IMG/VR virus record: IMGVR_UViG_3300037189_015081
Location: 1-64,000 of that record
Source of the DNA: a virus
DNA length: 64,000 nt
Strand: one strand, 5' to 3'
In this document: piece by piece, positions 1 to 64,000 of the stretch
Position numbering within the stretch: position 1 is the first letter of the stretch
Layout: every line of letters begins with the position of its first letter
The notes under the pieces: model-generated
Told to the model about the DNA's origin: nothing
Database searches by the model: none
The model's input: only the letters and a program-made list of their open reading frames with translations
Translations under genes and position numbers: made by a program

Positions 1-1268
1 ACCCTCCGACATACATCACGTCAGTTGACGCGACAAGTTACCGTATCTACGGGTTGACACCTGGCCAGGAATACTCATTCATTGTTAGCGCAACAAACGT
101 TTACAGTGAGGGACCAACATCAGCACCAGCCTCGGCAACACCGGTGTCAACCACGGTGCAAACGGTCGCAAACCTTGCCGTGCCAAACACGACAAATTCG
201 ACGATCTTCAATGGAACATACGCGATTACAAGTGTATCGTCCGCGAGCACGTTCACGTACGCGCGCAACTCCACGGACACCGTGGCGCAGAGTAGTGTCA
301 ACGCGAACATCGGTACGATCGTGAACAACACCGCTGACAACATTAGCGCCACGAACGTGGCAATCACGACGTCAGGACCAACATCTAGTCAGTTCGCGTA
401 TACGCGATCAATAACCGGTACACTCGGCGATATCCCGGCTGGTACACCGGTTTCAAGTGTTGTTGCAACAAATGCAACGAACACGAACTTCAGTGGAACC
501 AAGACGCTATCAGCCGTGGACCTTGGCGCGGGTACGATTACATACACTGCCGGCGGTTCATCTACAGTGTCATCCGTGGTCGCAAGCGGAACAGCCACGA
601 ACCTGAGTAACACGACATACAATGGAACATTCTCGATCTATAACACGACCGAGACAAAGTTCTCCTATCTTAGCGCGGCAACAAGTCCACCCGACCAGTT
701 GACGTCGTCCGCGTATGGTTCAACAACAAACCTGACAAATGGCTACCTGTATAACAGCAACTCTGCGCAAATTCTGTCAGTTGTAGGGCACAACATGCTC
801 ACGTACACGACAGTCCCTGTCCCTGCAACCTTGAACCCGCACGGTTACACATTTAGCACAACAACAACCGACGCCGACCCGGGTAACGGTGTTGTCCGGT
901 TCAACAACGCGACAGCGTCGAGCGTGACATACCTGTACATTGACAATGTTGACTCCGCTGGAACAACGCGCACGTCATGGTACTCCACCTGGGACGACGT
1001 CGGTGCAACGACGTACGGTCGTGTTGTTATCAGCCAGAACGGAAGCAAATGGGAGTACGCGGTTAGCGCCGCGGTTACCGCGGCAAGCGGCTACTATAAG
1101 ATCCCGGTAACATATATTTCCGGGTCCAGTCTACCCAGCGCCGCGGCAGTGTCTGTTACATTTATCCCGTACCAGCACTCCACGGTTTACGCCCCGTACG
1201 GTTCACTGCGCAAGGCGGATAGTACAGCTAAACTAGACATTAGGTATCGATCAGGCTGGCTTGGCTAG
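1..1268 (+). CDS. Minor tail protein (distal-tail-like C-terminus), 5' truncated by window; FN3-like segment plus Thr/Ser-rich beta repeats
   Basis: Frame is open back to the window start. It begins with an FN3-like LTPGQEYSFIVSATN, carries repeated FNGT(Y/F)xIT motifs and ends IRYRSGWLG like siphophage distal tail proteins. Confidence 0.6.
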   Translation, partial: PPTYITSVDATSYRIYGLTPGQEYSFIVSATNVYSEGPTSAPASATPVSTTVQTVANLAVPNTTNSTIFNGTYAITSVSSASTFTYARNSTDTVAQSSVNANIGTIVNNTADNISATNVAITTSGPTSSQFAYTRSITGTLGDIPAGTPVSSVVATNATNTNFSGTKTLSAVDLGAGTITYTAGGSSTVSSVVASGTATNLSNTTYNGTFSIYNTTETKFSYLSAATSPPDQLTSSAYGSTTNLTNGYLYNSNSAQILSVVGHNMLTYTTVPVPATLNPHGYTFSTTTTDADPGNGVVRFNNATASSVTYLYIDNVDSAGTTRTSWYSTWDDVGATTYGRVVISQNGSKWEYAVSAAVTAASGYYKIPVTYISGSSLPSAAAVSVTFIPYQHSTVYAPYGSLRKADSTAKLDIRYRSGWLG

Positions 1269-1302
1269 TTGTAAAATAGACGTAGGCGTCTAGGAAAGAC
1301 TA

Positions 1303-4300
1303 ATGACAGAAAACACTGTACACTCACCGGTATATCGATACTTCACCGTTGATCTTTTATCAGACGAGATTTTGCAAGAAATCCCGTTCCGCGGCGTGTC
1401 GTACCAGCGCGCCATAAAAGGCGCGGGTTCATTTCAGGGAAGCATCCCGGTTATCAGCGACACCGAGGATCTTGATCTCTATGAAAACACCATGCCCGGT
1501 AACACTGCCGTTTTCATTGTACGAGACGGTGAGTGCGTCTGGGGCGGTATCATCTGGTCGCGCTCATACAACATCGTTGAGCGTGTTCTACAGGTAAACG
1601 CGTCAGAGTTCACGAGCTACTTCTATCATCGCCGCATCTGGAAGACCATAAGCAACGCGTATTCTGGAACCCTTGTTGTCAATAATTCTCTCGCTGAAGT
1701 AACATTCGATGACGGGTACTCCACCACCGTCGACACTGGTTCATCCGTTCTTATCAATTTTGATAGCGCACAAAACATAAAATATGACGGCTACTATTCA
1801 GTCGCGTCTCGACCCGTCCCGACAAGTTCAAAGTTTTATTTGCGCGAGGCAAAAAGCGTACAAAACGTTGCCTATGTAACAGTGTCTAACGGGCTTGCCA
1901 CGATTGAAACCGAAACACATCATCATTTCAATGTGGGGGACACGATCACGGTCAACGTGTTGACCTTTCCAGAGTTCAACGGCACATTTGTGATCAAAAA
2001 CGTTGACTCGAGAACAACTAAAACGTTCATGTACGATCTGTCAATCGCTGACAGGGTTAAAACCCCGGCTACAGGTACCGCCTCACGCGCGCTACCCGAA
2101 GGCGTATACCCGAACAGCACGATCACTACGCGCACTGACACCTATGACTATGTGCGCAGTCTTATCAGCGCGGTTGCGGGTGACTTCACTGGTAGCGATT
2201 TTTCATCAAACTACATTGAACCAGGTATTCGCAAGTACGCGCAGATCATCAGCAAGGAAATCAACTCTGGTGTCGCGATCATTGAAACCGATCACGCGCA
2301 TGAGGCGTCCGTGGGTCAGTCTATTCAGATCAGTGATCTCGGGGCAGAGTTTGACGGTGAACACCGGGTTTCAGCTATTTTGTCTGACACAAAGTTTTCG
2401 TATCCTTTACAAGGTTACTACCCGAAAACAACGGTGTCAGCAAAAACCGCTACGATTTCAGCGGTGCGCGCAAGTAACATGGTGGCAACGGTTGTAACCA
2501 GCGCCGCTCATGGTTACGTTGTCGGTAACACTGTGACAATGTCTGTGGAGCAGGATCTGGGTGATTTTGCTGACGCGTTTAACGGAACATTTACGATAAC
2601 AGGTGTACCGTCAACTACGACGTATCAATATGACATCACGGTCTCTGGTTCACTCCCGTGGCTGTACTTTACACGACCCCTGGCAACGTATGGTGGGACC
2701 GGCTATGATATCACTAGCGGAAGTGTCACACCTGAAACGGTTTACGTCACCTTGACGGCTAGGCAGTCCAGCGGATACTTGCGCACGGTATGGGCGTCCG
2801 GGGACCCGAACATTAAATCCGGTGACACGATAACGATCTCTGGTTCAAACTACTCGGATTTTAACGGAACGTTCACCGCGGTCGGAGACTCCTCCAATGG
2901 AATGATTCTGTACGGCGGGGCAACGAGTTTAAACCTTTCATATGGTTCATTCATTCCGTACAGCCCGGTATTGACGGCGCAGAGAACATCCGCGACACTG
3001 TACACTGAAACCTCTATGGGCGCGACGGTTGGTCAAACCGTTGCTGTATCAAATGCGAACGTTCTTCTACCTATCGCGCAAAAATCCTATGACGCGGGAA
3101 CTGGAACAGCCACTATTGTGACCAGTGACGCACACGGGTTGCAGACTGGCGACAACATTGATATTTTTGGTTTGCGCGACACGGCCGCCATTGTTAGTAG
3201 ACAGGTTGACGGAGCGTCATCTACTAAAACTGTTACTCTTTCAACTGATCAAGGTCATAACTTCAGGATTGGTGACCAGGTGACCGTGAGTGACCTGATT
3301 GATCAGTACGACATTAACTATTTTTCTCCTGGTTCTAGCGTAGTGTCAACGTCCGTACCGCCCAGTATTTCAGCGGGTGACATCGTGACAATCAGCGGTC
3401 TCACAGAGTTCTATACAATTCTCCGGGCGCAACTACAGGACGGTCTCGCAACACTAACAGTGTACTCGCACAATGTTCAAGTAAACCAAGAGATAACAGT
3501 GTCCACGCTAAAGGACACTAGCGTCGTGTCAAGCAAGGAAATATACGAGGGTACCGCGACGCTAAACATTGACGGCGCACACAACTTCGTGATCGGCGAC
3601 GTCGTGCGGGTATCAGGTGTTGATTCAACATTTGATGGAGAATACAAACTCACCAATGTAACCGATTACCAGATTCAATATGAACTTGCAACCGAGGACG
3701 CACTTACCGAGGCAAAGGCGGCGTACGCCGCGGCACTTAAGTCCGCTGTTGATCGCAAGGTTAAGAACCCGCAAAGCGACAAGGATGTTATCCGGACACG
3801 CAATGACGTGACTCGTCTATCCGCCGGGTATAGTACCTTGAGCCCTACCGCATCTAGTGGTACAGTGACGTCGTCTACGAGCGTGTTCAACGGGACATTT
3901 CGTGTATCAGCGGTAACACCCACTACGGTAAGCTACGCCGTTAGCGCAAATGACGTCGTGTCACATGCGATAACCGCGGCGTCGTACACTGTCACGTCGG
4001 GTACCGCCGATGCAACAACGTGCACATTGACGATCACTGACGGGTCAACATACAAGGTCACTGACCTGGCCATCGGAGATAAAATCCATGTTGGTGCTGG
4101 TAGTTCCAGGTTTGACGGCACATTTTTAATCACCGGTATTGACACTACGGCAAAAACCGTGACATACAGCAATAAAGGAACGGCCACGGCAGCAACGAGC
4201 GTCTCGGGAGGTTCCTATATTTCATTGCTATACGAGATCGCCGCGGACAGCTCAATAAATGGCCAGTTCCCAGTGACCGCAATTGCGACCGGCCTCACTA

Positions 4301-5871
4301 ACTACAACGGAAGCCCGGAAAACCTGGTCTATTTTAGCAGGGCTATGAGCGTGGTGTCACGTAGCGCCATTGCTGGTCAGTGCACCGTGACATTTACCAG
4401 TAAATACCCGATTAGCGTTGGAAAATCAGTAACCATTGCCGGCATGCCAACGCAGTATAACGGCACGGTTACCGTAAAATCGTACACGATATCTGGTACG
4501 ACAACGACCGTGGTGTATGACAAGACAGGCGCCACGGCCGAGGCTTTAACAACATCAACTGGTACCGTAACAAATGTCCTAAACTATGACAACATATTTA
4601 CAGGTAAACCTCTTGCAAGTGGCGACCCGCAGCCAATATTGTCCGTGGCCAGCCCGCACAATGGAACATTTTCCATTACCGCTGTGACACGAAACTCCTT
4701 CCAGTTTAGTCAGACTGTCTCTAAGGCAATAAGTTATGTCGCAACAACTGGATCGGCGTCAGTTGACAGTATCTTCAACGTGTCAAACACCGCTATCACT
4801 GTTCCGTCGAGTAAGAGCTTTACGTACTCGATCATGAACGGACCACAGAACAATGTGCTTGAGACGCAGTCAAACCAGCGAGCGTTCGTAAACGTTGACC
4901 AGATTTTTAACGGTACCCAGACAATAACAGCGGTTGACAATAACAGCCGCAAGTTTACATTCCGTGTCACGCCCGTGCGCTCATCGGAAATCCCGCTACA
5001 AATTCTACCCGGTTACGGCCATGCGACGGTTACACCCGCCGCAATCGTGAGCACCTTTGGTCCGTACCCTGGTAGCGCTGATATTGGTATCGAGGTGTCC
5101 ACGCAAGGGTTCTCTGGTAGAAACATTACCCCTACCGTTTACCGTGGATTTGAGCTCAAGGTTGTCGGTGACGTGCTAAACTCTTACGCGGACAACATTG
5201 ACGGGTTTGAGTACCGAGTTGACTGTCGATACGACGCGGATAAGAAAAAGTTCAGGAAGATCTTTACTCTTATCCCGATCAACTTCCCTGCCCCGCCAGC
5301 GCCCGGTGAGGTTTCACCGGCAAGTAGATTCGGCGCGGATAAACTCGTGTTCGAGTATCCCGGTAACATTTCAAATGTGACATTGAATGAAACCGCTGAA
5401 CACTCAGCTACGCGCTTCTTTGCGCTCGGTGAAAATGATCTTGGTCCTAACGCTGGTCCGCCGTTCTCTGTTGATGCGTCAGAGAAGTTCTTGAATGGTC
5501 TAGGTAGTAACCGCCCGTGGCCTCTTCTTGACGCTGACGTAAAAGTGAACAATGTTTACGACCAGTCCTCATTGTACACGTACGCGAACAGGTATCTCAC
5601 TGAGGCGCGCCCGCCGGATGGCCAGTTCACGGTTAGCGTGAATGGTTCACTTGTTCCCTATGTTGGTTCATATAACCCGGGCGACTGGTGCTCGGTTATC
5701 GTGAATGACAAGTTTGTCTTGCAGCGTCTGGCAAATGACATCGAGCTTCGCGATACTGTTCTTATTCGTAAGATCGATTCCATAAGGGTCACGGTTCCTG
5801 ACGGTACAACGTTCCCTGAAAGCGTAGAGCTTACACTTATACCTGAGTGGGAGGTGGACAAGATTGGCTAG
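1303..5871 (+). CDS. Large minor tail/baseplate hub protein (ReqiPepy6 Gp37-like ends) with ~1000-aa insertion of FCCH-like beta repeats
   Basis: N-terminal VRDGECVWGGIIW and C-terminal FEYPGNI...GDWC resemble actinophage minor tail proteins. The middle has many T..HG...GD.V.IS...FNGTF.IT repeats. Confidence 0.7.
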   Translation: MTENTVHSPVYRYFTVDLLSDEILQEIPFRGVSYQRAIKGAGSFQGSIPVISDTEDLDLYENTMPGNTAVFIVRDGECVWGGIIWSRSYNIVERVLQVNASEFTSYFYHRRIWKTISNAYSGTLVVNNSLAEVTFDDGYSTTVDTGSSVLINFDSAQNIKYDGYYSVASRPVPTSSKFYLREAKSVQNVAYVTVSNGLATIETETHHHFNVGDTITVNVLTFPEFNGTFVIKNVDSRTTKTFMYDLSIADRVKTPATGTASRALPEGVYPNSTITTRTDTYDYVRSLISAVAGDFTGSDFSSNYIEPGIRKYAQIISKEINSGVAIIETDHAHEASVGQSIQISDLGAEFDGEHRVSAILSDTKFSYPLQGYYPKTTVSAKTATISAVRASNMVATVVTSAAHGYVVGNTVTMSVEQDLGDFADAFNGTFTITGVPSTTTYQYDITVSGSLPWLYFTRPLATYGGTGYDITSGSVTPETVYVTLTARQSSGYLRTVWASGDPNIKSGDTITISGSNYSDFNGTFTAVGDSSNGMILYGGATSLNLSYGSFIPYSPVLTAQRTSATLYTETSMGATVGQTVAVSNANVLLPIAQKSYDAGTGTATIVTSDAHGLQTGDNIDIFGLRDTAAIVSRQVDGASSTKTVTLSTDQGHNFRIGDQVTVSDLIDQYDINYFSPGSSVVSTSVPPSISAGDIVTISGLTEFYTILRAQLQDGLATLTVYSHNVQVNQEITVSTLKDTSVVSSKEIYEGTATLNIDGAHNFVIGDVVRVSGVDSTFDGEYKLTNVTDYQIQYELATEDALTEAKAAYAAALKSAVDRKVKNPQSDKDVIRTRNDVTRLSAGYSTLSPTASSGTVTSSTSVFNGTFRVSAVTPTTVSYAVSANDVVSHAITAASYTVTSGTADATTCTLTITDGSTYKVTDLAIGDKIHVGAGSSRFDGTFLITGIDTTAKTVTYSNKGTATAATSVSGGSYISLLYEIAADSSINGQFPVTAIATGLTNYNGSPENLVYFSRAMSVVSRSAIAGQCTVTFTSKYPISVGKSVTIAGMPTQYNGTVTVKSYTISGTTTTVVYDKTGATAEALTTSTGTVTNVLNYDNIFTGKPLASGDPQPILSVASPHNGTFSITAVTRNSFQFSQTVSKAISYVATTGSASVDSIFNVSNTAITVPSSKSFTYSIMNGPQNNVLETQSNQRAFVNVDQIFNGTQTITAVDNNSRKFTFRVTPVRSSEIPLQILPGYGHATVTPAAIVSTFGPYPGSADIGIEVSTQGFSGRNITPTVYRGFELKVVGDVLNSYADNIDGFEYRVDCRYDADKKKFRKIFTLIPINFPAPPAPGEVSPASRFGADKLVFEYPGNISNVTLNETAEHSATRFFALGENDLGPNAGPPFSVDASEKFLNGLGSNRPWPLLDADVKVNNVYDQSSLYTYANRYLTEARPPDGQFTVSVNGSLVPYVGSYNPGDWCSVIVNDKFVLQRLANDIELRDTVLIRKIDSIRVTVPDGTTFPESVELTLIPEWEVDKIG

Positions 5872-6820
5872 TAATCTATATCGAGCTAATCAGTCGATTG
5901 GTAATAAGATCAACGCGATTGATAATGATCTTAGTAGCGAGAGAAAGAGCACCTCGGCTCCGCACCTGTTTCCGGGGGATATTCAGGCCGAGCATCTTGC
6001 TACCGATTCTGTTACTACCGACGCACTCGCGACGGACTCTGTGACGTCCGTTCAACTGGCGCGTGGTTCCGTTGGAACCGAGAGTCTTGGTATTGTCAAC
6101 AAGTTGACGTCTGACGGCAACCTGGTCTTGAGTGCTGGTGGAACCGGCCATCTCATGCTGGATGGTACGCAGTACACCTCGCCGTACGACTCGATCAACC
6201 CAAACCAGCTTTATACGCTGGGAGTGCAGGCGTCATCAAACAAGGTAATGATATACCCGTACCCACCGAACAGCGGTTACGTACCAGTCATTCCAACTAG
6301 CGCGGCGGTGGTCAGTGGCGGATCCGCGACCACGAGCACCAATGGCGTTGTGAGCTTCACTGGAACGACCGGGATCCGTCTCAACGGCGTGTTCAGCGCG
6401 GCATACTCCGAGTACGTGGTCAAGTTCTACGCGACCTCGTCGGCCGGCTCCTACTGCTACTGGAAGTTTTCGAGCGGCGGAACAGACAACTCCACCAGCG
6501 CGTACGCGTACACGCTGCTCGCGTTCGGTCCAAGCGACGGCGGACTCACCAAGCAGGGCGGCGCATTCAGCCTGACCTCGGTCGCTCTGGTATACGCGTC
6601 CAGCGGTACTCAGGGTGGAGCTACCACGGTAAATGTGCATCGCCCGTATCAGACGTCCACCGTAAAGACATTGGACTACATAAATGCTTATGGTATCGGA
6701 ACCACTCAGTGGGGTGCGGGCGGACTGGACGTTGCTGGAACTGCATTTGACGGGTTCTCTATTATCGCCTCGAGCGGAACCATCACGGGCTCCGTGCAGG
6801 TTCTTGGAGTTAGGAGCTAG
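5864..6820 (+). CDS. Tail fibre / receptor-binding protein
   Basis: LATDSVT repeats followed by a beta-rich head (LNGVFS..Y..Y ... FDGF...G...V.G) paralogous to 44411..45346. Confidence 0.6.
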   Translation: MASNLYRANQSIGNKINAIDNDLSSERKSTSAPHLFPGDIQAEHLATDSVTTDALATDSVTSVQLARGSVGTESLGIVNKLTSDGNLVLSAGGTGHLMLDGTQYTSPYDSINPNQLYTLGVQASSNKVMIYPYPPNSGYVPVIPTSAAVVSGGSATTSTNGVVSFTGTTGIRLNGVFSAAYSEYVVKFYATSSAGSYCYWKFSSGGTDNSTSAYAYTLLAFGPSDGGLTKQGGAFSLTSVALVYASSGTQGGATTVNVHRPYQTSTVKTLDYINAYGIGTTQWGAGGLDVAGTAFDGFSIIASSGTITGSVQVLGVRS

Positions 6821-6822
6821 AC

Positions 6823-7047
6823 GTGCAAGATATCACCCCGGAAGACTCGGTCACACCGATATATCTCGTGCAGCTTACCGAGGAAGAAGCGACGGAGCTC
6901 GAGCAGCTTGCCGCTCAGGAACAGGCGCGAGTTGTCGCGATCGAGACTCAGCGGGCGGATCGACAGTCAGCTCTTGAAAAACTTGGTGCACTTGGATTGA
7001 CCGAGGACGAGGTTCGCGCGCTTATTTCTGCTAATGACAACCAGTAG
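6823..7047 (+). CDS. Small fibre-associated protein (chaperone-like)
   Basis: Follows the fibre gene and is a clear paralog of 45349..45567 (ITP.DSV.P.YL...TEEE...SAL.KL..LGLTEDE). Confidence 0.55.
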   Translation: MQDITPEDSVTPIYLVQLTEEEATELEQLAAQEQARVVAIETQRADRQSALEKLGALGLTEDEVRALISANDNQ

Positions 7048-7122
7048 ATCAGTGGCTTAGTCGCAGTAAAAACAGCACGTACCGTGTATTATTGAATCAG
7101 CTAATAGTTACGGCACAACGAA

Positions 7123-7386
7123 ATGACAGGAGCAAAAATGTCGTCGCAGTTTGACGCGTACCTCACCAATGAGGACAAGCAGGAGATTGTTCAAAAGCGT
7201 ATCCAGCAGTTTGCCTCGGAAGGTTACCAGTACGAGCTTAACAAAAAACTCGCGACAGAGCAAGGTGACGCTCAGCGCATCGAGTTGGCTGAGAACGAGA
7301 TCAATGTTCGCCAACTCGCAATCCAGCAGCACCTCGCTGAGCTCGAGGATCTGCGCCGGGAGGCGTCATCTGACGCAGCGGTATAG
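7123..7386 (+). CDS. Hypothetical coiled-coil protein
   Basis: Clean ORF rich in Q/E; alternative start at 7138 after GGAG. Confidence 0.6.
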   Translation: MTGAKMSSQFDAYLTNEDKQEIVQKRIQQFASEGYQYELNKKLATEQGDAQRIELAENEINVRQLAIQQHLAELEDLRREASSDAAV

Positions 7387-7388
7387 TC

Positions 7389-7859
7389 GTGTACGAAGTA
7401 AAAGACGGAAACAGGATCCTGCAGTTCGACGGGACGCTACTCGGCGAGTCGTCATCGAGAAACCGCTCATCGGATCGCTGGATTGAGTTCAAGCTCTACC
7501 GCACCGAGAGCGGTTCGTATGTGCTGTCAAGAATTGGTGCATCGCTCACGTTTCATTCCGGCAGTTGCTTTCTTGTAGATAAGTACAAGCTCACGGACGT
7601 ACTTGTTACCGATCTTGACCCTGACGCGATTGGTTGCTCGGAGTGTAAACCAACATTTGAAGCTCCGATCGTGTACCCTGAAAAGTTTAGATACTGGGCA
7701 CAGGTAAGTGAGGATCCAGACGCGGTTCTAGAGGCGCTATACAAGTATGATCGTGGAGGCACACGGTATCTGACCAATGTGGCGCAGCGTCTACTTGAGA
7801 AGGCCGCGAGTCTTGATAGTGGAATTGAGTCAGTGTACCGGATTGAGCGAATTCCATAA
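7389..7859 (+). CDS. Hypothetical phage protein
   Basis: Clean ORF packed in the operon; contains CxxC. Confidence 0.65.
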   Translation: MYEVKDGNRILQFDGTLLGESSSRNRSSDRWIEFKLYRTESGSYVLSRIGASLTFHSGSCFLVDKYKLTDVLVTDLDPDAIGCSECKPTFEAPIVYPEKFRYWAQVSEDPDAVLEALYKYDRGGTRYLTNVAQRLLEKAASLDSGIESVYRIERIP

Positions 7860-7870
7860 GCGCAACTACG

Positions 7871-7879
7871 TGATATAAT
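7871..7879 (+). promoter_or_regulatory. Extended -10 promoter (TGATATAAT) for the nucleotide-modification operon
   Basis: Perfect TGn-TATAAT upstream of the AAGGA RBS and ATG 7906. Confidence 0.6.
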
Positions 7880-7905
7880 TAGTAACAACGACAAAAGGAC
7901 GCAAC

Positions 7906-8919
7906 ATGTTTATCACAATTGAAGGCACAGACGCCTCAGGTAAAACCTCTCTTATCGAGGCCGTAGCAACCGAGCTACGCACGCGCTACCCTGAACAGGA
8001 AATAACGCAGTTTCACAAAAGCAAACCAGAAGAACTAACACGCCGCTGGGTTCTAAACGACTACGTGAACTCGATCGAGGCGATCGACTGGTCTACGCGT
8101 GTAGCGCTCTCAGACCGCTGGCATTGGGGTGAAATAACATACGCGCCGAAATATCGACCGGCAACAAACAAGGACGGCTACGGTCTACTCGGCAAGGCTG
8201 GATGGCGCTGGGTCGAGCTCTTCATGCAGTCCCGCGGTATCGCGCAGTACTGGCTTTATCAGCCCCTAGATGTCATCGAGGCGCGCCTAGCGGCACGCGG
8301 AGACGAGTTCGTAAAGGTCGAAGACCTGCGCGAAATACTTGCCCAGTACGAGATCGCCAATCAGGTGTCAGTGATCCGTAGCAAGATTCAACCGCCAGCC
8401 GACAGCCTTGACAAAATCCCGTCCATCGCCAAACTTATCGTCGATGACGCGGAACAGGTTGCCGCGTGCGTCAAGCCGCTCTCTGCTTTTCCTTACTACA
8501 TCGGTGCGCACAAGCCGAAGGTTCTTCTCGTCGGTGACCGGCACAACGCGACCAAACGCTACGGCAAGGAAACCGATCTGCCGTTCATGCCAGTTGACGG
8601 TAATTCCGCAGAGTACCTGTTGAACTCCCTGCCCGGTGATCTCTGGAAAAACGTCGGTATCGTCAACATCAATGACGGGACAAACGCGGAATCCTTTGAG
8701 ACTCTCTGGAACGTTCTAGGAAAACCACCAGTCGTTGTGCTCGGGAGACTGGCCGAGAAAACGCTAACGCAGATGCTGTTTAGCCAAGATAACTACGTCG
8801 TGCTGCCTCACCCGCAATTTGTACGCCGATTTGCAAACAACCACCAATCAGAGTACGGCGATGCAATCGCACGACTCGCAACAACAATGGACAAGGAAGA
8901 CAAATGGATCCTGCGGTAA
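7906..8919 (+). CDS. dNMP (thymidylate-kinase-like) kinase fused to a uracil-DNA-glycosylase-fold domain
   Basis: N-terminal ITIEGTDASGKTS P-loop and DRW motif. C-terminal KVLLVGD..PF..VN..VVVLGRLA..LPHPQ follows the UDG superfamily motif order. Confidence 0.75.
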   Translation: MFITIEGTDASGKTSLIEAVATELRTRYPEQEITQFHKSKPEELTRRWVLNDYVNSIEAIDWSTRVALSDRWHWGEITYAPKYRPATNKDGYGLLGKAGWRWVELFMQSRGIAQYWLYQPLDVIEARLAARGDEFVKVEDLREILAQYEIANQVSVIRSKIQPPADSLDKIPSIAKLIVDDAEQVAACVKPLSAFPYYIGAHKPKVLLVGDRHNATKRYGKETDLPFMPVDGNSAEYLLNSLPGDLWKNVGIVNINDGTNAESFETLWNVLGKPPVVVLGRLAEKTLTQMLFSQDNYVVLPHPQFVRRFANNHQSEYGDAIARLATTMDKEDKWILR

Positions 8920-9761
8920 TCAACATTCAAGACGGCGTCAACGGCTACGTTGACCTGGTCCAGCACGTGCTCGAACACGGCAAGGAGGTCGCGCCTCGCG
9001 GAATGAAAACGCGTGAGATCGAGGACGCGATTATCCGCATCGACGACGTGTACAACGCGCTGCCGCTTAACATTAATCGCGGAACGGTTCCAGGTATCGG
9101 TGCCGTCGAGGCAATGCAGCTTCTTGCCGGCGTCAGTGACCCTGAACTTGTCATCGCGGTAGGTCCACAGTTTAAGAACTACGCCGAGGACAATGGACAG
9201 TTCCACGGTGCGTACGGTTTGCGAACCGCTGGACAATACGAGGTTGTTGTCGATCGACTCAAGAACGACCCCGACACTCGACAGGCCGTTGTCACGATCT
9301 GGGATCCAAAGTTCGACACTCTCCCGGAGAAACGCGACTATCCGTGCACGGTACTGCACCAGTTCCGTATCCGCGACAACAGGCTCAACATGAGCATCTA
9401 CATGCGATCAAATGACGTATGGCTCGGTTCCGCGTATGACTTCTTCCAGTTTACCCGCGTACAGCTCGCAATCGCGTCCGTTCTCGGTATTGAACCTGGA
9501 ACGTACAACCACCACGTCGGGTCGCTGCACATCTATGAGCAGCACTATGACGTCGCTGATCGTCTCACCAAAACGGACGAGTACACGCGGGTACCATACA
9601 TCCAGGGATCAACCTGGAATGAGATTAAAACACAGGCGTTCCTGGCGCTTGAATCAGCCAAGAACCCAGAGCTACGCGGCGCTCTCACTGAGGACGCCGC
9701 GTGGTACGGTGACGCCATGCGAAACGCCGTGCTCAAGAACAAGGCCAAGGCGGAAAACTAA
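8904..9761 (+). CDS. Thymidylate-synthase-superfamily enzyme, dCMP hydroxymethylase-like (cytosine-specific Asp)
   Basis: DYPCT catalytic Cys and SLHIY. MRSNDVWLGSAYD has Asp at the position of E. coli ThyA Asn177, as in T4 gp42. Confidence 0.8.
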   Translation: MDPAVINIQDGVNGYVDLVQHVLEHGKEVAPRGMKTREIEDAIIRIDDVYNALPLNINRGTVPGIGAVEAMQLLAGVSDPELVIAVGPQFKNYAEDNGQFHGAYGLRTAGQYEVVVDRLKNDPDTRQAVVTIWDPKFDTLPEKRDYPCTVLHQFRIRDNRLNMSIYMRSNDVWLGSAYDFFQFTRVQLAIASVLGIEPGTYNHHVGSLHIYEQHYDVADRLTKTDEYTRVPYIQGSTWNEIKTQAFLALESAKNPELRGALTEDAAWYGDAMRNAVLKNKAKAEN

Positions 9762-9763
9762 AA

Positions 9764-10243
9764 ATGGCAATCGAGCGTCCTTCATGGGACACGGTGTGGA
9801 TGGACGTCGCGGAAACCGTGGCGCTCCGTTCGCGCTGCTCCCGTGCGCAGGTCGGGGCGGTTATCGTTTCACGCGAACAGCGCATTAGCGCGACGGGTTA
9901 CAACGGTCCCGCGGCAAACTGGCCCGAGCCGGGTGACTGTATTGACTGGTGCCCGCGTGCTCAAGGTAAGACGGCACTTGACAACACATATGACGCGTGC
10001 CCTGCGATTCACGCTGAGGCAAACGCGCTTCTGTACGTCGACCGTTCGCATGTTGAAGGCGGGACGATCTATGTCACCGGTGCGTGCTGCATGCAGTGCG
10101 CAAAACTGATCTCTAATTCTGGTATCGCAAAGGTTGTCATGAAGGTGCGCGACATTGATCTGCACCGTAAGCCAGAAATGGTCGTAGACTACCTTGTTAA
10201 GTGCGGGATCGATGTAACTTCTATCGGAGGAAACCCGCAATGA
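9764..10243 (+). CDS. dCMP deaminase
   Basis: RSRCSRAQVGAVIV, TGYNG, HAEANA and CxxC zinc motifs. Confidence 0.9.
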   Translation: MAIERPSWDTVWMDVAETVALRSRCSRAQVGAVIVSREQRISATGYNGPAANWPEPGDCIDWCPRAQGKTALDNTYDACPAIHAEANALLYVDRSHVEGGTIYVTGACCMQCAKLISNSGIAKVVMKVRDIDLHRKPEMVVDYLVKCGIDVTSIGGNPQ

Positions 10244-12063
10244 CAACAGGACCAATGACAGATGTCGAGCTAACGCTCGTCGACTCGACAGAGAAGGCGC
10301 AAGAGTTTCTGGCGTGGCTCAGCGAGCGTCGTCCATACAACGCGCTGGGAATCGACATCGAAACCGGTGAGAAGCCTGGTAACAATAAGAAGGACGCTTT
10401 CTCGCCATGGCATGGCGACATTCGTCTCGTCCAGGTTGGTGACTCTATGCACGGCTGGGCCATTCCCTGGGAGGAATGGGCTGGCGTGTTCTACGAGGCA
10501 ATGGAGAAGTTTGACGGCCCGATCGTCTGTCACAATATCGCCTTTGAAGCTCGCTGGTTTGACGTAAAGTCTCGCTGGAAGATGCCGTGGGAGCGCGCAC
10601 ATGACACGATGATCATGGCGCACATCATCGACCCGCTTGGTTCCGGTGCACTCAAGCAACTCGCCGCCCTACACGTCGACGGTCGCGCGGTCGCGCTGCA
10701 AAGCACGCTTGACCAGGAGTTCGCAAAGAACGGCTGGACGTGGGGAACGGTTCCTATTACCTATCAGCCATACTGGGCGTATGGCGCGCTCGACACGGTT
10801 TTAACCATGCGCCTGTGGGAACAGTTCTGGGAAAAGTGCGGACCAAACGGGCCGTATAGCCGACCATACGAATTGGAAATGGCTACGCGCAAGATCGTTA
10901 CGCGCATGGAGCTCAATGGTGCGCGTATCGACCTGGACTACTCGCGTAAGAAGTTTGATCAACTCACCGAGTACGCGGAGTCCGTAAAAGTCTGGGCTGC
11001 ACAAAACTACAATGGTGCGTCGATCACGAGTAACATTCAGCTTGTGCGGCTGTTCCAGGACCTTGGCGCAGAGATCACGTCCTTTACCCCGAGCGGTCAA
11101 CCATCAGCCGACAAGGACCAGCTTAAGTATCTTGCCGCTGAAGGTAATGACGCGGTGCGCCAACTTGCCGAGGTCGTGTTGAAGCAGCGCAAGGCAGACA
11201 AGCTAGCCAACACATACTTCAAGAACTTCCTTGAGGACAACATCGGCGGGTTTGTTCACCCGTCCGTCAAGACGCTTGGCGCACGTACGTCGCGTATGTC
11301 TATTACCGCGCCCGCGCTACAGACACTGCCTAAGGGTGACGACGTTGTGCGCCGTGCGTTCCTGCCTAAGGACGAGGATCACGTCATTATCACGTCCGAC
11401 CTCGACCAGGTCGAGTTCCGCATGTTTGCGTCACTGTCTAATGACCCTAACCTGATCAGTCTGTTCCACAAGGCGGACGCGACTGGTTCTGATCCGTTCA
11501 CGGAGATCGGTCGCGAGATCTATCAAGACCCGACGATGCAGAAATCGGACAAGCGTCGTAATCTCATCAAGGGAACAGTTTATGGTCGCCTGTACGGTGC
11601 TGGAGTTTCCAAGCAGGCAATCACTGCTGGCGTGGCAAAGAGCCAGATGCAGGCGGTTTCCGACGCGTTTGACACACGCTACCCGGGAATGGCCATGTTC
11701 CAGAAGCAGATTGAAGATACTGGGATGCGTCGTTTGCGCTCTGAAGGACAGGGCTACGTGAACACGTGGACTGGTCGTCGACTCCCATGTGACGAGGATC
11801 GCGTATACACGCTGGTGAACTATCTCATTCAGGGTGGTGCTGCCGAGGTTTTCAAGTCTAATCTTGTGAAGCTTGACCAGGCTGATCTGACTGAGCTGCT
11901 TATCGTTCCAGTGCACGACGAAATCGTGCTAAACGCTCCGCGTAAGGACGCACAGGAGATTATGAACATAGTGCAGCAGTGCATGACAACAAGCGAGGGT
12001 TGGCAGGTACCACTTACTTCTGGTATCGACGGTCCTCTTGAAACGTGGGGAGACAAGTACTAA
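10240..12063 (+). CDS. polA: DNA polymerase family A with 3'-5' exonuclease
   Basis: Exo DIET, HN..FE, Y...D; motif A DLDQVEFR, motif B K...YG.LYG, motif C VHDE. ATGA overlap with the upstream gene. Confidence 0.95.
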   Translation: MTTGPMTDVELTLVDSTEKAQEFLAWLSERRPYNALGIDIETGEKPGNNKKDAFSPWHGDIRLVQVGDSMHGWAIPWEEWAGVFYEAMEKFDGPIVCHNIAFEARWFDVKSRWKMPWERAHDTMIMAHIIDPLGSGALKQLAALHVDGRAVALQSTLDQEFAKNGWTWGTVPITYQPYWAYGALDTVLTMRLWEQFWEKCGPNGPYSRPYELEMATRKIVTRMELNGARIDLDYSRKKFDQLTEYAESVKVWAAQNYNGASITSNIQLVRLFQDLGAEITSFTPSGQPSADKDQLKYLAAEGNDAVRQLAEVVLKQRKADKLANTYFKNFLEDNIGGFVHPSVKTLGARTSRMSITAPALQTLPKGDDVVRRAFLPKDEDHVIITSDLDQVEFRMFASLSNDPNLISLFHKADATGSDPFTEIGREIYQDPTMQKSDKRRNLIKGTVYGRLYGAGVSKQAITAGVAKSQMQAVSDAFDTRYPGMAMFQKQIEDTGMRRLRSEGQGYVNTWTGRRLPCDEDRVYTLVNYLIQGGAAEVFKSNLVKLDQADLTELLIVPVHDEIVLNAPRKDAQEIMNIVQQCMTTSEGWQVPLTSGIDGPLETWGDKY

Positions 12064-12518
12064 TGCGCGCAATCCTAGCAGTGGATCCAGGTAAGGCAAC
12101 TGGAATGGCGTTGTTCACCAAGCAGCCAAATGAGGAACCTGTTCTCGTATGGTCGATCGAGGTGCAACAGCACGAGTACGCTCAGCCGATTAGGCAGACG
12201 CTTGCGCAGTACCCAGACGCCGAGGTCGTGTGCGAACGGTTTACCATCAACGCGCAGACCGTCAAGAACTCACAGGCACCGTTCTCTCTTGAGCAGATCG
12301 GTATCCTTAAGCAGTGTCTCCTCGATGTCGGGCGTTCAGCTGATGACGTGTATTTCCAGTCACCGGCTGACGCCAAGGCGATGTTTCCTAACCCGGCGTT
12401 GAAAAAACTTGACTACTGGCATAAGGGCGGAGAAGGACACGCCATGGACGCAATCAGGCATGGCATGTTGCGTTTTGTAAAAACGGGATGGAAGCCTGTC
12501 CGCCTGCTTCAAGAATAA
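12063..12518 (+). CDS. RuvC-like Holliday junction resolvase / RNase H-fold nuclease
   Basis: ILAVDPGKATG, VVCE and HAMDA motifs; TAATG overlap. Confidence 0.75.
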   Translation: MRAILAVDPGKATGMALFTKQPNEEPVLVWSIEVQQHEYAQPIRQTLAQYPDAEVVCERFTINAQTVKNSQAPFSLEQIGILKQCLLDVGRSADDVYFQSPADAKAMFPNPALKKLDYWHKGGEGHAMDAIRHGMLRFVKTGWKPVRLLQE

Positions 12519-12595
12519 AAACAGGTACTAAGCAGAAAAAGTGATTTATTCTGCAAAAAACCTGATAGTATTAGAAACATAAAGACGAAAGGACG

Positions 12596-14407
12596 GTGTT
12601 CATGCACGCAAACGTAGAACTCGACGACACGGGTAAGAGCATCATTATTGACACCGACTGGCGGTTCAAGGAGCTCTGCAAGAGTCTCCCCGGTGCCAAG
12701 TGGGATCCTAAAACGCAGCAATGGCGTGTACCCACGTCGTGGGCGACATGCCTCGCCTTGCGCTCAACGTTCCGCGAAGATCTCACCATTGGACCTGGAC
12801 TTGCCGCTTGGGCGGCCAATGAGCGCGCAACGCGTGTCGACCCGGCCAATGCGTTTCGTGGTCTTGAGACGGCCGAGGACGCCTCTAATGAGGACCTGTT
12901 CCCGCACCAACGCGCCGGGGTCCAGTTTCTGCACACCGCGCGACGTGCCCTGCTCGCTGATGAGCCCGGTCTCGGTAAAACCGCGCAGGCAATCCGTTCA
13001 TTGAAGAAGTTCGCCGACAATGATGAGACGCCGTTCCCCGCGCTTATTGTTTGTCCAAACACGCTTAAGAAAAACTGGGCACGTGAGTTCGGTCGCTGGT
13101 GGCCAGAAGCAAAGGTAACCGTTATCAAGGGTTCAGCTGCTCAACGACGCCTTCAATTCGAGGATGGCGCCGATGTCTATGTGATCAACTGGGAATCGCT
13201 GCGTTCGCACTCGCGCTTGGCGCCGTACGGCTCAGTTGCTCTTGCTCGCTGCGTATCCTGCGGCGGTCATGACGAGAAGATCACGGAAAACCGTTGCGAG
13301 GTTCACCTGCGCGAACTAAACAGTATTCAATTCAAGGCCGTCGTTGCCGATGAGATTCACCGTTCAAAGGATCCAAAAAGCAAGCAGTCACGCGCGCTGT
13401 GGGCTGCAACCGGTGACGCGGATATTCGCTTTGCCTTAACTGGTACACCAATCGCAAATAACGTCATCGACCTGTGGGCAATCATGCACTGGTTGTCACC
13501 GGAAGAGTGGCCAAGTAAGACGCGCTGGATTGACCGCACGGTCGACACGATGATGAACGCTTTTGGTGGAATGCTTGTCCTGGGTATCAAGCCAGCCATG
13601 CAATCCGAGTTTGACGCGACAATCAACCCGCGTATGCGGCGCATGCTCAAAAAGGTCGTGCTGCCCTGGCTACCAGACATGATGTTCGAGCGTCGCGACG
13701 TTGAGATGTCGACAAAGCAGGCAAAGGCGTATAAGCAGATGCGCGATCTAATGATTGCCGAGCTCGACGGAAGCGACGCGCTAACCGCGCCTAGCGCGCT
13801 GACGCAGACAACGCGTCTACTGCAATTTGCGAGCGCGTACGCTGAGATCACGCTCGACGAGTCAACGGGTGAGCAACAGGTAAAGCTTACGGCGCCATCG
13901 TGCAAGGTTGACGCGCTCATGGACGACATAAAGAACGGCGACTTTGGTGACGACTCAGTCGCCGTGTGCGCAGTTTCACGTCAGCTCATCGAGATCCTGA
14001 GCGCCGAGCTGACAAAGGCTAAGATTCCGCACGGGTTGATCACCGGTGCGCAAACGGAGGACGAGCGCCAACAGGCCGTTGACGACTTCCAGTCCGGTAA
14101 GACAAAGTGGGTATTGTTCACCGCGCAGGCTGGTGGTGTTGGTATCACACTGACTGCGGCACGACGACTCGTCATGCTGCAGCGCCCGTGGTCACTTGTT
14201 GACCACAAACAGGCACTTGATCGCGTGCACCGTATCGGCTCAGAAATCCACGAGTCCATCATCGTGACAGACTATGTTACCGAGGGAACAATCGAGGAGC
14301 GCGTCATCCAGGTTCTAGAAACCAAGGCTGACAACTTTGAGCAGATCGTACGCGACCGCGATCAGTTGCTTGCACTACTAAAAGACGACAAGGCAGGTAA
14401 GCTCTAA
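12596..14407 (+). CDS. SNF2-family helicase
   Basis: LADEPGLGKT, DEIH, LTGTP..N, GVGITL, QALDRVHRIG. Confidence 0.92.
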   Translation: MFMHANVELDDTGKSIIIDTDWRFKELCKSLPGAKWDPKTQQWRVPTSWATCLALRSTFREDLTIGPGLAAWAANERATRVDPANAFRGLETAEDASNEDLFPHQRAGVQFLHTARRALLADEPGLGKTAQAIRSLKKFADNDETPFPALIVCPNTLKKNWAREFGRWWPEAKVTVIKGSAAQRRLQFEDGADVYVINWESLRSHSRLAPYGSVALARCVSCGGHDEKITENRCEVHLRELNSIQFKAVVADEIHRSKDPKSKQSRALWAATGDADIRFALTGTPIANNVIDLWAIMHWLSPEEWPSKTRWIDRTVDTMMNAFGGMLVLGIKPAMQSEFDATINPRMRRMLKKVVLPWLPDMMFERRDVEMSTKQAKAYKQMRDLMIAELDGSDALTAPSALTQTTRLLQFASAYAEITLDESTGEQQVKLTAPSCKVDALMDDIKNGDFGDDSVAVCAVSRQLIEILSAELTKAKIPHGLITGAQTEDERQQAVDDFQSGKTKWVLFTAQAGGVGITLTAARRLVMLQRPWSLVDHKQALDRVHRIGSEIHESIIVTDYVTEGTIEERVIQVLETKADNFEQIVRDRDQLLALLKDDKAGKL

Positions 14408-15348
14408 TGGCAACCGAATACCCTATCCGCGTATCAAACTCGGAGCTACAAACATTCAAGGACTGTCGTCGACGCTGGTGGTTGAACTACTACCGTCGTT
14501 TGCGACCACTGCAGGAAAATAAGACCGGTGCACTTGCGCTCGGCTCGCGCGTGCACAATGCGCTTGACATGTACTATTCGCAGGGCGTACCTCTTCTTGA
14601 AGCGCACAAACACTTCCTTGACATTGACCGTGCTAATCTTGAGGCGGCGTTCCAGGACACGTCCGATCTCGACACCGAGGGAGAACTCGGGCGTATCATG
14701 CTTGAAGGATACCTTGAATGGGTCGAGGAAAACGGTATTGACGCTGAACTAGAGATGATCTCCACCGAGGAGATTATCGAGATGCCGCTACTCGACGGCA
14801 AGGTTATCCTTCAAGGCAAGATCGACATGCGCGTTCGCCGGAAGGCAGACGGCGTTCGAATGTTCCGCGACTTCAAGACCGTTGGTGGTTCATTCACGGA
14901 CTTTACCGCCCTGGCCCACATGAACGAGCAGATCCTTACCTATATGATGCTCGAGGCTGCACAGAACAAGGACGGCGAGCGCTCAGAGGGTGGTATCTTT
15001 ACCATGCTCAAGAAGGTGAAGAGATCCGCTAATGCCCGTCCGCCTTTCTATGAGCAGATGGAAGTTCGTCATAACATTTTCGCGCTACGCAACTTTTGGC
15101 AGCGTATTCACGGTACAATTACTGACCTGGTAAACGTCCGTGACGCGCTTGATGAAGGAGCTAATCACCAGTTTGTAGTCTATCCGCGTCCGTCGCGTGA
15201 CTGCAAATGGAAATGTCCATTCTTTGCTGTTTGTCCTTTGCTCGACGACGGTTCCGCCGGTGAGCAGGCGATCAGCGAGTCGTATCGGGTCGCCGATCCG
15301 TACGGGTACTACAACAACAACACCGAAGAGAAGGGAAGTGAGATTTAA
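14407..15348 (+). CDS. Cas4/RecB-like PD-(D/E)XK exonuclease
   Basis: N-terminal Cys, GS.VH, GKID, DFKT and C-terminal CxxCxxxxxC. Confidence 0.85.
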   Translation: MATEYPIRVSNSELQTFKDCRRRWWLNYYRRLRPLQENKTGALALGSRVHNALDMYYSQGVPLLEAHKHFLDIDRANLEAAFQDTSDLDTEGELGRIMLEGYLEWVEENGIDAELEMISTEEIIEMPLLDGKVILQGKIDMRVRRKADGVRMFRDFKTVGGSFTDFTALAHMNEQILTYMMLEAAQNKDGERSEGGIFTMLKKVKRSANARPPFYEQMEVRHNIFALRNFWQRIHGTITDLVNVRDALDEGANHQFVVYPRPSRDCKWKCPFFAVCPLLDDGSAGEQAISESYRVADPYGYYNNNTEEKGSEI

Positions 15349-15350
15349 CT

Positions 15351-16100
15351 ATGGCAAACCAAGTTCAACGATCACTCACCATCATGGTGTACGGAGAGTC
15401 GAAGGTCGGTAAGTCGACATTCGCAGTAACCGCACCATATCCCCGTCTCATGCTCGACGTGGAAGGCGGTCACCGCTTCCTTCCAATCAACGTCAAGTAC
15501 TGGGATCCACTTCGTGAGGAGCCGCCGCAGGCGGATGGCACATGGGACACAGTTGTCGTCAACGTTCGTGATTACGAAGTTGTCGTCAAGGCGTTCCAGT
15601 GGCTTCAGAGCGGTAAGCACCAGTTCAAGTCCTTGATCATTGACTCCATCTCGGAGCTCCAGGTTAAGTGCATGGACAGCATCGCCGGTAGCGAGCAAAT
15701 GAAGATGCAGCAGTGGGGCGAACTTCTTCGCCACATGGGTGCGCTTCTTCGCGATCTTCGCGATCTCACGATGCACCCGACACAGCCGTTGGAGGCGGTT
15801 GTCCTTACCGCAATGGCTCGACCTGGACAGGACGGTCGCATGCGTCCGTACCTTCAGGGACAGCTCGCGATTCAGGCACCGTACTTCTACGACATTCTTG
15901 GCGCCATCAACGTCGAGACCGTACCAAACCAGGACCCGATGCAGCCGCCTCACAAGGTGCGCCGCATGTATGTCGAACGCACTGATGACTATGAAGCAGG
16001 CGAGCGCGTGCAGGGACGTCTTGGTAAAATCGTTGAGCAGCAGGACCTCGGGGTTGAACGCATGCTCGACATGATCTTTGGTCCCAAGGCCGAAGGTTAG
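15351..16100 (+). CDS. AAA ATPase (Sak4/AAA_24-like recombination protein)
   Basis: YGESKVGKST, LDVEGG, IIDSISE; lies between the exonuclease and SSB genes. Confidence 0.8.
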   Translation: MANQVQRSLTIMVYGESKVGKSTFAVTAPYPRLMLDVEGGHRFLPINVKYWDPLREEPPQADGTWDTVVVNVRDYEVVVKAFQWLQSGKHQFKSLIIDSISELQVKCMDSIAGSEQMKMQQWGELLRHMGALLRDLRDLTMHPTQPLEAVVLTAMARPGQDGRMRPYLQGQLAIQAPYFYDILGAINVETVPNQDPMQPPHKVRRMYVERTDDYEAGERVQGRLGKIVEQQDLGVERMLDMIFGPKAEG

Positions 16101-16155
16101 CAACACAACATCCCGACCAAGGTGGTCGGAGCGATGAAAAATAAGGAGAAATACC

Positions 16156-16722
16156 ATGAGCTCACTCAACTGGGGTGACCTTGTAAAGGACGCAGGAGAC
16201 GTAGGAAGCTACGAACCTCTGCCCGATGGTGACTACGACCTCGTAGTTGTCGAGGCAACCGCCAAGACTGCACAGTCTGGCAAGACCATGTTCGCTATCA
16301 AGGCGCAGGTGCAGAACGGACCACACGCGAAGCGTCTGGTTTGGGACAACCTCGTTGTAACACCCGACAGCCCTGGTGCTCTCGGAATGTTCTTCCGCAA
16401 GATGGCCGGTCTCGGTCTGAACCGCGAGTTCTTCTCGCAGAACCCGTCAAACGCACAGATCGAGGCTGCTCTCCAGCAGCGTCCATTCCGTGCCCAGATC
16501 GGTTCGCGCGTCTGGAACGGCTCGAAGAAGAACGAGATCAAGATGTACTACGTCGCTAACGCGGCTACCGCATCTGCGGCGCCTGTCGCTGCTGCTCCGG
16601 CACCGGCGCCTGCGCCAGCTCCGGCACCAGCTCCAGCAGCGCCGATCGCTGAGGCTCCTGCTGCAGCGGCGCCTGCGCCAGCTCCGGCACCAGCTCCAGC
16701 TGCGCCTGCTGAACCGTTCTAA
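16156..16722 (+). CDS. ssDNA-binding protein (DUF669-like) with Pro/Ala tail
   Basis: YEPLPDGDY motif, OB-like core, (AP)n linker ending in PF. Confidence 0.75.
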   Translation: MSSLNWGDLVKDAGDVGSYEPLPDGDYDLVVVEATAKTAQSGKTMFAIKAQVQNGPHAKRLVWDNLVVTPDSPGALGMFFRKMAGLGLNREFFSQNPSNAQIEAALQQRPFRAQIGSRVWNGSKKNEIKMYYVANAATASAAPVAAAPAPAPAPAPAPAPAAPIAEAPAAAAPAPAPAPAPAAPAEPF

Positions 16723-16738
16723 TCTAGAGCGCTCAATC

Positions 16739-16776
16739 GGGTCGCCGTCCGTAGCCATCGCTGCGGGCGGCGATCC
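16739..16776 (+). terminator. 17-bp hairpin after ssb (terminator/attenuator, no U tract)
   Basis: GGGTCGCCGTCCGTAGC-CATC-GCTGCGGGCGGCGATCC with G-U pairs. Confidence 0.55.
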
Positions 16777-16796
16777 AGCACCTGAATAGGAAACAC

Positions 16797-18008
16797 ATGA
16801 AAATCCTTATGACCGGATTCACGGCTCTTCAAATCAACAGCGAGAAGCGCGTGATCCAGAAAATTGACGTCCCAGCGTTTATCGCCAAGGCCCTTACAGA
16901 ACTAGGGCACGACGTGGACTGGCGTCGCGTGGAAACTGGCGAGGATCTCTCTGGTTACGATCTTGCCTGGGTAAACCTTGCACCACTGCACTCATTGAAC
17001 GGTCGCCAAGGCGCGATGGGTTCACTCTATACTTTGTCGTCAGGTATTCCGTGCGTCGGATTCTTTGACGACTGGCAGTTCAGCGCCGTGTTCAATGGCG
17101 CAAAGGCTCTTGTCCGTAAACCAAGTATTCTCTACAAGCACCTGCTCGTAGGAACCGAACATCGCGGCGAAGAAGGCGCGACGTACTTTAGTCGCAAGGA
17201 CATCGAGGAAGCTGTTGCGCGCATCGCGGAAAAGGATCCTGTAGCCGCGAAGAAGTGCACCATTGAGCGTTACTACATGCTCGACACTGACGAGAAGATC
17301 GAACCGTACGAGAAGCAACTCGTGCAGGCCGCTGAAGACTTCCTGAGTGACCGTTGGGCAGCAGGCATGGTTCCAGTTTGCCCGATGTACTCGTTCGGTG
17401 ATCGCGCTGGCGTGCGCAAACGCATGCCGAAAGGTGTTGGCCCGATCGAGGCGCTTGATCCGTCCGCTGTCGTCAACGACACGCTTAACGCGGTAACGCC
17501 TGCCAAGCCTGAAGAAAAGGCACGAGGATGGGTACTAGGTGCGCTCATGCCGCATGATACCTGGCTTGAAAAGAAGAATCCGGCATGGCCAGTTGAAATT
17601 GTCGGTAGTCGCAAGCTTATTCGCAAGATGGGCGGTCAGCGCTTCGGCACCGAGCAAGAGGTTCTTGAGTTCTACAATAAGTACTGGGGAATCATGTCCC
17701 CGCCGTACATGCATGCGGGTTCAGGCTGGTGGCGCTCGCGTTTTATCTATGCCGCGCATATCGGGTCTGTTCTCATCACTGACAAGGGTGAAGGCGATCC
17801 ACTAGGTGACCCGTACAGGCTCACCATCAGCGACGTAGAGGCAATGGACCAGGCGCAACTGGCTGCCGCTGCGCAAGCACAACGCGATGCACTGATGCCA
17901 CTTCTTGGAACATACGATCAGTTCAAGGCACATGTTGAACGAATCGTCGACCGTGCCATCGCCGAGGACAAGGGTCTTAAACTGAACGCGGACGGTTCAC
18001 GCGCATGA
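16797..18008 (+). CDS. GT-B glycosyltransferase, T4 beta-glucosyltransferase-like (putative DNA base GT)
   Basis: MKILMTG...KALTELGHDVD...DLSGYDLAWVN...GFFDDW parallels the T4 BGT N-domain; C-terminal GWWRSR. Confidence 0.6.
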   Translation: MKILMTGFTALQINSEKRVIQKIDVPAFIAKALTELGHDVDWRRVETGEDLSGYDLAWVNLAPLHSLNGRQGAMGSLYTLSSGIPCVGFFDDWQFSAVFNGAKALVRKPSILYKHLLVGTEHRGEEGATYFSRKDIEEAVARIAEKDPVAAKKCTIERYYMLDTDEKIEPYEKQLVQAAEDFLSDRWAAGMVPVCPMYSFGDRAGVRKRMPKGVGPIEALDPSAVVNDTLNAVTPAKPEEKARGWVLGALMPHDTWLEKKNPAWPVEIVGSRKLIRKMGGQRFGTEQEVLEFYNKYWGIMSPPYMHAGSGWWRSRFIYAAHIGSVLITDKGEGDPLGDPYRLTISDVEAMDQAQLAAAAQAQRDALMPLLGTYDQFKAHVERIVDRAIAEDKGLKLNADGSRA

Positions 18009-19036
18009 GTAACGTACTTATTACCGGCATGACCGCGTCCCACACATCCGAGGCAACCAATCAGCGCGCACTATCATTCGCTGGCGTAGTTGCCAAGGCG
18101 CTAGCGAGTACTGGTCACACGGTGACAATAAGCGCGCCCGACATGCGGTGGACGCTTGATGAACTAGCCCGCTACGACTCTGTCATCGTCGGGATCGCGC
18201 CTCTCACGAGTGTCACCGCGAGTAACGCGTATGGCGGGTTGCACGTCATTGACCTGCTATGGACGGATCCACGGCTAACGCTTATGGTTGACGCGCCACG
18301 CCCAGTGCAGATTGGCGCCAGCCTGCGCTCGATTATCGGAACACCGGATAACCTTGTAAAACCGTTTTACTCTAAGCGACGCGGATACAGTGTCGCGGCG
18401 GAGAAGGAGACATCCGCGCGTCTTCTTGAAACAACGCGCAGACTGCTAGAGGAGGAGTGGCCAGCAACTATCTACCCGTCGCTGCCGTGGCACGACGCGG
18501 AAGCTATGCGGGCTCAGTTCCCAGACGGAACCAAGACTCTCTACGGCGTAAATCTTGACGCCTTTCTTGTCTCCGGTGAACCTCCTCGATGGGATAAGAC
18601 AACCGCCAGTTGCTGGGTTGCTGACGATCCTAAAGCCGCGTGGATCCAGAAGATCGTTCCAACAATCGGAGACGAGGTTGCCCCGATGAAGAACGACTCG
18701 TGGCAAAGTGACGATGACGTAGACAAGCGGATTGGCGAGTCACGTGGATCACTTATCACATCCCACCGGGAAGGAACCTGGTGGACGTACCGTATCATCC
18801 AGTCACTAAACAATGGCACGCCGGTTGCGACTGATTGGCGTGAGGCAAGTATCATTGGTTCTTCGTGGGGAATTCTTCCATCCGCAATAGAATCATTGTA
18901 TGGCCGCGACATCGAGAACCTTGCATGGAATCAATTAGATGAGTACATGCAGCACATCCCGTCACGTGACGAGGCTGGCAAGGCGCTAAAAACAATCATC
19001 GGAAGCGACAGTTCAAAACGAAAGGCAAGTAAATGA
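18005..19036 (+). CDS. Second BGT-like glycosyltransferase paralog
   Basis: NVLITGMTA...AKAL...GH.V...L..YD..V.IAPL.S aligns with the upstream gene; TWWTYR...GTPV.TD. Confidence 0.55.
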   Translation: MSNVLITGMTASHTSEATNQRALSFAGVVAKALASTGHTVTISAPDMRWTLDELARYDSVIVGIAPLTSVTASNAYGGLHVIDLLWTDPRLTLMVDAPRPVQIGASLRSIIGTPDNLVKPFYSKRRGYSVAAEKETSARLLETTRRLLEEEWPATIYPSLPWHDAEAMRAQFPDGTKTLYGVNLDAFLVSGEPPRWDKTTASCWVADDPKAAWIQKIVPTIGDEVAPMKNDSWQSDDDVDKRIGESRGSLITSHREGTWWTYRIIQSLNNGTPVATDWREASIIGSSWGILPSAIESLYGRDIENLAWNQLDEYMQHIPSRDEAGKALKTIIGSDSSKRKASK

Positions 19037-19518
19037 CACTATTTGGATCCTGGCTTGGCGACACCCGCAAGCTCCAGGAAGAAGGATTCAAGATCGACTA
19101 CGCGGCGATGACAGGTGATGAACCTGAAAAGATCAACGCGCTGATCGAGTATATTCGCTGGAACATGCTGGCAATCGACGATGAAATGGCTGAGATGCGT
19201 CAACCTATTTCGTGGAAGCCGTGGCAACACGACATGCCGTACGCTGACCGCGAGGAAGTTATCAAGGAGGCCGTTGACGTTCTGCATTTCGTGGCAAACA
19301 TCATTGTCGCCTGCGGCGGAACGGACGAGCAACTCAATGAGTTCTACTCGGCAAAGATGGAGAAAAACCGCCAGCGCCAGCTCAAAGGGTACGAGGTAAA
19401 GGCCGCCGGAGTAAAGTGCACGATCTGTACGCGAGCCATTGATGACGTGGGGGCTGGACGCACCGAGGGCGTCTGCGCCAAGTGCGAGCCGGTCAGCGAG
19501 GAGAACGGCAATGCCTAA
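19033..19518 (+). CDS. All-alpha dCTPase/dUTPase (T4 gp56-like) with C-terminal Zn finger
   Basis: AIDDE..E..WKPW..E..D..HF..N..Y..K...N..RQ..GY pattern, then CxxC...CxxC. Confidence 0.8.
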   Translation: MTLFGSWLGDTRKLQEEGFKIDYAAMTGDEPEKINALIEYIRWNMLAIDDEMAEMRQPISWKPWQHDMPYADREEVIKEAVDVLHFVANIIVACGGTDEQLNEFYSAKMEKNRQRQLKGYEVKAAGVKCTICTRAIDDVGAGRTEGVCAKCEPVSEENGNA

Positions 19519-19930
19519 TGTAAATGAAGAATGGGTGACAAACCAGTTTGCCGCTGCCCGTGTTCGCGTTGGTTCTGGTAAGGCGGTACTCAAGCTGCTT
19601 GAGGTATGGAACAAGATCTCGCTGAGCGATCAACTGGCCAAGGAGGCAGTGGAGATATTCTCAAAGGTGGCGCTAAACCACGCGCTTATTCCTGAAGCGC
19701 CTGATGAGAAATGGGCACCGGCACAGCCTGGATTTATCCAGGTTGGAGACCAGGTTCGTGTCATGGCTGACGCCTTTGACGGGGAGCTTGGCGCTCTGCA
19801 CAATGGAAGACGCGGAGTAGTTGTCGCTGTTCGCCATGGCGACGTGATTATGAACTCAAATGACGATGTTGAACCTAAGCTTGAGAGCGCGCACTACTCG
19901 CCGTACAAACTTGACAAGAGGTACCAGTAA
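19511..19930 (+). CDS. Hypothetical protein (SH3-like C-terminus)
   Basis: ATG after GAGGAG; VGDQVRV...GRRGVVVAV. Confidence 0.6.
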   Translation: MPNVNEEWVTNQFAAARVRVGSGKAVLKLLEVWNKISLSDQLAKEAVEIFSKVALNHALIPEAPDEKWAPAQPGFIQVGDQVRVMADAFDGELGALHNGRRGVVVAVRHGDVIMNSNDDVEPKLESAHYSPYKLDKRYQ

Positions 19931-20130
19931 TGAGAACAGCACTAAAGTTTAGTATTCTTGGTAAGACACTCGCGGACATCAAAACACAGGCGGCTTACCG
20001 CGTTGCAGAGTTTCTAGAACTTGACGACATTTCTGGACTTGATGACGCCGCAGAAGTCGAGATAGCTGTTGTGCAGACCGAGGACACGTATCCGTTGTTT
20101 GGAGCAACCGTAAGCGTTAGGATTAGGTAA
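19930..20130 (+). CDS. Hypothetical protein
   Basis: TAATG-coupled ORF. Confidence 0.6.
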   Translation: MRTALKFSILGKTLADIKTQAAYRVAEFLELDDISGLDDAAEVEIAVVQTEDTYPLFGATVSVRIR

Positions 20131-20498
20131 TGGCAGACTACGATTATCAACAACCAGGAAACGTTCCACCTCAGGTTGACGCGGAGCCGCAACTTCCTCC
20201 TCCAGGAAGCGCCCCGCTTAGGGTTGAAGCTCTCCGCGATGCGGCGCGGATTATCAATGGAAGCCGCGATGCACAGTACGGCAGTCCAATAGATAACTTT
20301 GATCGTATCGCTCGAATATGGTCGGTTATTCTAGGGATCGACGTGACCCCTGAAGACGTTGCCATGTGTATGGCGGGATTGAAGATGGCGCGCTATGCGT
20401 CAAAGTCCGGGTTTCAACCTGACACCTGGATCGACCTCGCCGGCTACGCTGGATGCGGATTTGAGGTAGGAAAACTCGCCTCAGAGAAAAACAGCTAG
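20130..20498 (+). CDS. DUF6378-like phage protein
   Basis: A..IING.R...YG.P..NF.RIA..WS...K.AR...D.W.D.AGY. Confidence 0.75.
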   Translation: MADYDYQQPGNVPPQVDAEPQLPPPGSAPLRVEALRDAARIINGSRDAQYGSPIDNFDRIARIWSVILGIDVTPEDVAMCMAGLKMARYASKSGFQPDTWIDLAGYAGCGFEVGKLASEKNS

Positions 20499-20761
20499 TG
20501 TCGGACGAGCGTTTTAGGGTGTACCCGCAGTGTGAGGTATGCTGGATAGAGGAGAACTCTACCTGGGAACCTGACGGGGTAAGCTCTGACGGAAAACTTG
20601 TCGCAAGAATGTCTGCCATTGCGGTTCCTGTTGATCTTGAGCCTGGTCAAGTAAACGTATGTTGCGTGTGCGGTGAACTGACCGTCGTAGGGATTTTTGT
20701 AGAGCGAGAAAAGGCTGACGTGGTATACGACATTGACCCTAGGGACATAATTCAACAGTAA
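20498..20761 (+). CDS. Hypothetical Zn-binding protein
   Basis: CEVC and CCVCG. Confidence 0.55.
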   Translation: MSDERFRVYPQCEVCWIEENSTWEPDGVSSDGKLVARMSAIAVPVDLEPGQVNVCCVCGELTVVGIFVEREKADVVYDIDPRDIIQQ

Positions 20762-20808
20762 CCTGATATATTAGTTCTACCAAATGACGCAAGACGTAAG
20801 GACACGGT

Positions 20809-21339
20809 ATGCAGACGTTCATTCCACAAGAAGCATCATTCGCAAAGATGGCCGAGCCACTCGACCGCCAACGGCTGAACAAGCAGGCGCTTGAAGGTTG
20901 GCAGATACTTCTTACTCTTCTCGAGCTCGATCCGCAAGGTAATCACCGCGATCCAAAAGGCTGGAAGACCCACCCGGCCGTGACCATGTGGCGTGGCCAT
21001 GAGACTGCGCTATACCAATACGTCCAGCAGATGGTTGTCGAATGGAAGGCGCGCGGCTACAACTCGACTATTGGCGACAAAGCGCAGGCAACCATTCTTC
21101 GCGCGCACCAACTTGGCAAGATCGACAGCACTGTTATTACTTACCCTTGGTGGATCCAGGACACCTCGGCATTTGCACGGATAGCATCGTCCCACCGGGT
21201 TGCGCTTCTGCGCAAGAACTATGAGTGGTATTCACAGTTCAACTGGCCGGAAGACGCGGGAACGCAACCAGACTACTACCAGTACCTGTGGCCAAGTGAA
21301 AACGGCGACCTCGTTCTTGGAACATTCAACAACGCATAA
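20809..21339 (+). CDS. MSMEG_6728-like pyrimidine-dimer DNA glycosylase family protein
   Basis: MQTF.P, LD..RL.KQ..E..Q, HPAV.MWRG.E, SHR..LLRK, Y.WP. Confidence 0.8.
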   Translation: MQTFIPQEASFAKMAEPLDRQRLNKQALEGWQILLTLLELDPQGNHRDPKGWKTHPAVTMWRGHETALYQYVQQMVVEWKARGYNSTIGDKAQATILRAHQLGKIDSTVITYPWWIQDTSAFARIASSHRVALLRKNYEWYSQFNWPEDAGTQPDYYQYLWPSENGDLVLGTFNNA

Positions 21340-21394
21340 AATCTGTTGATTTACCCAATCTACCTGAAAAACCCCATTCTGTGCGATACAATGA

Positions 21395-21736
21395 ATGGTG
21401 CGCGACTCGAGAAAAGGCGAATGCCTTTGGCAGGAATGGACCGGCGAAGGGTATGAACCCGACGATCCGGACTACTCTGTCATATTCTTCACCATTGACC
21501 ATGTAGACGTCGAGCACGAAGTTGTGCGTCGCGCGCTGGCATCTGCTCTTCAGCGGGAGGGCGTCGCCGACTCTCTGGGTGACGGATACCGTTCGATCGA
21601 CACGGCAACAGTTTCATGCGGGTATGCGGGCGAGGTAGAAGGTTCTCGCGAACTGCATGTCTGCGACGAGGAAGGTGAAACTTCATACGGTGACCTCGTT
21701 GACTCGGTGACTGAAGTCACCTGGGTAGAGGTTTAA
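21395..21736 (+). CDS. Hypothetical acidic protein
   Basis: Clean ORF after TACAAT; the start may be GTG 21398. Confidence 0.6.
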   Translation: MVRDSRKGECLWQEWTGEGYEPDDPDYSVIFFTIDHVDVEHEVVRRALASALQREGVADSLGDGYRSIDTATVSCGYAGEVEGSRELHVCDEEGETSYGDLVDSVTEVTWVEV

Positions 21737-21738
21737 CC

Positions 21739-22284
21739 TTGGTAAAGAAGCTCGATCTCAGTTGGCAGGTAGACTCCGCGTGCGCCAAGCCAGAGAACAA
21801 AGAACTCGTAGAGTACTTCTTCTCTACGCAGCCGGAAGAGAAGTATCAGGCTAAGAATCTGTGCTTTGAATGCCCCGTCCGCGAACAGTGTCTCAAGTGG
21901 GCGCTTGAAAATCGACAGATCTGGGGAATCTGGGGTGGACGCGATGAAGGAGAGATCCGCAGAGCGCTTAGCGTTTCCTGGAACGGAAAAGAATCGCGAC
22001 GTCAGCGCTATCCGCAATGTCCATTCTGCACCGCGCGCCCGAGTAAACTGACGACAGATGTCATCGAGCTTGAGGGTGGTGGACGGTGGTCAACCGCTAA
22101 AATTGTTTCATGTAGCGCGTGCGGGTTTACATGGCGCAGTCGCACAAGCGCGAATGCTGTCGAGGCGTACCACGTCGAGCGTGAAGAAAAGCTCGAGCGC
22201 GCAAAGAAGCTACGTGAAAAGAAGAAGGAACGCGAGATGAAGAAAAAATCTCGCGGAACGACCCCGCGTCCTAAGCCGGAATAA
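21739..22284 (+). CDS. whiB: WhiB-family Fe-S transcription factor with C-terminal zinc ribbon
   Basis: W....AC...FF...AK.LC..CPV...CL..AL......GIWGG, then CPFC...CSACG and a basic tail. Confidence 0.9.
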   Translation: MVKKLDLSWQVDSACAKPENKELVEYFFSTQPEEKYQAKNLCFECPVREQCLKWALENRQIWGIWGGRDEGEIRRALSVSWNGKESRRQRYPQCPFCTARPSKLTTDVIELEGGGRWSTAKIVSCSACGFTWRSRTSANAVEAYHVEREEKLERAKKLREKKKEREMKKKSRGTTPRPKPE

Positions 22285-23458
22285 CGCTGATATACTCACG
22301 GGGATCATAGTCCCCGCCGAACACCAGCGTGAGAACTCCCGGCTTTGACTGGGTGCCAGTGCGGTCGCGGTACCAGTCTGAACCAGGGTCAACTGTCGGA
22401 GCTTGGATCCACAGTCGTGAACCAATGTCCTGCGATTTAAAGTGGTGATAGTGCCCGGACAGCCAGAGATCAGCGCCACCAAGTGCGGTCTGTCCCATCG
22501 CCTGACCGTTCAAGTACTTTTCAACGTCGCGAGAGAACTGGTGCCCGTGAAATAGGCCAAGCATGCATCCGTCAATTTCAACAGCAAGCGTTTGGTGTCC
22601 GCTAGCTGGGAATCGGAACTCGACGTGCTGCAGTGCAGGATTCTCTGCACAGGCGTCCATTACAGCGGCGGCGATTTCAGTATTCCAGCCGTCGGCAGGA
22701 TCCGCGGCCACCTGACGCGTCACCTCGTCGTGGTTTCCGTTAACAACCGGGATAACAATGCGCTCTGCATGCGGGGCAAAGGCTTTTACCTTTGCGAGAA
22801 GCAGACGACGCGCAACGCGCACCTGTTCTGTTTGCCCGAGATCCGATGCGGCCTGTCCTTGAAGACGTCCACCTTGCGAGACATTTCCCTCGACGTGGTC
22901 ACCTAGTCCTGGGAGAACAATGGTCCCGAAGTCAAGTCCCATGCGCTGTAGACCCTGGAAGCGGGCGATGCTCTTCTCTGTAGACTCAAGAATGCGGCTA
23001 ACAGTTTGCGGTGTTCCACCGCTTGCTGCCTTTTTACCGATCTGCTCATCTGCACCAACGTGCGCATATGCTCCACGACCGGTAGCCGTCTTGATACCAG
23101 TTTGCGGGCGCCATTTTTTGATCTCGTCTACGAGCTTCTCGAGGTCGTAGTCACGAGTGACTCCGCGTGCGGGTACGACGTTTACTCGTACGGACTCCAG
23201 CCAGTCGCCGTCGTATCGCTGCCATGAACCTTTACGAACAGACGTTACGGTCCATTCTTCTGGGTCAAGCCCGCGCTCACGGAGGATCTCCTCAGCGCCT
23301 GGTGTGTTACCTTCATTGGTCGCCTGTGAGATTACGAAACCACCGTCGGTTCCGATCTCCATGCGTGGACGCCAGTTTTCTGGCATTGTCTTGTCACGTG
23401 TATCACTTCCAGATCGACCGGGTGTGACAAGTTTGTCGAATGCGTCAGAGAGTCCCAT
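22271..23458 (-). CDS. Calcineurin-like metallophosphoesterase (Mre11-like)
   Basis: D.Q, GD..E, GNHD, HGH and GHYH motifs. Confidence 0.85.
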   Translation of the reverse strand: MGLSDAFDKLVTPGRSGSDTRDKTMPENWRPRMEIGTDGGFVISQATNEGNTPGAEEILRERGLDPEEWTVTSVRKGSWQRYDGDWLESVRVNVVPARGVTRDYDLEKLVDEIKKWRPQTGIKTATGRGAYAHVGADEQIGKKAASGGTPQTVSRILESTEKSIARFQGLQRMGLDFGTIVLPGLGDHVEGNVSQGGRLQGQAASDLGQTEQVRVARRLLLAKVKAFAPHAERIVIPVVNGNHDEVTRQVAADPADGWNTEIAAAVMDACAENPALQHVEFRFPASGHQTLAVEIDGCMLGLFHGHQFSRDVEKYLNGQAMGQTALGGADLWLSGHYHHFKSQDIGSRLWIQAPTVDPGSDWYRDRTGTQSKPGVLTLVFGGDYDPREYISVIPA

Positions 23459-23461
23459 GCG

Positions 23462-23743
23462 CTAGTCCATGCTAAACTTTGGACTGTTGCCGTAGCAACG
23501 GCAATCTCCGCGGCGGTGCTTGTTTACTGCCGCGTTTCCCACGTCGTAACCTTCTTCACGGAGTGCCGCGGCAATGGTTGTGTTTGGGAGACGCTCTGGA
23601 TTTCCGTATGGAACTTCAAGAACCTCGATAAGCTTTTTCTTGTCGTCGTCTGATAGCTGGGTTCCGTAGAGCAGATTACCGATCTTGCATGGTAGTCCTG
23701 ATCCGACGGGTTTTATCTTGCCTAGCTTGTCTGCTAGTGACAT
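23462..23743 (-). CDS. Small putative HTH/Zn DNA-binding protein
   Basis: IAAALREEGYDVG...V.KHRRG.CRC. Confidence 0.6.
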   Translation of the reverse strand: MSLADKLGKIKPVGSGLPCKIGNLLYGTQLSDDDKKKLIEVLEVPYGNPERLPNTTIAAALREEGYDVGNAAVNKHRRGDCRCYGNSPKFSMD

Positions 23744-23946
23744 GGGTACTCCGTTGTCTAGTGATTACTCGCTCTAAATGCAAGTCTATTTCATAATAAC
23801 TAGAATATCGGAAAATCATCGTATTTGTGACGTTTATAGTAGTTTTTATAGTACCTGCAACTATGCCTACAACGGTACATATGGCATTAGACACGACAAA
23901 AGACCGCGTTTTTATACGCCTAGCGCAAACTGCTTGGAGTTAGCCG

Positions 23947-24258
23947 CTATTTTTCGTCGTGCGCGGCAGCGGCAACCATACGGAGAAGAAGATCCTTCAT
24001 GATCCCAACCTCGGCCGCCGTATGCTTGGACTGGTTCCGCACCTCTTCAACGTGGTCCGCAAGAGAGTCTCCGCCATTGCGCCAGAGCTGATGCTCGACG
24101 CGATCAAGACGCTCGGAGATTGTGCGACCCTTGGAATCTACACCGACGGCGGCGTCAAGACGACGAGCAACACGATAAATCGAGTACAAAATACCAAACA
24201 ACGCAGCAACACCCGCGATGATAGTACAAATCGTGATGATTAGTTGTTGAACATCCAC
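23947..24258 (-). CDS. Single-TM membrane protein (holin-like/lysis accessory)
   Basis: GTG after AGGA, N-terminal TM helix, then RLDRVEHQL..NGG.SL.D. Confidence 0.6.
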   Translation of the reverse strand: MDVQQLIITICTIIAGVAALFGILYSIYRVARRLDAAVGVDSKGRTISERLDRVEHQLWRNGGDSLADHVEEVRNQSKHTAAEVGIMKDLLLRMVAAAAHDEK

Positions 24259-24486
24259 AGGTTGATTCCTTGAAAAGTATATACGCGTTGGAAAAGCTTG
24301 TAATAATTCTATTCCACCATTCCCAACCCGAGTAGTGAGTTTAGAAATACCACGGGTTAGCGCCACTTTACGGTGGAACACCCGTTATAGTTGAAATGTT
24401 ACAAATACCGCAAACTGCACGACCAGCTTCGTGACAAGAACTAGTGTACAACTCACGTCGCAGTACGGCTATACAAGAGGACCAGC

Positions 24487-24699
24487 ATGAGCCAGACGCA
24501 ACGACGCATGAGTATCCGCGCGGTCGCGATGACATACGGACTGCCCGCGCGCACCGTATCCCGCGCGGTCGCCGCAGGAGAATTGCCCGCTATCATCACG
24601 ACAACAGAGACCGGTCGCGAACGCGCATACATATCTAGTACCGATGCGTCGACTTGGTTTGAGTCGCTGTCCGCTCCTCAGGAGAGGGCATCGGCGTAG
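24487..24699 (+). CDS. Excisionase-like helix-turn-helix protein
   Basis: SIRAVA..YG....TV.RAV..GELPA. Confidence 0.7.
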   Translation: MSQTQRRMSIRAVAMTYGLPARTVSRAVAAGELPAIITTTETGRERAYISSTDASTWFESLSAPQERASA

Positions 24700-24702
24700 C
24701 GT

Positions 24703-27339
24703 ATGACAACTACTTGGGAATCAGCGGAAGGCCGTCTCCAAAATGGCGCAGTCTGGTACGCGAATAAGGGGTGGAAGGTCCTTCCGTGCTACGGCATCAT
24801 CGGTGGGCGTTGCACGTGCAATGGCACCCACCCGGAGCCAAAGGACGTCGGTAAACACCCGGCCATTCCTGAATGGAACAACCGTGCCAGCTCCGATCCA
24901 GACACTGTTCGGCAGTGGTGGGACGGCTCGGCTGAAAACAATATCGGTGTGTTCTGTCAACCATCTGGATTTTTTGTAATCGACATTGACCCTCGCTCGG
25001 ATGGTACAACGTCCTTTGACAAGTTCGAGCAACTTGTTGAAGGCGCGCTACCTCCGACGGTCGAAGCAATAACTGGAACCTACTCATATAAGGGTGGCCA
25101 GGTGCGTGGACGACACTTGTTCTATAAGTGTGATCCGTCAGAGCAGCTCGTTGGAAACCTAAAGTCCGCGGGTCTTCCAGGTATCGACATCAAGCACAAC
25201 GGATACGTCCTCATCGCTCCGTCGCGCCACTTCTCCGGCGTGTGCTACGAATGGGCAGAGGGTAAGGCGCCATGGGAAATTGAAATGGCTGAGGCTCCAG
25301 AGGAGCTTCTGCAGGTGCTGCGTCGTCGTGCCCGTCGCCAGAACTCACTTGGTTCAACTGAGTGGGGCTGGACTGACGATCTTGAATATGGCGGCGAGCG
25401 CATTGACATCGACAAACTTCTCGATGAGGGTATCGATGAAGGCGAGCGCGCCATCAAGATCTACCAGATGACGTGCTCTCTGGCAAATAAGTTCCCGGTA
25501 AACACCGAGGCTGGCCGCCTCGCCGTCGAGACGATGATGATTCGCTTCAACGCGGAAAAGGTTCGACCGCCTCTCGATCTCGAGGGACCAGGCGGTCTTC
25601 TCATGCACGTACGCCGTGCCATTGACTACGTCGTCGAGAACCCTAAGACGGAACGCCTCTGGCCAGGTCTACAGGAATGGGCAAACCGTTCGCAGGAAGA
25701 GACCATGGCAAAGAATGTTGCCACGGCAAAACAGACTCAAAAGAACAAGCAGGACTCGCGGGCTGAAAAGGCTCCCGAGGAAATGAACATGTATAACCTG
25801 CCTGGAACAGTTGGCGGGGCGGTCAGCCGCGCCGTACACGACGGCGACAGCGTGTCATCAGCAGCAAACCTGTCCAACATCGACGTGCCAAAGGACCCGG
25901 ACGCCCTTACCGAGGGAGAAGGTGGAACGCCCGGCAAGCGCACGCTGTCCGACACCGGAAACGGGCGTCGTCTTGTCGACTCATTTGGAGACGCTATCCG
26001 CTACACGCCTGGACTTGGATGGTTTAACTGGGACGGCACGTACTGGAAGCCCGACATGGAAACCATCGAGATGCGTGAGCTTGCCAAGCGACTTGCGCCC
26101 ATCATTGCCAGCGAGGTCGTCAACTATGACGAGCCTGACAAGCAGGGCGAGGTTGTTAAGTGGGCGCAACAGGCAAAGTCCAATGCGCGCCTGTCCAGTG
26201 CGATTGAAAGCGCCAACTCTGATCCGCGTATCCAGGTCGAGGTAGACCGCTGGGACAGCGACGAGCATCTTCTAGGTGTTGCCAATGGCGTTATCGACCT
26301 GCGCACTGGCGAGCTGCTTCGTGGACGCCCTGACCTGCATATTACTCGTCGCGCACCTGTCGCATATACTCCCGGTCTCCGTAACACGCGCTGGGAACAG
26401 TTTGTGGACTACGCGACTGGCGGTGACAAGGAGCTGCAGGACTGGATCCAGCGCGCTGCTGGATACTCCTTGACAGGTCTACGTACCTATGACGTCATGT
26501 TTCTCGTCTATGGTCCACCCGGTTCTGGTAAGAACACCTTTGTCGAGGCGCTGGTCAAGGCGATGGGTACCCAGCAGTACGCGTGGCCGCTCGACTCCAG
26601 CATCCTCGCTCAGGGGGACGGTCAGTCGCACGGTTCCGATCTCTATCACTGGGCTGAGCTTCGCGGACGTCGTCTTGTCTGGGTTGATGAGTTGCCAGAC
26701 TCCGAGCGCATGAAGGAGAACTCGGTGAAGAAGCTCACTGGTTCATCTGAAATCTCCGCGCGTTCACCTGGTGAGAAGCCATTCACGTTCCAGTCCCGCG
26801 CCAAGTTGTGGATTACAACAAACCACCGCCCCATCATCAACGATGACGCCATGTGGCGACGTATTCGCCCTATCCCGTGGAGCAAGGTCCCTGAGAACCC
26901 TGACCCCGATCTCAAGGCGTACATCTTTGACCCTGACGGTGGTTTGCCTGCGGTTCTATCCTGGGCAGTCGAGGGCGCGATCAAGCTTCTTGGTTCGAGC
27001 GCGCGCGACGGTCTTGGCTGGTGCACCGCCGTGACCGAGGCAGCAGAGATCTACCGCAAGACGGAAGACCGTATTGGTATCTTCCTGTCCGAGGAGACCC
27101 GGCCTGCCGAGGGAGCAGTTCTTCCGTTTAAAGCTCTGTACTCTGTGTACCGCATGTGGTCTGAGGAGCGTGGAGAAAAGCCAATGACGCAGATTGCGTT
27201 CCAACGTAAGATGGCTGATCGTGGTCTTGAGATCACCGGTGTTGGCTCTCGTGCAGAGATCTCGAACTACCAAATTATTCCACGCGTTGTCACAAGCAGC
27301 GAGGTGGACTGGTCCCTAGCATCAAGGTTTGCGCGATGA
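24703..27339 (+). CDS. Bifunctional primase-polymerase fused to D5/P4-type SF3 helicase
   Basis: GKHP, NIG, VIDID, G.HL.Y, SDTGNGRR, YGPPGSGKNT, DEL, TNHRP, WRRI. Confidence 0.93.
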   Translation: MTTTWESAEGRLQNGAVWYANKGWKVLPCYGIIGGRCTCNGTHPEPKDVGKHPAIPEWNNRASSDPDTVRQWWDGSAENNIGVFCQPSGFFVIDIDPRSDGTTSFDKFEQLVEGALPPTVEAITGTYSYKGGQVRGRHLFYKCDPSEQLVGNLKSAGLPGIDIKHNGYVLIAPSRHFSGVCYEWAEGKAPWEIEMAEAPEELLQVLRRRARRQNSLGSTEWGWTDDLEYGGERIDIDKLLDEGIDEGERAIKIYQMTCSLANKFPVNTEAGRLAVETMMIRFNAEKVRPPLDLEGPGGLLMHVRRAIDYVVENPKTERLWPGLQEWANRSQEETMAKNVATAKQTQKNKQDSRAEKAPEEMNMYNLPGTVGGAVSRAVHDGDSVSSAANLSNIDVPKDPDALTEGEGGTPGKRTLSDTGNGRRLVDSFGDAIRYTPGLGWFNWDGTYWKPDMETIEMRELAKRLAPIIASEVVNYDEPDKQGEVVKWAQQAKSNARLSSAIESANSDPRIQVEVDRWDSDEHLLGVANGVIDLRTGELLRGRPDLHITRRAPVAYTPGLRNTRWEQFVDYATGGDKELQDWIQRAAGYSLTGLRTYDVMFLVYGPPGSGKNTFVEALVKAMGTQQYAWPLDSSILAQGDGQSHGSDLYHWAELRGRRLVWVDELPDSERMKENSVKKLTGSSEISARSPGEKPFTFQSRAKLWITTNHRPIINDDAMWRRIRPIPWSKVPENPDPDLKAYIFDPDGGLPAVLSWAVEGAIKLLGSSARDGLGWCTAVTEAAEIYRKTEDRIGIFLSEETRPAEGAVLPFKALYSVYRMWSEERGEKPMTQIAFQRKMADRGLEITGVGSRAEISNYQIIPRVVTSSEVDWSLASRFAR

Positions 27340-27701
27340 CATCAGAGTATGAACAGTATCACAGCTACATTCCGCACGGAGTGAACAAGATCTTTATCAG
27401 CGGTCCCATGACTGGAATTGATGAGTGGAATCATCCACTGTTCAATCTGATCGCCATGGAGCTGCGCGCCGCTGGTTACGCGGTGTGTAACCCGGCGGAG
27501 TTCTATGACGGAGACACAACGCGGACTCGTGCCGAGTACATGCGCAAGTCCTTTGAGGGTTTGCTTGAGTCTGAGATGGTGTTCCTGTTGCCTGGTTGGC
27601 AGGACAGCGAAGGTGCACTGGTTGAGGCCGCGGTCGGTGTTCAGCTCGGGCTCCAGGTAACCGAGCTTGTTCCTAGCGGAACGCTTGACGGTTTTCTGTA
27701 A
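27336..27701 (+). CDS. DUF4406-like (nucleoside deoxyribosyltransferase-fold) protein
   Basis: IFISGPMTG, NPA, LLPGW..SEGA..E. Confidence 0.8.
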   Translation: MTSEYEQYHSYIPHGVNKIFISGPMTGIDEWNHPLFNLIAMELRAAGYAVCNPAEFYDGDTTRTRAEYMRKSFEGLLESEMVFLLPGWQDSEGALVEAAVGVQLGLQVTELVPSGTLDGFL

Positions 27702-27702
27702 A

Positions 27703-28362
27703 CTACATCAGCGCCTTGCGCACCGTGGACCCGTGCCACTTCTCTCCACCTAGCGCAGTTGGTACCCCGTCATCGTTGAGCTTTTGGGCGATGGCGTGGT
27801 ACGACAAACCCGCCTCGCGCATTAGCGACATTTCCGCCATTACCGCGAGTGGTATCTTGCTCTTTGGCCCGAGGTCGACTCCCCATACCTGTCCTCTGGC
27901 CCTACGTTCACTGTGGACGTCCTTTTGTCGCGCGGCAATGATAGCGCGTTCCATCTCAGCGAGCGCGCTCATGATGGTTACGACGAACCGACCTTGGTAA
28001 CTGGACGTGTCCAGGTTTAGATCGAGCATGACAAGGCGCCATTCCTTCTGGCTGGCCCTGTCGATTATTGACAAGAAGTCTTTCGTGGAGCGTGCGAGTC
28101 TGTCTACACGGGTAACAAACAGGGCGGACGCTGAACCTGCGTCTAGGCGCGCCAGGGCGTCCGTGAGTGCTGGTCTACCCTTGATCGATTTACCACTTCG
28201 ACCCTCCTCGCGAACAAGCTCGACATTAGTGTATCCAGCGTCCTCTGCGGCCTTGCGAAGTTCGCGCTCCTGGGCATCGAGTGAGATACCATCGGAGGCT
28301 TGAAGGGCTGTGGAGACGCGTGCGTAGAGCAGCGCCAGGTCGGTCTTGGGTGTTGCCGCCAT
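27703..28362 (-). CDS. Small serine recombinase (resolvase/invertase family)
   Basis: YARVST..Q, SG....RP, RVDRLAR, AEMER..I..R and a short DNA-binding C-terminus; AAGGA RBS before 28362. Confidence 0.9.
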   Translation of the reverse strand: MAATPKTDLALLYARVSTALQASDGISLDAQERELRKAAEDAGYTNVELVREEGRSGKSIKGRPALTDALARLDAGSASALFVTRVDRLARSTKDFLSIIDRASQKEWRLVMLDLNLDTSSYQGRFVVTIMSALAEMERAIIAARQKDVHSERRARGQVWGVDLGPKSKIPLAVMAEMSLMREAGLSYHAIAQKLNDDGVPTALGGEKWHGSTVRKALM

Positions 28363-28403
28363 CCTAGTGATCCTTGTCTCATATTCATCAAATTCCGCAC
28401 TAA

Positions 28404-28466
28404 TGTACAACTTATTCCTTGGAAACTCAAGGAGCGCGCGTGTACACCTTTTCGGGAAAACGTGTA
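28404..28466. promoter_or_regulatory. Candidate res/recombinase-binding site
   Basis: TGTACA-N6-TCCTTG-N6-CAAGGA-N7-TGTACA plus an overlapping TACAC..GTGTA inverted repeat directly upstream of the recombinase. Confidence 0.45.
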
Positions 28467-28565
28467 TGAATCTATCATATTCTGGTTACCTGACCAGGAG
28501 TCAAAAAGACCTCGAATGTTAGATTAGTTGTAGCGGTACTTTTTCGCAGACGAGGATGTATAATT

Positions 28566-28739
28566 GTGGTAGACAGCAAGAACCCGTGGATGTGCAGCAC
28601 ATGTCGCAAGTACTACGCGGTTTCAAGTCTAGCCAGAGACTGTGAAGAAAGACACAAACATGACAACAAACGAGCAAGACAAACTTCGACACCCGAGCAG
28701 CCCTCGAGCGCTGACGATTCGCAACGCGGCGATAGCTGA
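28566..28739 (+). CDS. Possible small zinc-finger protein (not in ORF track)
   Basis: WMCSTCRKYYAVSSLARDCEERH; overlaps the next ORF by about 80 nt. Confidence 0.35.
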   Translation: MVDSKNPWMCSTCRKYYAVSSLARDCEERHKHDNKRARQTSTPEQPSSADDSQRGDS

Positions 28740-28866
28740 AGAGCGCAAGGAAATAGCTGAGTTTCTTCTTTCAGAACGTGGACGCGATGTCGTTCTTGAC
28801 ATCTGGAAAGACGACACGACCATTTTTGAGGCCATAGCTCGCGTCATTGCCGACGGAGCACGCTAG
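28660..28866 (+). CDS. Hypothetical protein
   Basis: Clean ORF coupled to the next gene. Confidence 0.5.
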   Translation: MTTNEQDKLRHPSSPRALTIRNAAIAEERKEIAEFLLSERGRDVVLDIWKDDTTIFEAIARVIADGAR

Positions 28867-29222
28867 TGGGAAAGAACAAGCCGCTGTGGACTTGTTTCAT
28901 CTGTGGAGCAGTACAGGCGCACAGCGCAGATCAGTGCACCGCGCCGGAGCACGATCTAAAACTTGAAATAGCAAGACGCGACATGCGTATCGCCCAACTT
29001 GAAGGTGCACTCGCTGATCTTGTCACTGATGGCAGCAGCTCTAGTCAGAAGACAAGTGTTGACTCGTTTATTGACCACTACACTGATGCACTGCGCGACT
29101 TCATGAGCAGCAGCTACGACAACACAAAACTGCACCACCCCGAGGATCTATCAGCAGCGATGTCATCATTCACTGACGCGTGGTTCGCGATCTTCTCGAA
29201 CTCCTGGAGAACAGAAAAATGA
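28866..29222 (+). CDS. Hypothetical protein with N-terminal Zn knuckle
   Basis: CFICG...H....C. Confidence 0.55.
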   Translation: MGKNKPLWTCFICGAVQAHSADQCTAPEHDLKLEIARRDMRIAQLEGALADLVTDGSSSSQKTSVDSFIDHYTDALRDFMSSSYDNTKLHHPEDLSAAMSSFTDAWFAIFSNSWRTEK

Positions 29223-29455
29223 GCGTAGGTAACTACTACGTCGTGCGACGACACCCCGAAGGTGGATACTTTATTGCGCAGGGATCAGTGTCAGACGGTG
29301 ATGACCGCAACGGGGATAAGTTGTTTCTTGACCTCGAGGTAGAGGACAGCTACCCGCGCTACAAGAACCTGGCCGAGGCTCGATCAGAGGCGACGTCACT
29401 GTACGCAGAGCACGGATCGCACATTCACCCAGAATGTGAAGCTCCTCCTAAGTAG
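29219..29455 (+). CDS. Hypothetical protein
   Basis: ATGA overlap with the upstream gene. Confidence 0.55.
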   Translation: MSVGNYYVVRRHPEGGYFIAQGSVSDGDDRNGDKLFLDLEVEDSYPRYKNLAEARSEATSLYAEHGSHIHPECEAPPK

Positions 29456-29464
29456 GAACAAAAC

Positions 29465-29539
29465 GCCTCGATAGCTCAGTGGTAGAGCAACGCACTTGTA
29501 ATGCGTAGGTCGTCAGTTCAATCCTGACTCGGGGCTCCA
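29465..29539 (+). tRNA. tRNA-Thr(UGU)
   Basis: Acceptor stem GCCTCGA/TCGGGGC, D arm GCTC/GAGC, anticodon arm ACGCA-CTTGTAA-TGCGT, T loop TTCAATC, encoded CCA. Confidence 0.96.
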
Positions 29540-29543
29540 AATA

Positions 29544-29617
29544 CCGCGAAGCAGTTTCCAATTATGGAATAGCCAATGTTGGCAACTGAGCGCGAGGCAA
29601 GAAGCCTCATGGCGCGG
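29544..29617 (+). ncRNA. Candidate multi-branch structured RNA directly 3' of the tRNA
   Basis: Nested stems CCGCG/CGCGG, CAGTT/AACTG, TCCA/TGGA, GCCA/TGGC and GAGGC/GCCTC. Confidence 0.35.
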
Positions 29618-29655
29618 AAAACAACTAGTCAGACGCGGTCTATAGTAGATACTCC

Positions 29656-29697
29656 CGGCTGGAAGTAGCGCGGTGTAAGCCCGCGGTGAACCAGCCG
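29656..29697 (+). promoter_or_regulatory. Structured 5' leader of the RNR operon (AGUA/GAA internal loop)
   Basis: Follows TATAGT at 29641; CGGCTGG-AAGTAG-CGCGG-TGTAAGC-CCGCG-GTGAA-CCAGCCG. Confidence 0.45.
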
Positions 29698-29733
29698 ATA
29701 CTCGTCTTCAAACAAAGAAAAAAGAGGTGAAGC

Positions 29734-29763
29734 ATGCCTCCCAAGAGAAAAGGAAAGTGCTAA
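29734..29763 (+). CDS. Possible 9-aa upstream ORF MPPKRKGKC
   Basis: GAGGTG RBS; its TAA overlaps the next ATG (TAATG). Confidence 0.3.
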   Translation: MPPKRKGKC

Positions 29764-29843
29764 TGAATGAACAGGACACCGTCGGCGGATACTCAATCCC
29801 GGTAGATCCAATGGATCTCCTCCAGTGTGACAGCTGCCAGTAA
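29763..29843 (+). CDS. 26-aa peptide resembling the redox-active C-terminal tail of RNR alpha subunit
   Basis: MNEQDTVGGYSIPVDPMDLLQCDSCQ*, AAGGA RBS, 71 nt upstream of nrdB. Confidence 0.75.
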   Translation: MNEQDTVGGYSIPVDPMDLLQCDSCQ

Positions 29844-29860
29844 GCACTCCTAAACCAGCG

Positions 29861-29888
29861 AATGCCCCGGCTGAAAAGTCGGGGCATT
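29861..29888 (+). terminator. 12-bp GAAA-tetraloop hairpin between the peptide ORF and nrdB
   Basis: AATGCCCCGGCT-GAAA-AGTCGGGGCATT; no U tract. Confidence 0.5.
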
Positions 29889-29914
29889 GCCAACTAAAAA
29901 GAAGGAAAACAAAA

Positions 29915-30895
29915 ATGGGAATTCTCGGAACAGGTATTCAGGAAGGACTGCTCCTCAAGCCAGTCAAGTATCAGTGGGCAATGGACCTCTATGACCAGGC
30001 TGTGGCAAACACCTGGTTCCCCAACGAAATCCAGCTCGGTGAAGACATCGCCGACTTCAAGAAGATGACCGAGGAGGAGCAGCACGCGATCACCTTCCTC
30101 ATGAGCTTCTTCAACCCGTCGGAGTTGATCGTCAACAAGGCTCTGGCCTTCGGCGTGTACCCGTACCTTAACGCTCCCGAGGCGCACCTGTACCTGGCCA
30201 AGCAGATGTGGGAAGAAGCAAACCACTGCATGTCGTTCGAGTACGTTCTCGAGACCTTCCCCGTCGATCGGGACAAAATCTACAACCAGCACGTCTCCGT
30301 CCCCTCGATTAAGGCTAAGGAAGACTTCGAGGTCAAGTTCATCAAGCGCATGACCGAAGACACCATTGACATCAGCACCGTAGAGGGCAAGCAGGACTTT
30401 GTTCGCAACCTCGTGGCTTACTCGGTCATCATGGAGGGCATCTGGTTCTACTCGGGCTTCATGGTGGCCCTGAGCTTCCGTCAGCGCAACCTGCTGCGCA
30501 ACTTTGGTTCCTTGGTTGACTGGATTGTTCGCGACGAGTCGCTGCACCTCAAGTTCGGAATCAACCTCGTCGTGACCGTTCTCGAGGAAAACCCGGAGAT
30601 CGTCACCGAGGAATTTGCTGCCGAGATCAAGCAGATGATCCTCGACGCTGTCGAGATGGAAGTCGCGTACAACAACGACCAGTTCCCGAGTGGCATTCTC
30701 GGTCTCAACGCCGACTACGTGGGTCAGTACACCAAGTACCTGGCTGACCGTCGTCTCGAGGAGCTCGGCTTCGAGCCCGAGTACAAGGTGTCGAACCCCG
30801 CTAAGTGGATGGCTACCGCCAACGACACCCTGCAGCTGGTCAACTTCTTCGAAGCGACCAACACCAGCTACGAGTCGAACGCATCGGCGAAATAA
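29915..30895 (+). CDS. nrdB: Ribonucleotide reductase beta subunit, class Ic signature
   Basis: W.P.EI...D, FFNPSE, EEANHCMSF, EGIWFYSGF, RDESLH, NFFE.....Y. Confidence 0.93.
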   Translation: MGILGTGIQEGLLLKPVKYQWAMDLYDQAVANTWFPNEIQLGEDIADFKKMTEEEQHAITFLMSFFNPSELIVNKALAFGVYPYLNAPEAHLYLAKQMWEEANHCMSFEYVLETFPVDRDKIYNQHVSVPSIKAKEDFEVKFIKRMTEDTIDISTVEGKQDFVRNLVAYSVIMEGIWFYSGFMVALSFRQRNLLRNFGSLVDWIVRDESLHLKFGINLVVTVLEENPEIVTEEFAAEIKQMILDAVEMEVAYNNDQFPSGILGLNADYVGQYTKYLADRRLEELGFEPEYKVSNPAKWMATANDTLQLVNFFEATNTSYESNASAK

Positions 30896-31035
30896 ACCTG
30901 TCGGGAAGGTAGAGCACTTCATAGATTAAAGAGGTGCAACGCGGCGCCGTGAGAAATCCACGCCATGTTTACCTTAAATACGCGAAGCGCGGAGTAGCAG
31001 CCACGCCTGGTGGATGTTGTGGTAGAGGACAGGTT
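30895..31035 (+). ncRNA. Candidate ~140-nt structured RNA 3' of nrdB
   Basis: Closing stem AACCTGTC/GACAGGTT encloses AAGGTAGA/TTTACCTT, GCACTTC/GAGGTGC, CGTG/CACG, CGC-GAA-GCG and an imperfect GCAGCCAC/GTGGATGT stem. Confidence 0.45.
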
Positions 31036-31102
31036 CATTTACATATAACTAAAATATGTATACAGGTCTAAAACTTACTTATCTTGCTTAGAAGGCACCA
31101 GC

Positions 31103-31411
31103 ATGAAGAACATTTTTAAGGGCGTGCTGCTGCGCTCTCTCGGTATCGCGTTGATGTCGTTCATCCCTGGAATGGGTATCGGAGCAGCCGCCGCAAACGG
31201 TAACTGGTTCGTGGGTGGAATCATCGCCACTGGAACAGCCTTTTCCACTGTAATTCTCTACCTTGGCGTCGTCCTGACTTGGTCTGGAACAATCACCGCT
31301 AAGGACATCGAGACGGCTTTTCGTTCAGCGGCAGCAAAATCCGCCGAGGGAAATGACGACGTCAAGGAAGCGCTGGAAGAGCACACGGCGACCAAGCCTA
31401 AAACAAAGTAG
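31103..31411 (+). CDS. Two-TM membrane protein
   Basis: Two hydrophobic segments and a charged tail. Confidence 0.65.
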   Translation: MKNIFKGVLLRSLGIALMSFIPGMGIGAAAANGNWFVGGIIATGTAFSTVILYLGVVLTWSGTITAKDIETAFRSAAAKSAEGNDDVKEALEEHTATKPKTK

Positions 31412-31419
31412 GTGGCGCG

Positions 31420-33117
31420 ATGTACCGTCGCTCTTTTGCGCCAAAAATAGCGGCAGTAACACTGTCACTAGTGTTCCTGTTTGCCGTCCTTGCTCCCGTG
31501 TTCTTGATCTCCTCTGAGGCTTCCGCGTACCCGGTTCCGCAGTCAGCGGAAGAATACGCGGCGTACATTGCTGATGCGCAGCACCTGGTTGACGTCGCGG
31601 AAGGCAACTTGTCGTCTAGGAATCAAGAAGTATCAGCCGCACAAAGTGAACTTGACTCTGCCAGGCAGAATGCCTTAAGCGCTCAGGATGCCGAGACAGC
31701 GGCGTTGAACTCGCGCGACTCCGCCCAGGTCGCGTACGACACCCAACTAGTTCCTATCAGCACTGTCACGTACGACAGCGGAATCACCGCCGACGTATTT
31801 AACCGTCGCGGCTACAACTCGGGTCCCCCCATTCCGTCCGTATATGAGACTCCAACATACTCAAAAAACGTGCCACAGATCGACTTCAACTGGGGAAGCG
31901 GGTACATTCTGCAAACCGGAAACAATTGGTACTCAGAAGACGTAATCGTAAGATTCACGGGAAACCTTATCTTCCCCGCGGACGGCTACTACCAGTTTTA
32001 CACACCCGCCGATGATGGTACAAAACTAAACATCGCGGGGACGGACCTGATCAACAACTGGTGGGATAAAGGTGGCGGAGGAACACCGTCACAGTACACA
32101 TTTTTTAGAGGTGGAGTGCTCTATCCGTTTACACTGTACTACTATGAAAACGGCGGGGCAGCAAACGTCTCCTTCCAGTATCGTCAAACAACCACAAACT
32201 GGCAGGTAGTTCCAGCCGCTCTCTTTGCGCAGAACCCTGTCACGACGATCACGTATGAACATGATCCAGAGCTTCTTACCGCGCTTAATTCCCGGCAGTC
32301 AGAGTACGAGGCCGCCATTGCTGCAAGAGAGCAGGCCGATGCAGACGTAGCCACGGCTGAGCAAACCCTCAACACGCTCACAGCAACGCTGGCTGATTTA
32401 GAACAACAGCTTCTTAGCGCACAGGAAAACCTGGCGGCGGTTCCAGCATACATCGCCCCGGTAATCGTTCCAACACCTGAACCAACACTTGAGCCGATAC
32501 CGTCAGTGACGCCGGAGCCAGAGCCGTCACCGACACCGTCACAGGTAGCAACGCCGACCATAGAACCTGTTCCACCGGTGGTGCAGCCAGTTGCCGCACC
32601 TGAGCCGGAACCAGCGCCAGCCGCTCCGCAGCCTGTAGAAGCACCAGCAACAACGACAAGCGCTGAACCTGCACCGGTTGCTCCGCTAGAGATCACCATT
32701 CCAGAAGACCCGCAGAACATGACCGTGGCAGAAGCAGCAGTCCTAAAAGCTGACGCACTGGCCGTACTCGACAACGCGCAGCCGGGAAGCGAACAATACG
32801 ACAAAGCCCTTGAAGCCCTGTACGCCGTCGCGCAGGCTGATGACATCAAGGTTGATCCACAACTAGCGGCTGTCCCGGTTCTTGGAGCCGCACTTAGCGG
32901 GGTAGTATACCTTGTCAACTTTGTTGGCAACGTCGGGGCGGACATGTCACCTAAAATGCGTGAAGAGTCCAAGAAAGTAGTCGTGTCCGCCGTTGTCGCC
33001 GGACAGATCGCACAGGTTGCCGCATCCGCGGCCGTAGCAACCACTGGGGGAGCTAGCGGCGGAACCGGCGGGAGCAGCTCGTCCAAGAAATCATCACCAT
33101 CATCAAAAAGGAAGTAA
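31420..33117 (+). CDS. Exported PA14-domain protein with coiled coils, Pro-rich linker and C-terminal hydrophobic segments
   Basis: Signal-peptide-like N-terminus; IDFNWG.G, VRFTG, ADDG..L, YYENGG.A. Confidence 0.8.
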   Translation: MYRRSFAPKIAAVTLSLVFLFAVLAPVFLISSEASAYPVPQSAEEYAAYIADAQHLVDVAEGNLSSRNQEVSAAQSELDSARQNALSAQDAETAALNSRDSAQVAYDTQLVPISTVTYDSGITADVFNRRGYNSGPPIPSVYETPTYSKNVPQIDFNWGSGYILQTGNNWYSEDVIVRFTGNLIFPADGYYQFYTPADDGTKLNIAGTDLINNWWDKGGGGTPSQYTFFRGGVLYPFTLYYYENGGAANVSFQYRQTTTNWQVVPAALFAQNPVTTITYEHDPELLTALNSRQSEYEAAIAAREQADADVATAEQTLNTLTATLADLEQQLLSAQENLAAVPAYIAPVIVPTPEPTLEPIPSVTPEPEPSPTPSQVATPTIEPVPPVVQPVAAPEPEPAPAAPQPVEAPATTTSAEPAPVAPLEITIPEDPQNMTVAEAAVLKADALAVLDNAQPGSEQYDKALEALYAVAQADDIKVDPQLAAVPVLGAALSGVVYLVNFVGNVGADMSPKMREESKKVVVSAVVAGQIAQVAASAAVATTGGASGGTGGSSSSKKSSPSSKRK

Positions 33118-33120
33118 AAA

Positions 33121-33531
33121 ATGTATGAATATCGAGTAAAGTCAGTTCTCAATGTCGTTGACGGCGACACGATCGACGTTGACATCGACCTGGGGTTTGA
33201 CATCTCGCTGACAAAGCGCGTGCGACTCGCGGGCATTGACACGCCGGAATCGCGCACGAGCGACGACAATGAAAAGACCTTTGGTCTTGAAGCCAAAGAG
33301 GTTCTTAAGAAAGCTCTTGAACACGCAAAGGTAGTCGTGATTCGCACTGAACTGCCAGACTCGTCTGAAAAATACGGACGAATTCTTGGCTGGCTCTATA
33401 TCGACGGGGCTCAGGAATCATTCAACAAGACGCTGGTATCGTCTGGGTACGCCTGGGACTACGCTGGTGGAACCAAGGTAAAGGACTTCGAGATTCTTAA
33501 GCAGCGACGTGCCGCTGCAGGTATCAAGTAG
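33121..33531 (+). CDS. Thermonuclease (SNase-like)
   Basis: VVDGDTI, VRLAGIDTPE, KYGRIL, LV..GYA. Confidence 0.9.
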   Translation: MYEYRVKSVLNVVDGDTIDVDIDLGFDISLTKRVRLAGIDTPESRTSDDNEKTFGLEAKEVLKKALEHAKVVVIRTELPDSSEKYGRILGWLYIDGAQESFNKTLVSSGYAWDYAGGTKVKDFEILKQRRAAAGIK

Positions 33532-33545
33532 AAGCGAGGATAATC

Positions 33546-33743
33546 ATGAAAAAAATTGCAGCATTCTTTAAGGACCTGTTCAAGGACCTGGTTGACCAGG
33601 CTTGGACGCTACTCGGTCTCGCCATTGCGTACCTCGTTCTTGAAGGTTCGGCACGGACACTTACCGGAAACCTCATTCTTATCACTCTAGGGATCTGGGT
33701 TCTCACATTCCCGTTGCGACGCGATAAAAACGACCTCGAATAG
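33546..33743 (+). CDS. Small two-TM membrane protein
   Basis: WTLLGLAIAYLVL and LILITLGIWVLTF. Confidence 0.65.
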   Translation: MKKIAAFFKDLFKDLVDQAWTLLGLAIAYLVLEGSARTLTGNLILITLGIWVLTFPLRRDKNDLE

Positions 33744-33785
33744 TTCTCGCGCCTGGCGCGATAAAATAGCATCAAGGAGACAAAC

Positions 33786-33866
33786 ATGACTCTGTCGTTA
33801 AGTAAAACTATTACCGTAGCGGCTAAAGCAGCGTGCGGAGAAACCTGCACCTGCGGTAAAAAGTAG
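33786..33866 (+). CDS. 26-aa Cys-rich micropeptide (not in ORF track)
   Basis: MTLSLSKTITVAAKAACGETCTCGKK*, with TAAAAT -10 at 33762 and an AAGGAG RBS. Confidence 0.55.
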   Translation: MTLSLSKTITVAAKAACGETCTCGKK

Positions 33867-33867
33867 C

Positions 33868-34050
33868 GTGGCGTACCATAGCGAGGACAGAACCACTGTT
33901 CTTCGTGAGCTACTTGCCTTGGTCCAGGAAAAGGACTCGCAGGGCGACATCATAGCGGCCGAGGTTCTTATCTGGGCTTTCCGGCGGCTAGTCGGAGATC
34001 CAACAGACCCTAATAAGTACCCTGAAACGAAAGACAACTATGGCAACTAA
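33868..34050 (+). CDS. Hypothetical protein
   Basis: Fills the gap between the micropeptide and thioredoxin. Confidence 0.5.
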   Translation: MAYHSEDRTTVLRELLALVQEKDSQGDIIAAEVLIWAFRRLVGDPTDPNKYPETKDNYGN

Positions 34051-34363
34051 AATAGCCAGCACCGAGACATTTGACGATCTAGTACTGCGCGCCGACAAGC
34101 CCGTTCTCGTTGACTTCTGGGCAGAGTGGTGCGGTCCGTGCCGCGCACTAGCTCCAATTCTTGATCAAATCGCTGAAGAGCACGGTGACAAGATCAAAAT
34201 TGTAAAAGTAAACGTTGACGACAACCCGGAACTTGGCTCGCGATACCGGGTAACGTCCTTGCCGATGATGAAGGTCATTGTCCAGGGTGAAGTCGCTAAA
34301 ACAATTCCAGGGGTCAAACCCAAACACGTGCTAGAATTTGAACTAGCAGATTTCATCCAATAG
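34040..34363 (+). CDS. trxA: Thioredoxin
   Basis: VLVDFWAEWCGPC, VKVNVD. Confidence 0.95.
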   Translation: MATKIASTETFDDLVLRADKPVLVDFWAEWCGPCRALAPILDQIAEEHGDKIKIVKVNVDDNPELGSRYRVTSLPMMKVIVQGEVAKTIPGVKPKHVLEFELADFIQ

Positions 34364-34417
34364 GAGAGACTGCGTAAGAGCCGGTTATCGAATACGATTT
34401 CCGGCTCTTCTCCTATT
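34359..34417 (+). terminator. Long interrupted hairpin after thioredoxin
   Basis: AATAGGAG/CTCCTATT, AAGAGCCGG/CCGGCTCTT and ATCG/CGAT. Confidence 0.5.
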
Positions 34418-34454
34418 AGAATTGACCAATACGTCATGACGATAGGACTAAAAA

Positions 34455-35513
34455 ATGAAGGTTGCCGTTTACACCATCGCTCTAAATGAGGCGGCGCATG
34501 TTGAGCGCTGGTACGAATCTTCACGTGACGCTGACTATCATCTGATTCTCGACACTGGATCCACAGATGACACGGTACAGATCGCTCGTGATCTCGGGAT
34601 AACCGTACTCGAGGCACGTGTTTTTCCGTGGAGATTTGACCTGGCTAGAAACACGGCAATGGCGCTGTTGCCGAGCGACATTGACTACTGCGTCTCAATG
34701 GACATGGACGAGATTCTTATGCCAGGGTGGCGTTCTGAATTAGAAAAGGCGTATGAGGCAGGTGCAACACTTGCACGGCTAATGTTTACGTTCTCCTTTA
34801 ATCCAGACGGTACTCCAGGGTTTCAGTTTGGCGCAAGCCGTATTCACGCTAGAAACGGTTACATTTGGAAGTACCCGATCCACGAGGTGATAGCGCCGTA
34901 CCAGATTGAAGAGAAGCAGTTCTGGACTGGTATAGAAATGCAACACCACCCGGACAGGACAAAGTCTAGAGAACAGTACATGCCCATGCTCGAGGCTGCG
35001 GTACGGAGTGACCCGCTAGATGCACGCCTCTCCTTCTACTATGGTCGTGAACTTATGTATCACGGCAGGAACCGCGAGGCGGTACAGGAGCTGGAGCGAT
35101 TCCTGTCTCTCCCAACAGCAACATGGGTTGGTGACCGATCCGATGCCATGCTCTACATATCAAAGTGCGTCGCTGACCCGGTCGAGGCTCGCCAATGGGT
35201 GTCGATGTCTATCCGAGAAACACCTGATAGACGCGAAGGGTACGTTCGCATGGCGCTACTGTGCTATCACTCTGGAGAGTACCGTGAGGCTCTGAACTAC
35301 GCCGAGCGCGCGATAGCCATAACTGATAGACCGCTACAGTACATGTGCGAAGAATGGGCGTGGAACTGGGAGCTATGGGACGTGGCCGCGATCTCAGCCT
35401 GGTGCATTGGTGAAAAGGAAAAGGCCGTACAGTACGGAGAAATCGCACTGGATCTCGGGCCGCATGTTCCACGTCTACACGAAAACATGAAATACTACTC
35501 GGGTAAGGTCTAG
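34455..35513 (+). CDS. GT2 glycosyltransferase with TPR repeats
   Basis: I..NE, DTGSTDDT, F..ARN, DMDE, IHE, then TPR helices. Confidence 0.88.
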   Translation: MKVAVYTIALNEAAHVERWYESSRDADYHLILDTGSTDDTVQIARDLGITVLEARVFPWRFDLARNTAMALLPSDIDYCVSMDMDEILMPGWRSELEKAYEAGATLARLMFTFSFNPDGTPGFQFGASRIHARNGYIWKYPIHEVIAPYQIEEKQFWTGIEMQHHPDRTKSREQYMPMLEAAVRSDPLDARLSFYYGRELMYHGRNREAVQELERFLSLPTATWVGDRSDAMLYISKCVADPVEARQWVSMSIRETPDRREGYVRMALLCYHSGEYREALNYAERAIAITDRPLQYMCEEWAWNWELWDVAAISAWCIGEKEKAVQYGEIALDLGPHVPRLHENMKYYSGKV

Positions 35514-35559
35514 TATCTCCAGGTAAAATAGATTGCAGGCGCGTGAGATTGAGGTTGGC

Positions 35560-35904
35560 GTGGCATTTCCTGCATCTGTACCGGTGTTGAAGATTTACAA
35601 GGGTGATACCTTCAATGCCTCTTTTGTGCTGAAAAGTAACGACGAACCAATCGACTTTGTTGCTCAGGGATGGACCACCTGGACAGCTCAATGGCGTGAA
35701 ACAAAAACAGCGACGGCTTCTGTACCGTTCATTGTTGACGCGTCACAGTCAAACATCGGGCGCATCAAGATCACTATGACGGCCATGAACACTCGCAGCG
35801 TGAAAAAAGGATACTGGGATATACAGGCAATCCGCGGTGAAGAAGTAAAAACATGGCTACGCGGTGACGTACTCACGGACGGGGACGTTACGCGTGGTAG
35901 TTAA
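35560..35904 (+). CDS. Virion protein (BppU-N/adaptor-like)
   Basis: L.IY.GDTF...WTAQWR...G.I.I...WDIQ pattern, leading the fibre cluster. Confidence 0.55.
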
Positions 35905-36340
35905 GTCGATAAAAAACGGCGATGAAGTCGTCGTCGAGGTTGTTGAGACACAGGTAGTAGAGGTCGAGGTATCCTCTGAGGTATCAGTAGTAGAGGTTGC
36001 CACTGGTGTAATTGGACCAGTCGGACAGACAGGTCCAACGGGTCCGATCGGACCTCAAGGTGTAACAGGCCCAACAGGTAGTACTGGACCGACTGGTGCC
36101 ACTGGTGCTACAGGGCCTGGAGTTACCCCAGAGGAAGTCATCGCGATTACCTCGTATACTCACAGCCAGCTTGCTCCTTTTTCTACTTGGACCATAACCC
36201 ACAATCTTGGTTTTCAACCCAACGTCACCGTCTTTGACACCGCATTGACGATGATCGAGGGCAATGTCGTACACAATAGCGCCAACTCACTAACCATTCA
36301 GTTTTCAGCGGCAATCTCTGGAAGCGCAGTTCTATCCTAA
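35894..36340 (+). CDS. Short collagen-repeat virion protein
   Basis: GxT repeats, then WTITHNLG. Confidence 0.65.
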
Positions 36341-36349
36341 GGAAAGAAA

Positions 36350-38095
36350 ATGTCACGTAATTTTCTAACTAGCATCAATCTGAACAAGAACGAACTGCTA
36401 AACGCAGCGATTCAGAGCCTTGCTTATGAGCCAAACAGCCCGTCAATCGGTCAAATCTATTTTGATACCGCCATGAACCACCTGCGCCAGTGGGACGGTA
36501 CTCAGTGGCTTGAGTACCTAACCGCTGAATCGGGTGCTGGTTACATTACCTCTGTTGGTAGCAACCTGAGCGTTACTGACCAGCAGCTTGATCTGGGTGA
36601 AAAGGTAGTAATCACTGACGCTACTCAGACCCTGTCTAATAAAACCGTAGATGGCGCAAAGGTTACAGGAACCACGTCATTCCGCGATGGTTCTGACACT
36701 GAGTACGTAAAGATTGAGCAGTCATACACGGGTACAACCCGCGTCACCTCTGTAGATGACATCGCCATCCGCTCGACTGGCGGTGACGTAATCCTTTACC
36801 CAGGTAATGATGACGGCGGCCCTGGTCGCGCCTATGTCCACTGGGGTAATGACGCCACTGGATCAAACCCGCAGAACGAAATTACAACCGCTGGAAATAC
36901 CCAGACTCTTACCAACAAGACCATTGATAACGGTATTGTAACTGGCACCACATCGTTCCGTGACGCGAGCAACAATGAGGGACTTACTATCGATGTTTCT
37001 AACATCGGTACTGCTCACCTTATCGCTGCAGACGACCTCTCGCTTCGTGCAACTAATGACATCGTTCTCTACCCGGGCAACGATGCTGGCGGCGGACACA
37101 CTGGTAAGGCGTACATCCACTGGGGTAACGACTCCACAGACGCACACCCGGAGCGCGAGATCGCTACTGTGGGTACTAGCCAGACCTTCGACAGCAAGAC
37201 CCTCACCAACACTACTCTTGGTGATGACCTTGACGCCGCATCCACATACCGAGTAGTGAACCTGCTTGATCCCACAAATCCACAGGATGCTGCTACTAAG
37301 GCGTACGTTGACGCCACAGCTCAGGGGCTTTCGGTTCTTGGTTCAGTGCGCACCGCGACTGGTGTAAACATTGACATTACCGCGAACGCTTCGAGCCCAA
37401 TTAGTGGAGTAACGCTTGCCAATGGCGACCGTGTTCTTGTTAAAGCACAGGATACCGCCACTGAAAACGGTATTTACATCTACAACTCTGGTTCACAAAC
37501 CCTTGTAGCGTCAACCGTTCCTTCAGACACAGGGATCAAGGAGGGTTCCTACGTCCTCGTTGAGGAAGGCGCCTATGCTGCTCAGGGTTGGATCGTAACC
37601 GCGTTCTCTGCTGGTGCTTCTACTTGGACGCAGTTCTCTGCCGCGGGTGAGTACACCTCTGGTTATGGAATTGACATTAACGGTCAAGTAATCAGTGTTC
37701 TTTTGGACTCGGATAGCCTTTCATTGTCAGGTGATGGTCTACGGGTCAACTACCACACCGATGGTGGTCTTGACAACGACAGTGGTCTTTACGTAAAGAC
37801 TGGCACTGGTGTAACAATTGACAACAGCGGAAACGTCGCCCTTGACACAAACAACGGTTACGGTGTTCGCAAGGTTGCTACAAACAACAGCGCTCTTACC
37901 GCGTCTGGTGGTCAGGTTACGTGGGTTGTTACCCACAACCTGGGAACACAGGACGTCACCGTTCAACTTCGCGACCTAGCCACGAACGCCCTTGTCGAGG
38001 TTGACGTTGTGCTGACAAGCAGCAACGCAGCTACTCTTTCATGGGTTTCAGAGGACGTCAATGCTGATTCCTACCGTGTCGTCATTGTAGGATAG
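36350..38095 (+). CDS. Tail fibre-like structural protein
   Basis: Repeated QTL.NKT, duplicated ~95-aa module, DAATKAYVD, GDRVLVK.Q...ENGIY, THNLG. Confidence 0.7.
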   Translation: MSRNFLTSINLNKNELLNAAIQSLAYEPNSPSIGQIYFDTAMNHLRQWDGTQWLEYLTAESGAGYITSVGSNLSVTDQQLDLGEKVVITDATQTLSNKTVDGAKVTGTTSFRDGSDTEYVKIEQSYTGTTRVTSVDDIAIRSTGGDVILYPGNDDGGPGRAYVHWGNDATGSNPQNEITTAGNTQTLTNKTIDNGIVTGTTSFRDASNNEGLTIDVSNIGTAHLIAADDLSLRATNDIVLYPGNDAGGGHTGKAYIHWGNDSTDAHPEREIATVGTSQTFDSKTLTNTTLGDDLDAASTYRVVNLLDPTNPQDAATKAYVDATAQGLSVLGSVRTATGVNIDITANASSPISGVTLANGDRVLVKAQDTATENGIYIYNSGSQTLVASTVPSDTGIKEGSYVLVEEGAYAAQGWIVTAFSAGASTWTQFSAAGEYTSGYGIDINGQVISVLLDSDSLSLSGDGLRVNYHTDGGLDNDSGLYVKTGTGVTIDNSGNVALDTNNGYGVRKVATNNSALTASGGQVTWVVTHNLGTQDVTVQLRDLATNALVEVDVVLTSSNAATLSWVSEDVNADSYRVVIVG

Positions 38096-38140
38096 TAATA
38101 CCGCTCCACGTATTTTACCGACACCACTACAGGACGCGAC

Positions 38141-39481
<1,341 letters not shown>

Positions 39482-39491
39482 GAGATAAACA

Positions 39492-40448
39492 ATGGTTTAT
39501 TACGAACCCACATACGCCTCATCGGCAACACCTGCCGTTGACGTTATGAACGACATGCAGACCAAGATGGTTGCTGGTGGCTGGACTTTTGTTGAGACCT
39601 TTACGTCTGGTACAGATGTCACGGACGTTTACAAGTCCCCCGCTGCGAGTAACTCTCTTGCTATGGATTACTTTATCTACCTCAACAGAACAGCTACAAC
39701 TGCCACCGTTGTCACAGTTGGAATTTCCGAGCAGTATGACTCAACGGGTAAAAAAGCCCTAAAGTACGCCACTAACGTGTTGACTTCTCTAACTCCTAAC
39801 CCCACAGACTTTACTGTAAACGATACTGGTGTCGTGCTTAACGGAGCATCTGCACTAAACAAAATTACGCTGTTCTCTCTTGCACTAAACACCGCCCGAG
39901 CATTTAGCATCAATATAACTCCAGAAAGAGTTATGGTAACCTCTCAGACTCTAGCAACGGCAGGAACAGCAAACGGTGCCTACGTAGGCATCTTTGACGC
40001 TAGCTCCACTGCATGGACCGTATGTCTCGGAGTTGTAACCTTTACCATGAGCTCCACAAGCCCTTCTTCTGGTGCCACGTGGGGGGCTGTAACAAGGGCA
40101 CCAAATAGACCTGCAGGTATCAACTTGTTTCAAGCGTTCCAATCTACGTACAACTGGGTTCAGGGTATTTTTAGAAACGGGACCGCATCCTCGCCGACTT
40201 TCACCGACACCTACGGCGGCACAGTTATTGGTCGACTAGGGATGACAACATACCCGTCATATACCGACACGGGAGTTCCCCCAGCAGGAGTGTTTAAAGA
40301 CCTCATAATTACAACACAAGGTGGTGCCAACACTCTTGGAGGAGATACGCTCGCAGTTACTTACGGCTCAACAACCCTTAACTATTTTAGTCTTGGAAAG
40401 AGTACCACTCACGGTACTGTATACAGCTGCTGGTTCCCAAAGCAGTAG
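39492..40448 (+). CDS. Putative virion protein
   Basis: Thr/Gly-rich beta protein inside the fibre cluster. Confidence 0.55.
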   Translation: MVYYEPTYASSATPAVDVMNDMQTKMVAGGWTFVETFTSGTDVTDVYKSPAASNSLAMDYFIYLNRTATTATVVTVGISEQYDSTGKKALKYATNVLTSLTPNPTDFTVNDTGVVLNGASALNKITLFSLALNTARAFSINITPERVMVTSQTLATAGTANGAYVGIFDASSTAWTVCLGVVTFTMSSTSPSSGATWGAVTRAPNRPAGINLFQAFQSTYNWVQGIFRNGTASSPTFTDTYGGTVIGRLGMTTYPSYTDTGVPPAGVFKDLIITTQGGANTLGGDTLAVTYGSTTLNYFSLGKSTTHGTVYSCWFPKQ

Positions 40449-40454
40449 GTATTT

Positions 40455-40685
40455 ATGACAGCATATACCGCCACCGTTCCAGCAGGCGCTCTCGCCTCTC
40501 CTTTTGCGAGGGTCAGTGCTTTAAGATACTCCCCAGCAGGAGCAACAACCACTTATACGTTTGTTTCTCACGCATACTCAGCTCCAGTTAGTATTCGCTC
40601 TCCGCATCTTGCCTTTCAAAAAGCGGCGCAGTCAACTACGGTTCCAAGTATTCCAATACAGACAACAATACCCAAACTACCTTAA
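40455..40685 (+). CDS. Hypothetical protein
   Basis: AGGT RBS, packed ORF. Confidence 0.45.
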   Translation: MTAYTATVPAGALASPFARVSALRYSPAGATTTYTFVSHAYSAPVSIRSPHLAFQKAAQSTTVPSIPIQTTIPKLP

Positions 40686-40694
40686 GGAAAACAC

Positions 40695-40925
40695 ATGTAC
40701 ACAGCAGGATACGGAGACTCCCCTACCGAGCCCACCGAACAGAAAAGCTTTAAGACCCGTGAAGAGGCGCAGGCCTGGCTCGACGAGATCATTCCTACTC
40801 TTCCAGAGCAGACACTCGTCTCTGAGGAAATCCCCGAGACAGTTGTTGACGGAAACGTGGTTCCCGCAGTTCCAGCAGTCTACGAGTGCTCTTGGTGCGC
40901 CTGGATCTCAAACGACGACGCGTAA
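40695..40925 (+). CDS. Hypothetical acidic protein
   Basis: AAGGA RBS. Confidence 0.55.
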   Translation: MYTAGYGDSPTEPTEQKSFKTREEAQAWLDEIIPTLPEQTLVSEEIPETVVDGNVVPAVPAVYECSWCAWISNDDA

Positions 40926-40954
40926 ACTCGTCAACAAAACAATAACAGAGATAA

Positions 40955-44401
<3,447 letters not shown>

Positions 44402-44410
44402 GATTAAAAA

Positions 44411-45346
44411 ATGTCAGTAGCAAAATACTATGATACGGTCTCTGGTACCTGGAAACCAATCATCACCGGACCGATCGGCCCTACCGGTGCGACCGGTGCG
44501 ACCGGTGCGACAGGCGGCACTGGCGCGACAGGTGCAACAGGTAGCACCCCGACCTCGATCTATAATGTAACGATCGCGCCAACAAGCGGTGTACGCATGG
44601 GTGACCAGTGGCTCGACCCGAACACGGGTAACCTGTTCACGTACTACACTGACGCAAATACTAGCCAGTGGATACAGATGGCGTCTGGGCTTTCTGGTAG
44701 CACGGATATTCGTGGTCGCGTAGGCTCCTTGGAAACTCGTGCAACCTCCATTGAATCGGTCAACACCACACAGGATGGTCGCCTAACATCGCTTGAAACG
44801 GCGGACTCCACTACCAATAAGTCAGGGCTTGTACCAATCATCCCGACAAGTGTGGCGGTAGGTTCCGGTACCGCGTCAGTTTCCTCCTCCGGAGTAGTAA
44901 CATTTACCGGTGCGTCAACGGTTTTACTAAACGGTGTGTTTAGTTCCACGTACAAAAACTATAAAATCTTTGCATCATTCCCTTCCGCGACAAACGCATA
45001 TGTCACCAACCAGTTGCAAATGAGATTCTCTACAGCTGGAACTGTAAACTCCACGAGCAACTACACGTGGACCGGGTTTTATACGCAGTCCGGCACGAGC
45101 GGTAACAATGGTGGAACAGGCACAGCTCAATCATACGGTGTGCTTAACTTTACCGCCGATGCGGAATGGACTGTTTACGGTCCGTTTGATTCCTCTAGGG
45201 GTACTGAAGTAGCGGTTTTAAGCATATATGCACACACAGCTGTTCTTGGGGAAGCGGGCTACAACGCCGCGGCATCATTTGATGGTATCCAGCTTCTCGG
45301 TAACACGTACACAGGCGCACTTCAGGTCTATGGATTGAGGAACTAA
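44411..45346 (+). CDS. Fibre / receptor-binding protein
   Basis: Short collagen tract, GDQW..SQW module, head paralogous to 5864..6820. Confidence 0.7.
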   Translation: MSVAKYYDTVSGTWKPIITGPIGPTGATGATGATGGTGATGATGSTPTSIYNVTIAPTSGVRMGDQWLDPNTGNLFTYYTDANTSQWIQMASGLSGSTDIRGRVGSLETRATSIESVNTTQDGRLTSLETADSTTNKSGLVPIIPTSVAVGSGTASVSSSGVVTFTGASTVLLNGVFSSTYKNYKIFASFPSATNAYVTNQLQMRFSTAGTVNSTSNYTWTGFYTQSGTSGNNGGTGTAQSYGVLNFTADAEWTVYGPFDSSRGTEVAVLSIYAHTAVLGEAGYNAAASFDGIQLLGNTYTGALQVYGLRN

Positions 45347-45348
45347 AC

Positions 45349-45567
45349 ATGGAAATAGAAGAAATCACCCCTGACGATTCTGTCGCCCCGGTCTACCTGA
45401 TCCCTCCTACCGAGGAGGAGATCGCTGAACTCGAGCAATGGGCCGCAGAGTCCGAGGCTCGCCTGGCCGCGGAGGAACTACGCGTCGCCGCGCGCGCAAG
45501 CGCCCTTGATAAACTCGCCAAACTTGGGCTCACCGAGGACGAGGCAAAGGCGGTGATTGGTCTCTAA
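45349..45567 (+). CDS. Small fibre-associated protein
   Basis: Paralog of 6823..7047. Confidence 0.6.
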   Translation: MEIEEITPDDSVAPVYLIPPTEEEIAELEQWAAESEARLAAEELRVAARASALDKLAKLGLTEDEAKAVIGL

Positions 45568-46799
45568 TGGCACTAGACTTCCCTTCATCACCGACCAATG
45601 GTCAGGTATATGACAAGTACACCTGGGACTCAACCAAGGGCGTATGGACGATTAACTCGTCTATTGTGACGACAATGACTGCGTCCGACGCTCCGCCGTC
45701 CAGCCCTAATCCGGGTGACGCATGGTTTGAGTCCTCGACAGGTTCCGTGTTCGTTTACTATTCCGATGCCGACTCCAGTCAGTGGGTGCAGGCAACCTCG
45801 GCGTATGGTACCTCGTACACTCAGCTAGAGTACAGCTCACCCAACTATGTCATCAATGGCGCGTTCGATATCTGGCAGCGCTGGACAGGTACCGCGTTCG
45901 CATCCGCCGGGTACACCGCGGACCGGTGGGCTATCGTTGCCGCTAGCGGTCAAACCGTTTCCGTTTCCCAACAAGCCTTTACTCCCGGGACTGCACCTGT
46001 CGCCGGGTATGAGAGTAGCTATTTTTGTCGCATGGCGTGGACGGGTACACCTTCAGGGTACTTCTGGTTCACGCAACGCGTCGAGGATGTTCGCACACTG
46101 GCAGGGCAAACAGCAACCCTGTCGTTCTGGGCAAAGGCCGGTACAGCCACGTCCGCGTTTACACCGGTAATTGAACAAAACTTTGGTTCAGGTGGTTCAA
46201 GTGTTGTGCAAACTGTTGGCACCGCGATTTCGTTGACAACGTCGTGGCAACGCTACTCGGTGACGTTTAATATCCCCAGCATCACTGGTAAAACCATTGG
46301 TACAAGCTCCTACCTCGACGTTCGCCCGCTATATAGCAGCTCGACAGGTGTATCAGCGAACAACATTGACATCTGGGGTGTACAATTAGAGTATGGTTCC
46401 ACGCCCACGACGTTCCGTCGCAACGCAAACTCGCTGCAAGGTGAACTTGCAGCTTGTCAGCGGTATTACTGGCGCTGGTCTGCTACTGCCGCAAACACAA
46501 GCGAGTCGGTTATTGCTCAGGGCGTTTTCAACGGAACCAATAACGCACGAATCTTTATGCCGCTACCCGTGGAAATGCGAAGCGGAACTTTGTCGGTCGC
46601 CCAATCCGGAATTGTTGTTGGCGACCAAACTATCGCTTCAGCCACCCCAAACTCTTTCGCAACAGACAACTCAAGAAACACTACCAAAACAGTTCAGTTT
46701 GTTGTTGGTTGGGCTTCTCCCACATTTACAACAAGATACCCTGCTTTTATCTTTAACTCTACAACTTCCTCTTGGATAGAAGTTTCAGCGGAACTATAA
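45567..46799 (+). CDS. Modular fibre protein (FPSSP module plus carbohydrate-binding-like head)
   Basis: MALDFPSSPTNGQ; head paralogous to the C-terminus of 40964..44401. Confidence 0.7.
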   Translation: MALDFPSSPTNGQVYDKYTWDSTKGVWTINSSIVTTMTASDAPPSSPNPGDAWFESSTGSVFVYYSDADSSQWVQATSAYGTSYTQLEYSSPNYVINGAFDIWQRWTGTAFASAGYTADRWAIVAASGQTVSVSQQAFTPGTAPVAGYESSYFCRMAWTGTPSGYFWFTQRVEDVRTLAGQTATLSFWAKAGTATSAFTPVIEQNFGSGGSSVVQTVGTAISLTTSWQRYSVTFNIPSITGKTIGTSSYLDVRPLYSSSTGVSANNIDIWGVQLEYGSTPTTFRRNANSLQGELAACQRYYWRWSATAANTSESVIAQGVFNGTNNARIFMPLPVEMRSGTLSVAQSGIVVGDQTIASATPNSFATDNSRNTTKTVQFVVGWASPTFTTRYPAFIFNSTTSSWIEVSAEL

Positions 46800-46808
46800 G
46801 GATGATTA

Positions 46809-47537
46809 ATGGCGCTCAACTTCCCATCCTCACCGACTAATGGGCAGACATACAAACAGTGGACATGGTCCTCTTCACTAAACGCGTGGAGAATCAACAA
46901 TAGTCTACCGTCATTCGTCGTATCCTCAACAGCACCCGTATCACCCGTCAATGGTACGCAATGGTTCGACACGAGTGACGGTTCCGTGTACACGTACTAC
47001 AATGACGGCGACAGCAGCCAGTGGGTTGAGGGTATCTCATCGACAACCCTTGACCTGACCACAACACTCGCCGCGCTACAAACCCAGGCAACCTCGTACA
47101 CGAACAGTCTCGCCAGGCTCGGCTCCTGGGGAGCCAAGTCCGGACCAACCGCGTACAACACCGCGTATAAATACACCTGGAGTTACGGTGTACACAGCGG
47201 TACCGGGATTGACGCGACAACGTACTCTGATGGTATTATGATTACTGAAACCGGTATCTATGAGGTAGCCACCGCGCAACGATCCAATGGAAACGGTAAC
47301 GGCGCGATCTGTCTCGCCGTTGACGGGAGCCGATACACCATTGACGGTTCAGGGCGAGGTATCTGGTCACATGACCATTCCACGAACAATGGTAGCTGGG
47401 CTAAATCATACTTCATCGGTAACCTGAACGCCGGGGAAAAAATCACCGCGGGTGTACCAGACACGACCTACGCTGGATGGATGACCTTTGGTTCAAACGG
47501 ATACAACGGGTACCTTTCAGTTAAGAGGCTTGGATAA
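46809..47537 (+). CDS. Modular fibre protein, head type A, copy 1
   Basis: MALNFPSSPTNGQ; WG.KS.P, GIDA.TY, WSH.HS, GYLSV.RL. Confidence 0.7.
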   Translation: MALNFPSSPTNGQTYKQWTWSSSLNAWRINNSLPSFVVSSTAPVSPVNGTQWFDTSDGSVYTYYNDGDSSQWVEGISSTTLDLTTTLAALQTQATSYTNSLARLGSWGAKSGPTAYNTAYKYTWSYGVHSGTGIDATTYSDGIMITETGIYEVATAQRSNGNGNGAICLAVDGSRYTIDGSGRGIWSHDHSTNNGSWAKSYFIGNLNAGEKITAGVPDTTYAGWMTFGSNGYNGYLSVKRLG

Positions 47538-48265
47538 TGGCGCTAAACTTTCCTTCCTCACCAACGGACGGGCAAATCTACCAGGGTTGGAAATGGTCCA
47601 CGGCTTTAGGTGCCTGGAAATCCACGTACTCCTCTGACATCATGGTAGTTTCCGCTACCGCGCCAGTCTCACCAGTTGACGGTACGCAATGGTTTGACAC
47701 CAGTGATGGTTCAACGTACCTTTACTATAAAAACGGTACAAACCGCCAGTGGGTAGAGCTAATGGCGCAGGCTGGTACACCGATAAACACTTCCGCTGTT
47801 AACGCGCTAACCCCGCAGTTTGCCGCGAACAACTATTCACTGAACAAGACAGGTAGCTGGGGAGTGAAATCAGCTCCGTCATACTTTGCTTCAGCGTACT
47901 TGAACAGATGGAACTATGGCAGACATGGCGGGCGTGGAATCGACGCTCTTACCTATGATTACGGCATCTACATTCAAGAAGACGGGTATTACGAGGTTAG
48001 GGGTGCGCAAAGATGCGGCTCTACCACCAACCCGTATTTCGGGGTCACGGTCGGTGGAAACCGAACTACTCTTGAAGGTAGGACTGCGGGAATCTGGTCC
48101 CACAGTCACTCAAACACCCTGTACACGTGGACCGAATCATACTACATTGGTCCACTCTACGCAGGTGAAATAGTCACTGGAGGGGCACCAGACTCTGGAA
48201 CCGCGGCAAGTCTTATGTTTGGTTCCGGTTGGGCAGGGTACCTTTCCGTTGAGAGGTTACGCTAA
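47537..48265 (+). CDS. Modular fibre protein, head type A, copy 2
   Basis: Paralog of the flanking genes, same length (242 aa). Confidence 0.7.
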   Translation: MALNFPSSPTDGQIYQGWKWSTALGAWKSTYSSDIMVVSATAPVSPVDGTQWFDTSDGSTYLYYKNGTNRQWVELMAQAGTPINTSAVNALTPQFAANNYSLNKTGSWGVKSAPSYFASAYLNRWNYGRHGGRGIDALTYDYGIYIQEDGYYEVRGAQRCGSTTNPYFGVTVGGNRTTLEGRTAGIWSHSHSNTLYTWTESYYIGPLYAGEIVTGGAPDSGTAASLMFGSGWAGYLSVERLR

Positions 48266-48996
48266 TGGGTTATAATTTTCCTGCAAGCCCTTCCAATGGT
48301 CAAGTATACGGTCGCTGGAAATGGTCCGCTGAGAAACAGGTATGGCGCGAAAACGCTGTCCCCTTTGTTTCCGCGATATATGAACAGGCAACCGCTCCAA
48401 CAAACCCGCGTCAAGGTGATTTATGGGTAAACACGAACACGGGAACAACCTACGTGTTTTACGATGACGGCACAAGTCGCCAATGGGTTGAGCGACAGGT
48501 TTCCGATCAGGCTATCCCTGCCAAGGACGGGGTCACCTTGCTAACCTCGGAATCAACGAACGTGTCCAGTCTACTCGCCCGTGAATACGCCTGGGGAGGA
48601 AAAAGTGGTCCGTCAAGTTGGTCGTCTGCTTACATCAATATCTGGAATTTTGGAAAACACAGCGGAACAGGTATTGACGCAACAACCTACACGGACGGTG
48701 TCATGATTACCGAAAGCGGAGTGTACGAGGTTAGAACCGGGCAGCGGGCAAGCGGTACTGGAAATGACTACGTCGGTATCGGTGTTGCAGGAAACCGAGC
48801 CACACTGGAAGGTCGCCTTGAAGGCATGTGGTCCCACGACCACTCATCTAACACATCAACCTGGACACAGTCATACTATATTGGTCCACTCTACGCTGGT
48901 GAAAAAATAACCTCAGGGTCCCCCGGTTCAGGAGCGGCACTAGTGTACGGGACAGACAACGCGTACGGATACCTTTCAGTTAGGCGACTCAAATAA
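48265..48996 (+). CDS. Modular fibre protein, head type A, copy 3
   Basis: Paralog, TAATG-coupled. Confidence 0.7.
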   Translation: MGYNFPASPSNGQVYGRWKWSAEKQVWRENAVPFVSAIYEQATAPTNPRQGDLWVNTNTGTTYVFYDDGTSRQWVERQVSDQAIPAKDGVTLLTSESTNVSSLLAREYAWGGKSGPSSWSSAYINIWNFGKHSGTGIDATTYTDGVMITESGVYEVRTGQRASGTGNDYVGIGVAGNRATLEGRLEGMWSHDHSSNTSTWTQSYYIGPLYAGEKITSGSPGSGAALVYGTDNAYGYLSVRRLK

Positions 48997-50546
48997 TGGC
49001 AACCTATACACTGCGACCAGCGTCTATCGCCAGCATTAACGTCCCTGCTCCAGACTTTACAACGACCGCGGCGACATACTCAACCACGGCCCAGCTACTG
49101 TCCGTTCTAAGCGACAACAATGACTCGACCTACGCATGGGTAACGGACACCGGTAACGGTGGTTCAGTAGCAGACTTCACGTTCCAGTTATCTACACCAA
49201 CAATCCCGAGCGACGAGTTTATCGTTCGCTGCGCCACGGACATGCGCTGGTTGCAGAACAACACTGGTTCCGGCAACCGAGTCAACGGTGAAACTCTTGC
49301 GCCCGGAGACACCTGGTCCGGATACGATGGGCCGCACATTGATGTTCCTAACTCTACTACGGTACCGCTCGGTACGAGTACACTAGTAACACGATCCGTT
49401 ACGTGGTCACGCTCCGTCGCGTCCAGTCTCCAATACCGATGGTACGGCGGCCGCACTGAACAGGACAGCGGTTACGCAAAGATCGTCGACCTCTCCACCC
49501 GAGTTCTAACCATAAAAAACGCCACGGCGACACCGGCAAACACCACGATGGGTTCCGGAAACTATGGTTACATTCCAGTAAGCATCGCGGCAACCATTGA
49601 CTGGGAAGCCTCCGCGAGTGAGAGCACAAAACTCCGCACGGTAACCGTAGAACTACGCGTCGAATCCGGCGGCAGCTCCGCGTACGGTGGCACCCTTATC
49701 ACCTCGACAACCTATGACACCGTTTTCACGTCAACGTCAACGTTCACCCCGAGTATCCCTTTACCCGGTTCCCTGGCAAACGGCACATACAAGGTGTACG
49801 CGCGTGCCACACGATACCGTGAAGGGCAAACATTCTCACAGGCTCAAGGATACTCGGAGCAGATCGGTGCATGGGCATCAGCGTCCCTGACCGTAAATGT
49901 TCCCGCACCGGACGCTGTCCTGACATTTCCATCCAGCCCGACAAATGGTCAAGTGTACAGCAACTGGACATATAACTCGTCCAAGTCCGTGTGGGAGGTA
50001 ACCCCTACCCCGGTAACCTCCATGGTGTTCACTGGTACCATTATGCAGTACGCGCTCCCGATCGCACCGCCGGGATGGTTACTGTGTAACGGGCAATCAA
50101 CCTCGGGTTACACTGCCTTGGCAGCAATTGTTGGCGGGACCGTTCCAGACCTGCGCGGACGTGTAATCGTTGGTCAAAACAGTGGAACATTCTCTACCCT
50201 GCTAGCAACTGGTGGTGAGGAGCAACACCTGCTCACCGCGGCGGAGTCCGGGCTTGTTGACCATAACCACGGCGGAGGAACGGGGTCGATGGATAGGAAC
50301 AACACCCACACACACGACGCGACGCACTGGCACGCGCTAGGTGGTACTAACCGAACCTTTGCCTCAAAGGCAGCTGGAAACTACCTGTACGGTGCCCAAA
50401 CAACCACCAGCACGGACAGCGGAACAGCTTCCCAAGGCGCAGACGTCGACCACGGGCACTCAATCCCGTCATCAGGAGCAGACGCGCTGGTGGCGCACAA
50501 CAATCTTCAACCTTACATTGTTTTGAACTACATCATTAAGACGTGA
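48996..50546 (+). CDS. Virion protein fused to internal FPSSP module and tail-collar/HxH needle domain
   Basis: Internal LTFPSSPTNGQ, GWLLCNG, PDLRGR, HxH motifs, HNNLQPY..LNYIIK. Confidence 0.7.
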   Translation: MATYTLRPASIASINVPAPDFTTTAATYSTTAQLLSVLSDNNDSTYAWVTDTGNGGSVADFTFQLSTPTIPSDEFIVRCATDMRWLQNNTGSGNRVNGETLAPGDTWSGYDGPHIDVPNSTTVPLGTSTLVTRSVTWSRSVASSLQYRWYGGRTEQDSGYAKIVDLSTRVLTIKNATATPANTTMGSGNYGYIPVSIAATIDWEASASESTKLRTVTVELRVESGGSSAYGGTLITSTTYDTVFTSTSTFTPSIPLPGSLANGTYKVYARATRYREGQTFSQAQGYSEQIGAWASASLTVNVPAPDAVLTFPSSPTNGQVYSNWTYNSSKSVWEVTPTPVTSMVFTGTIMQYALPIAPPGWLLCNGQSTSGYTALAAIVGGTVPDLRGRVIVGQNSGTFSTLLATGGEEQHLLTAAESGLVDHNHGGGTGSMDRNNTHTHDATHWHALGGTNRTFASKAAGNYLYGAQTTTSTDSGTASQGADVDHGHSIPSSGADALVAHNNLQPYIVLNYIIKT

Positions 50547-50551
50547 TATAA

Positions 50552-51262
50552 ATGGCACTCGATTTTCCAAGCAACCCAACCGATGGGCAAACCTACAATG
50601 GTTGGGCATACTCCTCGTCACGCGGCGCGTGGGAGGTTGCGCCATCATACGCCTTTGTACCCGTAGCAGCAATCATGCCATACCGGGGTTCCAGTGCGCC
50701 GACAGGCTGGTTGTTCTGTGATGGTTCGACGATCGACATAACAAACACCGCGTACACCGCGCTTGCGTCGCTTCTTGGTGACATGTACGGAACACACTCT
50801 GGTAACAATTATTATCTTCCAAACATGCAAGGAAGAGTACCCGTGGCAAAGGCCGGGTATGGAACATTCGATGTTCTCGGTGCTAAAGGCGGGGAAGAAA
50901 CACACCTGCTCAACTACACTCGGTGCGGGCTGCAGAGCCACTCTCACAGTACAGGCGGCATGATCCAGTACAACACTGACTGGAGTGGCGGGAGCCACTA
51001 CCACACCCTCAGCACCCACAACCACAGCAACGGTGTCTATGACAGAGGCGCGTACGTCATCGTTACAGGTGGAACAAACTTCAGCTACAACAACGGTGGT
51101 TTGACCGATCTACAAGCAACAAGCAACCCTGGTAGCGTGTCAGGTAACAACTCGGACATGACCCATCACCACAGCATTGGTGCTCAATCACAGGAATACG
51201 CGTCCAGTGCACACAACAACCTTCAACCGTACGTTGTGCTGAACTACATCATTAAGTATTAG
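50552..51262 (+). CDS. Tail-collar/HxH needle fibre protein
   Basis: MALDFPSNPTDGQ, GWLFCDG, PNMQGR, HxH motifs. Confidence 0.75.
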   Translation: MALDFPSNPTDGQTYNGWAYSSSRGAWEVAPSYAFVPVAAIMPYRGSSAPTGWLFCDGSTIDITNTAYTALASLLGDMYGTHSGNNYYLPNMQGRVPVAKAGYGTFDVLGAKGGEETHLLNYTRCGLQSHSHSTGGMIQYNTDWSGGSHYHTLSTHNHSNGVYDRGAYVIVTGGTNFSYNNGGLTDLQATSNPGSVSGNNSDMTHHHSIGAQSQEYASSAHNNLQPYVVLNYIIKY

Positions 51263-51271
51263 GATTAAACA

Positions 51272-51898
51272 GTGGCGCTAGACTTTCCTTTAAACCCCAC
51301 CAACGGGCAAACATACAATGGTTGGTCATACAACTCTTCAAAGTCAGTGTGGGAGGTAATCACCACAACGCAACCGAGTATCCCTGTTGGCTCAATCGCC
51401 ATGTGGGCAACAGCTACTCCCCCCAGCGGATGGCTACTCTGCAACGGACAGAGTACCTCCGCGTACCCTGTTTTAGCGGCCATTGTCGGGCAAAACGTTC
51501 CTGACCTTACAGGGCGTGTCCCTGTAGGAAAAGCATCAAGTGGCACCTTTGCAACACTAGGAGCAACTGGTGGGGAGGAAACACACGCGCTCACCCCATC
51601 GGAATCCGCTATGCCCAGCCACAGCCATGGCGGAAACACGTATGACGGTGGAAACGTCACCCACTCCCACACCTTTAACCACAGACACCTCCAGGGGCAA
51701 GGTGGTAACCGCACTGCGACGGGCGGTACTGGTTCGAGCAACTGGTCGTACGGAAGCAACACTGGAACAGCCGCTGCTTCACTTACCGCGGCAGACACAA
51801 ACCACTATCACACGATCAATGGCAGTGGCTCCGCGAACGGGGCAGCTCACAACAATCTTCAACCCTACATCGTGCTAAACTACATCATTAAATACTAA
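51272..51898 (+). CDS. Tail-collar/HxH needle fibre protein
   Basis: MALDFPLNPTNGQ, PVGSI, GWLLCNG, HxH motifs. Confidence 0.75.
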   Translation: MALDFPLNPTNGQTYNGWSYNSSKSVWEVITTTQPSIPVGSIAMWATATPPSGWLLCNGQSTSAYPVLAAIVGQNVPDLTGRVPVGKASSGTFATLGATGGEETHALTPSESAMPSHSHGGNTYDGGNVTHSHTFNHRHLQGQGGNRTATGGTGSSNWSYGSNTGTAAASLTAADTNHYHTINGSGSANGAAHNNLQPYIVLNYIIKY

Positions 51899-51911
51899 GG
51901 AGAAAAACAAA

Positions 51912-52124
51912 ATGGCAAAGCGACCAACAAATGAAGTTGCGCAGTTTATTGAAAAAACACGCAACCATGACGCCCAGCGACTGGTACTAATCGCTGAGTA
52001 CCAGAAACAAATCGACGCGAATGAGACTCTCATCGCGCAAATGGAACCACTGGCTACCTGGGAAGAAGACCCGGAGTACCCTGACTACATGAACGCGGAG
52101 CAGACAGCCCCGCCGCTCCCCTAG
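51912..52124 (+). CDS. Hypothetical protein
   Basis: AAGGAG RBS. Confidence 0.6.
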   Translation: MAKRPTNEVAQFIEKTRNHDAQRLVLIAEYQKQIDANETLIAQMEPLATWEEDPEYPDYMNAEQTAPPLP

Positions 52125-52243
52125 CGTATTCTGCCACGGTGATCCTGCCTTGCAGGGTTACATTCTCTGTAGTAAAAGCCGAGTGTACAAAATCACCACT
52201 CCAGTAACACGCTATAATTTTACTACCAAGAGATAGGAAAAAC

Positions 52244-53485
52244 ATGGCAGACAACTGGGGCGGCTACAAAAACGGCGACATCCCAAAAAGTGCACTGTAC
52301 CCTGTACAAGGCGTACACTACTTTAAACCAGAGGTAGGGCACGCGCTCGTTGCCGCGCTCACCGAGTGTGAAGCAAAAGGCATCAAGGTTCACATCAATG
52401 AGGGCTACCGTCCCCTCGGCGTACCCGCTGACGCCAAGGTAAAATCAAACGGCAACGGTGACCCTGCGGGTAAAACGTCCACTGGTGGCTCAAACCAGTG
52501 GTTCCAGTACGGTCGCATGCAGCGCGGTGAAACACCAACCGCTGCCTACCCGGGTGGATCAATCCACGGTTGGGGCAAGGCTGCGGACGTCTCTCCTGGT
52601 CGCAGCAACCCGACAGTGAACGCGATCTTCAATAAGCACGGGTTTACCTTTGACATTGGTTCAGAGTCTTGGCACGCGCACTACGTCGGTGGACAGGCCA
52701 GTTCGGTAAGTGACGGAAGCTCCGCTGGCGCCAGCAACCCTGACGAAAAGTCCGTCCAGCAGAGCCTGCAGAAGCTTGGACTCTACAGCGGTCCTATCGA
52801 CGGTATCTTTGGTCCTAACTCGTGGAAGGGTGTACAGACGTTCCTTACACAGCAGAAGGTCAAGATCGACCACATCGACGGTGTTCCCGACGCTGAGACC
52901 AACCGCGGTCTGCAGACGTACGCCAAGAAAGGTGGTTACACTGGTCCCGTTGACGGTATCCTTGGACCAAAGTCCTGGGCTGGTTTTGCTGCCGCGTTGA
53001 AGAAGGCACCTGCACCTGCACCTGCTGCCGCTGCACCAGCCGCAACTCCTGCGCCAGCTGCAACGCCAGTTGCTGACGCAGCAGCGCCTGCCCCGGTCGC
53101 CACACCAGTCGCTGACGCACCAGCAAAAACCGATGCGCCAGCAGCCGTGCCAGTCGCAAAAAAGACAGCGCCTAAAAAACCAGCACCAGCACCCGTACCC
53201 GTATCCAAAGAAATCCTTGAAGAACAGGAGAAGGAAATCGCTACTCTAAACGAACAACCACAGAACCAGAACCTTGGCGCGATCCTTCCAAACCCGGAAA
53301 GCCGTCGCATCGCATACGCCGTTTACACTGGCGCGTCGGTACTCGTAACCAACGTCGCCATTGGCTACTCCGCTCTGCACGCAGAGTTCCCGGGTTGGTT
53401 GACCGTCGCCATCGCGGTAATTGGTAACCTGGCAGTGCCATTCGGTGCACTCGCCATCGCGAACTCTTCACCCAAAAAGAAGTAA
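52244..53485 (+). CDS. Endolysin: M15-like Zn peptidase, peptidoglycan-binding repeats, Pro/Ala linker and two C-terminal TM helices
   Basis: EGYR, S.HGWG.AAD, ESWH; three DG..G/D repeats; hydrophobic C-terminal pair. Confidence 0.85.
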   Translation: MADNWGGYKNGDIPKSALYPVQGVHYFKPEVGHALVAALTECEAKGIKVHINEGYRPLGVPADAKVKSNGNGDPAGKTSTGGSNQWFQYGRMQRGETPTAAYPGGSIHGWGKAADVSPGRSNPTVNAIFNKHGFTFDIGSESWHAHYVGGQASSVSDGSSAGASNPDEKSVQQSLQKLGLYSGPIDGIFGPNSWKGVQTFLTQQKVKIDHIDGVPDAETNRGLQTYAKKGGYTGPVDGILGPKSWAGFAAALKKAPAPAPAAAAPAATPAPAATPVADAAAPAPVATPVADAPAKTDAPAAVPVAKKTAPKKPAPAPVPVSKEILEEQEKEIATLNEQPQNQNLGAILPNPESRRIAYAVYTGASVLVTNVAIGYSALHAEFPGWLTVAIAVIGNLAVPFGALAIANSSPKKK

Positions 53486-53500
53486 CCACGCGAACAAATG

Positions 53501-53540
53501 AAGAAACCTCCCTGGTGAAAACCGGGGAGGTTCTTCTTTT
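53501..53540. terminator. Intrinsic terminator, probably bidirectional
   Basis: AACCTCCCTGGT-GAAA-ACCGGGGAGGTT followed by CTTCTTTT, between convergent genes. Confidence 0.85.
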
Positions 53541-53551
53541 ACGCGAGGAAA

Positions 53552-53686
53552 CTAAACCTGCTTAGTTACAAGGCGACCCTTAGCGTGATCAAAAACCTTT
53601 GGGCGCTTCTTATACGCCTTGTGGTTGTTACGATCCGTGGTCTCCTTTGCGACAGGCTTACCGCCGCCACCCTTACCTTTAGCCAT
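53552..53686 (-). CDS. 44-aa basic protein (not in ORF track)
   Basis: MAKGKGGGGKPVAKETTDRNNHKAYKKRPKVFDHAKGRLVTKQV*, with TAGGAT-N6-ATG leaderless promoter. Confidence 0.6.
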   Translation of the reverse strand: MAKGKGGGGKPVAKETTDRNNHKAYKKRPKVFDHAKGRLVTKQV

Positions 53687-53703
53687 GAGTAGATCCTATC
53701 CGG

Positions 53704-54516
53704 TTAGTTTAAAACAATTGCCTTGGCAAACACGACACGTGACGCCATTTTTGACGCGCTAATAATCGCCAATGGTGCAGCAACACTTAGCATGGTACCG
53801 GCCCAGAGACGAGGTTCAGCCCAGTCAAAGTTCCAGTAGTTCAAGGTGTGGAACGCGTTGGCAACAACCGCTACCACGCCAAAGGCAAACATGCCAAGGA
53901 CCGCACCAAAGGTTTTCTCCTTGCGACCATTATCGTCAACACGTGACGCTAAAACAAGGTACGCGATAAGGAACAACAGGTACATCAACTCGATGAAGAA
54001 AAAGAACAACCCGCCCATCCAGGCTTGCGACAAGCCAACAAACTGGGCAACCGCGGTAATCCCGTTATATGAAACAATCGCCGATGAAACAAAGGCAAGT
54101 GAAATACCAGCAATCCATAACCAGAGAACAAGGCGCTGATCAATCTGCACCTTTGGTGCGCGACGCTCCTCCTGGTGTTGGTAACGACGCAACCTTTGCA
54201 AACGTGCCTCGTCACGAAGAAGATCGTGCTCCAATCGCGCGGGTTCATCAACACTGGTAGACGCAGACGGCGCCTGTACAGGGACCGGGATAGGAACCGT
54301 CACGGCGGCAGGTTCATACTCTGGAACCTGTTCCGTTGCGTCAGGTAACACGTCAACAAGCGGCACACGCTCCAGCGTCGCGATCTCATCAAGTGTTAGC
54401 ACAGGGACATCGGAAACCACCTGTGCCGGGAATGAGGCAGGTGGCGGGGCCGGGGCTGGTTCCGGTACCTGTGCTTGAGGGTCAAACCCAAAAGGGTCAA
54501 TTTGTCTTGCGTCCAT
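53704..54516 (-). CDS. Four-TM membrane protein (DUF2637-like) with Pro-rich N-terminus
   Basis: AF..S...SY.GI, four hydrophobic helices. Confidence 0.65.
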   Translation of the reverse strand: MDARQIDPFGFDPQAQVPEPAPAPPPASFPAQVVSDVPVLTLDEIATLERVPLVDVLPDATEQVPEYEPAAVTVPIPVPVQAPSASTSVDEPARLEHDLLRDEARLQRLRRYQHQEERRAPKVQIDQRLVLWLWIAGISLAFVSSAIVSYNGITAVAQFVGLSQAWMGGLFFFFIELMYLLFLIAYLVLASRVDDNGRKEKTFGAVLGMFAFGVVAVVANAFHTLNYWNFDWAEPRLWAGTMLSVAAPLAIISASKMASRVVFAKAIVLN

Positions 54517-54575
54517 AGGTTTGATTATACCCTAAAACAGGATTAATGGATCACCAACTGTTATACAATCATTCC

Positions 54576-54764
54576 ATGGCGATAAGCAAAAACGACCTGA
54601 TCGAACACCTTGTAGAGGTGTTACTTGTCGACCATGGATACGACGATGACAATGAACTCGAATGGGACCCTGAGGACCCTGAAAGCCAGTATTCCATTAT
54701 CCGCGACGACGTGGAACTAATCATCGAGGTCCTTGAAAACATCGGGTTACTCAGCGAAAACTAG
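54576..54764 (+). CDS. Hypothetical acidic protein
   Basis: TACAAT-N6-ATG. Confidence 0.55.
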   Translation: MAISKNDLIEHLVEVLLVDHGYDDDNELEWDPEDPESQYSIIRDDVELIIEVLENIGLLSEN

Positions 54765-54988
54765 CGCTTAAGCAGCTTATCCGTTTCATCGACAATGTCG
54801 TCAATCAACGGTAGCAATCGCGCACTATACCTTGACCAGTGGTGACCACAAAACATCAAGGGCAGTTGTAGCGTTGCAATACTCACCATTACATACGCCT
54901 GTGCCCCGCAGGAATCACAGCGATCCGAGGCGGTGAGAATCTCAAACGCCTGATCCGGGTTGGCATTAGGTAGGGTGTCAGTGTCCAT
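54761..54988 (-). CDS. Actinobacterial small Zn-binding protein (DUF7455-like)
   Basis: LTASDRCDSCGAQAYV...LMFCGHH. Confidence 0.7.
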   Translation of the reverse strand: MDTDTLPNANPDQAFEILTASDRCDSCGAQAYVMVSIATLQLPLMFCGHHWSRYSARLLPLIDDIVDETDKLLKR

Positions 54989-55125
54989 TACAACAATCAT
55001 ACATAAAACAACCAATAGCGACTAGGCTAAACGCCAAAACTAGTGGCGCTCAGACACTCTCTAAGACACTTTCAACCCTGCGCCAGGGTAAATACATGCC
55101 GGAAAAACAGGCATATAGTCAATAT

Positions 55126-55362
55126 ATGAGCACCCTGGTCAAACCCGATGAAGCAGTAAACACTGACACTGGTGACCATGACAAGTTCGCCCACTACGCG
55201 GAACGCGGCGAGGTCGTGCGCGCCTATATCGAAGGCATCCCGATCATCGCACTCTGCGGAAAAATATGGGTACCATTCGGTGACCCGACCAAGTACCCGG
55301 TATGCCAGACGTGTAAGGAAATAATGGATGCGCTATTCATCGGTGAAGGACATGAACAGTGA
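55126..55362 (+). CDS. DUF3039-like actinobacterial protein
   Basis: GDHDKFAHY...G.P..ALCGKIWVP..DP...PVC..CK.I. Confidence 0.8.
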   Translation: MSTLVKPDEAVNTDTGDHDKFAHYAERGEVVRAYIEGIPIIALCGKIWVPFGDPTKYPVCQTCKEIMDALFIGEGHEQ

Positions 55363-55517
55363 TTAAATACGGTTACCAGTGCGAGCGACACCATATGATC
55401 TGGGAGGACGGTGAACACATCCCTGGAATGGAACTATCCTGCCCTAAATGTGGTGAACCAATGACACTGCTATACATGGTAAGTGAATACCAGCGGCAAG
55501 GTAAGGACAGGAACTAG
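55359..55517 (+). CDS. Small zinc-ribbon protein (not in ORF track)
   Basis: GTGA overlap; YQCERHH...SCPKCGEPM. Confidence 0.55.
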   Translation: MIKYGYQCERHHMIWEDGEHIPGMELSCPKCGEPMTLLYMVSEYQRQGKDRN

Positions 55518-55804
55518 TCCTCGTCGTCATCCCATTCAATGCCGTCATCGTCATCATCGGAAGACACGGAAATACCCACGCCGCCTTCCATGAAAAAATA
55601 ACTGGTCAACCGTAAAGCCTGCTGCTCAGAAAAACCAGCCGACATGAACGTGATAAACAGTTCATGCATATAGAGCGCGTCCATTTGCAAGGACGTCAAT
55701 GAGCTGCTCGTGAGTTCCTCGAGACTCTCAGTTTCACTGATCTCGGGTTCTTCAAACTCTTCACTATCCAAAGAGAGCACCTCCTGCAGGTTCACATACA
55801 ACAA
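55514..55804 (-). CDS. Hypothetical acidic protein
   Basis: HELF......AGFSE.QAL motif. Confidence 0.6.
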   Translation of the reverse strand: MLYVNLQEVLSLDSEEFEEPEISETESLEELTSSSLTSLQMDALYMHELFITFMSAGFSEQQALRLTSYFFMEGGVGISVSSDDDDDGIEWDDDED

Positions 55805-55905
55805 TACCGTGGGTACAACCTGGTTGAGCTTGATGACGCGCGCCTTTTAAATAACATAAACCCGCGAGGTAAACACCTACACGGGTCTATATTAGTGCTT
55901 TGAGA

Positions 55906-56154
55906 CTAGTCCGAAACCTTACCCTCAGCGCGAAGTTTAGCCATGATCTGCTCACCGAGCGCAAGCATCTCCTGCGTAAACGCGTCACCGTCATCGATAC
56001 GCGAACGACGAACCGTGTGACCACCAGGCGCGTACCTGAGAGCGGTATCGCGGGAAACACCCAGATACTCCGCGATCCGGTCGTGCGACCAGCCATTCGC
56101 ACGCAATGAGCGCATCTCGCGAATCATTCTTTCGGTAACCTTTACATACTTCAA
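55906..56154 (-). CDS. Helix-turn-helix protein
   Basis: LRANGWSHDRIAEYLGVSRDTALRY. Confidence 0.8.
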   Translation of the reverse strand: MKYVKVTERMIREMRSLRANGWSHDRIAEYLGVSRDTALRYAPGGHTVRRSRIDDGDAFTQEMLALGEQIMAKLRAEGKVSD

Positions 56155-56438
56155 AGTGAAGCCTCCTCGATACTTACGACCCTCGTGGTCCAGCGAAACG
56201 TTGTAATCTCTGGGTCAATCGCGATAGCACTCGACGATATACCCATAAGTTGATCAACGGAACAATCAATGGCGATGAAATCAAACCAGTCATGATCCCC
56301 GCGAAGAGTAGACGCGTCAACGGCTCCAGGGAACCGTATCGCCCGGTAACTGTCAAGGTCAATGATGTATGTGCTACTCATGGTTGTCACCTTGTACTTA
56401 CCAGTCAGGCGATCATTCAATGTCGTAATGTCACTCAC
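56151..56438 (-). CDS. Hypothetical protein
   Basis: Overlap-coupled leftward operon. Confidence 0.6.
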   Translation of the reverse strand: MSDITTLNDRLTGKYKVTTMSSTYIIDLDSYRAIRFPGAVDASTLRGDHDWFDFIAIDCSVDQLMGISSSAIAIDPEITTFRWTTRVVSIEEASL

Positions 56439-56632
56439 TGAGAGTCTCCCTTAATAAGCGCAAGAGCAAAACAGGCCGCGCAATCATCAATGTACATTTT
56501 CTTATCCCCTTGATGTTGCGCCGTGAACTCGCTATGCTCAGAATCAAGCAGCGCGATAATACGCTCACGTTCCATCCACTCACCAGTAGCAATCCCGAGC
56601 TGGTACGCGTCCTCGACGCTATCCCCTGTCAC
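56435..56632 (-). CDS. Hypothetical protein (ERERII motif)
   Basis: Overlap-coupled; CxxC. Confidence 0.55.
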   Translation of the reverse strand: MTGDSVEDAYQLGIATGEWMERERIIALLDSEHSEFTAQHQGDKKMYIDDCAACFALALIKGDSQ

Positions 56633-57027
56633 TTCTCCATCCCGTACTTTGAATGATCAATCGAAAGATCAATACCCGCCAGGCGAAGCTCATTGATAAT
56701 CGCGTCAATGTTCCACTTAATCGCGTCACGCTGAACAGGCAGCATCAACCCGTAAAACTCTGGTTCACCAAACAACTCTTCAAGAACCCGGATCTCATAT
56801 TCCCCGGTTTTCTTATCGATCAAAAGATTAAAGGTAATGTCCTTACCAACAGACCTGGACAAATACCAGTGTGTACCTCGCTGGTCAATAAACCCGAGAT
56901 TGCGCATCTTATCCACTACCGGAGAATGCTTCTGTTGCTCAGCGTTCTCCCTTGTTTTCGCAAAAACACGAACCACGACGTATACGAGAAGTATACCAAT
57001 CGCTACAAAAATCATTTTCAGTCTCAC
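56629..57027 (-). CDS. Hypothetical membrane-anchored protein
   Basis: N-terminal TM helix. Confidence 0.55.
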   Translation of the reverse strand: MRLKMIFVAIGILLVYVVVRVFAKTRENAEQQKHSPVVDKMRNLGFIDQRGTHWYLSRSVGKDITFNLLIDKKTGEYEIRVLEELFGEPEFYGLMLPVQRDAIKWNIDAIINELRLAGIDLSIDHSKYGMEK

Positions 57028-57248
57028 TTAAACAGGTTACCCGGTACTCGGCTACCAGTGTTCACAATCTCGATGACACGAGAAAGACTAACAAGAAGCC
57101 ATTGCGCGTTTTCAAGCTCGAGTTCCTGTGCGTACTCGTCATTTAAATCCCGTACAATACGGTCACGCTCAAGCGCAACAGCGTCACAGGCGGGGCAGGT
57201 GTCCTCTTCCGAAAAGAAAACATTGTGTTTCTCGCAACTAGGATTCAC
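57024..57248 (-). CDS. Hypothetical Zn-binding protein
   Basis: CEKH...CPAC, ERDRIV. Confidence 0.55.
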   Translation of the reverse strand: MNPSCEKHNVFFSEEDTCPACDAVALERDRIVRDLNDEYAQELELENAQWLLVSLSRVIEIVNTGSRVPGNLFK

Positions 57249-57388
57249 TTTGGGTCGCCACCAATACGATCCTTGAGCGCGCTCTTCTCGTCATCGGTCA
57301 ACCATTTAACAGCGTCAAGTATTCGTAAAACACGTTCGCGTTCATGTTGAATACCCTGGCGGTATGCCCTTGTGTTCTTGTTCTCCAC
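57245..57388 (-). CDS. Small hypothetical protein (not in ORF track)
   Basis: GTG start after GAGGTG; AYRQGIQHERERVLRIL; GTGA overlap with the next gene. Confidence 0.5.
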   Translation of the reverse strand: MENKNTRAYRQGIQHERERVLRILDAVKWLTDDEKSALKDRIGGDPK

Positions 57389-57446
57389 CTTACACCTCTT
57401 CTCCTTGGATCAATGTTTACCCGTTACGCGGGTGCGCAAAGGGAAC

Positions 57447-57719
57447 CTAGTCATCACCCTGTCGACGTGACAGGAGCAACATTGCGTGTTTAAACCCTGC
57501 CTCAAATGAAACCTTGTCAACGTTCAAAGGGAGACAGTTATCGTCGTGCACATGCGCCTCGGTTTCCTCGAGAATATCGAGACCACGTAGACGACCGCGA
57601 ACAACACCCTGGTAGTGCGCGTAGTGTAATACCTCGTTAAACACGCTCTCAAGGAGTTCACGATGCGACCGGTCCAGGTTCTTAAACTTGAAACCGTACC
57701 TGTTCTTTTTCTTTGTCAC
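57447..57719 (-). CDS. Hypothetical protein
   Basis: Overlap-coupled. Confidence 0.55.
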   Translation of the reverse strand: MTKKKNRYGFKFKNLDRSHRELLESVFNEVLHYAHYQGVVRGRLRGLDILEETEAHVHDDNCLPLNVDKVSFEAGFKHAMLLLSRRQGDD

Positions 57720-58021
57720 TGGGTACCTGCCAGTTTTCGTTCAACGTACTCGATACCACGCTGATGAGCGGCAAGGGCGTCATCGAGTGTGTGGGTGCGC
57801 TCAACCCAGTCGTCCTGGAAATCACTGTCGGGTGGGAAAACCATTGTCTCAAAGATCAATGGTTTCTTATGCTTACCCCAGTCGTCGATACCAAGCCAGA
57901 CCGTTGAGACAAACCAGCCGTCGATCTTCTTGGATGCAACATGGCGATACTCCTGGTCACTGAACAACTCAAGGAGCTTTTCCCGGGTAATCGGTTTACC
58001 TGTTTTGTCGAAGTACTTCAC
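57716..58021 (-). CDS. Hypothetical phage protein
   Basis: VSTVWLG.D...PLIFETMVF motif; AGGA RBS. Confidence 0.65.
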   Translation of the reverse strand: MKYFDKTGKPITREKLLELFSDQEYRHVASKKIDGWFVSTVWLGIDDWGKHKKPLIFETMVFPPDSDFQDDWVERTHTLDDALAAHQRGIEYVERKLAGTQ

Positions 58022-58042
58022 TGCGTCACTGCCTTTCCTATG

Positions 58043-58501
58043 CTACGCGTTTGCCCGAATAGCTGCGCGCTGTACACCGAAATAGAGAGGTTGCGATGAG
58101 GACAGGCCGAGACCCTTCGCGATCTTTGCAAGGGAAACACCGTTCTCATACTCGAGTGCGAGCTGGTCGTGGTACGCCTCTGGTCCTTGAAGCTTTGCCT
58201 CGCGAATACGCTCAATGGCGAGCTCGGTTTCCTCCGGGGTTGCACGTGAACGTGAACGATTTGGCAGGGCGGGTAGTTCACTTGTCATAACGCGCCGACG
58301 CAACCCAGCGTATGTTACGCCGAGTTCCTTTGCCATGGCGACAAGGCTACCACCCTTATCCGTGTATTCAACGAGAAGTCGAGTGTATTCGCGGCTGGCC
58401 TCATGCTCGGGTGTTACATGCGTACGTGAACCATACGCCCGTTTTGCGAGTGGGAGAAGACGCTCAAGCTGCGCGCCATACTCGCTAACAAGGTCAGTCA
58501 T
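58043..58501 (-). CDS. Tandem helix-turn-helix protein
   Basis: G.SL..MAKELGVT and GVSLAKIAKGLGLS. Confidence 0.75.
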   Translation of the reverse strand: MTDLVSEYGAQLERLLPLAKRAYGSRTHVTPEHEASREYTRLLVEYTDKGGSLVAMAKELGVTYAGLRRRVMTSELPALPNRSRSRATPEETELAIERIREAKLQGPEAYHDQLALEYENGVSLAKIAKGLGLSSSQPLYFGVQRAAIRANA

Positions 58502-58525
58502 TGTGTTGTTGTTCCTTTCAGTTGC

Positions 58526-58867
58526 CTAGTCGACGAGAATGTCAACAAGGATTTTCAGTGTTTTTACAGAGAATAGTTGCACCGTGACAAGTGCGCGTAA
58601 CGCGGTTTCGATCGAGGATATAAAGGTACCAGTTACCTTGTGGTTGACCGGGTCCTCAAGAGTGAACACACCGGTTGCGCCCCTAGCGGCGCTTGATGGT
58701 TCAAATGTTAGTGAACCAAGGTCAACACCGGCGCATGGTAGCGATAACCCGTCAATGGCGAGTGATATTGCCTGTTGGGCTATTTCCTCGTCGACACCGG
58801 TAACGGTGACGTGTACAGTGTACAAGGGTGTCTCCTTTGTAATTGTCCTTACGTGATCCCCCTGCAA
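58526..58867 (-). CDS. Hypothetical protein
   Basis: TATAAT upstream on the minus strand; start uncertain. Confidence 0.45.
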   Translation of the reverse strand: MQGDHVRTITKETPLYTVHVTVTGVDEEIAQQAISLAIDGLSLPCAGVDLGSLTFEPSSAARGATGVFTLEDPVNHKVTGTFISSIETALRALVTVQLFSVKTLKILVDILVD

Positions 58868-58904
58868 AAACCATTATATACGTGGTTTATGCTTTTTGGT
58901 ACAA

Positions 58905-59171
58905 CTACCGGTACCTGTCGTCATCCTCGTCACGGTCATGAAGCGGGTCAGGGTCCATGAATGGTCCAACATCGCGCCAAGCGATCTCGCGGGTGCGCAG
59001 CGTAAGCTCCTGTGCCGCGGCGGTAATGTCCTCTGAAAGGAGCATCAGGTCAACCCGGTCATCAACGGTTTCAGGGTCGTTGACGCGTTCATTGAGTACA
59101 TTGAGCGTGTTGAGTACCGTGCGCATTGCGCGCATGGTGCGTTCAGTGCGCACTTCTCGGTCCATGTCCAT
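58905..59171 (-). CDS. Hypothetical helical protein
   Basis: TACGAT-N6-ATG leaderless start. Confidence 0.6.
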   Translation of the reverse strand: MDMDREVRTERTMRAMRTVLNTLNVLNERVNDPETVDDRVDLMLLSEDITAAAQELTLRTREIAWRDVGPFMDPDPLHDRDEDDDRYR

Positions 59172-59212
59172 GTGTACATCGTACATTGCGGTGTAGAAAC
59201 CGAGTGGTCTTT

Positions 59213-59293
59213 TCTTGCGTATCTTGCGTATCTTGCGTATCTTGCGTTTTGTCCGGCGTTCTGTCTTGCGTGTATCCTGCGCGTATCCTGCGT
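59213..59293. repeat. 9-bp tandem repeat (TCTTGCGTA x~4 plus three degenerate copies)
   Basis: Direct reading of 59213-59247, then TCTTGCGTG, TCCTGCGCG and TCCTGCGT. Confidence 0.9.
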
Positions 59294-59406
59294 TTAGGCG
59301 CCGGGCGGGCACCCTGGAACACGGCGCGGCGGGGTGTGAAACTCTGGCGGGCAGGCTAAAAGCGGAGGCGGCGGAGGGAGAAAAGGGGAGAGTTTTTTGA
59401 CAAAAA

Positions 59407-59551
59407 CGCTTAGTACCTGAAAGGTCATGCGAAAACACGGCGGGTCAGTACTAAGCGAAAAAGAGGGAGACGAAGAGAAAAAACGCTTAGTATCAAGGGC
59501 AAGGGTACTAAGAAAGAAGAGTGAAGAAAAAACAGTTTAGGCGCTTAGTAC
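59407..59551. repeat. Five CGCTTAGTAC-type boxes in alternating orientation
   Basis: 59407(+), 59448(-), 59484(+), 59505(-, partial), 59542(+), with purine-rich spacers. Confidence 0.8.
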
Positions 59552-59570
59552 TATAAAAAAACTATACATG

Positions 59571-59657
59571 AATAGCTGAATACTGGATTATTTCTAGTTT
59601 ACGTGTATACACCTAGGCAGGGGCCCTTAACTAAAAATAGTTCAGTATCCAACTATT
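59571..59657. repeat. AT-rich 29-bp imperfect inverted repeat
   Basis: 59571-59599 versus the reverse complement of 59629-59657: 24/29 identical by hand count. Confidence 0.8.
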
Positions 59658-59731
59658 GTGTATTTTAGGTATCTTTTTGTTCGTATAGTCTCAGCTTTCC
59701 TGTTACAGTATAAACAACCGAAAGGAACACC

Positions 59732-60187
59732 ATGACGCAAAACAACCCATTCTCAGCATTCGACTTCACACTCGAGGAAGCGCTCAAGATCGACGCTGAA
59801 CTCACATCACGCAAACCAAGAGACGGACGCATCTGCAGCTGCGGTCACGCCGCTGCGCGACATGACGTCACAAGCGGAGTCGTCTACTGCAAACCATCAA
59901 GACTCGAATGTAACTGCCGCGCACTAAAGGTAGTACTCGAATCAGATGACGTACGACCCTTCCTGAGAAAAACCGAGGGCGCAGGTGCACTACACGCACT
60001 CGGTCGAGGAACAGCGGCAGCACTCAAAAAAGGTATCCACTTTGAGTGGGTCATTGAGCCAGTATGCGAACGCTGCAAAACACCAGGACCAATCAGCCCG
60101 GTACCAGTAACCAAAAACGGTATCGCCGCTCGCGAGGATACCGGGTACAATGTGCTACTCTGCGCAACGTGCAGAACAGAGGTCTAA
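59732..60187 (+). CDS. Cys-rich multi-zinc-finger protein
   Basis: CSCGH...H...C...CNC and CxxC...CxxC; AAGGA RBS. Confidence 0.7.
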   Translation: MTQNNPFSAFDFTLEEALKIDAELTSRKPRDGRICSCGHAAARHDVTSGVVYCKPSRLECNCRALKVVLESDDVRPFLRKTEGAGALHALGRGTAAALKKGIHFEWVIEPVCERCKTPGPISPVPVTKNGIAAREDTGYNVLLCATCRTEV

Positions 60188-60405
60188 TGGTACATGAGAT
60201 AAGAAAAATCCGTGACGGGTTATCCGCGTGCCCATGGTGGGTAAAAATCGTTGTCGCGCTCGGTATCCTGTACCTGCTAAACCCGATCGACCTGATCCCA
60301 GACTTCATACCAGTAATCGGAGTAATGGACGACGTCGCACTCGTCCTGGTACTCTCAAACCTAGTGAGGAAATATGCTGACACCAAAGATGCAACAAAAC
60401 TTTGA
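60187..60405 (+). CDS. DUF1232/YkvA-like membrane protein
   Basis: YLLNPIDLIPDFIPVIG.MDD. Confidence 0.85.
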   Translation: MVHEIRKIRDGLSACPWWVKIVVALGILYLLNPIDLIPDFIPVIGVMDDVALVLVLSNLVRKYADTKDATKL

Positions 60406-61048
60406 CGTGCTAATCGCAACACCAGGAAGAATGCTGCACGCCGAATACGTGCAGTCCCTTGTCGAAACCTGTGCAGCACTCGACCAGCAACACATCACAT
60501 ACAAGTTCCTGAACAAATACTCGAGCCTTGTTGCGTCCGCTCGTGAACTCACAATCCTGGACTCGTACTCACATGAGTACGGACGGGTCAATGAGGTTGC
60601 GTCCGGGAAATACAAGTACAAGAAGATCATGTGGATCGACTCGGATATCTCATGGGAACCGCACGAGTTTCTGAGACTCTACCAGAGCGACAAGGACATC
60701 ATCGGTGGACTCTATCAGACGGGTCCAGACGGAACGGTCGCCGTGTCAATGAACGACAAAAACGGGAACCCGAGATTTGTGAACAAGAGCGAGTTCATCC
60801 TTGACGCTGAACCGATCAAGGTAGACGGGTTAGGTTTCGGCTTCCTGTGTGTCGGTGCAGGTGTCTTTGAAAAGATGCAGCGACCATGGTTCAAGACGAG
60901 AACAATGCAGTGGCCGGACGTTCCATACGAGACTGATATGGGTGAGGACTACTCCTGGTGTGTTGGCGCCAAGGATGCTGGTTTCGATATTTGGCTCGAC
61001 CCGCTTGTGAATGTTGAGCACCACAAGGAAACCATCTACATGATATAA
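60374..61048 (+). CDS. GT-A fold glycosyltransferase
   Basis: IATP, WIDSDI, G.GF, RPWF, GED.S.C, G..IW.DP...V.H. Confidence 0.75.
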   Translation: MLTPKMQQNFDVLIATPGRMLHAEYVQSLVETCAALDQQHITYKFLNKYSSLVASARELTILDSYSHEYGRVNEVASGKYKYKKIMWIDSDISWEPHEFLRLYQSDKDIIGGLYQTGPDGTVAVSMNDKNGNPRFVNKSEFILDAEPIKVDGLGFGFLCVGAGVFEKMQRPWFKTRTMQWPDVPYETDMGEDYSWCVGAKDAGFDIWLDPLVNVEHHKETIYMI

Positions 61049-61055
61049 TAGAATC

Positions 61056-61430
61056 ATGAATGACGAACAAGAGCTGACCGCTGAGGCGGAGGCAAAAACC
61101 GAACCGACAAAACCAATCAAACCACGACGCACATCAAATGACGACCCTGCCGGGTACAAAGGTGGACGACGCGTAACACGCCAATCCCGATGCGGATGGT
61201 GCATGGACGACCTGCACGAAAAATGCAAACACGAAATCGCGCACTTCGACAAGCTCAGCATTTGCGCCTGCGACTGCAACAATGACTGGACACCACGCGA
61301 CCTTGGTAGCGGTGAAATCATCGACACTCCACGACCAGCAGTCGAGGACTTGGACAGCGAAGACGATGATGAAACCCAGGAACCAGCAGCATCCAAGCCA
61401 CACACCGTGAGACGCAAGACGACGCACTAA
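61056..61430 (+). CDS. Hypothetical Cys-rich protein
   Basis: CGWC...H..C...CACDC; TATAAT-N6-ATG. Confidence 0.6.
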   Translation: MNDEQELTAEAEAKTEPTKPIKPRRTSNDDPAGYKGGRRVTRQSRCGWCMDDLHEKCKHEIAHFDKLSICACDCNNDWTPRDLGSGEIIDTPRPAVEDLDSEDDDETQEPAASKPHTVRRKTTH

Positions 61431-61607
61431 CGCGAGCAGTTATATACTTCTGTTTCTGAGGAGCCGAAACGGCCTCCCTGTCTCCCCTCTTTGCGCCAGA
61501 ACCCTTGGAGTGTCCGCGTTTTTTCGTTTTGTACAACTCGGGTGTTTTCGTGGTGTGAGTGTCTTCTTACCCTCCTCACCTTCCCGTGACCCTGGTACAC
61601 TGGTGGC

Positions 61608-62528
61608 ATGACAGAGCTGCGTAGTTTGTTTGGTGAACCTGAGGATGAGACCCCTGAGGTTCGCATTGATGAACCCGTGAATCTTCGCCCTGATCTTTCG
61701 GAGATCGGGATCGAGGAGGTGGAGCGTGGCGTGTGTGAGGACACGTACGAGAACCGCGGGATTCTTCGTCGTGCGAAGATGGGTTGGGACACGGTGTACT
61801 CCACGAATGGTGTACCGACCGGGTTGATCATGGCTCGCAGTTACGCGATGAACAAGGAGCGTCGTCTTCTTTCGCTCGCGGAGAAGAAACCTTTGCTGGT
61901 GGACCCGGATCATTTGAACTCTGATTACCTGACGGGTCTTGACCTGGTAGCGGAGGAGGCATCGGATTACCTGGTTCCACCTTGGGTTATTGGTGCGACA
62001 CGGATGTGGATCAAGGAGCAGGATGATCCGATCGCGACGGAGAAGCGGAAGCCAACGGCTTTACCTCATCGTTGTCGGGCGATCAAGGATGACGGGATCC
62101 GGTGTATGCTCTGGTCATCTGGTCGTCCAAAGGATGATGGTTTGTGCCGGATCCATCTTCGCCATGTGAATAAGCGACCGGGTGATGATATTGAGCGTGC
62201 CCGTGCGCGTTTGACGCAGGCTGCGCCTCACGCGGTTGATACCCTTGAGGAGCTGATGATCTACGCGACCTCGGAGCCGGTGAAGTTGAAGGCGGCGACG
62301 GAGATCCTGGATCGTGCTGGTGTTCGCGGCGGTGTGGAGTTTGACGCGAACGTGAAGGTGATGGATGCTCGACCGGCGGCACAGGTTATCGCGGAGCGTT
62401 TGCAGCGTCTTGCTGCTCCTGCCCTTGACGCGGCGGTTGATCTTGTCGGGGATGGAGTCACTGAAAACGGATCGGAACCTAATATCATTGACGCTGTGGT
62501 CATTGACTCCACAGAGGAGAACGGGTAA
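61608..62528 (+). CDS. Putative terminase small subunit-like / DNA-binding protein
   Basis: C....DG.RC...C..H Zn motif, then A...L.EL...SE.VKLKAA.EILDRAG as in phage TerS-like proteins. Confidence 0.45.
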   Translation: MTELRSLFGEPEDETPEVRIDEPVNLRPDLSEIGIEEVERGVCEDTYENRGILRRAKMGWDTVYSTNGVPTGLIMARSYAMNKERRLLSLAEKKPLLVDPDHLNSDYLTGLDLVAEEASDYLVPPWVIGATRMWIKEQDDPIATEKRKPTALPHRCRAIKDDGIRCMLWSSGRPKDDGLCRIHLRHVNKRPGDDIERARARLTQAAPHAVDTLEELMIYATSEPVKLKAATEILDRAGVRGGVEFDANVKVMDARPAAQVIAERLQRLAAPALDAAVDLVGDGVTENGSEPNIIDAVVIDSTEENG

Positions 62529-62690
62529 ATGGAACTTGATGGTGTTATCGCGGCTGCGGAAAAGGTTGCTGCCGGGTTGGAACGGGATGTTCAATTGGCG
62601 TCTACGCGCGAGGAGCATGTCCGGTTGACGGCTCGCTGGAACGAGGCCGTTGCCCTGGTGAATTTGCTCGTGGCGAATCAGCCGTCCTGA
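62529..62690 (+). CDS. Small helical hypothetical protein (not in ORF track)
   Basis: GAGGAG RBS; MELDGVIAAAEKVAAGLERDVQLASTREEH. Confidence 0.55.
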   Translation: MELDGVIAAAEKVAAGLERDVQLASTREEHVRLTARWNEAVALVNLLVANQPS

Positions 62691-62702
62691 TAGTATAAAC
62701 GT

Positions 62703-63479
62703 ATGTTTAAAGTGACGAATCGCACGGCCGTGTCCTTTCTGGAAGAGGCACGGGCGCAACTCGGGTACGTGGCTCGCCCGAACCGGGATAGTTTTTACGG
62801 TGGTCAGGTCGGGTATCAGAATCTCCCGTGGGACGGGTCGTTTATTGACGTTGTAGCACGGGTGGCCGGGGTATCGGACCGGGTGCCAGCGTGCGCGTAT
62901 AGCCCGAACGGGCTTGCCGGGTTTGTACGGGACGGGCGAGTGTACCCGAATCCGCAGCCCGGGGACGTCGTGTTTTTTACCTTTTCAACGGGCGCGAATT
63001 TTGAGGCTCCGCATGTGGGGATCGTGTCCGATGTTTCAGCCTGGCGAACACACCGGGTGTTTAAATCCATTGAGGGCATGGTTGCGTCGGGTAACCCGAA
63101 GGGTATTCCGACGAATGACGGGGTTTATGAGCGTGTTCGCTACGCGCATGAGGTGCTTGCTTTTGGACGCCCAGCCTGGGGGCGCAAAATAAGCTACCGG
63201 GTGACGGGTGATGTTTTACCTAAACCCGTGAAGTTTACGCATGTTCAGCCCGGGAACCGGAAACCTTTGCGTGCTGTGCGTCTGGTTCAGGACGCGTTGG
63301 CCTTGACGGTTGGGCTTGAAGGTTTTAGTGACGGGGTGTTTGACCCTGTTACGCGTTCCGGGTACGCGTCATGGCAACGATTGTTGGGGTATGTGGGTTC
63401 GGATGCGAATGGTGTACCTGACATGGAGTCATTGACCTTGCTTGGTTCGCGTACCGGGTTGTTTAGTGTTGCCCAGTGA
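62703..63479 (+). CDS. CHAP-like domain (catalytic Cys replaced by Asp) plus peptidoglycan-binding domain
   Basis: LGY, PWDGSFI, PGDVVFF, HVGIV, SIEGM; C-terminal V..VQ.AL...DG.F...T...WQ. Confidence 0.75.
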   Translation: MFKVTNRTAVSFLEEARAQLGYVARPNRDSFYGGQVGYQNLPWDGSFIDVVARVAGVSDRVPACAYSPNGLAGFVRDGRVYPNPQPGDVVFFTFSTGANFEAPHVGIVSDVSAWRTHRVFKSIEGMVASGNPKGIPTNDGVYERVRYAHEVLAFGRPAWGRKISYRVTGDVLPKPVKFTHVQPGNRKPLRAVRLVQDALALTVGLEGFSDGVFDPVTRSGYASWQRLLGYVGSDANGVPDMESLTLLGSRTGLFSVAQ

Positions 63480-63668
63480 ACTAGAACTGGAGTGGACTTA
63501 TGGACAGCTTCTAACTTCCCTGTGGGGTTACTAGGAAGTTGGTTTCGTGTCGCTGGCGCGTGTTATATAAATCCATGATATAACTGGCGCAAATTCCGCA
63601 AACACCTGATATAATTCTGTTATGGCGTTGCAACCCAGCATGCCTGTTGACGGAAGTGATATCACTAC

Positions 63669-64000
63669 ATGACAAATACCAAGATCGGATTCCACGAATC
63701 CCTTTTGAAGCGCAAGCGCGAGGCCGACGAGTTTCGCTCAATTGTTTTTGACGCGATCCTTGAGATCGGGCAGCCCGTGACGGTTGCCGAGGTTCAGGCG
63801 TATGTCGGGCAGGAACTCAACCGTGAGTTCAATCAGCCTCGCATTCGCTACGCCTTTGACGCGCTTGTCCTTGAAGGGAAACTTATTCACCGTAAGGAAA
63901 CCGCACAGGAGCGGGTGCTCCGTTTCAACGGGCGTACCCCGGTTGCGGGTGCGGCTGAGCTGTACTATCCGGCGCACATCTCCGGGATTGTCCCAGCCCG
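63669..64000 (+). CDS. Winged-helix-like protein, 3' truncated
   Basis: Open to the window end; FRSIVFDAILEIGQPVTVAEV...IRYAFDALV.EGKL; TGATATAAT promoter near 63608. Confidence 0.55.
   Translation, partial: MTNTKIGFHESLLKRKREADEFRSIVFDAILEIGQPVTVAEVQAYVGQELNREFNQPRIRYAFDALVLEGKLIHRKETAQERVLRFNGRTPVAGAAELYYPAHISGIVPA

Follow-up and report, generated by a model that had tools for sequence, protein, structure and literature searches.

Does an uncultured lake phage with an actinobacterial host replace the cytosine of its DNA by a sugar-coated base, as T4 does? In T4, the pathway comprises the dCTPase/dUTPase gp56, gp42, the dNMP kinase gp1, the deaminase cd, and alpha- and beta-glucosyltransferases, and it yields glucosyl-5-hydroxymethylcytosine; sugar-coated modified DNA is a known viral defense against host nucleases. 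The question is raised by one locus in the 64,000-nucleotide stretch that we analyzed (the window), which belongs to a 116.7-kb genome. As judged from sequence, the phage most likely carries a T4-like enzyme set that would replace cytosine with 5-hydroxymethylcytosine in its DNA and then coat it with sugar, and we put the probability that cytosine is replaced before replication and sugar coated after it, in the T4 manner, at about 0.72. Such DNA should resist restriction enzymes and probably CRISPR nucleases too. All genes named in an earlier, first-pass annotation were found on the plus strand between positions 7906 and 19518; they are listed here with two neighboring features.

7906 to 8919, plus strand: predicted dNMP kinase with a C-terminal UDG-superfamily-like domain (337 aa; P-loop GTDASGKT)
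8904 to 9761, plus strand: TS homolog, predicted dCMP hydroxymethylase (5hm-dCMP synthase; 285 aa; PF00303, E 2.5e-28)
9764 to 10243, plus strand: dCMP deaminase (PF00383, E 5.8e-20; phrog_174, E 1.2e-42)
10201 to 12063, plus strand: family A DNA polymerase (PolA) with a 3'-5' exonuclease domain (PF00476, E 2.3e-53; PF01612, E 4.2e-5)
12045 to 16722: replication and recombination genes (RuvC-like gene, SNF2 helicase, PD-(D/E)XK nuclease, AAA_24, DUF669/SSB)
16797 to 18008, plus strand: GT1, a GT-B-fold protein of an unannotated family, predicted DNA 5hmC glycosyltransferase (invariant DDWQ and GSGWWRSRF motifs)
18005 to 19036, plus strand: GT2, a diverged GT-B-fold paralog of GT1, predicted second DNA glycosyltransferase
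19033 to 19518, plus strand: relative of T4 gp56 (dCTPase/dUTPase) among the all-alpha NTP pyrophosphatases, bearing a Cys4 tail at its C terminus (PF08761, E 1.1e-10)
21739 to 22284: WhiB

Neither a second TS homolog nor ThyX was detected in the 116.7-kb genome, and the TS homolog is therefore not an additional copy next to a conventional TS. Its translation includes YPCT and RSNDVWLGSAYD, and HMMER alignments to solved TS structures agree with a MAFFT alignment to E. coli ThyA, T4 gp42, and RB69 gp48 in placing an Asp at the Asn177 position; the PCT motif and this Asp are the two features originally remarked upon. The best solved relative is the CMP 5-hydroxymethylase MilA (E 1.4e-24). Residues C146, E58, and Y94 occupy invariant alignment columns, as expected of a TS family member with its catalytic residues; compared with ThyA in the MAFFT alignment, C146, S167, R126, and D169 are kept, and L143D, H147T, and N177D are substituted. 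The Asp at ThyA Asn177 (T4 Asp179) lies in AYD, aligned to PFN, and another Asp stands three residues ahead of the catalytic Cys (ThyA L143, T4 Asp145; RDYPC versus SDFMC in T4). Ser167 and Arg126 are present in RSND, which is the same in T4 gp42, and in PDTR. The equivalent of T4 Ser94 is Gly (HGAYG versus NSNYG in T4), which breaks the Ser/Thr-x-Tyr motif, and the R127 position is Gln. All 80 IMG/VR relatives keep D143, T147, ND, and D177, and the signature recurs in the aligned proteins of phage DSL-LC01 and of the Gordonia phages Forza, GodonK, and GMA2.

Published signatures allow these residues to be read. According to the available text of PMC13326640, N177D makes dCMP the preferred substrate, L143D/E marks hydroxymethylases, D169N marks 5-hydroxy-dCMP synthases, and a bulky hydrophobic residue at 143 is said to keep water out in methyl-forming enzymes. 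The accessible part of PMC5175136 likewise ties Asp at ThyA position 177 to cytosine specificity and, from work on MilA A176S/K133R, ties Ser167 and Arg126 to deoxy substrates. T4 Asp145 is essential, D145N being inactive (PMC6400193, partial text), so an Asp three residues ahead of the Cys argues for a hydroxymethyl and against a methyl product. The same partial source includes Ser94-x-Tyr96 of T4 in the hydroxymethylation signature and reports that S94A leaves ~25% of activity and S94N none; with this one signature residue departing, the TS homolog is probably, not certainly, a T4 gp42-type dCMP hydroxymethylase. Since D143, D169, and D177 are as in T4 gp42, the published signatures favor 5-hydroxymethyl-dCMP over 5-hydroxy-dCMP or dTMP as the predicted product, and they narrow the identity of the base, which had been considered unreadable from sequence.

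The nucleotide-handling enzymes around the TS homolog correspond in predicted role to those of T4. The pyrophosphatase is gp56-like, as the first-pass annotation had it: PF08761 is also matched by T4 gp56 itself, BLASTP aligns the two proteins (E 2e-10, 27% identity over 115 aa), and the motifs IDDE, WKPW, and RQLKGY are in place. We propose that it depletes dCTP and would feed dCMP to the hydroxymethylase; as the genome encodes no other PF08761 member and no trimeric dUTPase, it could also be a plain dUTPase. A predicted dNMP kinase is present, but as its matches to Pfam kinase families all fall below the cut-off, it is the weakest assignment of the gene set, made from residues 1 to 150 (phrog_761, "thymidylate kinase," E 8.3e-14; SPbeta YorR, PDB 2axp, a weak match at E 0.0019). 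The kinase gene shares 16 nt with the TS gene and adjoins it in 78/80 IMG/VR relatives, the exceptions (L061 and L088) having TS at the edge of the locus. The expected dCMP deaminase is equally in place, and PolA and WhiB fit the designation of the phage as a PolA actinophage; PolA would need to incorporate 5hm-dCTP. The genes from 12045 to 16722 fall within the coordinates of the locus but are replication and recombination genes and do not belong to the modification set.

Separately, the kinase has a further, UDG-like domain at residues ~175 to 337, on which the earlier annotation is silent (PF03167, E 0.02; Atlas feature score of 0.88 to UDG clusters; structure TM of 0.67 to an archaeal UDG cluster).

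Whether a sugar follows depends on GT1 and GT2. Both have the two Rossmann domains of the GT-B fold, as had been anticipated, and T4 BGT is their best or tied-best solved match; SenB, PimA, and others lie within 1 Z unit of it, and the matches include cell-wall and small-molecule transferases with Z scores nearly equal to that of BGT. The comparison with BGT stands for the fold and fails for the sequence: the "BGT-like N-termini" find no statistical support, neither protein matching Pfam or falling in PF09198 by sequence, and when hhalign compares the GT2 family with T4 BGT, the probability is 2.6%, i.e., no sequence relation. The likeness is one of fold and, at most, of function. In BGT, the catalytic Asp100 comes after a strand of the N-domain, and basic residues serve the UDP diphosphate. 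Possible counterparts of Asp100 are invariant acidic residues directly following strands 86-89 and 91-95 (D91/D92 in GT1 and D96 in GT2), and GW-R-R and two Glu are invariant across the GT1/GT2 superfamily. GT-B is a very common fold, and with Z scores so nearly equal, a DNA substrate cannot be read from the fold by itself; it is from gene linkage that we predict sugar transfer by GT1 and GT2 to 5hmC in duplex DNA.

That linkage bears on the alternative that survives best, although we regard it as quite unlikely: the TS homolog would make 5hmC (or another C5-modified cytosine), GT1 and GT2 would glycosylate an acceptor other than DNA (e.g., a protein of the virion, a small molecule, or a polymer of the cell wall), and the DNA would carry bare 5hmC. 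The near-equal structural matches to cell-wall and small-molecule enzymes speak for it, as does the reading of a mutase near the DSL-LC01 GTs as a cell-wall auxiliary gene by the authors of PMC10611076 (available part). Against it, GT1 and GT2 belong to the replication operon, where ATGA overlaps join both genes to that of the dNTP pyrophosphatase in translational coupling. The two GTs co-occur in 70/70 relatives; among 35 informative loci reached via TS, both are found in 28 and GT2 only in 2, and in the other 5 the same slot holds a cassette of a different putative GT with APH-like and HAD-like genes. The association extends to a distant clade of 42 loci from an unrelated, low-GC lineage (median GC, 29%; GTs 24 to 36% identical), in which a TS homolog lies 0.7 to 2.5 kb from the GT1-family gene in 40 loci and the nearby TS carries D143, T147, D169, and D177 in 37. 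Finally, Aeromonas phage 25, an hmC-type T4 relative with a T4-type gp42 (RSND), has no PF09198 (BGT-family) match and is given as a phage without glucosyltransferase homologs in a 2010 listing (PMC2993671, partial text); it encodes a GT1-family protein (hhalign probability, 98.8%; E 7e-17) beside a UDP-galactopyranose mutase. This recurrent linkage of the GT family to Asp-type TS across unrelated phage lineages supports DNA as their predicted target.

A second alternative concerns the base itself. It could be glycosylated 5-hydroxycytosine, as in RB69, DLP3, and RL38JI, in which case the TS homolog would act as a 5-hydroxy-dCMP synthase dependent on flavin and the transferases would link the sugar directly by an ether bond. 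TS homologs of that type also carry N177D, L143E, and PCT (RB69 gp48), and a phage UDP-galactopyranose mutase, which accompanies the pathway in Pootjesviridae (PMC13326640, available text), is also found with GT1-family genes, in DSL-LC01 and in Aeromonas phage 25. However, every tested 5-hydroxy-dCMP synthase has Asn at ThyA position 169 (PMC13326640, same text), RB69 reading RSQN, whereas Asp is kept here (RSND), in 80/80 relatives, in T4 gp42, and in gp42 of Aeromonas phage 25; the retention of D169 argues against 5-hydroxycytosine and makes this reading very unlikely.

Alternatively, the adjoining deaminase could convert 5hm-dCMP to 5hm-dUMP, such that the glycosylated base would replace thymine (a 5hmU derivative). 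TS and deaminase genes are indeed neighbors in the close clade and in the distant one, the deaminase lying 3' of TS in 78/80 close relatives (the two others, L048 and L055, end within ~0.6 kb past TS) and in 35/42 distant-clade loci, a linkage tighter than that of T4, on whose map gene 42 and cd lie apart. The T4 cd deaminase supplies dUMP for dTMP synthesis, and the T4 scheme, with the deaminase feeding dTMP synthesis, fully accounts for both the deaminase and the dCTP/dUTP pyrophosphatase here; a phage without its own dTMP-making TS needs dUMP for the host TS, and there is no 5hmU-specific enzyme among the genes identified in this analysis. We consider a thymine replacement highly improbable. 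We give hardly any credence to the possibility that the TS homolog methylates dCMP (Xp12 type) or is a regular dTMP synthase with odd residues, leaving DNA with 5-methylcytosine or unmodified: "thymidylate synthase" is the annotation in all named relatives and the hydroxymethylation signature of T4 lacks its Ser94 here, but Asp177 excludes a dUMP preference under the published rule, Asp143 stands in place of the water-excluding hydrophobic residue, and a methyl group is no acceptor for the linked transferases.

The T4-style cytosine replacement and glycosylation put forward at the outset is supported by all of the bioinformatic tests run (TS residues, sole TS, gp56 relative, GT-B folds, and GT-TS linkage). 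The analysis shows which genes are present, their active-site residues and folds, how well they are conserved, and how they are linked; a replaced and glycosylated cytosine is a prediction, for which we infer all chemical steps, DNA as the substrate of the transferases, the sugar, and how much of the cytosine is replaced. In the proposed mechanism, the gp56-like pyrophosphatase (19033 to 19518) would convert dCTP (and dUTP) to the monophosphate, and the TS homolog (8904 to 9761) would combine dCMP with methylene-tetrahydrofolate to form 5-hydroxymethyl-dCMP, the Asp at ThyA position 177 selecting cytosine and the Asp ahead of the catalytic Cys activating water to give hydroxymethyl and not methyl. 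The kinase (7906 to 8919) would phosphorylate 5hm-dCMP to the diphosphate, host NDP kinase would complete the triphosphate, and the phage PolA would build it into DNA, while the deaminase would turn some of the dCMP into dUMP, from which the host makes dTMP. After synthesis, the paralogous GT-B enzymes (16797 to 19036) would decorate the 5-hydroxymethyl groups with sugar taken from a nucleotide sugar of host origin, GT1 and GT2 adding two sugars in sequence or treating one acceptor in two ways.

The sugar may be unusual. A GT1-family gene twice stands beside a UDP-galactopyranose mutase (DSL-LC01 and Aeromonas phage 25), which points to UDP-galactofuranose as a substrate that the family may use; in the window genome, where tblastn with a UGM probe and the other slot genes found no nucleotide-sugar gene, UDP-galactofuranose would come from the actinobacterial host. 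Only tentatively, at well below even odds, do we suggest that the pair builds a glycan new to DNA on 5-hydroxymethylcytosine, e.g., a furanose-containing or two-sugar decoration; if it does, this unannotated family (687 clusters) would be a diversifying toolbox of DNA glycosyltransferases.

Set beside T4, the window has the same predicted enzyme roles, the gp42 signature (D143, T after the Cys, RSND, D177), a detectable gp56 homolog, and GT-B transferases for which BGT is the best or tied-best solved match. It differs from T4 in its family A polymerase (T4's is family B), in the additional UDG-like domain of its kinase, in its actinobacterial hosts, in Gly for Ser94, and in its transferases, which are tandem paralogs without sequence similarity to BGT or Pfam GT families; the novel side of an otherwise known T4-type scheme is this unannotated family of sugar transferases. 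Among large actinophages, uncultured or cultured, the Actinomycetia phage DSL-LC01 (OQ999401) carries the same module in the same order, with the kinase, a TS that is 64% identical, the deaminase, and PolA, and farther along the GT1 and GT2 orthologs and the pyrophosphatase, and the Gordonia phages Forza, GodonK, Phendrix, and GMA2 share GT1/GT2 relatives and a PF08761 pyrophosphatase along with the TS signature. Unlike the window genome, DSL-LC01 has a UDP-galactopyranose mutase between its two transferases and Forza a third annotated glycosyltransferase (gp127), and both have a C5-methylase-family gene, a type absent from the window genome and present in 35/36 close relatives. The available parts of PMC10611076 and PMC4524720 draw no hydroxymethylcytosine link for the actinophage module genes. 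The RB69/DLP3/RL38JI 5-hydroxycytosine pathways (PMC13326640, available text) likewise combine a dNMP kinase and DNA glycosyltransferases with a TS homolog that carries N177D and is acidic at residue 143, and some members add a phage NDP-sugar mutase; they differ by the diagnostic D169N, the absence of which from the window TS homolog makes a hydroxymethyl group, not a ring hydroxyl, the predicted acceptor. Metagenomic GT-B DNA glycosyltransferases tied to ThyS or 5mYOX genes are described in bioRxiv 10.1101/2023.12.21.572611, the main text of which, as available, never uses the terms "Actinobacter," "Gordonia," or "Aeromonas." In the accessible portion of that preprint, these phage enzymes resemble GT1 and GT2 in having T4 BGT as a structural neighbor (Foldseek E 1e-5 to 1e-7) and in often lying beside TS homologs, and its contig 53 is like the variant relatives of the window phage, whose GT slot is occupied by APH-like and HAD-like genes.

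The viral genome is a single contig of 116,681 bp with direct terminal repeats, of which the window constitutes the first 64 kb. Between positions 7906 and 19518, the long open reading frames (ORFs) all lie on the plus strand and are closely packed; these genes, and those that follow them, are arranged as listed.

Gene layout of the putative modification module and neighboring genes (coordinates, strand where assigned, description)
7906-8919, plus: kinase-like protein, 337 aa
8904-9761, plus: thymidylate synthase (TS) homolog, 285 aa
9764-10243, plus: dCMP deaminase
10201-12063, plus: family A DNA polymerase
after the polymerase, plus: small protein, RuvC-like by annotation in a relative
between the RuvC-like gene and GT1, plus: SNF2 helicase, PD-(D/E)XK nuclease, AAA_24 recombinase-like ATPase and DUF669 SSB
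16797-18008, plus: GT1, putative glycosyltransferase, 403 aa, without Pfam match
18005-19036, plus: GT2, putative glycosyltransferase, 343 aa, without Pfam match
19033-19518, plus: PF08761 all-alpha NTP pyrophosphatase
20130-20498: DUF6378 protein
20809-21339: Pyr_excise glycosylase (pyrimidine-dimer glycosylase)
21739-22284: WhiB gene

The genome carries a family A polymerase and a WhiB gene, and among named phages it is most closely related to the metagenome-assembled Actinomycetia phage DSL-LC01 and to large Gordonia phages, so the label of PolA actinophage assigned in the first-pass annotation is correct. When the whole region was compared with named phages by megablast, a single short match was returned (72.8%, to Microbacterium phage Cece). 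Upstream of the module lies an ORF of 1,522 aa (1303-5871) whose Pfam matches all fall under the cut-off; DSL-LC01 has tape-measure and minor-tail genes at this position. For the DUF6378 protein (20130-20498), no relative of solved structure was found.

The first-pass annotation read this region as a pathway that replaces cytosine with a sugar-decorated base. The presence of the genes is an observation, and the replacement itself is supported as a well-founded prediction: judging from sequence, we assign a probability of about 0.7 to the phage replacing cytosine with 5-hydroxymethylcytosine (5hmC) before replication and then glycosylating its DNA.

The first step would depend on the TS homolog, whose translation contains the motifs originally quoted for it. 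We aligned this protein with E. coli ThyA, T4 gp42 (a 5-hydroxymethyl-dCMP synthase), RB69 gp48 (a 5-hydroxy-dCMP synthase), and its counterparts in DSL-LC01 and three Gordonia phages. In ThyA numbering, the window protein retains the catalytic C146, along with E58, Y94, R126, R166-S167 and D169 (as RSND, identical to T4), and it replaces L143 with Asp, R127 with Gln, H147 with Thr and N177 with Asp, the last of which bears out, against ThyA, gp42 and gp48, the Asp previously proposed for this specificity position. Preference for dCMP is reported to result from N177D, an acidic residue at position 143 to accompany hydroxymethyl and not methyl products, and D169N to be diagnostic of flavin-dependent 5-hydroxy-dCMP synthases, all of which made 5hoC when tested (PMC13326640, 2026); the use of deoxyribose substrates has been linked to Ser167 and Arg126 in work on MilA (PMC5175136). 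Because its residues follow these published positional rules, the TS homolog should convert dCMP to 5-hydroxymethyl-dCMP, and dTMP, 5-hydroxy-dCMP, 5-methyl-dCMP and hm-CMP should not be expected as products.

One residue does not fit. From the ternary complex of the T4 enzyme, Asp145, three residues ahead of the Cys, is described as essential, and hydroxymethylation is assigned a signature of Asp145 plus Ser94-x-Tyr96 (PMC6400193). The equivalent of Ser94 in the TS homolog is Gly (HGAYG), which we count as a caveat, since about a quarter of the activity is left in T4 S94A (PMC6400193). By sequence, the best solved relative of the TS homolog is the CMP hydroxymethylase MilA (E value of 1.4e-24). 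The combination of D143, T147, ND and D177 is kept in 80/80 IMG/VR relatives, and profile searches found no second TS homolog or ThyX in the complete genome, whose 52.7 kb past the window were probed with PF00303, PF02511, PF00692, PF08761 and PF00145 and by tblastn of the slot genes (those occupying the place of GT1 and GT2 in relatives).

Among the helper enzymes, the assignment of the dCMP deaminase is clear, and the gp56-like pyrophosphatase of the first-pass annotation is upheld by a BLASTP match to T4 gp56 (E value of 2e-10, 27% identity over 115 aa) and by PF08761, which matches both proteins. This gene is present in a single copy, a trimeric dUTPase was not found in the genome, and the product is a predicted dCTPase or dUTPase, two activities that its sequence does not separate. 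Behind the gp56-like domain, the C-terminal ~35 residues (19414-19491) form a CxxC...CxxC tail with weak matches to zinc-ribbon Pfam models (E value of 0.076); T4 gp56 stops earlier in the BLASTP alignment. The kinase assignment is weaker (phrog_761, E value of 8.3e-14; SPbeta YorR, E value of 0.0019; Pfam matches under the cut-off). The C-terminal domain of this protein (8428-8919, residues ~175 to 337) resembles the fold of the uracil-DNA glycosylase (UDG) superfamily, with a PF03167 match under the cut-off (E value of 0.02), an Atlas feature score of 0.88 to viral clusters partly annotated as UDG, and a structural TM score of 0.67 to an archaeal UDG cluster. In this domain, the customary family-4 motifs seem altered (GDRHN, HPQF).

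The second step would fall to GT1 and GT2, which are paralogs (hhalign probability of 99.5%, E value of 2.9e-22, 23% identity over 324 columns). Their homologs are abundant in metagenomes (233 and 50 proteins, respectively), none with a Pfam domain, and a profile search places the GT1 family, for which there is no Pfam model, at 687 clusters at 50% identity. AlphaFold models built on alignments of these metagenomic homologs are confident (pLDDT of 88.0 and pTM of 0.85 for GT1; 94.1 and 0.91 for GT2), and both display the GT-B fold that had been proposed for them. For GT2, T4 beta-glucosyltransferase (BGT) ranks third by Foldseek (E value of 3.6e-6, with the highest TM score of the list) and first by Z score (18.1, rmsd of 3.7, 295 aligned residues), by small margins over SenB (17.0) and T4 alpha-glucosyltransferase (15.6). 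The GT-B fold is common; that of the models shows GT1 and GT2 to be putative nucleotide-sugar transferases and does not give the acceptor.

The resemblance to T4 BGT stops at the fold and does not extend to sequence profiles: hhalign assigns a probability of 2.6% to kinship between the GT2 family and T4 BGT, and searches of PDB sequences with the GT1 and GT2 family profiles returned nothing meaningful (best E values of 1 and 0.056). We therefore dropped, as sequence evidence, the BGT-like N termini described in the first-pass annotation. Conserved across the superfamily are a G-W-x-R-x-R motif, two Glu and one Gln, and GT1 and GT2 each have an invariant Asp right behind a strand of the N-domain (DDWQ in GT1, D96 in GT2) that may be the counterpart of BGT Asp100; these residues fit a putative working active site. 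The GT2 gene (18005-19036) is represented in the protein collection by a 243-aa product that is 100% identical over 71% of the 343-aa ORF. We place the start at 18005 because homologs are 330 to 346 aa long and because of the ATGA overlap at this site, and the deposited call probably misses part of the gene.

We think that the acceptor of GT1 and GT2 is DNA, a prediction made because four lines of context agree: the operon, the close relatives, a distant clade and Aeromonas phage 25. Within the replication operon, GT1, GT2 and the pyrophosphatase are linked by ATGA start/stop overlaps. Both transferases are present in 70/70 close-relative loci that reach far enough (10 of the 80 loci, extending <1.1 kb beyond GT1, were left out). 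When loci were anchored on the TS homolog (35 loci, with 45 of the 80 set aside for extending <2.6 kb beyond the SSB gene), both transferases occur in 28, GT2 alone in 2 and neither in 5. In these five (L066, at 18127-20644, L081 and L085-L087), an APH-like phosphotransferase and a HAD-like hydrolase share the slot with a 412-aa protein, a gene combination reported to serve heptose activation in a metagenomic DNA-glycosylation cluster (bioRxiv 10.1101/2023.12.21.572611). Since its contents are replaced in relatives, the slot looks like a swappable sugar cassette. Locus L070 keeps GT2 and has a 435-aa relative of the 412-aa protein where GT1 would be. Both slot proteins resemble Forza gp127, an annotated glycosyltransferase from a Gordonia phage (BLASTP E value of about 1e-6); as members of the GT1 family they were rejected, being unrelated by hhalign.

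A locus search with the first GT1 alignment recovered close relatives only (at least 71% identity), and a more diverse alignment was then used. The distant clade comprises 42 loci with 24 to 36% identity to GT1 and a median GC content of 29%, versus 47% in the close clade. In 40/42, a TS homolog lies 0.7 to 2.5 kb from the transferase, mostly with a dCMP deaminase after it, and D143, T147, D169 and D177 are present in 37/42 (the exceptions being one with Asn143, one too divergent to score and three cut by the locus end). The low-GC loci (L185-L222, L231, L237 and L242) have a compact order in which a single small gene separates the GT1-family gene from the Asp-type TS homolog, itself followed by the dCMP deaminase.

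The T4-like Aeromonas phage 25 has a T4-type gp42 (SDFMCT, RSND, ND) and no match to PF09198, the BGT model, which did match the T4 control; a 2010 review credits it with genes 42 and 56 and reports no glucosyltransferase homolog (PMC2993671). It has a GT1-family member (PHG25p227nc; hhalign probability of 98.8%, E value of 7e-17) with a UDP-galactopyranose mutase directly upstream (PHG25p228nc; PF03275, E value of 5e-54), and these two are candidates for the DNA glycosylation genes noted as absent from this phage in 2010. The pair occupies 4896-7077 of NC_008208; the third tandem gene was rejected as a GT2-family member, being unrelated. In DSL-LC01, a UDP-galactopyranose mutase gene likewise is present and separates the orthologs of GT1 and GT2. 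Because a mutase accompanies GT1-family genes elsewhere, galactofuranose is a candidate sugar for the family, with no tie to the window phage, in whose genome tblastn matched no mutase and the probes used found no nucleotide-sugar gene; the sugar donor is presumably host-made.

A C5-cytosine-methylase-family gene (~1.2 kb) lies between the DUF6378 and pyrimidine-dimer-glycosylase genes in 35/36 close relatives (44 of the 80 loci, missing one of the two flanking genes, were left out), and PF00145 proteins are present in DSL-LC01 and Forza. In the window genome, PF00145 finds nothing at an E value of ≤0.1 and tblastn gives no match; this position (20498-20808) has only 311 nt with an 87-aa ORF. 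L106, the closest to the window genome among those loci, also is without the gene, and the methylase-like enzyme thus is dispensable for the module.

Among the open-access papers searched, we found none that connects actinophages or Gordonia phages with hydroxymethylcytosine. The main text of the DSL-LC01 paper does not contain the terms thymidylate synthase or hydroxymethyl and interprets the mutase as an auxiliary gene for the cell wall (PMC10611076), and the paper on the Gordonia phage GMA2 brings up glycosyltransferases as a possible means of DNA protection with no link to a TS homolog (PMC4524720). Among public sequencing runs, one DNA run, possibly from the source sample, contains window DNA, in contig form, which carries no signal of base modification; two runs of the same study contain nearly none, and no RNA run containing it is listed. 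The group has cultured Gordonia phages, held in teaching collections, so the prediction is directly testable by LC-MS. If it is correct, new labels would replace "thymidylate synthase," "thymidylate kinase" and "hypothetical protein" across many freshwater viral contigs, a GT-B family without a Pfam model would gain a candidate function, and Aeromonas phage 25 would gain a candidate transferase, filling the gap noted in 2010 (PMC2993671). DNA glycosyltransferases also are of interest as tools for labeling 5hmC and may account for phage DNA that is cut or sequenced poorly.

Replacement by 5hmC followed by DNA glycosylation is an already known kind of system, and the points of interest here are the unannotated GT-B family, the fusion of a kinase to a UDG-like domain, and the PolA replisome. 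If the prediction holds, the full cytosine replacement and sugar coating of the T-even phages would reach large siphovirus-type phages of Actinobacteria with a PolA replisome.

What the first reader, a model, noticed from the sequence alone, without database searches (positions are those of the whole stretch)
29763..30895. Split ribonucleotide reductase: free-standing 26-aa peptide mimicking the redox tail of the alpha subunit
Seen: an ORF below the gene-caller cutoff with its own RBS, MNEQDTVGGYSIPVDPMDLLQCDSCQ*, lies immediately upstream of nrdB. Its frame has a stop at 29676, so it is not the end of a long gene. No nrdA is in the window, and a WCGPC thioredoxin lies about 4 kb downstream. 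Established: class I RNR alpha subunits are re-reduced by a cysteine pair on a flexible C-terminal tail (E. coli C754/C759, CxxC in many others) that shuttles electrons from thioredoxin or glutaredoxin. From memory, some actinobacterial alpha subunits end in DPM...QCESCQ, which needs checking. Inference: the tail has been detached into a diffusible micro-redoxin. It could serve a tail-less phage alpha encoded elsewhere, or boost or hijack the host alpha.
Basis: partly seen in the sequence, partly recalled or inferred. Interest (0 to 1): 0.88.

Follow-up and report, generated by a model that had tools for sequence, protein, structure and literature searches.

The report
Detached ribonucleotide reductase redox-tail micro-gene
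This phage carries a real 26-codon gene for the cysteine tail that normally ends the large subunit of ribonucleotide reductase (the enzyme that makes DNA building blocks); its Microbacteriaceae hosts also encode that tail as separate tiny genes, so it probably recharges the host enzyme.

Summary
The 26-codon ORF at 29763-29843 is real, under strong purifying selection, and belongs to a large family of free-standing 21-35-residue peptides ending ...DP.D...C..CQ-stop. A profile of these peptides matches the extreme C-terminus of fused NrdA relatives. So it is the class I alpha redox tail encoded on its own.

It is not a phage invention. In a 151-genome sample of the host family, all 71 genomes with the phage-like class Ic NrdB carry the peptide gene. 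In 67 of those 71 it lies directly upstream of nrdB. All 20 host NrdA C-termini read are Cys-free. Most genomes hold a second, stand-alone copy behind NrdR-box-like pairs that resemble the nrdA promoter.

The 116.7-kb phage record has the tail gene, nrdB and a thioredoxin, but no nrdA. Four complete GenBank phages carry the tail gene alone.

Best reading (about 0.7): a trans-acting dithiol shuttle between thioredoxin and the tail-less host alpha. The phage supplies it without the NrdR-like boxes. Function is inferred, not shown.

I found no paper describing a split class I tail; split class II NrdJa/NrdJb is the nearest precedent. This scan has reported the same family before on other DNA.

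The parts
29763..29843 (+). 26-codon gene (plus stop) for the free-standing RNR alpha redox-tail peptide. Cys22 and Cys25 form the CxxC; Gln26 is the last residue.
   Evidence: ORF. Family alignments A1 and A2 have invariant D15 P16 C22 C25 Q26. Profile match to fused NrdA C-termini. Third-codon-position variation.
29750..29757 (+). Shine-Dalgarno-like AAGGAAAG, 5 nt before the ATG.
   Evidence: Read directly. GGAGG- or AAGGAG-like motifs precede most homologues.
29734..29763 (+). 9-codon Lys/Arg-rich upstream ORF. Its TAA overlaps the peptide gene's ATG (TAATG). Status unknown.
   Evidence: Read. Another first-reader note, e1-6162717, mentions it. Not tested here.
29861..29888 (+). Strong GC hairpin between the peptide gene and nrdB, with no U-tract after it. 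Possible partial terminator or RNA stabiliser.
   Evidence: Fold of 29844-29914: -25 kcal/mol, z -4.29, 0 of 200 shuffles fold as well. The consensus terminator scan did not call it.
29915..30895 (+). nrdB, the radical-generating subunit, of class Ic type. It is 79-86% identical to the full-length NrdB matches of sampled host-family (Microbacteriaceae) genomes.
   Evidence: PF00268 E 2.5e-76. Best solved relatives are 1syy, 4d8f and 2ani, with Phe and Glu in the aligned radical-site and ligand columns. Identity to host NrdB. The C-terminal alpha-binding region is nearly identical to host NrdB.
34040..34363 (+). Phage thioredoxin (WCGPC), the likely reductant of the peptide.
   Evidence: PF00085 E 1.9e-28. 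Thioredoxin matches lie near nrdB in 6 of the 33 related phage nrdB loci.
29465..29539 (+). tRNA-Thr (TGT) upstream. Context only.

Best explanation
The ORF encodes a free 26-residue version of the flexible C-terminal tail of a class I (class Ic-type) ribonucleotide reductase alpha subunit.

In the hosts (Microbacteriaceae) the alpha subunit ends in a Cys-free Gly/Phe-rich stretch. The tail is made as a separate peptide from a gene between nrdA and nrdB, and usually also from a second, stand-alone gene.

Proposed mechanism (inferred):
1. Thioredoxin reduces the peptide's CxxC.
2. The peptide enters the alpha active site and reduces the disulfide left after each turnover.
3. It leaves oxidised and is recharged.

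The phage has no alpha subunit. It brings nrdB, the tail peptide and a thioredoxin. During infection it therefore most likely raises the output of the host's own tail-less alpha, from genes that lack the host's NrdR-like operator boxes.
For: SHOWN

1. Homology to alpha tails.
- The A2 profile hits the very end of fused NrdA relatives at E 6.8e-11 to 6e-06. 58 of 63 hits end at the last or next-to-last residue. The reversed control reaches at most 4.6 bits.
- 128 of the 150 best NrdA relatives end in C..C, and 95 in C..CQ.

2. Host alpha is tail-less.
- 20 of 20 host NrdA C-termini read have no Cys. So do 3 of 3 phage NrdA.
- The active-site Cys pair, the radical Cys and Glu, and the Tyr-Tyr dyad are kept. 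These are invariant in A4 as C227, C441, E443, C456, Y757, Y758.

3. Operon position. In 4 of 4 host genomes the order is nrdA, micro-ORF, nrdB. The ATG overlaps the nrdA stop or follows it by 2 nt, and a GAAGG- or GGGAGG-like motif lies upstream.

4. Co-occurrence. In a 151-genome family sample, 71 have the phage-like NrdB. All 71 are among the 73 with the peptide. By my reading of those tables, the peptide gene lies directly upstream of nrdB in 67 of 71.

5. Only one reductase. G001-G004 each have a single PF02867 match. The tail-less enzyme is therefore their only class I or II reductase found.

6. Shared control elements.
- nrdA promoters carry paired 16-bp boxes with the six key NrdR-box positions in 4 of 4.
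- In 77 of 79 stand-alone host loci, the best match in the roughly 8-kb locus to those boxes lies 0-150 nt before the peptide ATG. Scores are 21-27 of 32, against 17-20 in 40 shuffles.
- NrdR (TIGR00244) is present in 4 of 4 hosts.

7. Phage linkage. 18 of 33 related phage nrdB loci hold a tail gene in the fetched locus. It abuts nrdB in 7, and lies 1.0-1.1 kb or less upstream of nrdA in 3 of 3 loci that have nrdA.

8. Compatibility. The phage NrdB C-terminus matches the host NrdB C-terminus.

WEAK

Co-folding host NrdA with the 38-residue window ORF gave 'weak support'.
- Score 0.48 (runs 0.03, 0.49, 0.48); best of 3 controls 0.00.
- The mark was reached by 58 of 80 solved complexes and 2 of 110 mismatched pairs.
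- At 0.60 or under it was reached by only 7 of those 80, and by both mismatches that passed.
- The runs agree in at least 61% of contacts. Partner pLDDT is at least 47.
- My own alignments were used, so these counts hold only roughly.

ESTABLISHED KNOWLEDGE

The alpha tail Cys pair re-reduces the active site and is itself reduced by thioredoxin (passages in PMC11903788; PMC9669993).
Against: - No experiment shows that the peptide is made, binds alpha, or carries electrons.
- The phage peptide is of the stand-alone host type (88% identical to L093's peptide) rather than the operon type (58-69%). The role of that paralogue next to an operon copy is unexplained.
- Most phage copies sit with no reductase gene nearby: 83 of 84 loci have no nrdB within about 4 kb. 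Four complete phages have neither alpha nor beta. The phage benefit therefore need not be simple co-supply with NrdB.
- The box pairs before stand-alone host genes mostly have a 17-bp linker (start-to-start 33 in 35 of the 37 strict sites). The published spacing is 15-16 bp, and spacing is reported as critical (PMC13584703).
- The co-fold pass is weak, and one of three runs scored 0.03.
Confidence: 0.7

Rival explanations
1. Decoy or modulator. The free tail competes with host tail peptides, or drains or redirects thioredoxin. That would throttle or re-tune host reductase or redox balance rather than boost it. This is comparable to what I recall of yeast Sml1 acting at the tail-binding step.
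For: Four complete phages carry the tail gene with no RNR subunit at all. Phage copies lack the host's box pairs: 0 of 63 viral loci, and none in the window. Hosts already have one to five copies.
Against: The Cys pair and the whole C-terminal 12 residues are kept identical to the functional host form. A decoy would be expected to diverge or lose a Cys. This phage also brings nrdB and thioredoxin, which fits boosting.
Confidence: 0.1
2. Cofactor-assembly helper. The acidic CxxC peptide delivers or holds metal for the Mn/Fe site of the class Ic beta subunit.
For: It lies directly upstream of nrdB here and in 67 of 71 host genomes. Some GenBank records name the micro-ORF 'ribonucleotide-diphosphate reductase subunit beta'.
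Against: Its homologues are the ends of alpha subunits, not of beta or of any metallochaperone. No Pfam or NCBIfam family matches it apart from a zinc-finger hit far below cut-off. Tail-less alpha co-occurs with it.
Confidence: 0.05
3. Cis-acting leader peptide. Translation of the micro-ORF, together with the following hairpin, tunes nrdB expression, and the peptide itself is irrelevant.
For: A 9-codon upstream ORF is coupled to it, and a -25 kcal/mol hairpin follows it before nrdB.
Against: The same peptide is conserved in unrelated contexts: after holin genes, and with its own promoter-like boxes and terminator in hosts. Variation is synonymous. It matches alpha tails.
Confidence: 0.03
4. 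Relic of a deleted nrdA 3' end, or a piece joined to alpha by frameshifting or read-through.
For: In hosts the micro-ORF overlaps or abuts the nrdA stop. In one genome (G049) it is in frame behind a single stop.
Against: The phage record has no nrdA. The ORF has its own start and ribosome site. Host copies keep an ATG or GTG at the junction. Stand-alone copies have their own promoter-like elements and, in the locus read (L093), a terminator.
Confidence: 0.02

Closest known systems
Covalent C-terminal Cys-pair tail of class I RNR alpha subunits (CxxC in most). E. coli C754/C759 and yeast CX2C acting across the dimer are recalled, not checked here.
   Same: Same sequence family: the profile match ends at the last residue of fused NrdA relatives. 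Same ...C..CQ end as 95 of the 150 nearest NrdA representatives. The presumed job is the same: re-reducing the active site with electrons from thioredoxin (passages).
   Different: It is not attached to alpha. It is a separate 26-residue gene product with its own start, and in hosts often its own promoter-like boxes and terminator. Here it sits in a phage that has no alpha.
Split class II RNR NrdJa/NrdJb of Pseudomonas aeruginosa and close relatives
   Same: A reductase whose dithiol-exchange C-terminal part is a separate polypeptide. NrdJb 'mediates efficient reductive dithiol exchange', and both parts are required (abstract of PMC4520616).
   Different: That system is class II and B12-dependent. 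[quoted passage not shown] Here the enzyme is class I (class Ic-type beta) and the separate part is a 21-35-residue peptide with two Cys. It is multi-copy in hosts and carried by phages.
Class Ic RNR (Chlamydia trachomatis R2c; PDB 1syy, 4d8f, 2ani)
   Same: The adjacent nrdB is closest to these chains (E about 1e-76). It shares Glu and Phe in the aligned ligand and radical-site columns.
   Different: This concerns the neighbouring gene, not the peptide. Whether the chlamydial alpha has a fused tail was not examined.
Thioredoxin, glutaredoxin and NrdH redoxins
   Same: A CxxC dithiol that would shuttle reducing equivalents to RNR.
   Different: The peptide has no redoxin fold or domain: 26 residues and no Pfam or NCBIfam redoxin match. 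It would act downstream of thioredoxin.

Membership tests
Class I RNR alpha C-terminal redox tail | Cys pair (CxxC) within the last few residues | tested here: met
   C22-D-S-C25-Q-stop. C22, C25 and Q26 are invariant in the 30-sequence alignment A2.
Class I RNR alpha C-terminal redox tail | Sequence homology to tails of bona fide NrdA proteins | tested here: met
   The A2 profile matches the last residues of P0097, P0003, P0004 and P0098 (E 6.8e-11 to 6e-06). 58 of 63 hits end at the C-terminal end; the reversed control gives none.
Class I RNR alpha C-terminal redox tail | Covalently part of the alpha polypeptide | tested here: not met
   In-frame stop at 29676-29678 and its own ATG. No PF02867 match in the whole record. 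Host copies are separate ORFs in 20 of 20 junctions or promoters read.
Class I RNR alpha C-terminal redox tail | Reduces the active-site disulfide and is re-reduced by thioredoxin or glutaredoxin | not testable with these tools
   Only indirect support: tail-less alpha with an intact active-site Cys pair, a phage thioredoxin, and a weak co-fold pass at 0.48 against a control of 0.00.
Split RNR NrdJa/NrdJb | Class II (B12-dependent) catalytic subunit as partner | tested here: not met
   The partner operon has a class I beta subunit (PF00268). Host NrdA is closest to class I alpha chains 5im3 and 3hnc.
Split RNR NrdJa/NrdJb | The separate part is a folded, Cys-rich zinc-finger protein | tested here: not met
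   26 residues with two Cys. [quoted passage not shown]
Class Ic R2c (for the adjacent nrdB) | Phe in place of the radical Tyr, and Glu in place of the first Asp ligand | tested here: met
   In the alignment to 1syy, the query's ...HCMSF... and ...NPSE... align with the chain's ...HTHTF... and ...STAE.... That these columns are F127 and E89 of the chlamydial protein is recalled, not checked.
Cis-acting leader or attenuator peptide | Found only upstream of the gene it regulates, with sequence free to vary outside the arrest motif | tested here: not met
   Found after holin genes, before nrdA, after nrdB, and as a stand-alone unit that in the locus read (L093) has its own terminator.

The most novel reading that the evidence does not exclude
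The tail of a class I ribonucleotide reductase has become a diffusible, multi-copy 'micro-redoxin'. It would be an essential but almost unannotated gene in a whole bacterial family. Re-reduction by this peptide would be a control point that phages exploit: they carry unrepressed copies (no NrdR-like boxes), often as their only reductase-related gene, to speed up the host's alpha subunit or release it from dATP/NrdR control.
Probability: 0.4. Interest if true: 0.85.

Novelty: new variant of a known kind. Interest (0 to 1): 0.78.

Why it matters
Class I reductases are described as carrying the double-cysteine tail 'almost exclusively' on alpha (PMC9669993 passage). Here a whole bacterial family and its phages make that tail as a 21-35-residue peptide.

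If it works in trans, three things follow:
- It adds a new, easily synthesised component to reductase biochemistry, and makes the poorly seen re-reduction half-cycle directly testable with a free peptide.
- It identifies a probably essential micro-gene that gene callers mostly miss or mislabel.
- It shows a new kind of phage auxiliary gene: supplying a fragment of a host enzyme.

It also warns that 'tail-less' alpha sequences in surveys may have their tail next door.

Tried and rejected
SEARCHES THAT GAVE LITTLE

- DNA similarity to known phages found only the tRNA.
- Rfam found only the tRNA.
- NCBIfam gave nothing for the peptide. Pfam gave only a zinc-finger hit far below cut-off.
- The word-indexed protein search with the 54-residue stop-to-stop frame, 'longer' setting, found nothing. 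That is weak evidence. The fused tails later turned up through NrdA itself.

IDEAS CONSIDERED AND DROPPED

- A RiPP or cofactor precursor, a ribosomal L33 remnant (the host stand-alone copy often lies upstream of MaoC-like dehydratase and murB-like ORFs, as I recognised them from the translations), and a ribosome-arrest peptide. I dropped all three once the nrdA-micro-nrdB operon and the fused tails were seen.
- I first read open frames of 800-964 aa around some host matches as fused NrdA within the family. Both cases I checked (G135, G066) are split; an alternative frame merely stays open. Seven further such cases (G044, G147, G059, G024, G126, G084, G055) were not read. I therefore claim no fusion inside the sampled family.

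UNINFORMATIVE RUNS

- Sequencing runs: one DNA run holds the stretch (share 0.88). All others, including two RNA libraries, hold 0.12 or less.
- When laid at 85% likeness, the RNA contigs cover mainly relatives' nrdB and the tRNA. Depth over 29778-29885 is low in one run. These are contigs of relatives in RNA libraries. They show neither transcription of this phage nor translation.
- The consensus scan called no terminator at the hairpin and no convincing promoter.
- No NrdR-like box pair lies upstream of the phage gene.

LITERATURE

- Six searches found no description of a split class I tail.
- What I saw of each paper:
  - Passages: PMC9669993, bioRxiv 10.1101/2022.04.23.489257, PMC13584703, PMC11903788.
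  - Abstract and outline: PMC4520616.
  - Search listings only: all other papers.
- Supplementary files were not opened. The supplements of the RNR phylogeny papers may tabulate class I C-termini without cysteines and could bear on the novelty claim.
- Not searched: subscription journals outside the library.
Full report
THE OBSERVATION

- The ORF stands as described. ATG 29763 to TAA 29841-29843 encodes MNEQDTVGGYSIPVDPMDLLQCDSCQ.
- An in-frame TAA at 29676-29678 closes the frame upstream.
- AAGGAAAG lies 5 nt before the ATG.
- nrdB follows at 29915-30895 (PF00268, E 2.5e-76). A WCGPC thioredoxin lies at 34040-34363 (PF00085, E 1.9e-28).
- A tRNA-Thr lies at 29465-29539.
- The window is the first 64 kb of a 116,681-bp virus record with direct terminal repeats. 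That record has no PF02867 (RNR large subunit) match and only this one copy of the peptide gene.

A LARGE FAMILY OF FREE-STANDING PEPTIDES

- tblastn of the peptide found unannotated or mis-framed homologues in four phages (six records, two phages filed twice):
  - Pontimonas phage phiPsal1 and Clavibacter phage CMP1, just after the holin gene;
  - Clavibacter phage CN1A, after a metallophosphatase;
  - Pseudanabaena phage Pan2.
  None is near a reductase gene.
- A pattern scan found 247 relatives among 254 matched stretches in viral contigs. It found 407 among 413 in the one-genome-per-species bacterial collection; the 80 best are almost all Microbacteriaceae by record title.
- In all 84 viral or phage loci and all 80 bacterial loci read, the frame ends exactly in ...CQ-stop.
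- The N-terminal third varies. The last 12-15 residues barely change.
- Over the last 16 codons, mean entropy at codon positions 1/2/3 is 0.34/0.17/1.25 bits (viral, 60 distinct DNA versions, 15 peptide versions). For bacterial loci it is 0.07/0.04/0.69 (50 DNA versions, 4 peptide versions). Selection acts on the peptide, not on an RNA.

IT IS THE ALPHA TAIL

- I searched a host NrdA against 1.84 billion representatives. Of the 150 best, 128 end in C..C within two residues of the end, and 95 end in C..CQ.
- The closest full-length relatives carry fused tails that align with the peptide:
  - P0003 (58% identical) ends ...VCPIDPAERAQCDSCQ;
  - P0004 (53% identical) ends ...ACPTDPAERALCESCQ;
  - the fragment P0097 (70% identical) ends ...DVVDGSACPIDPQERLQCESCQ.
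- A profile built from 30 micro-ORFs (A2) hits exactly these ends at E 6.8e-11 to 6e-06. 58 of its 63 hits end at the last or next-to-last residue. Reversed sequences give at most 4.6 bits and no terminal hit.
- P0097 keeps the RRGFG motif that ends the tail-less proteins and then runs on into the tail. That shows where the split lies.

THE HOSTS ARE SPLIT TOO

- In four host genomes the single PF02867 match is an NrdA of about 800 residues. It ends in a Cys-free Gly/Phe-rich stretch (...KGFGFG...).
- It is followed at once by a paralogous micro-ORF (for example ...EDYFVPVDPMDDLQCDSCQ) and then by nrdB. The ATG overlaps the nrdA stop or lies 2 nt behind it.
- GAAGG- or GGGAGG-like motifs precede these starts.
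- The active-site Cys pair, the radical Cys and Glu, and the Tyr-Tyr dyad are intact. The enzyme should therefore still need re-reduction.
- In a sample of 151 genomes of the family:
  - 73 have a peptide match, one of them only weakly;
  - 71 have an NrdB whose full-length matches are 79-86% identical to the phage's;
  - all 71 NrdB-positive genomes are among the 73;
  - 66 of the 73 have two to five peptide matches.
- By my reading of the two tables, the peptide gene lies within 250 nt upstream of nrdB in 60 genomes. Reading the DNA of 16 more junctions added 7, giving 67 of 71.
- Three genomes (G079, G078, G017) have nothing between nrdA and nrdB, and only a stand-alone copy elsewhere. One (G120) is cut by a contig end.
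- All 20 host NrdA ends read are Cys-free.
- Large 'open frames' around some matches are not fusions.
- Variants exist:
  - GTG starts;
  - one copy extended 11 residues past CQ (G033);
  - one in frame behind a single stop (G049);
  - one with a long N-terminal extension (G065).

THE STAND-ALONE HOST COPY LOOKS CO-REGULATED WITH nrdA

- In L093 the stand-alone copy has its own ribosome site and a hairpin-plus-T terminator.
- nrdA promoters carry two 16-bp boxes 16 bp apart, with at least 11 of the 12 key NrdR-box positions, in 4 of 4. The key positions are C4, A6, A8, T9, T11 and G13, as given in PMC13584703.
- I scanned each stand-alone locus of about 8 kb on both strands with the nrdA boxes of L167. 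In 77 of 79 loci the best site lies 0-150 nt before the peptide ATG. Scores are 21-27 of 32, against 17-20 in 40 shuffled loci.
- 37 of 76 loci pass the strict key-position test. Elsewhere there are 41 hits in 1.14 Mb.
- Most have a 17-bp linker, one more than the published 15-16 bp, so NrdR binding is untested.
- NrdR itself is present in 4 of 4 hosts.
- None of 63 viral loci, and nothing in the window, has such a pair.

PHAGE CONTEXTS

- Of 33 viral loci with an NrdB at least 65% identical to this one, 18 hold a tail gene in the fetched locus:
  - abutting nrdB, as here, in 7;
  - about 1 kb upstream in 4;
  - downstream in 4;
  - 1.0-1.1 kb or less upstream of nrdA in the 3 loci that have nrdA, whose NrdA is also Cys-free.
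- Four more contigs hold the tail gene elsewhere on the contig, judged by matching contig names.
- Conversely, among the 84 loci found with the peptide, only one has nrdB within about 4 kb, and none has nrdA.
- Four complete GenBank phages with the tail gene have neither subunit.
- The window's peptide is 88% identical to the stand-alone host type and 58-69% to the operon type.

THE NEIGHBOURING GENES FIT

- The phage NrdB is closest to Chlamydia class Ic R2 structures. It shares Phe and Glu in the aligned radical-site and ligand columns.
- Its C-terminal stretch, where beta binds alpha, is nearly the same as in host NrdB.
- Host NrdA is closest to class I alpha structures.

MECHANISM

- Shown: homology to alpha tails, tail-less alpha, gene order, co-occurrence, and shared promoter elements.
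- Inferred: thioredoxin (phage or host) reduces the peptide. The peptide reduces the alpha active-site disulfide and cycles.
- A co-fold of host NrdA with the 38-residue window ORF gave 'weak support':
  - score 0.48 (runs 0.03, 0.49, 0.48), best control 0.00;
  - the mark was reached by 58 of 80 solved complexes and 2 of 110 mismatched pairs;
  - at 0.60 or under it was reached by only 7 of those 80, and by both mismatches that passed;
  - the runs agree in at least 61% of contacts, and partner pLDDT is at least 47;
  - my own alignments were used, and no contacts were given.
- With no alpha of its own, the phage most likely feeds the host alpha with extra beta, extra tail and extra thioredoxin, from genes without the NrdR-like boxes.

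WHAT IS KNOWN

- The tail's role is textbook (passages in PMC11903788).
- The only split reductase I found described is class II NrdJa/NrdJb. There NrdJb is a folded domain that mediates dithiol exchange (abstract of PMC4520616; passage).
- Six literature searches gave no split class I tail.
- Some GenBank records do list the micro-ORFs, named 'ribonucleotide-diphosphate reductase subunit beta' or 'hypothetical protein'.
- Earlier agents of this scan reported the same family on other DNA. Their notes agree with what I found independently, and I did not use them as evidence.

VERDICT

This is a new variant of a known kind. The function awaits a simple reconstitution assay.

Noticed in passing
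window 29734-29763: A 9-codon Lys/Arg-rich ORF (MPPKRKGKC) whose TAA overlaps the ATG of the tail gene (TAATG). Whether it is translated or conserved was not examined. Another first-reader note covers this leader.
   Followed up: no
window 29861-29888: Strong hairpin between the tail gene and nrdB (-25 kcal/mol, z -4.29) without a U-tract. The host stand-alone gene in L093 has a hairpin followed by a T-run instead.
   Followed up: partly
L196 1626-4916: The phage nrdA match is broken into two pieces (query residues 6-444 and 440-783), about 920 bp apart. This suggests an intein, intron or homing-endonuclease insertion.
   Followed up: no
L003 3001-3088 (Pseudanabaena phage Pan2): GenBank annotates a 27-residue hypothetical protein (Pan2_27) in a different frame from the conserved tail ORF (3001-3081). 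A cyanophage with this peptide hints that the split extends beyond actinobacteria.
   Followed up: no
proteins P0153, P0160 (host micro-ORFs): Some GenBank records name the 26-27-residue micro-ORFs 'ribonucleotide-diphosphate reductase subunit beta'. This is a mislabel: they are alpha-tail homologues.
   Followed up: partly
L165-L168, L189, L196, L198, L208-L223 (NrdA C-termini): A basic-Gly-Phe-Gly motif ((R/K)(R/K)GFG(F/G)), often present twice, ends the tail-less NrdA proteins. It is also present before the tail in the fused relative P0097. Its role is unknown; it may be a docking site.
   Followed up: no
L085-L098 (about 50-120 nt upstream of the stand-alone host genes): In the 12 sites printed, the linker between the two NrdR-like boxes holds its own inverted repeat (AATGACA...TGTCATT, imperfect in one). 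It is not seen in the four nrdA promoters read. It may be the -35 region or a second operator.
   Followed up: no
L192, L193 6124-6264: A longer 46-residue ORF downstream of a more distant phage nrdB (66% identity) ends ...DPSTDFVCDSCQ. It may be a diverged or extended tail protein.
   Followed up: no
proteins P0032, P0052, P0056, P0071, P0091, P0137: Six other NrdA representatives keep the Tyr-Tyr motif but have short Cys-free ends. They may be further, independent cases of detached tails.
   Followed up: no
L122 (Leifsonia chromosome): One bacterial copy lies in a different context, near a tRNA-Arg and an ORF that looked integrase-like to me by eye (no family search was run). It lacks the box pair. 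It may be a prophage-borne copy.
   Followed up: no
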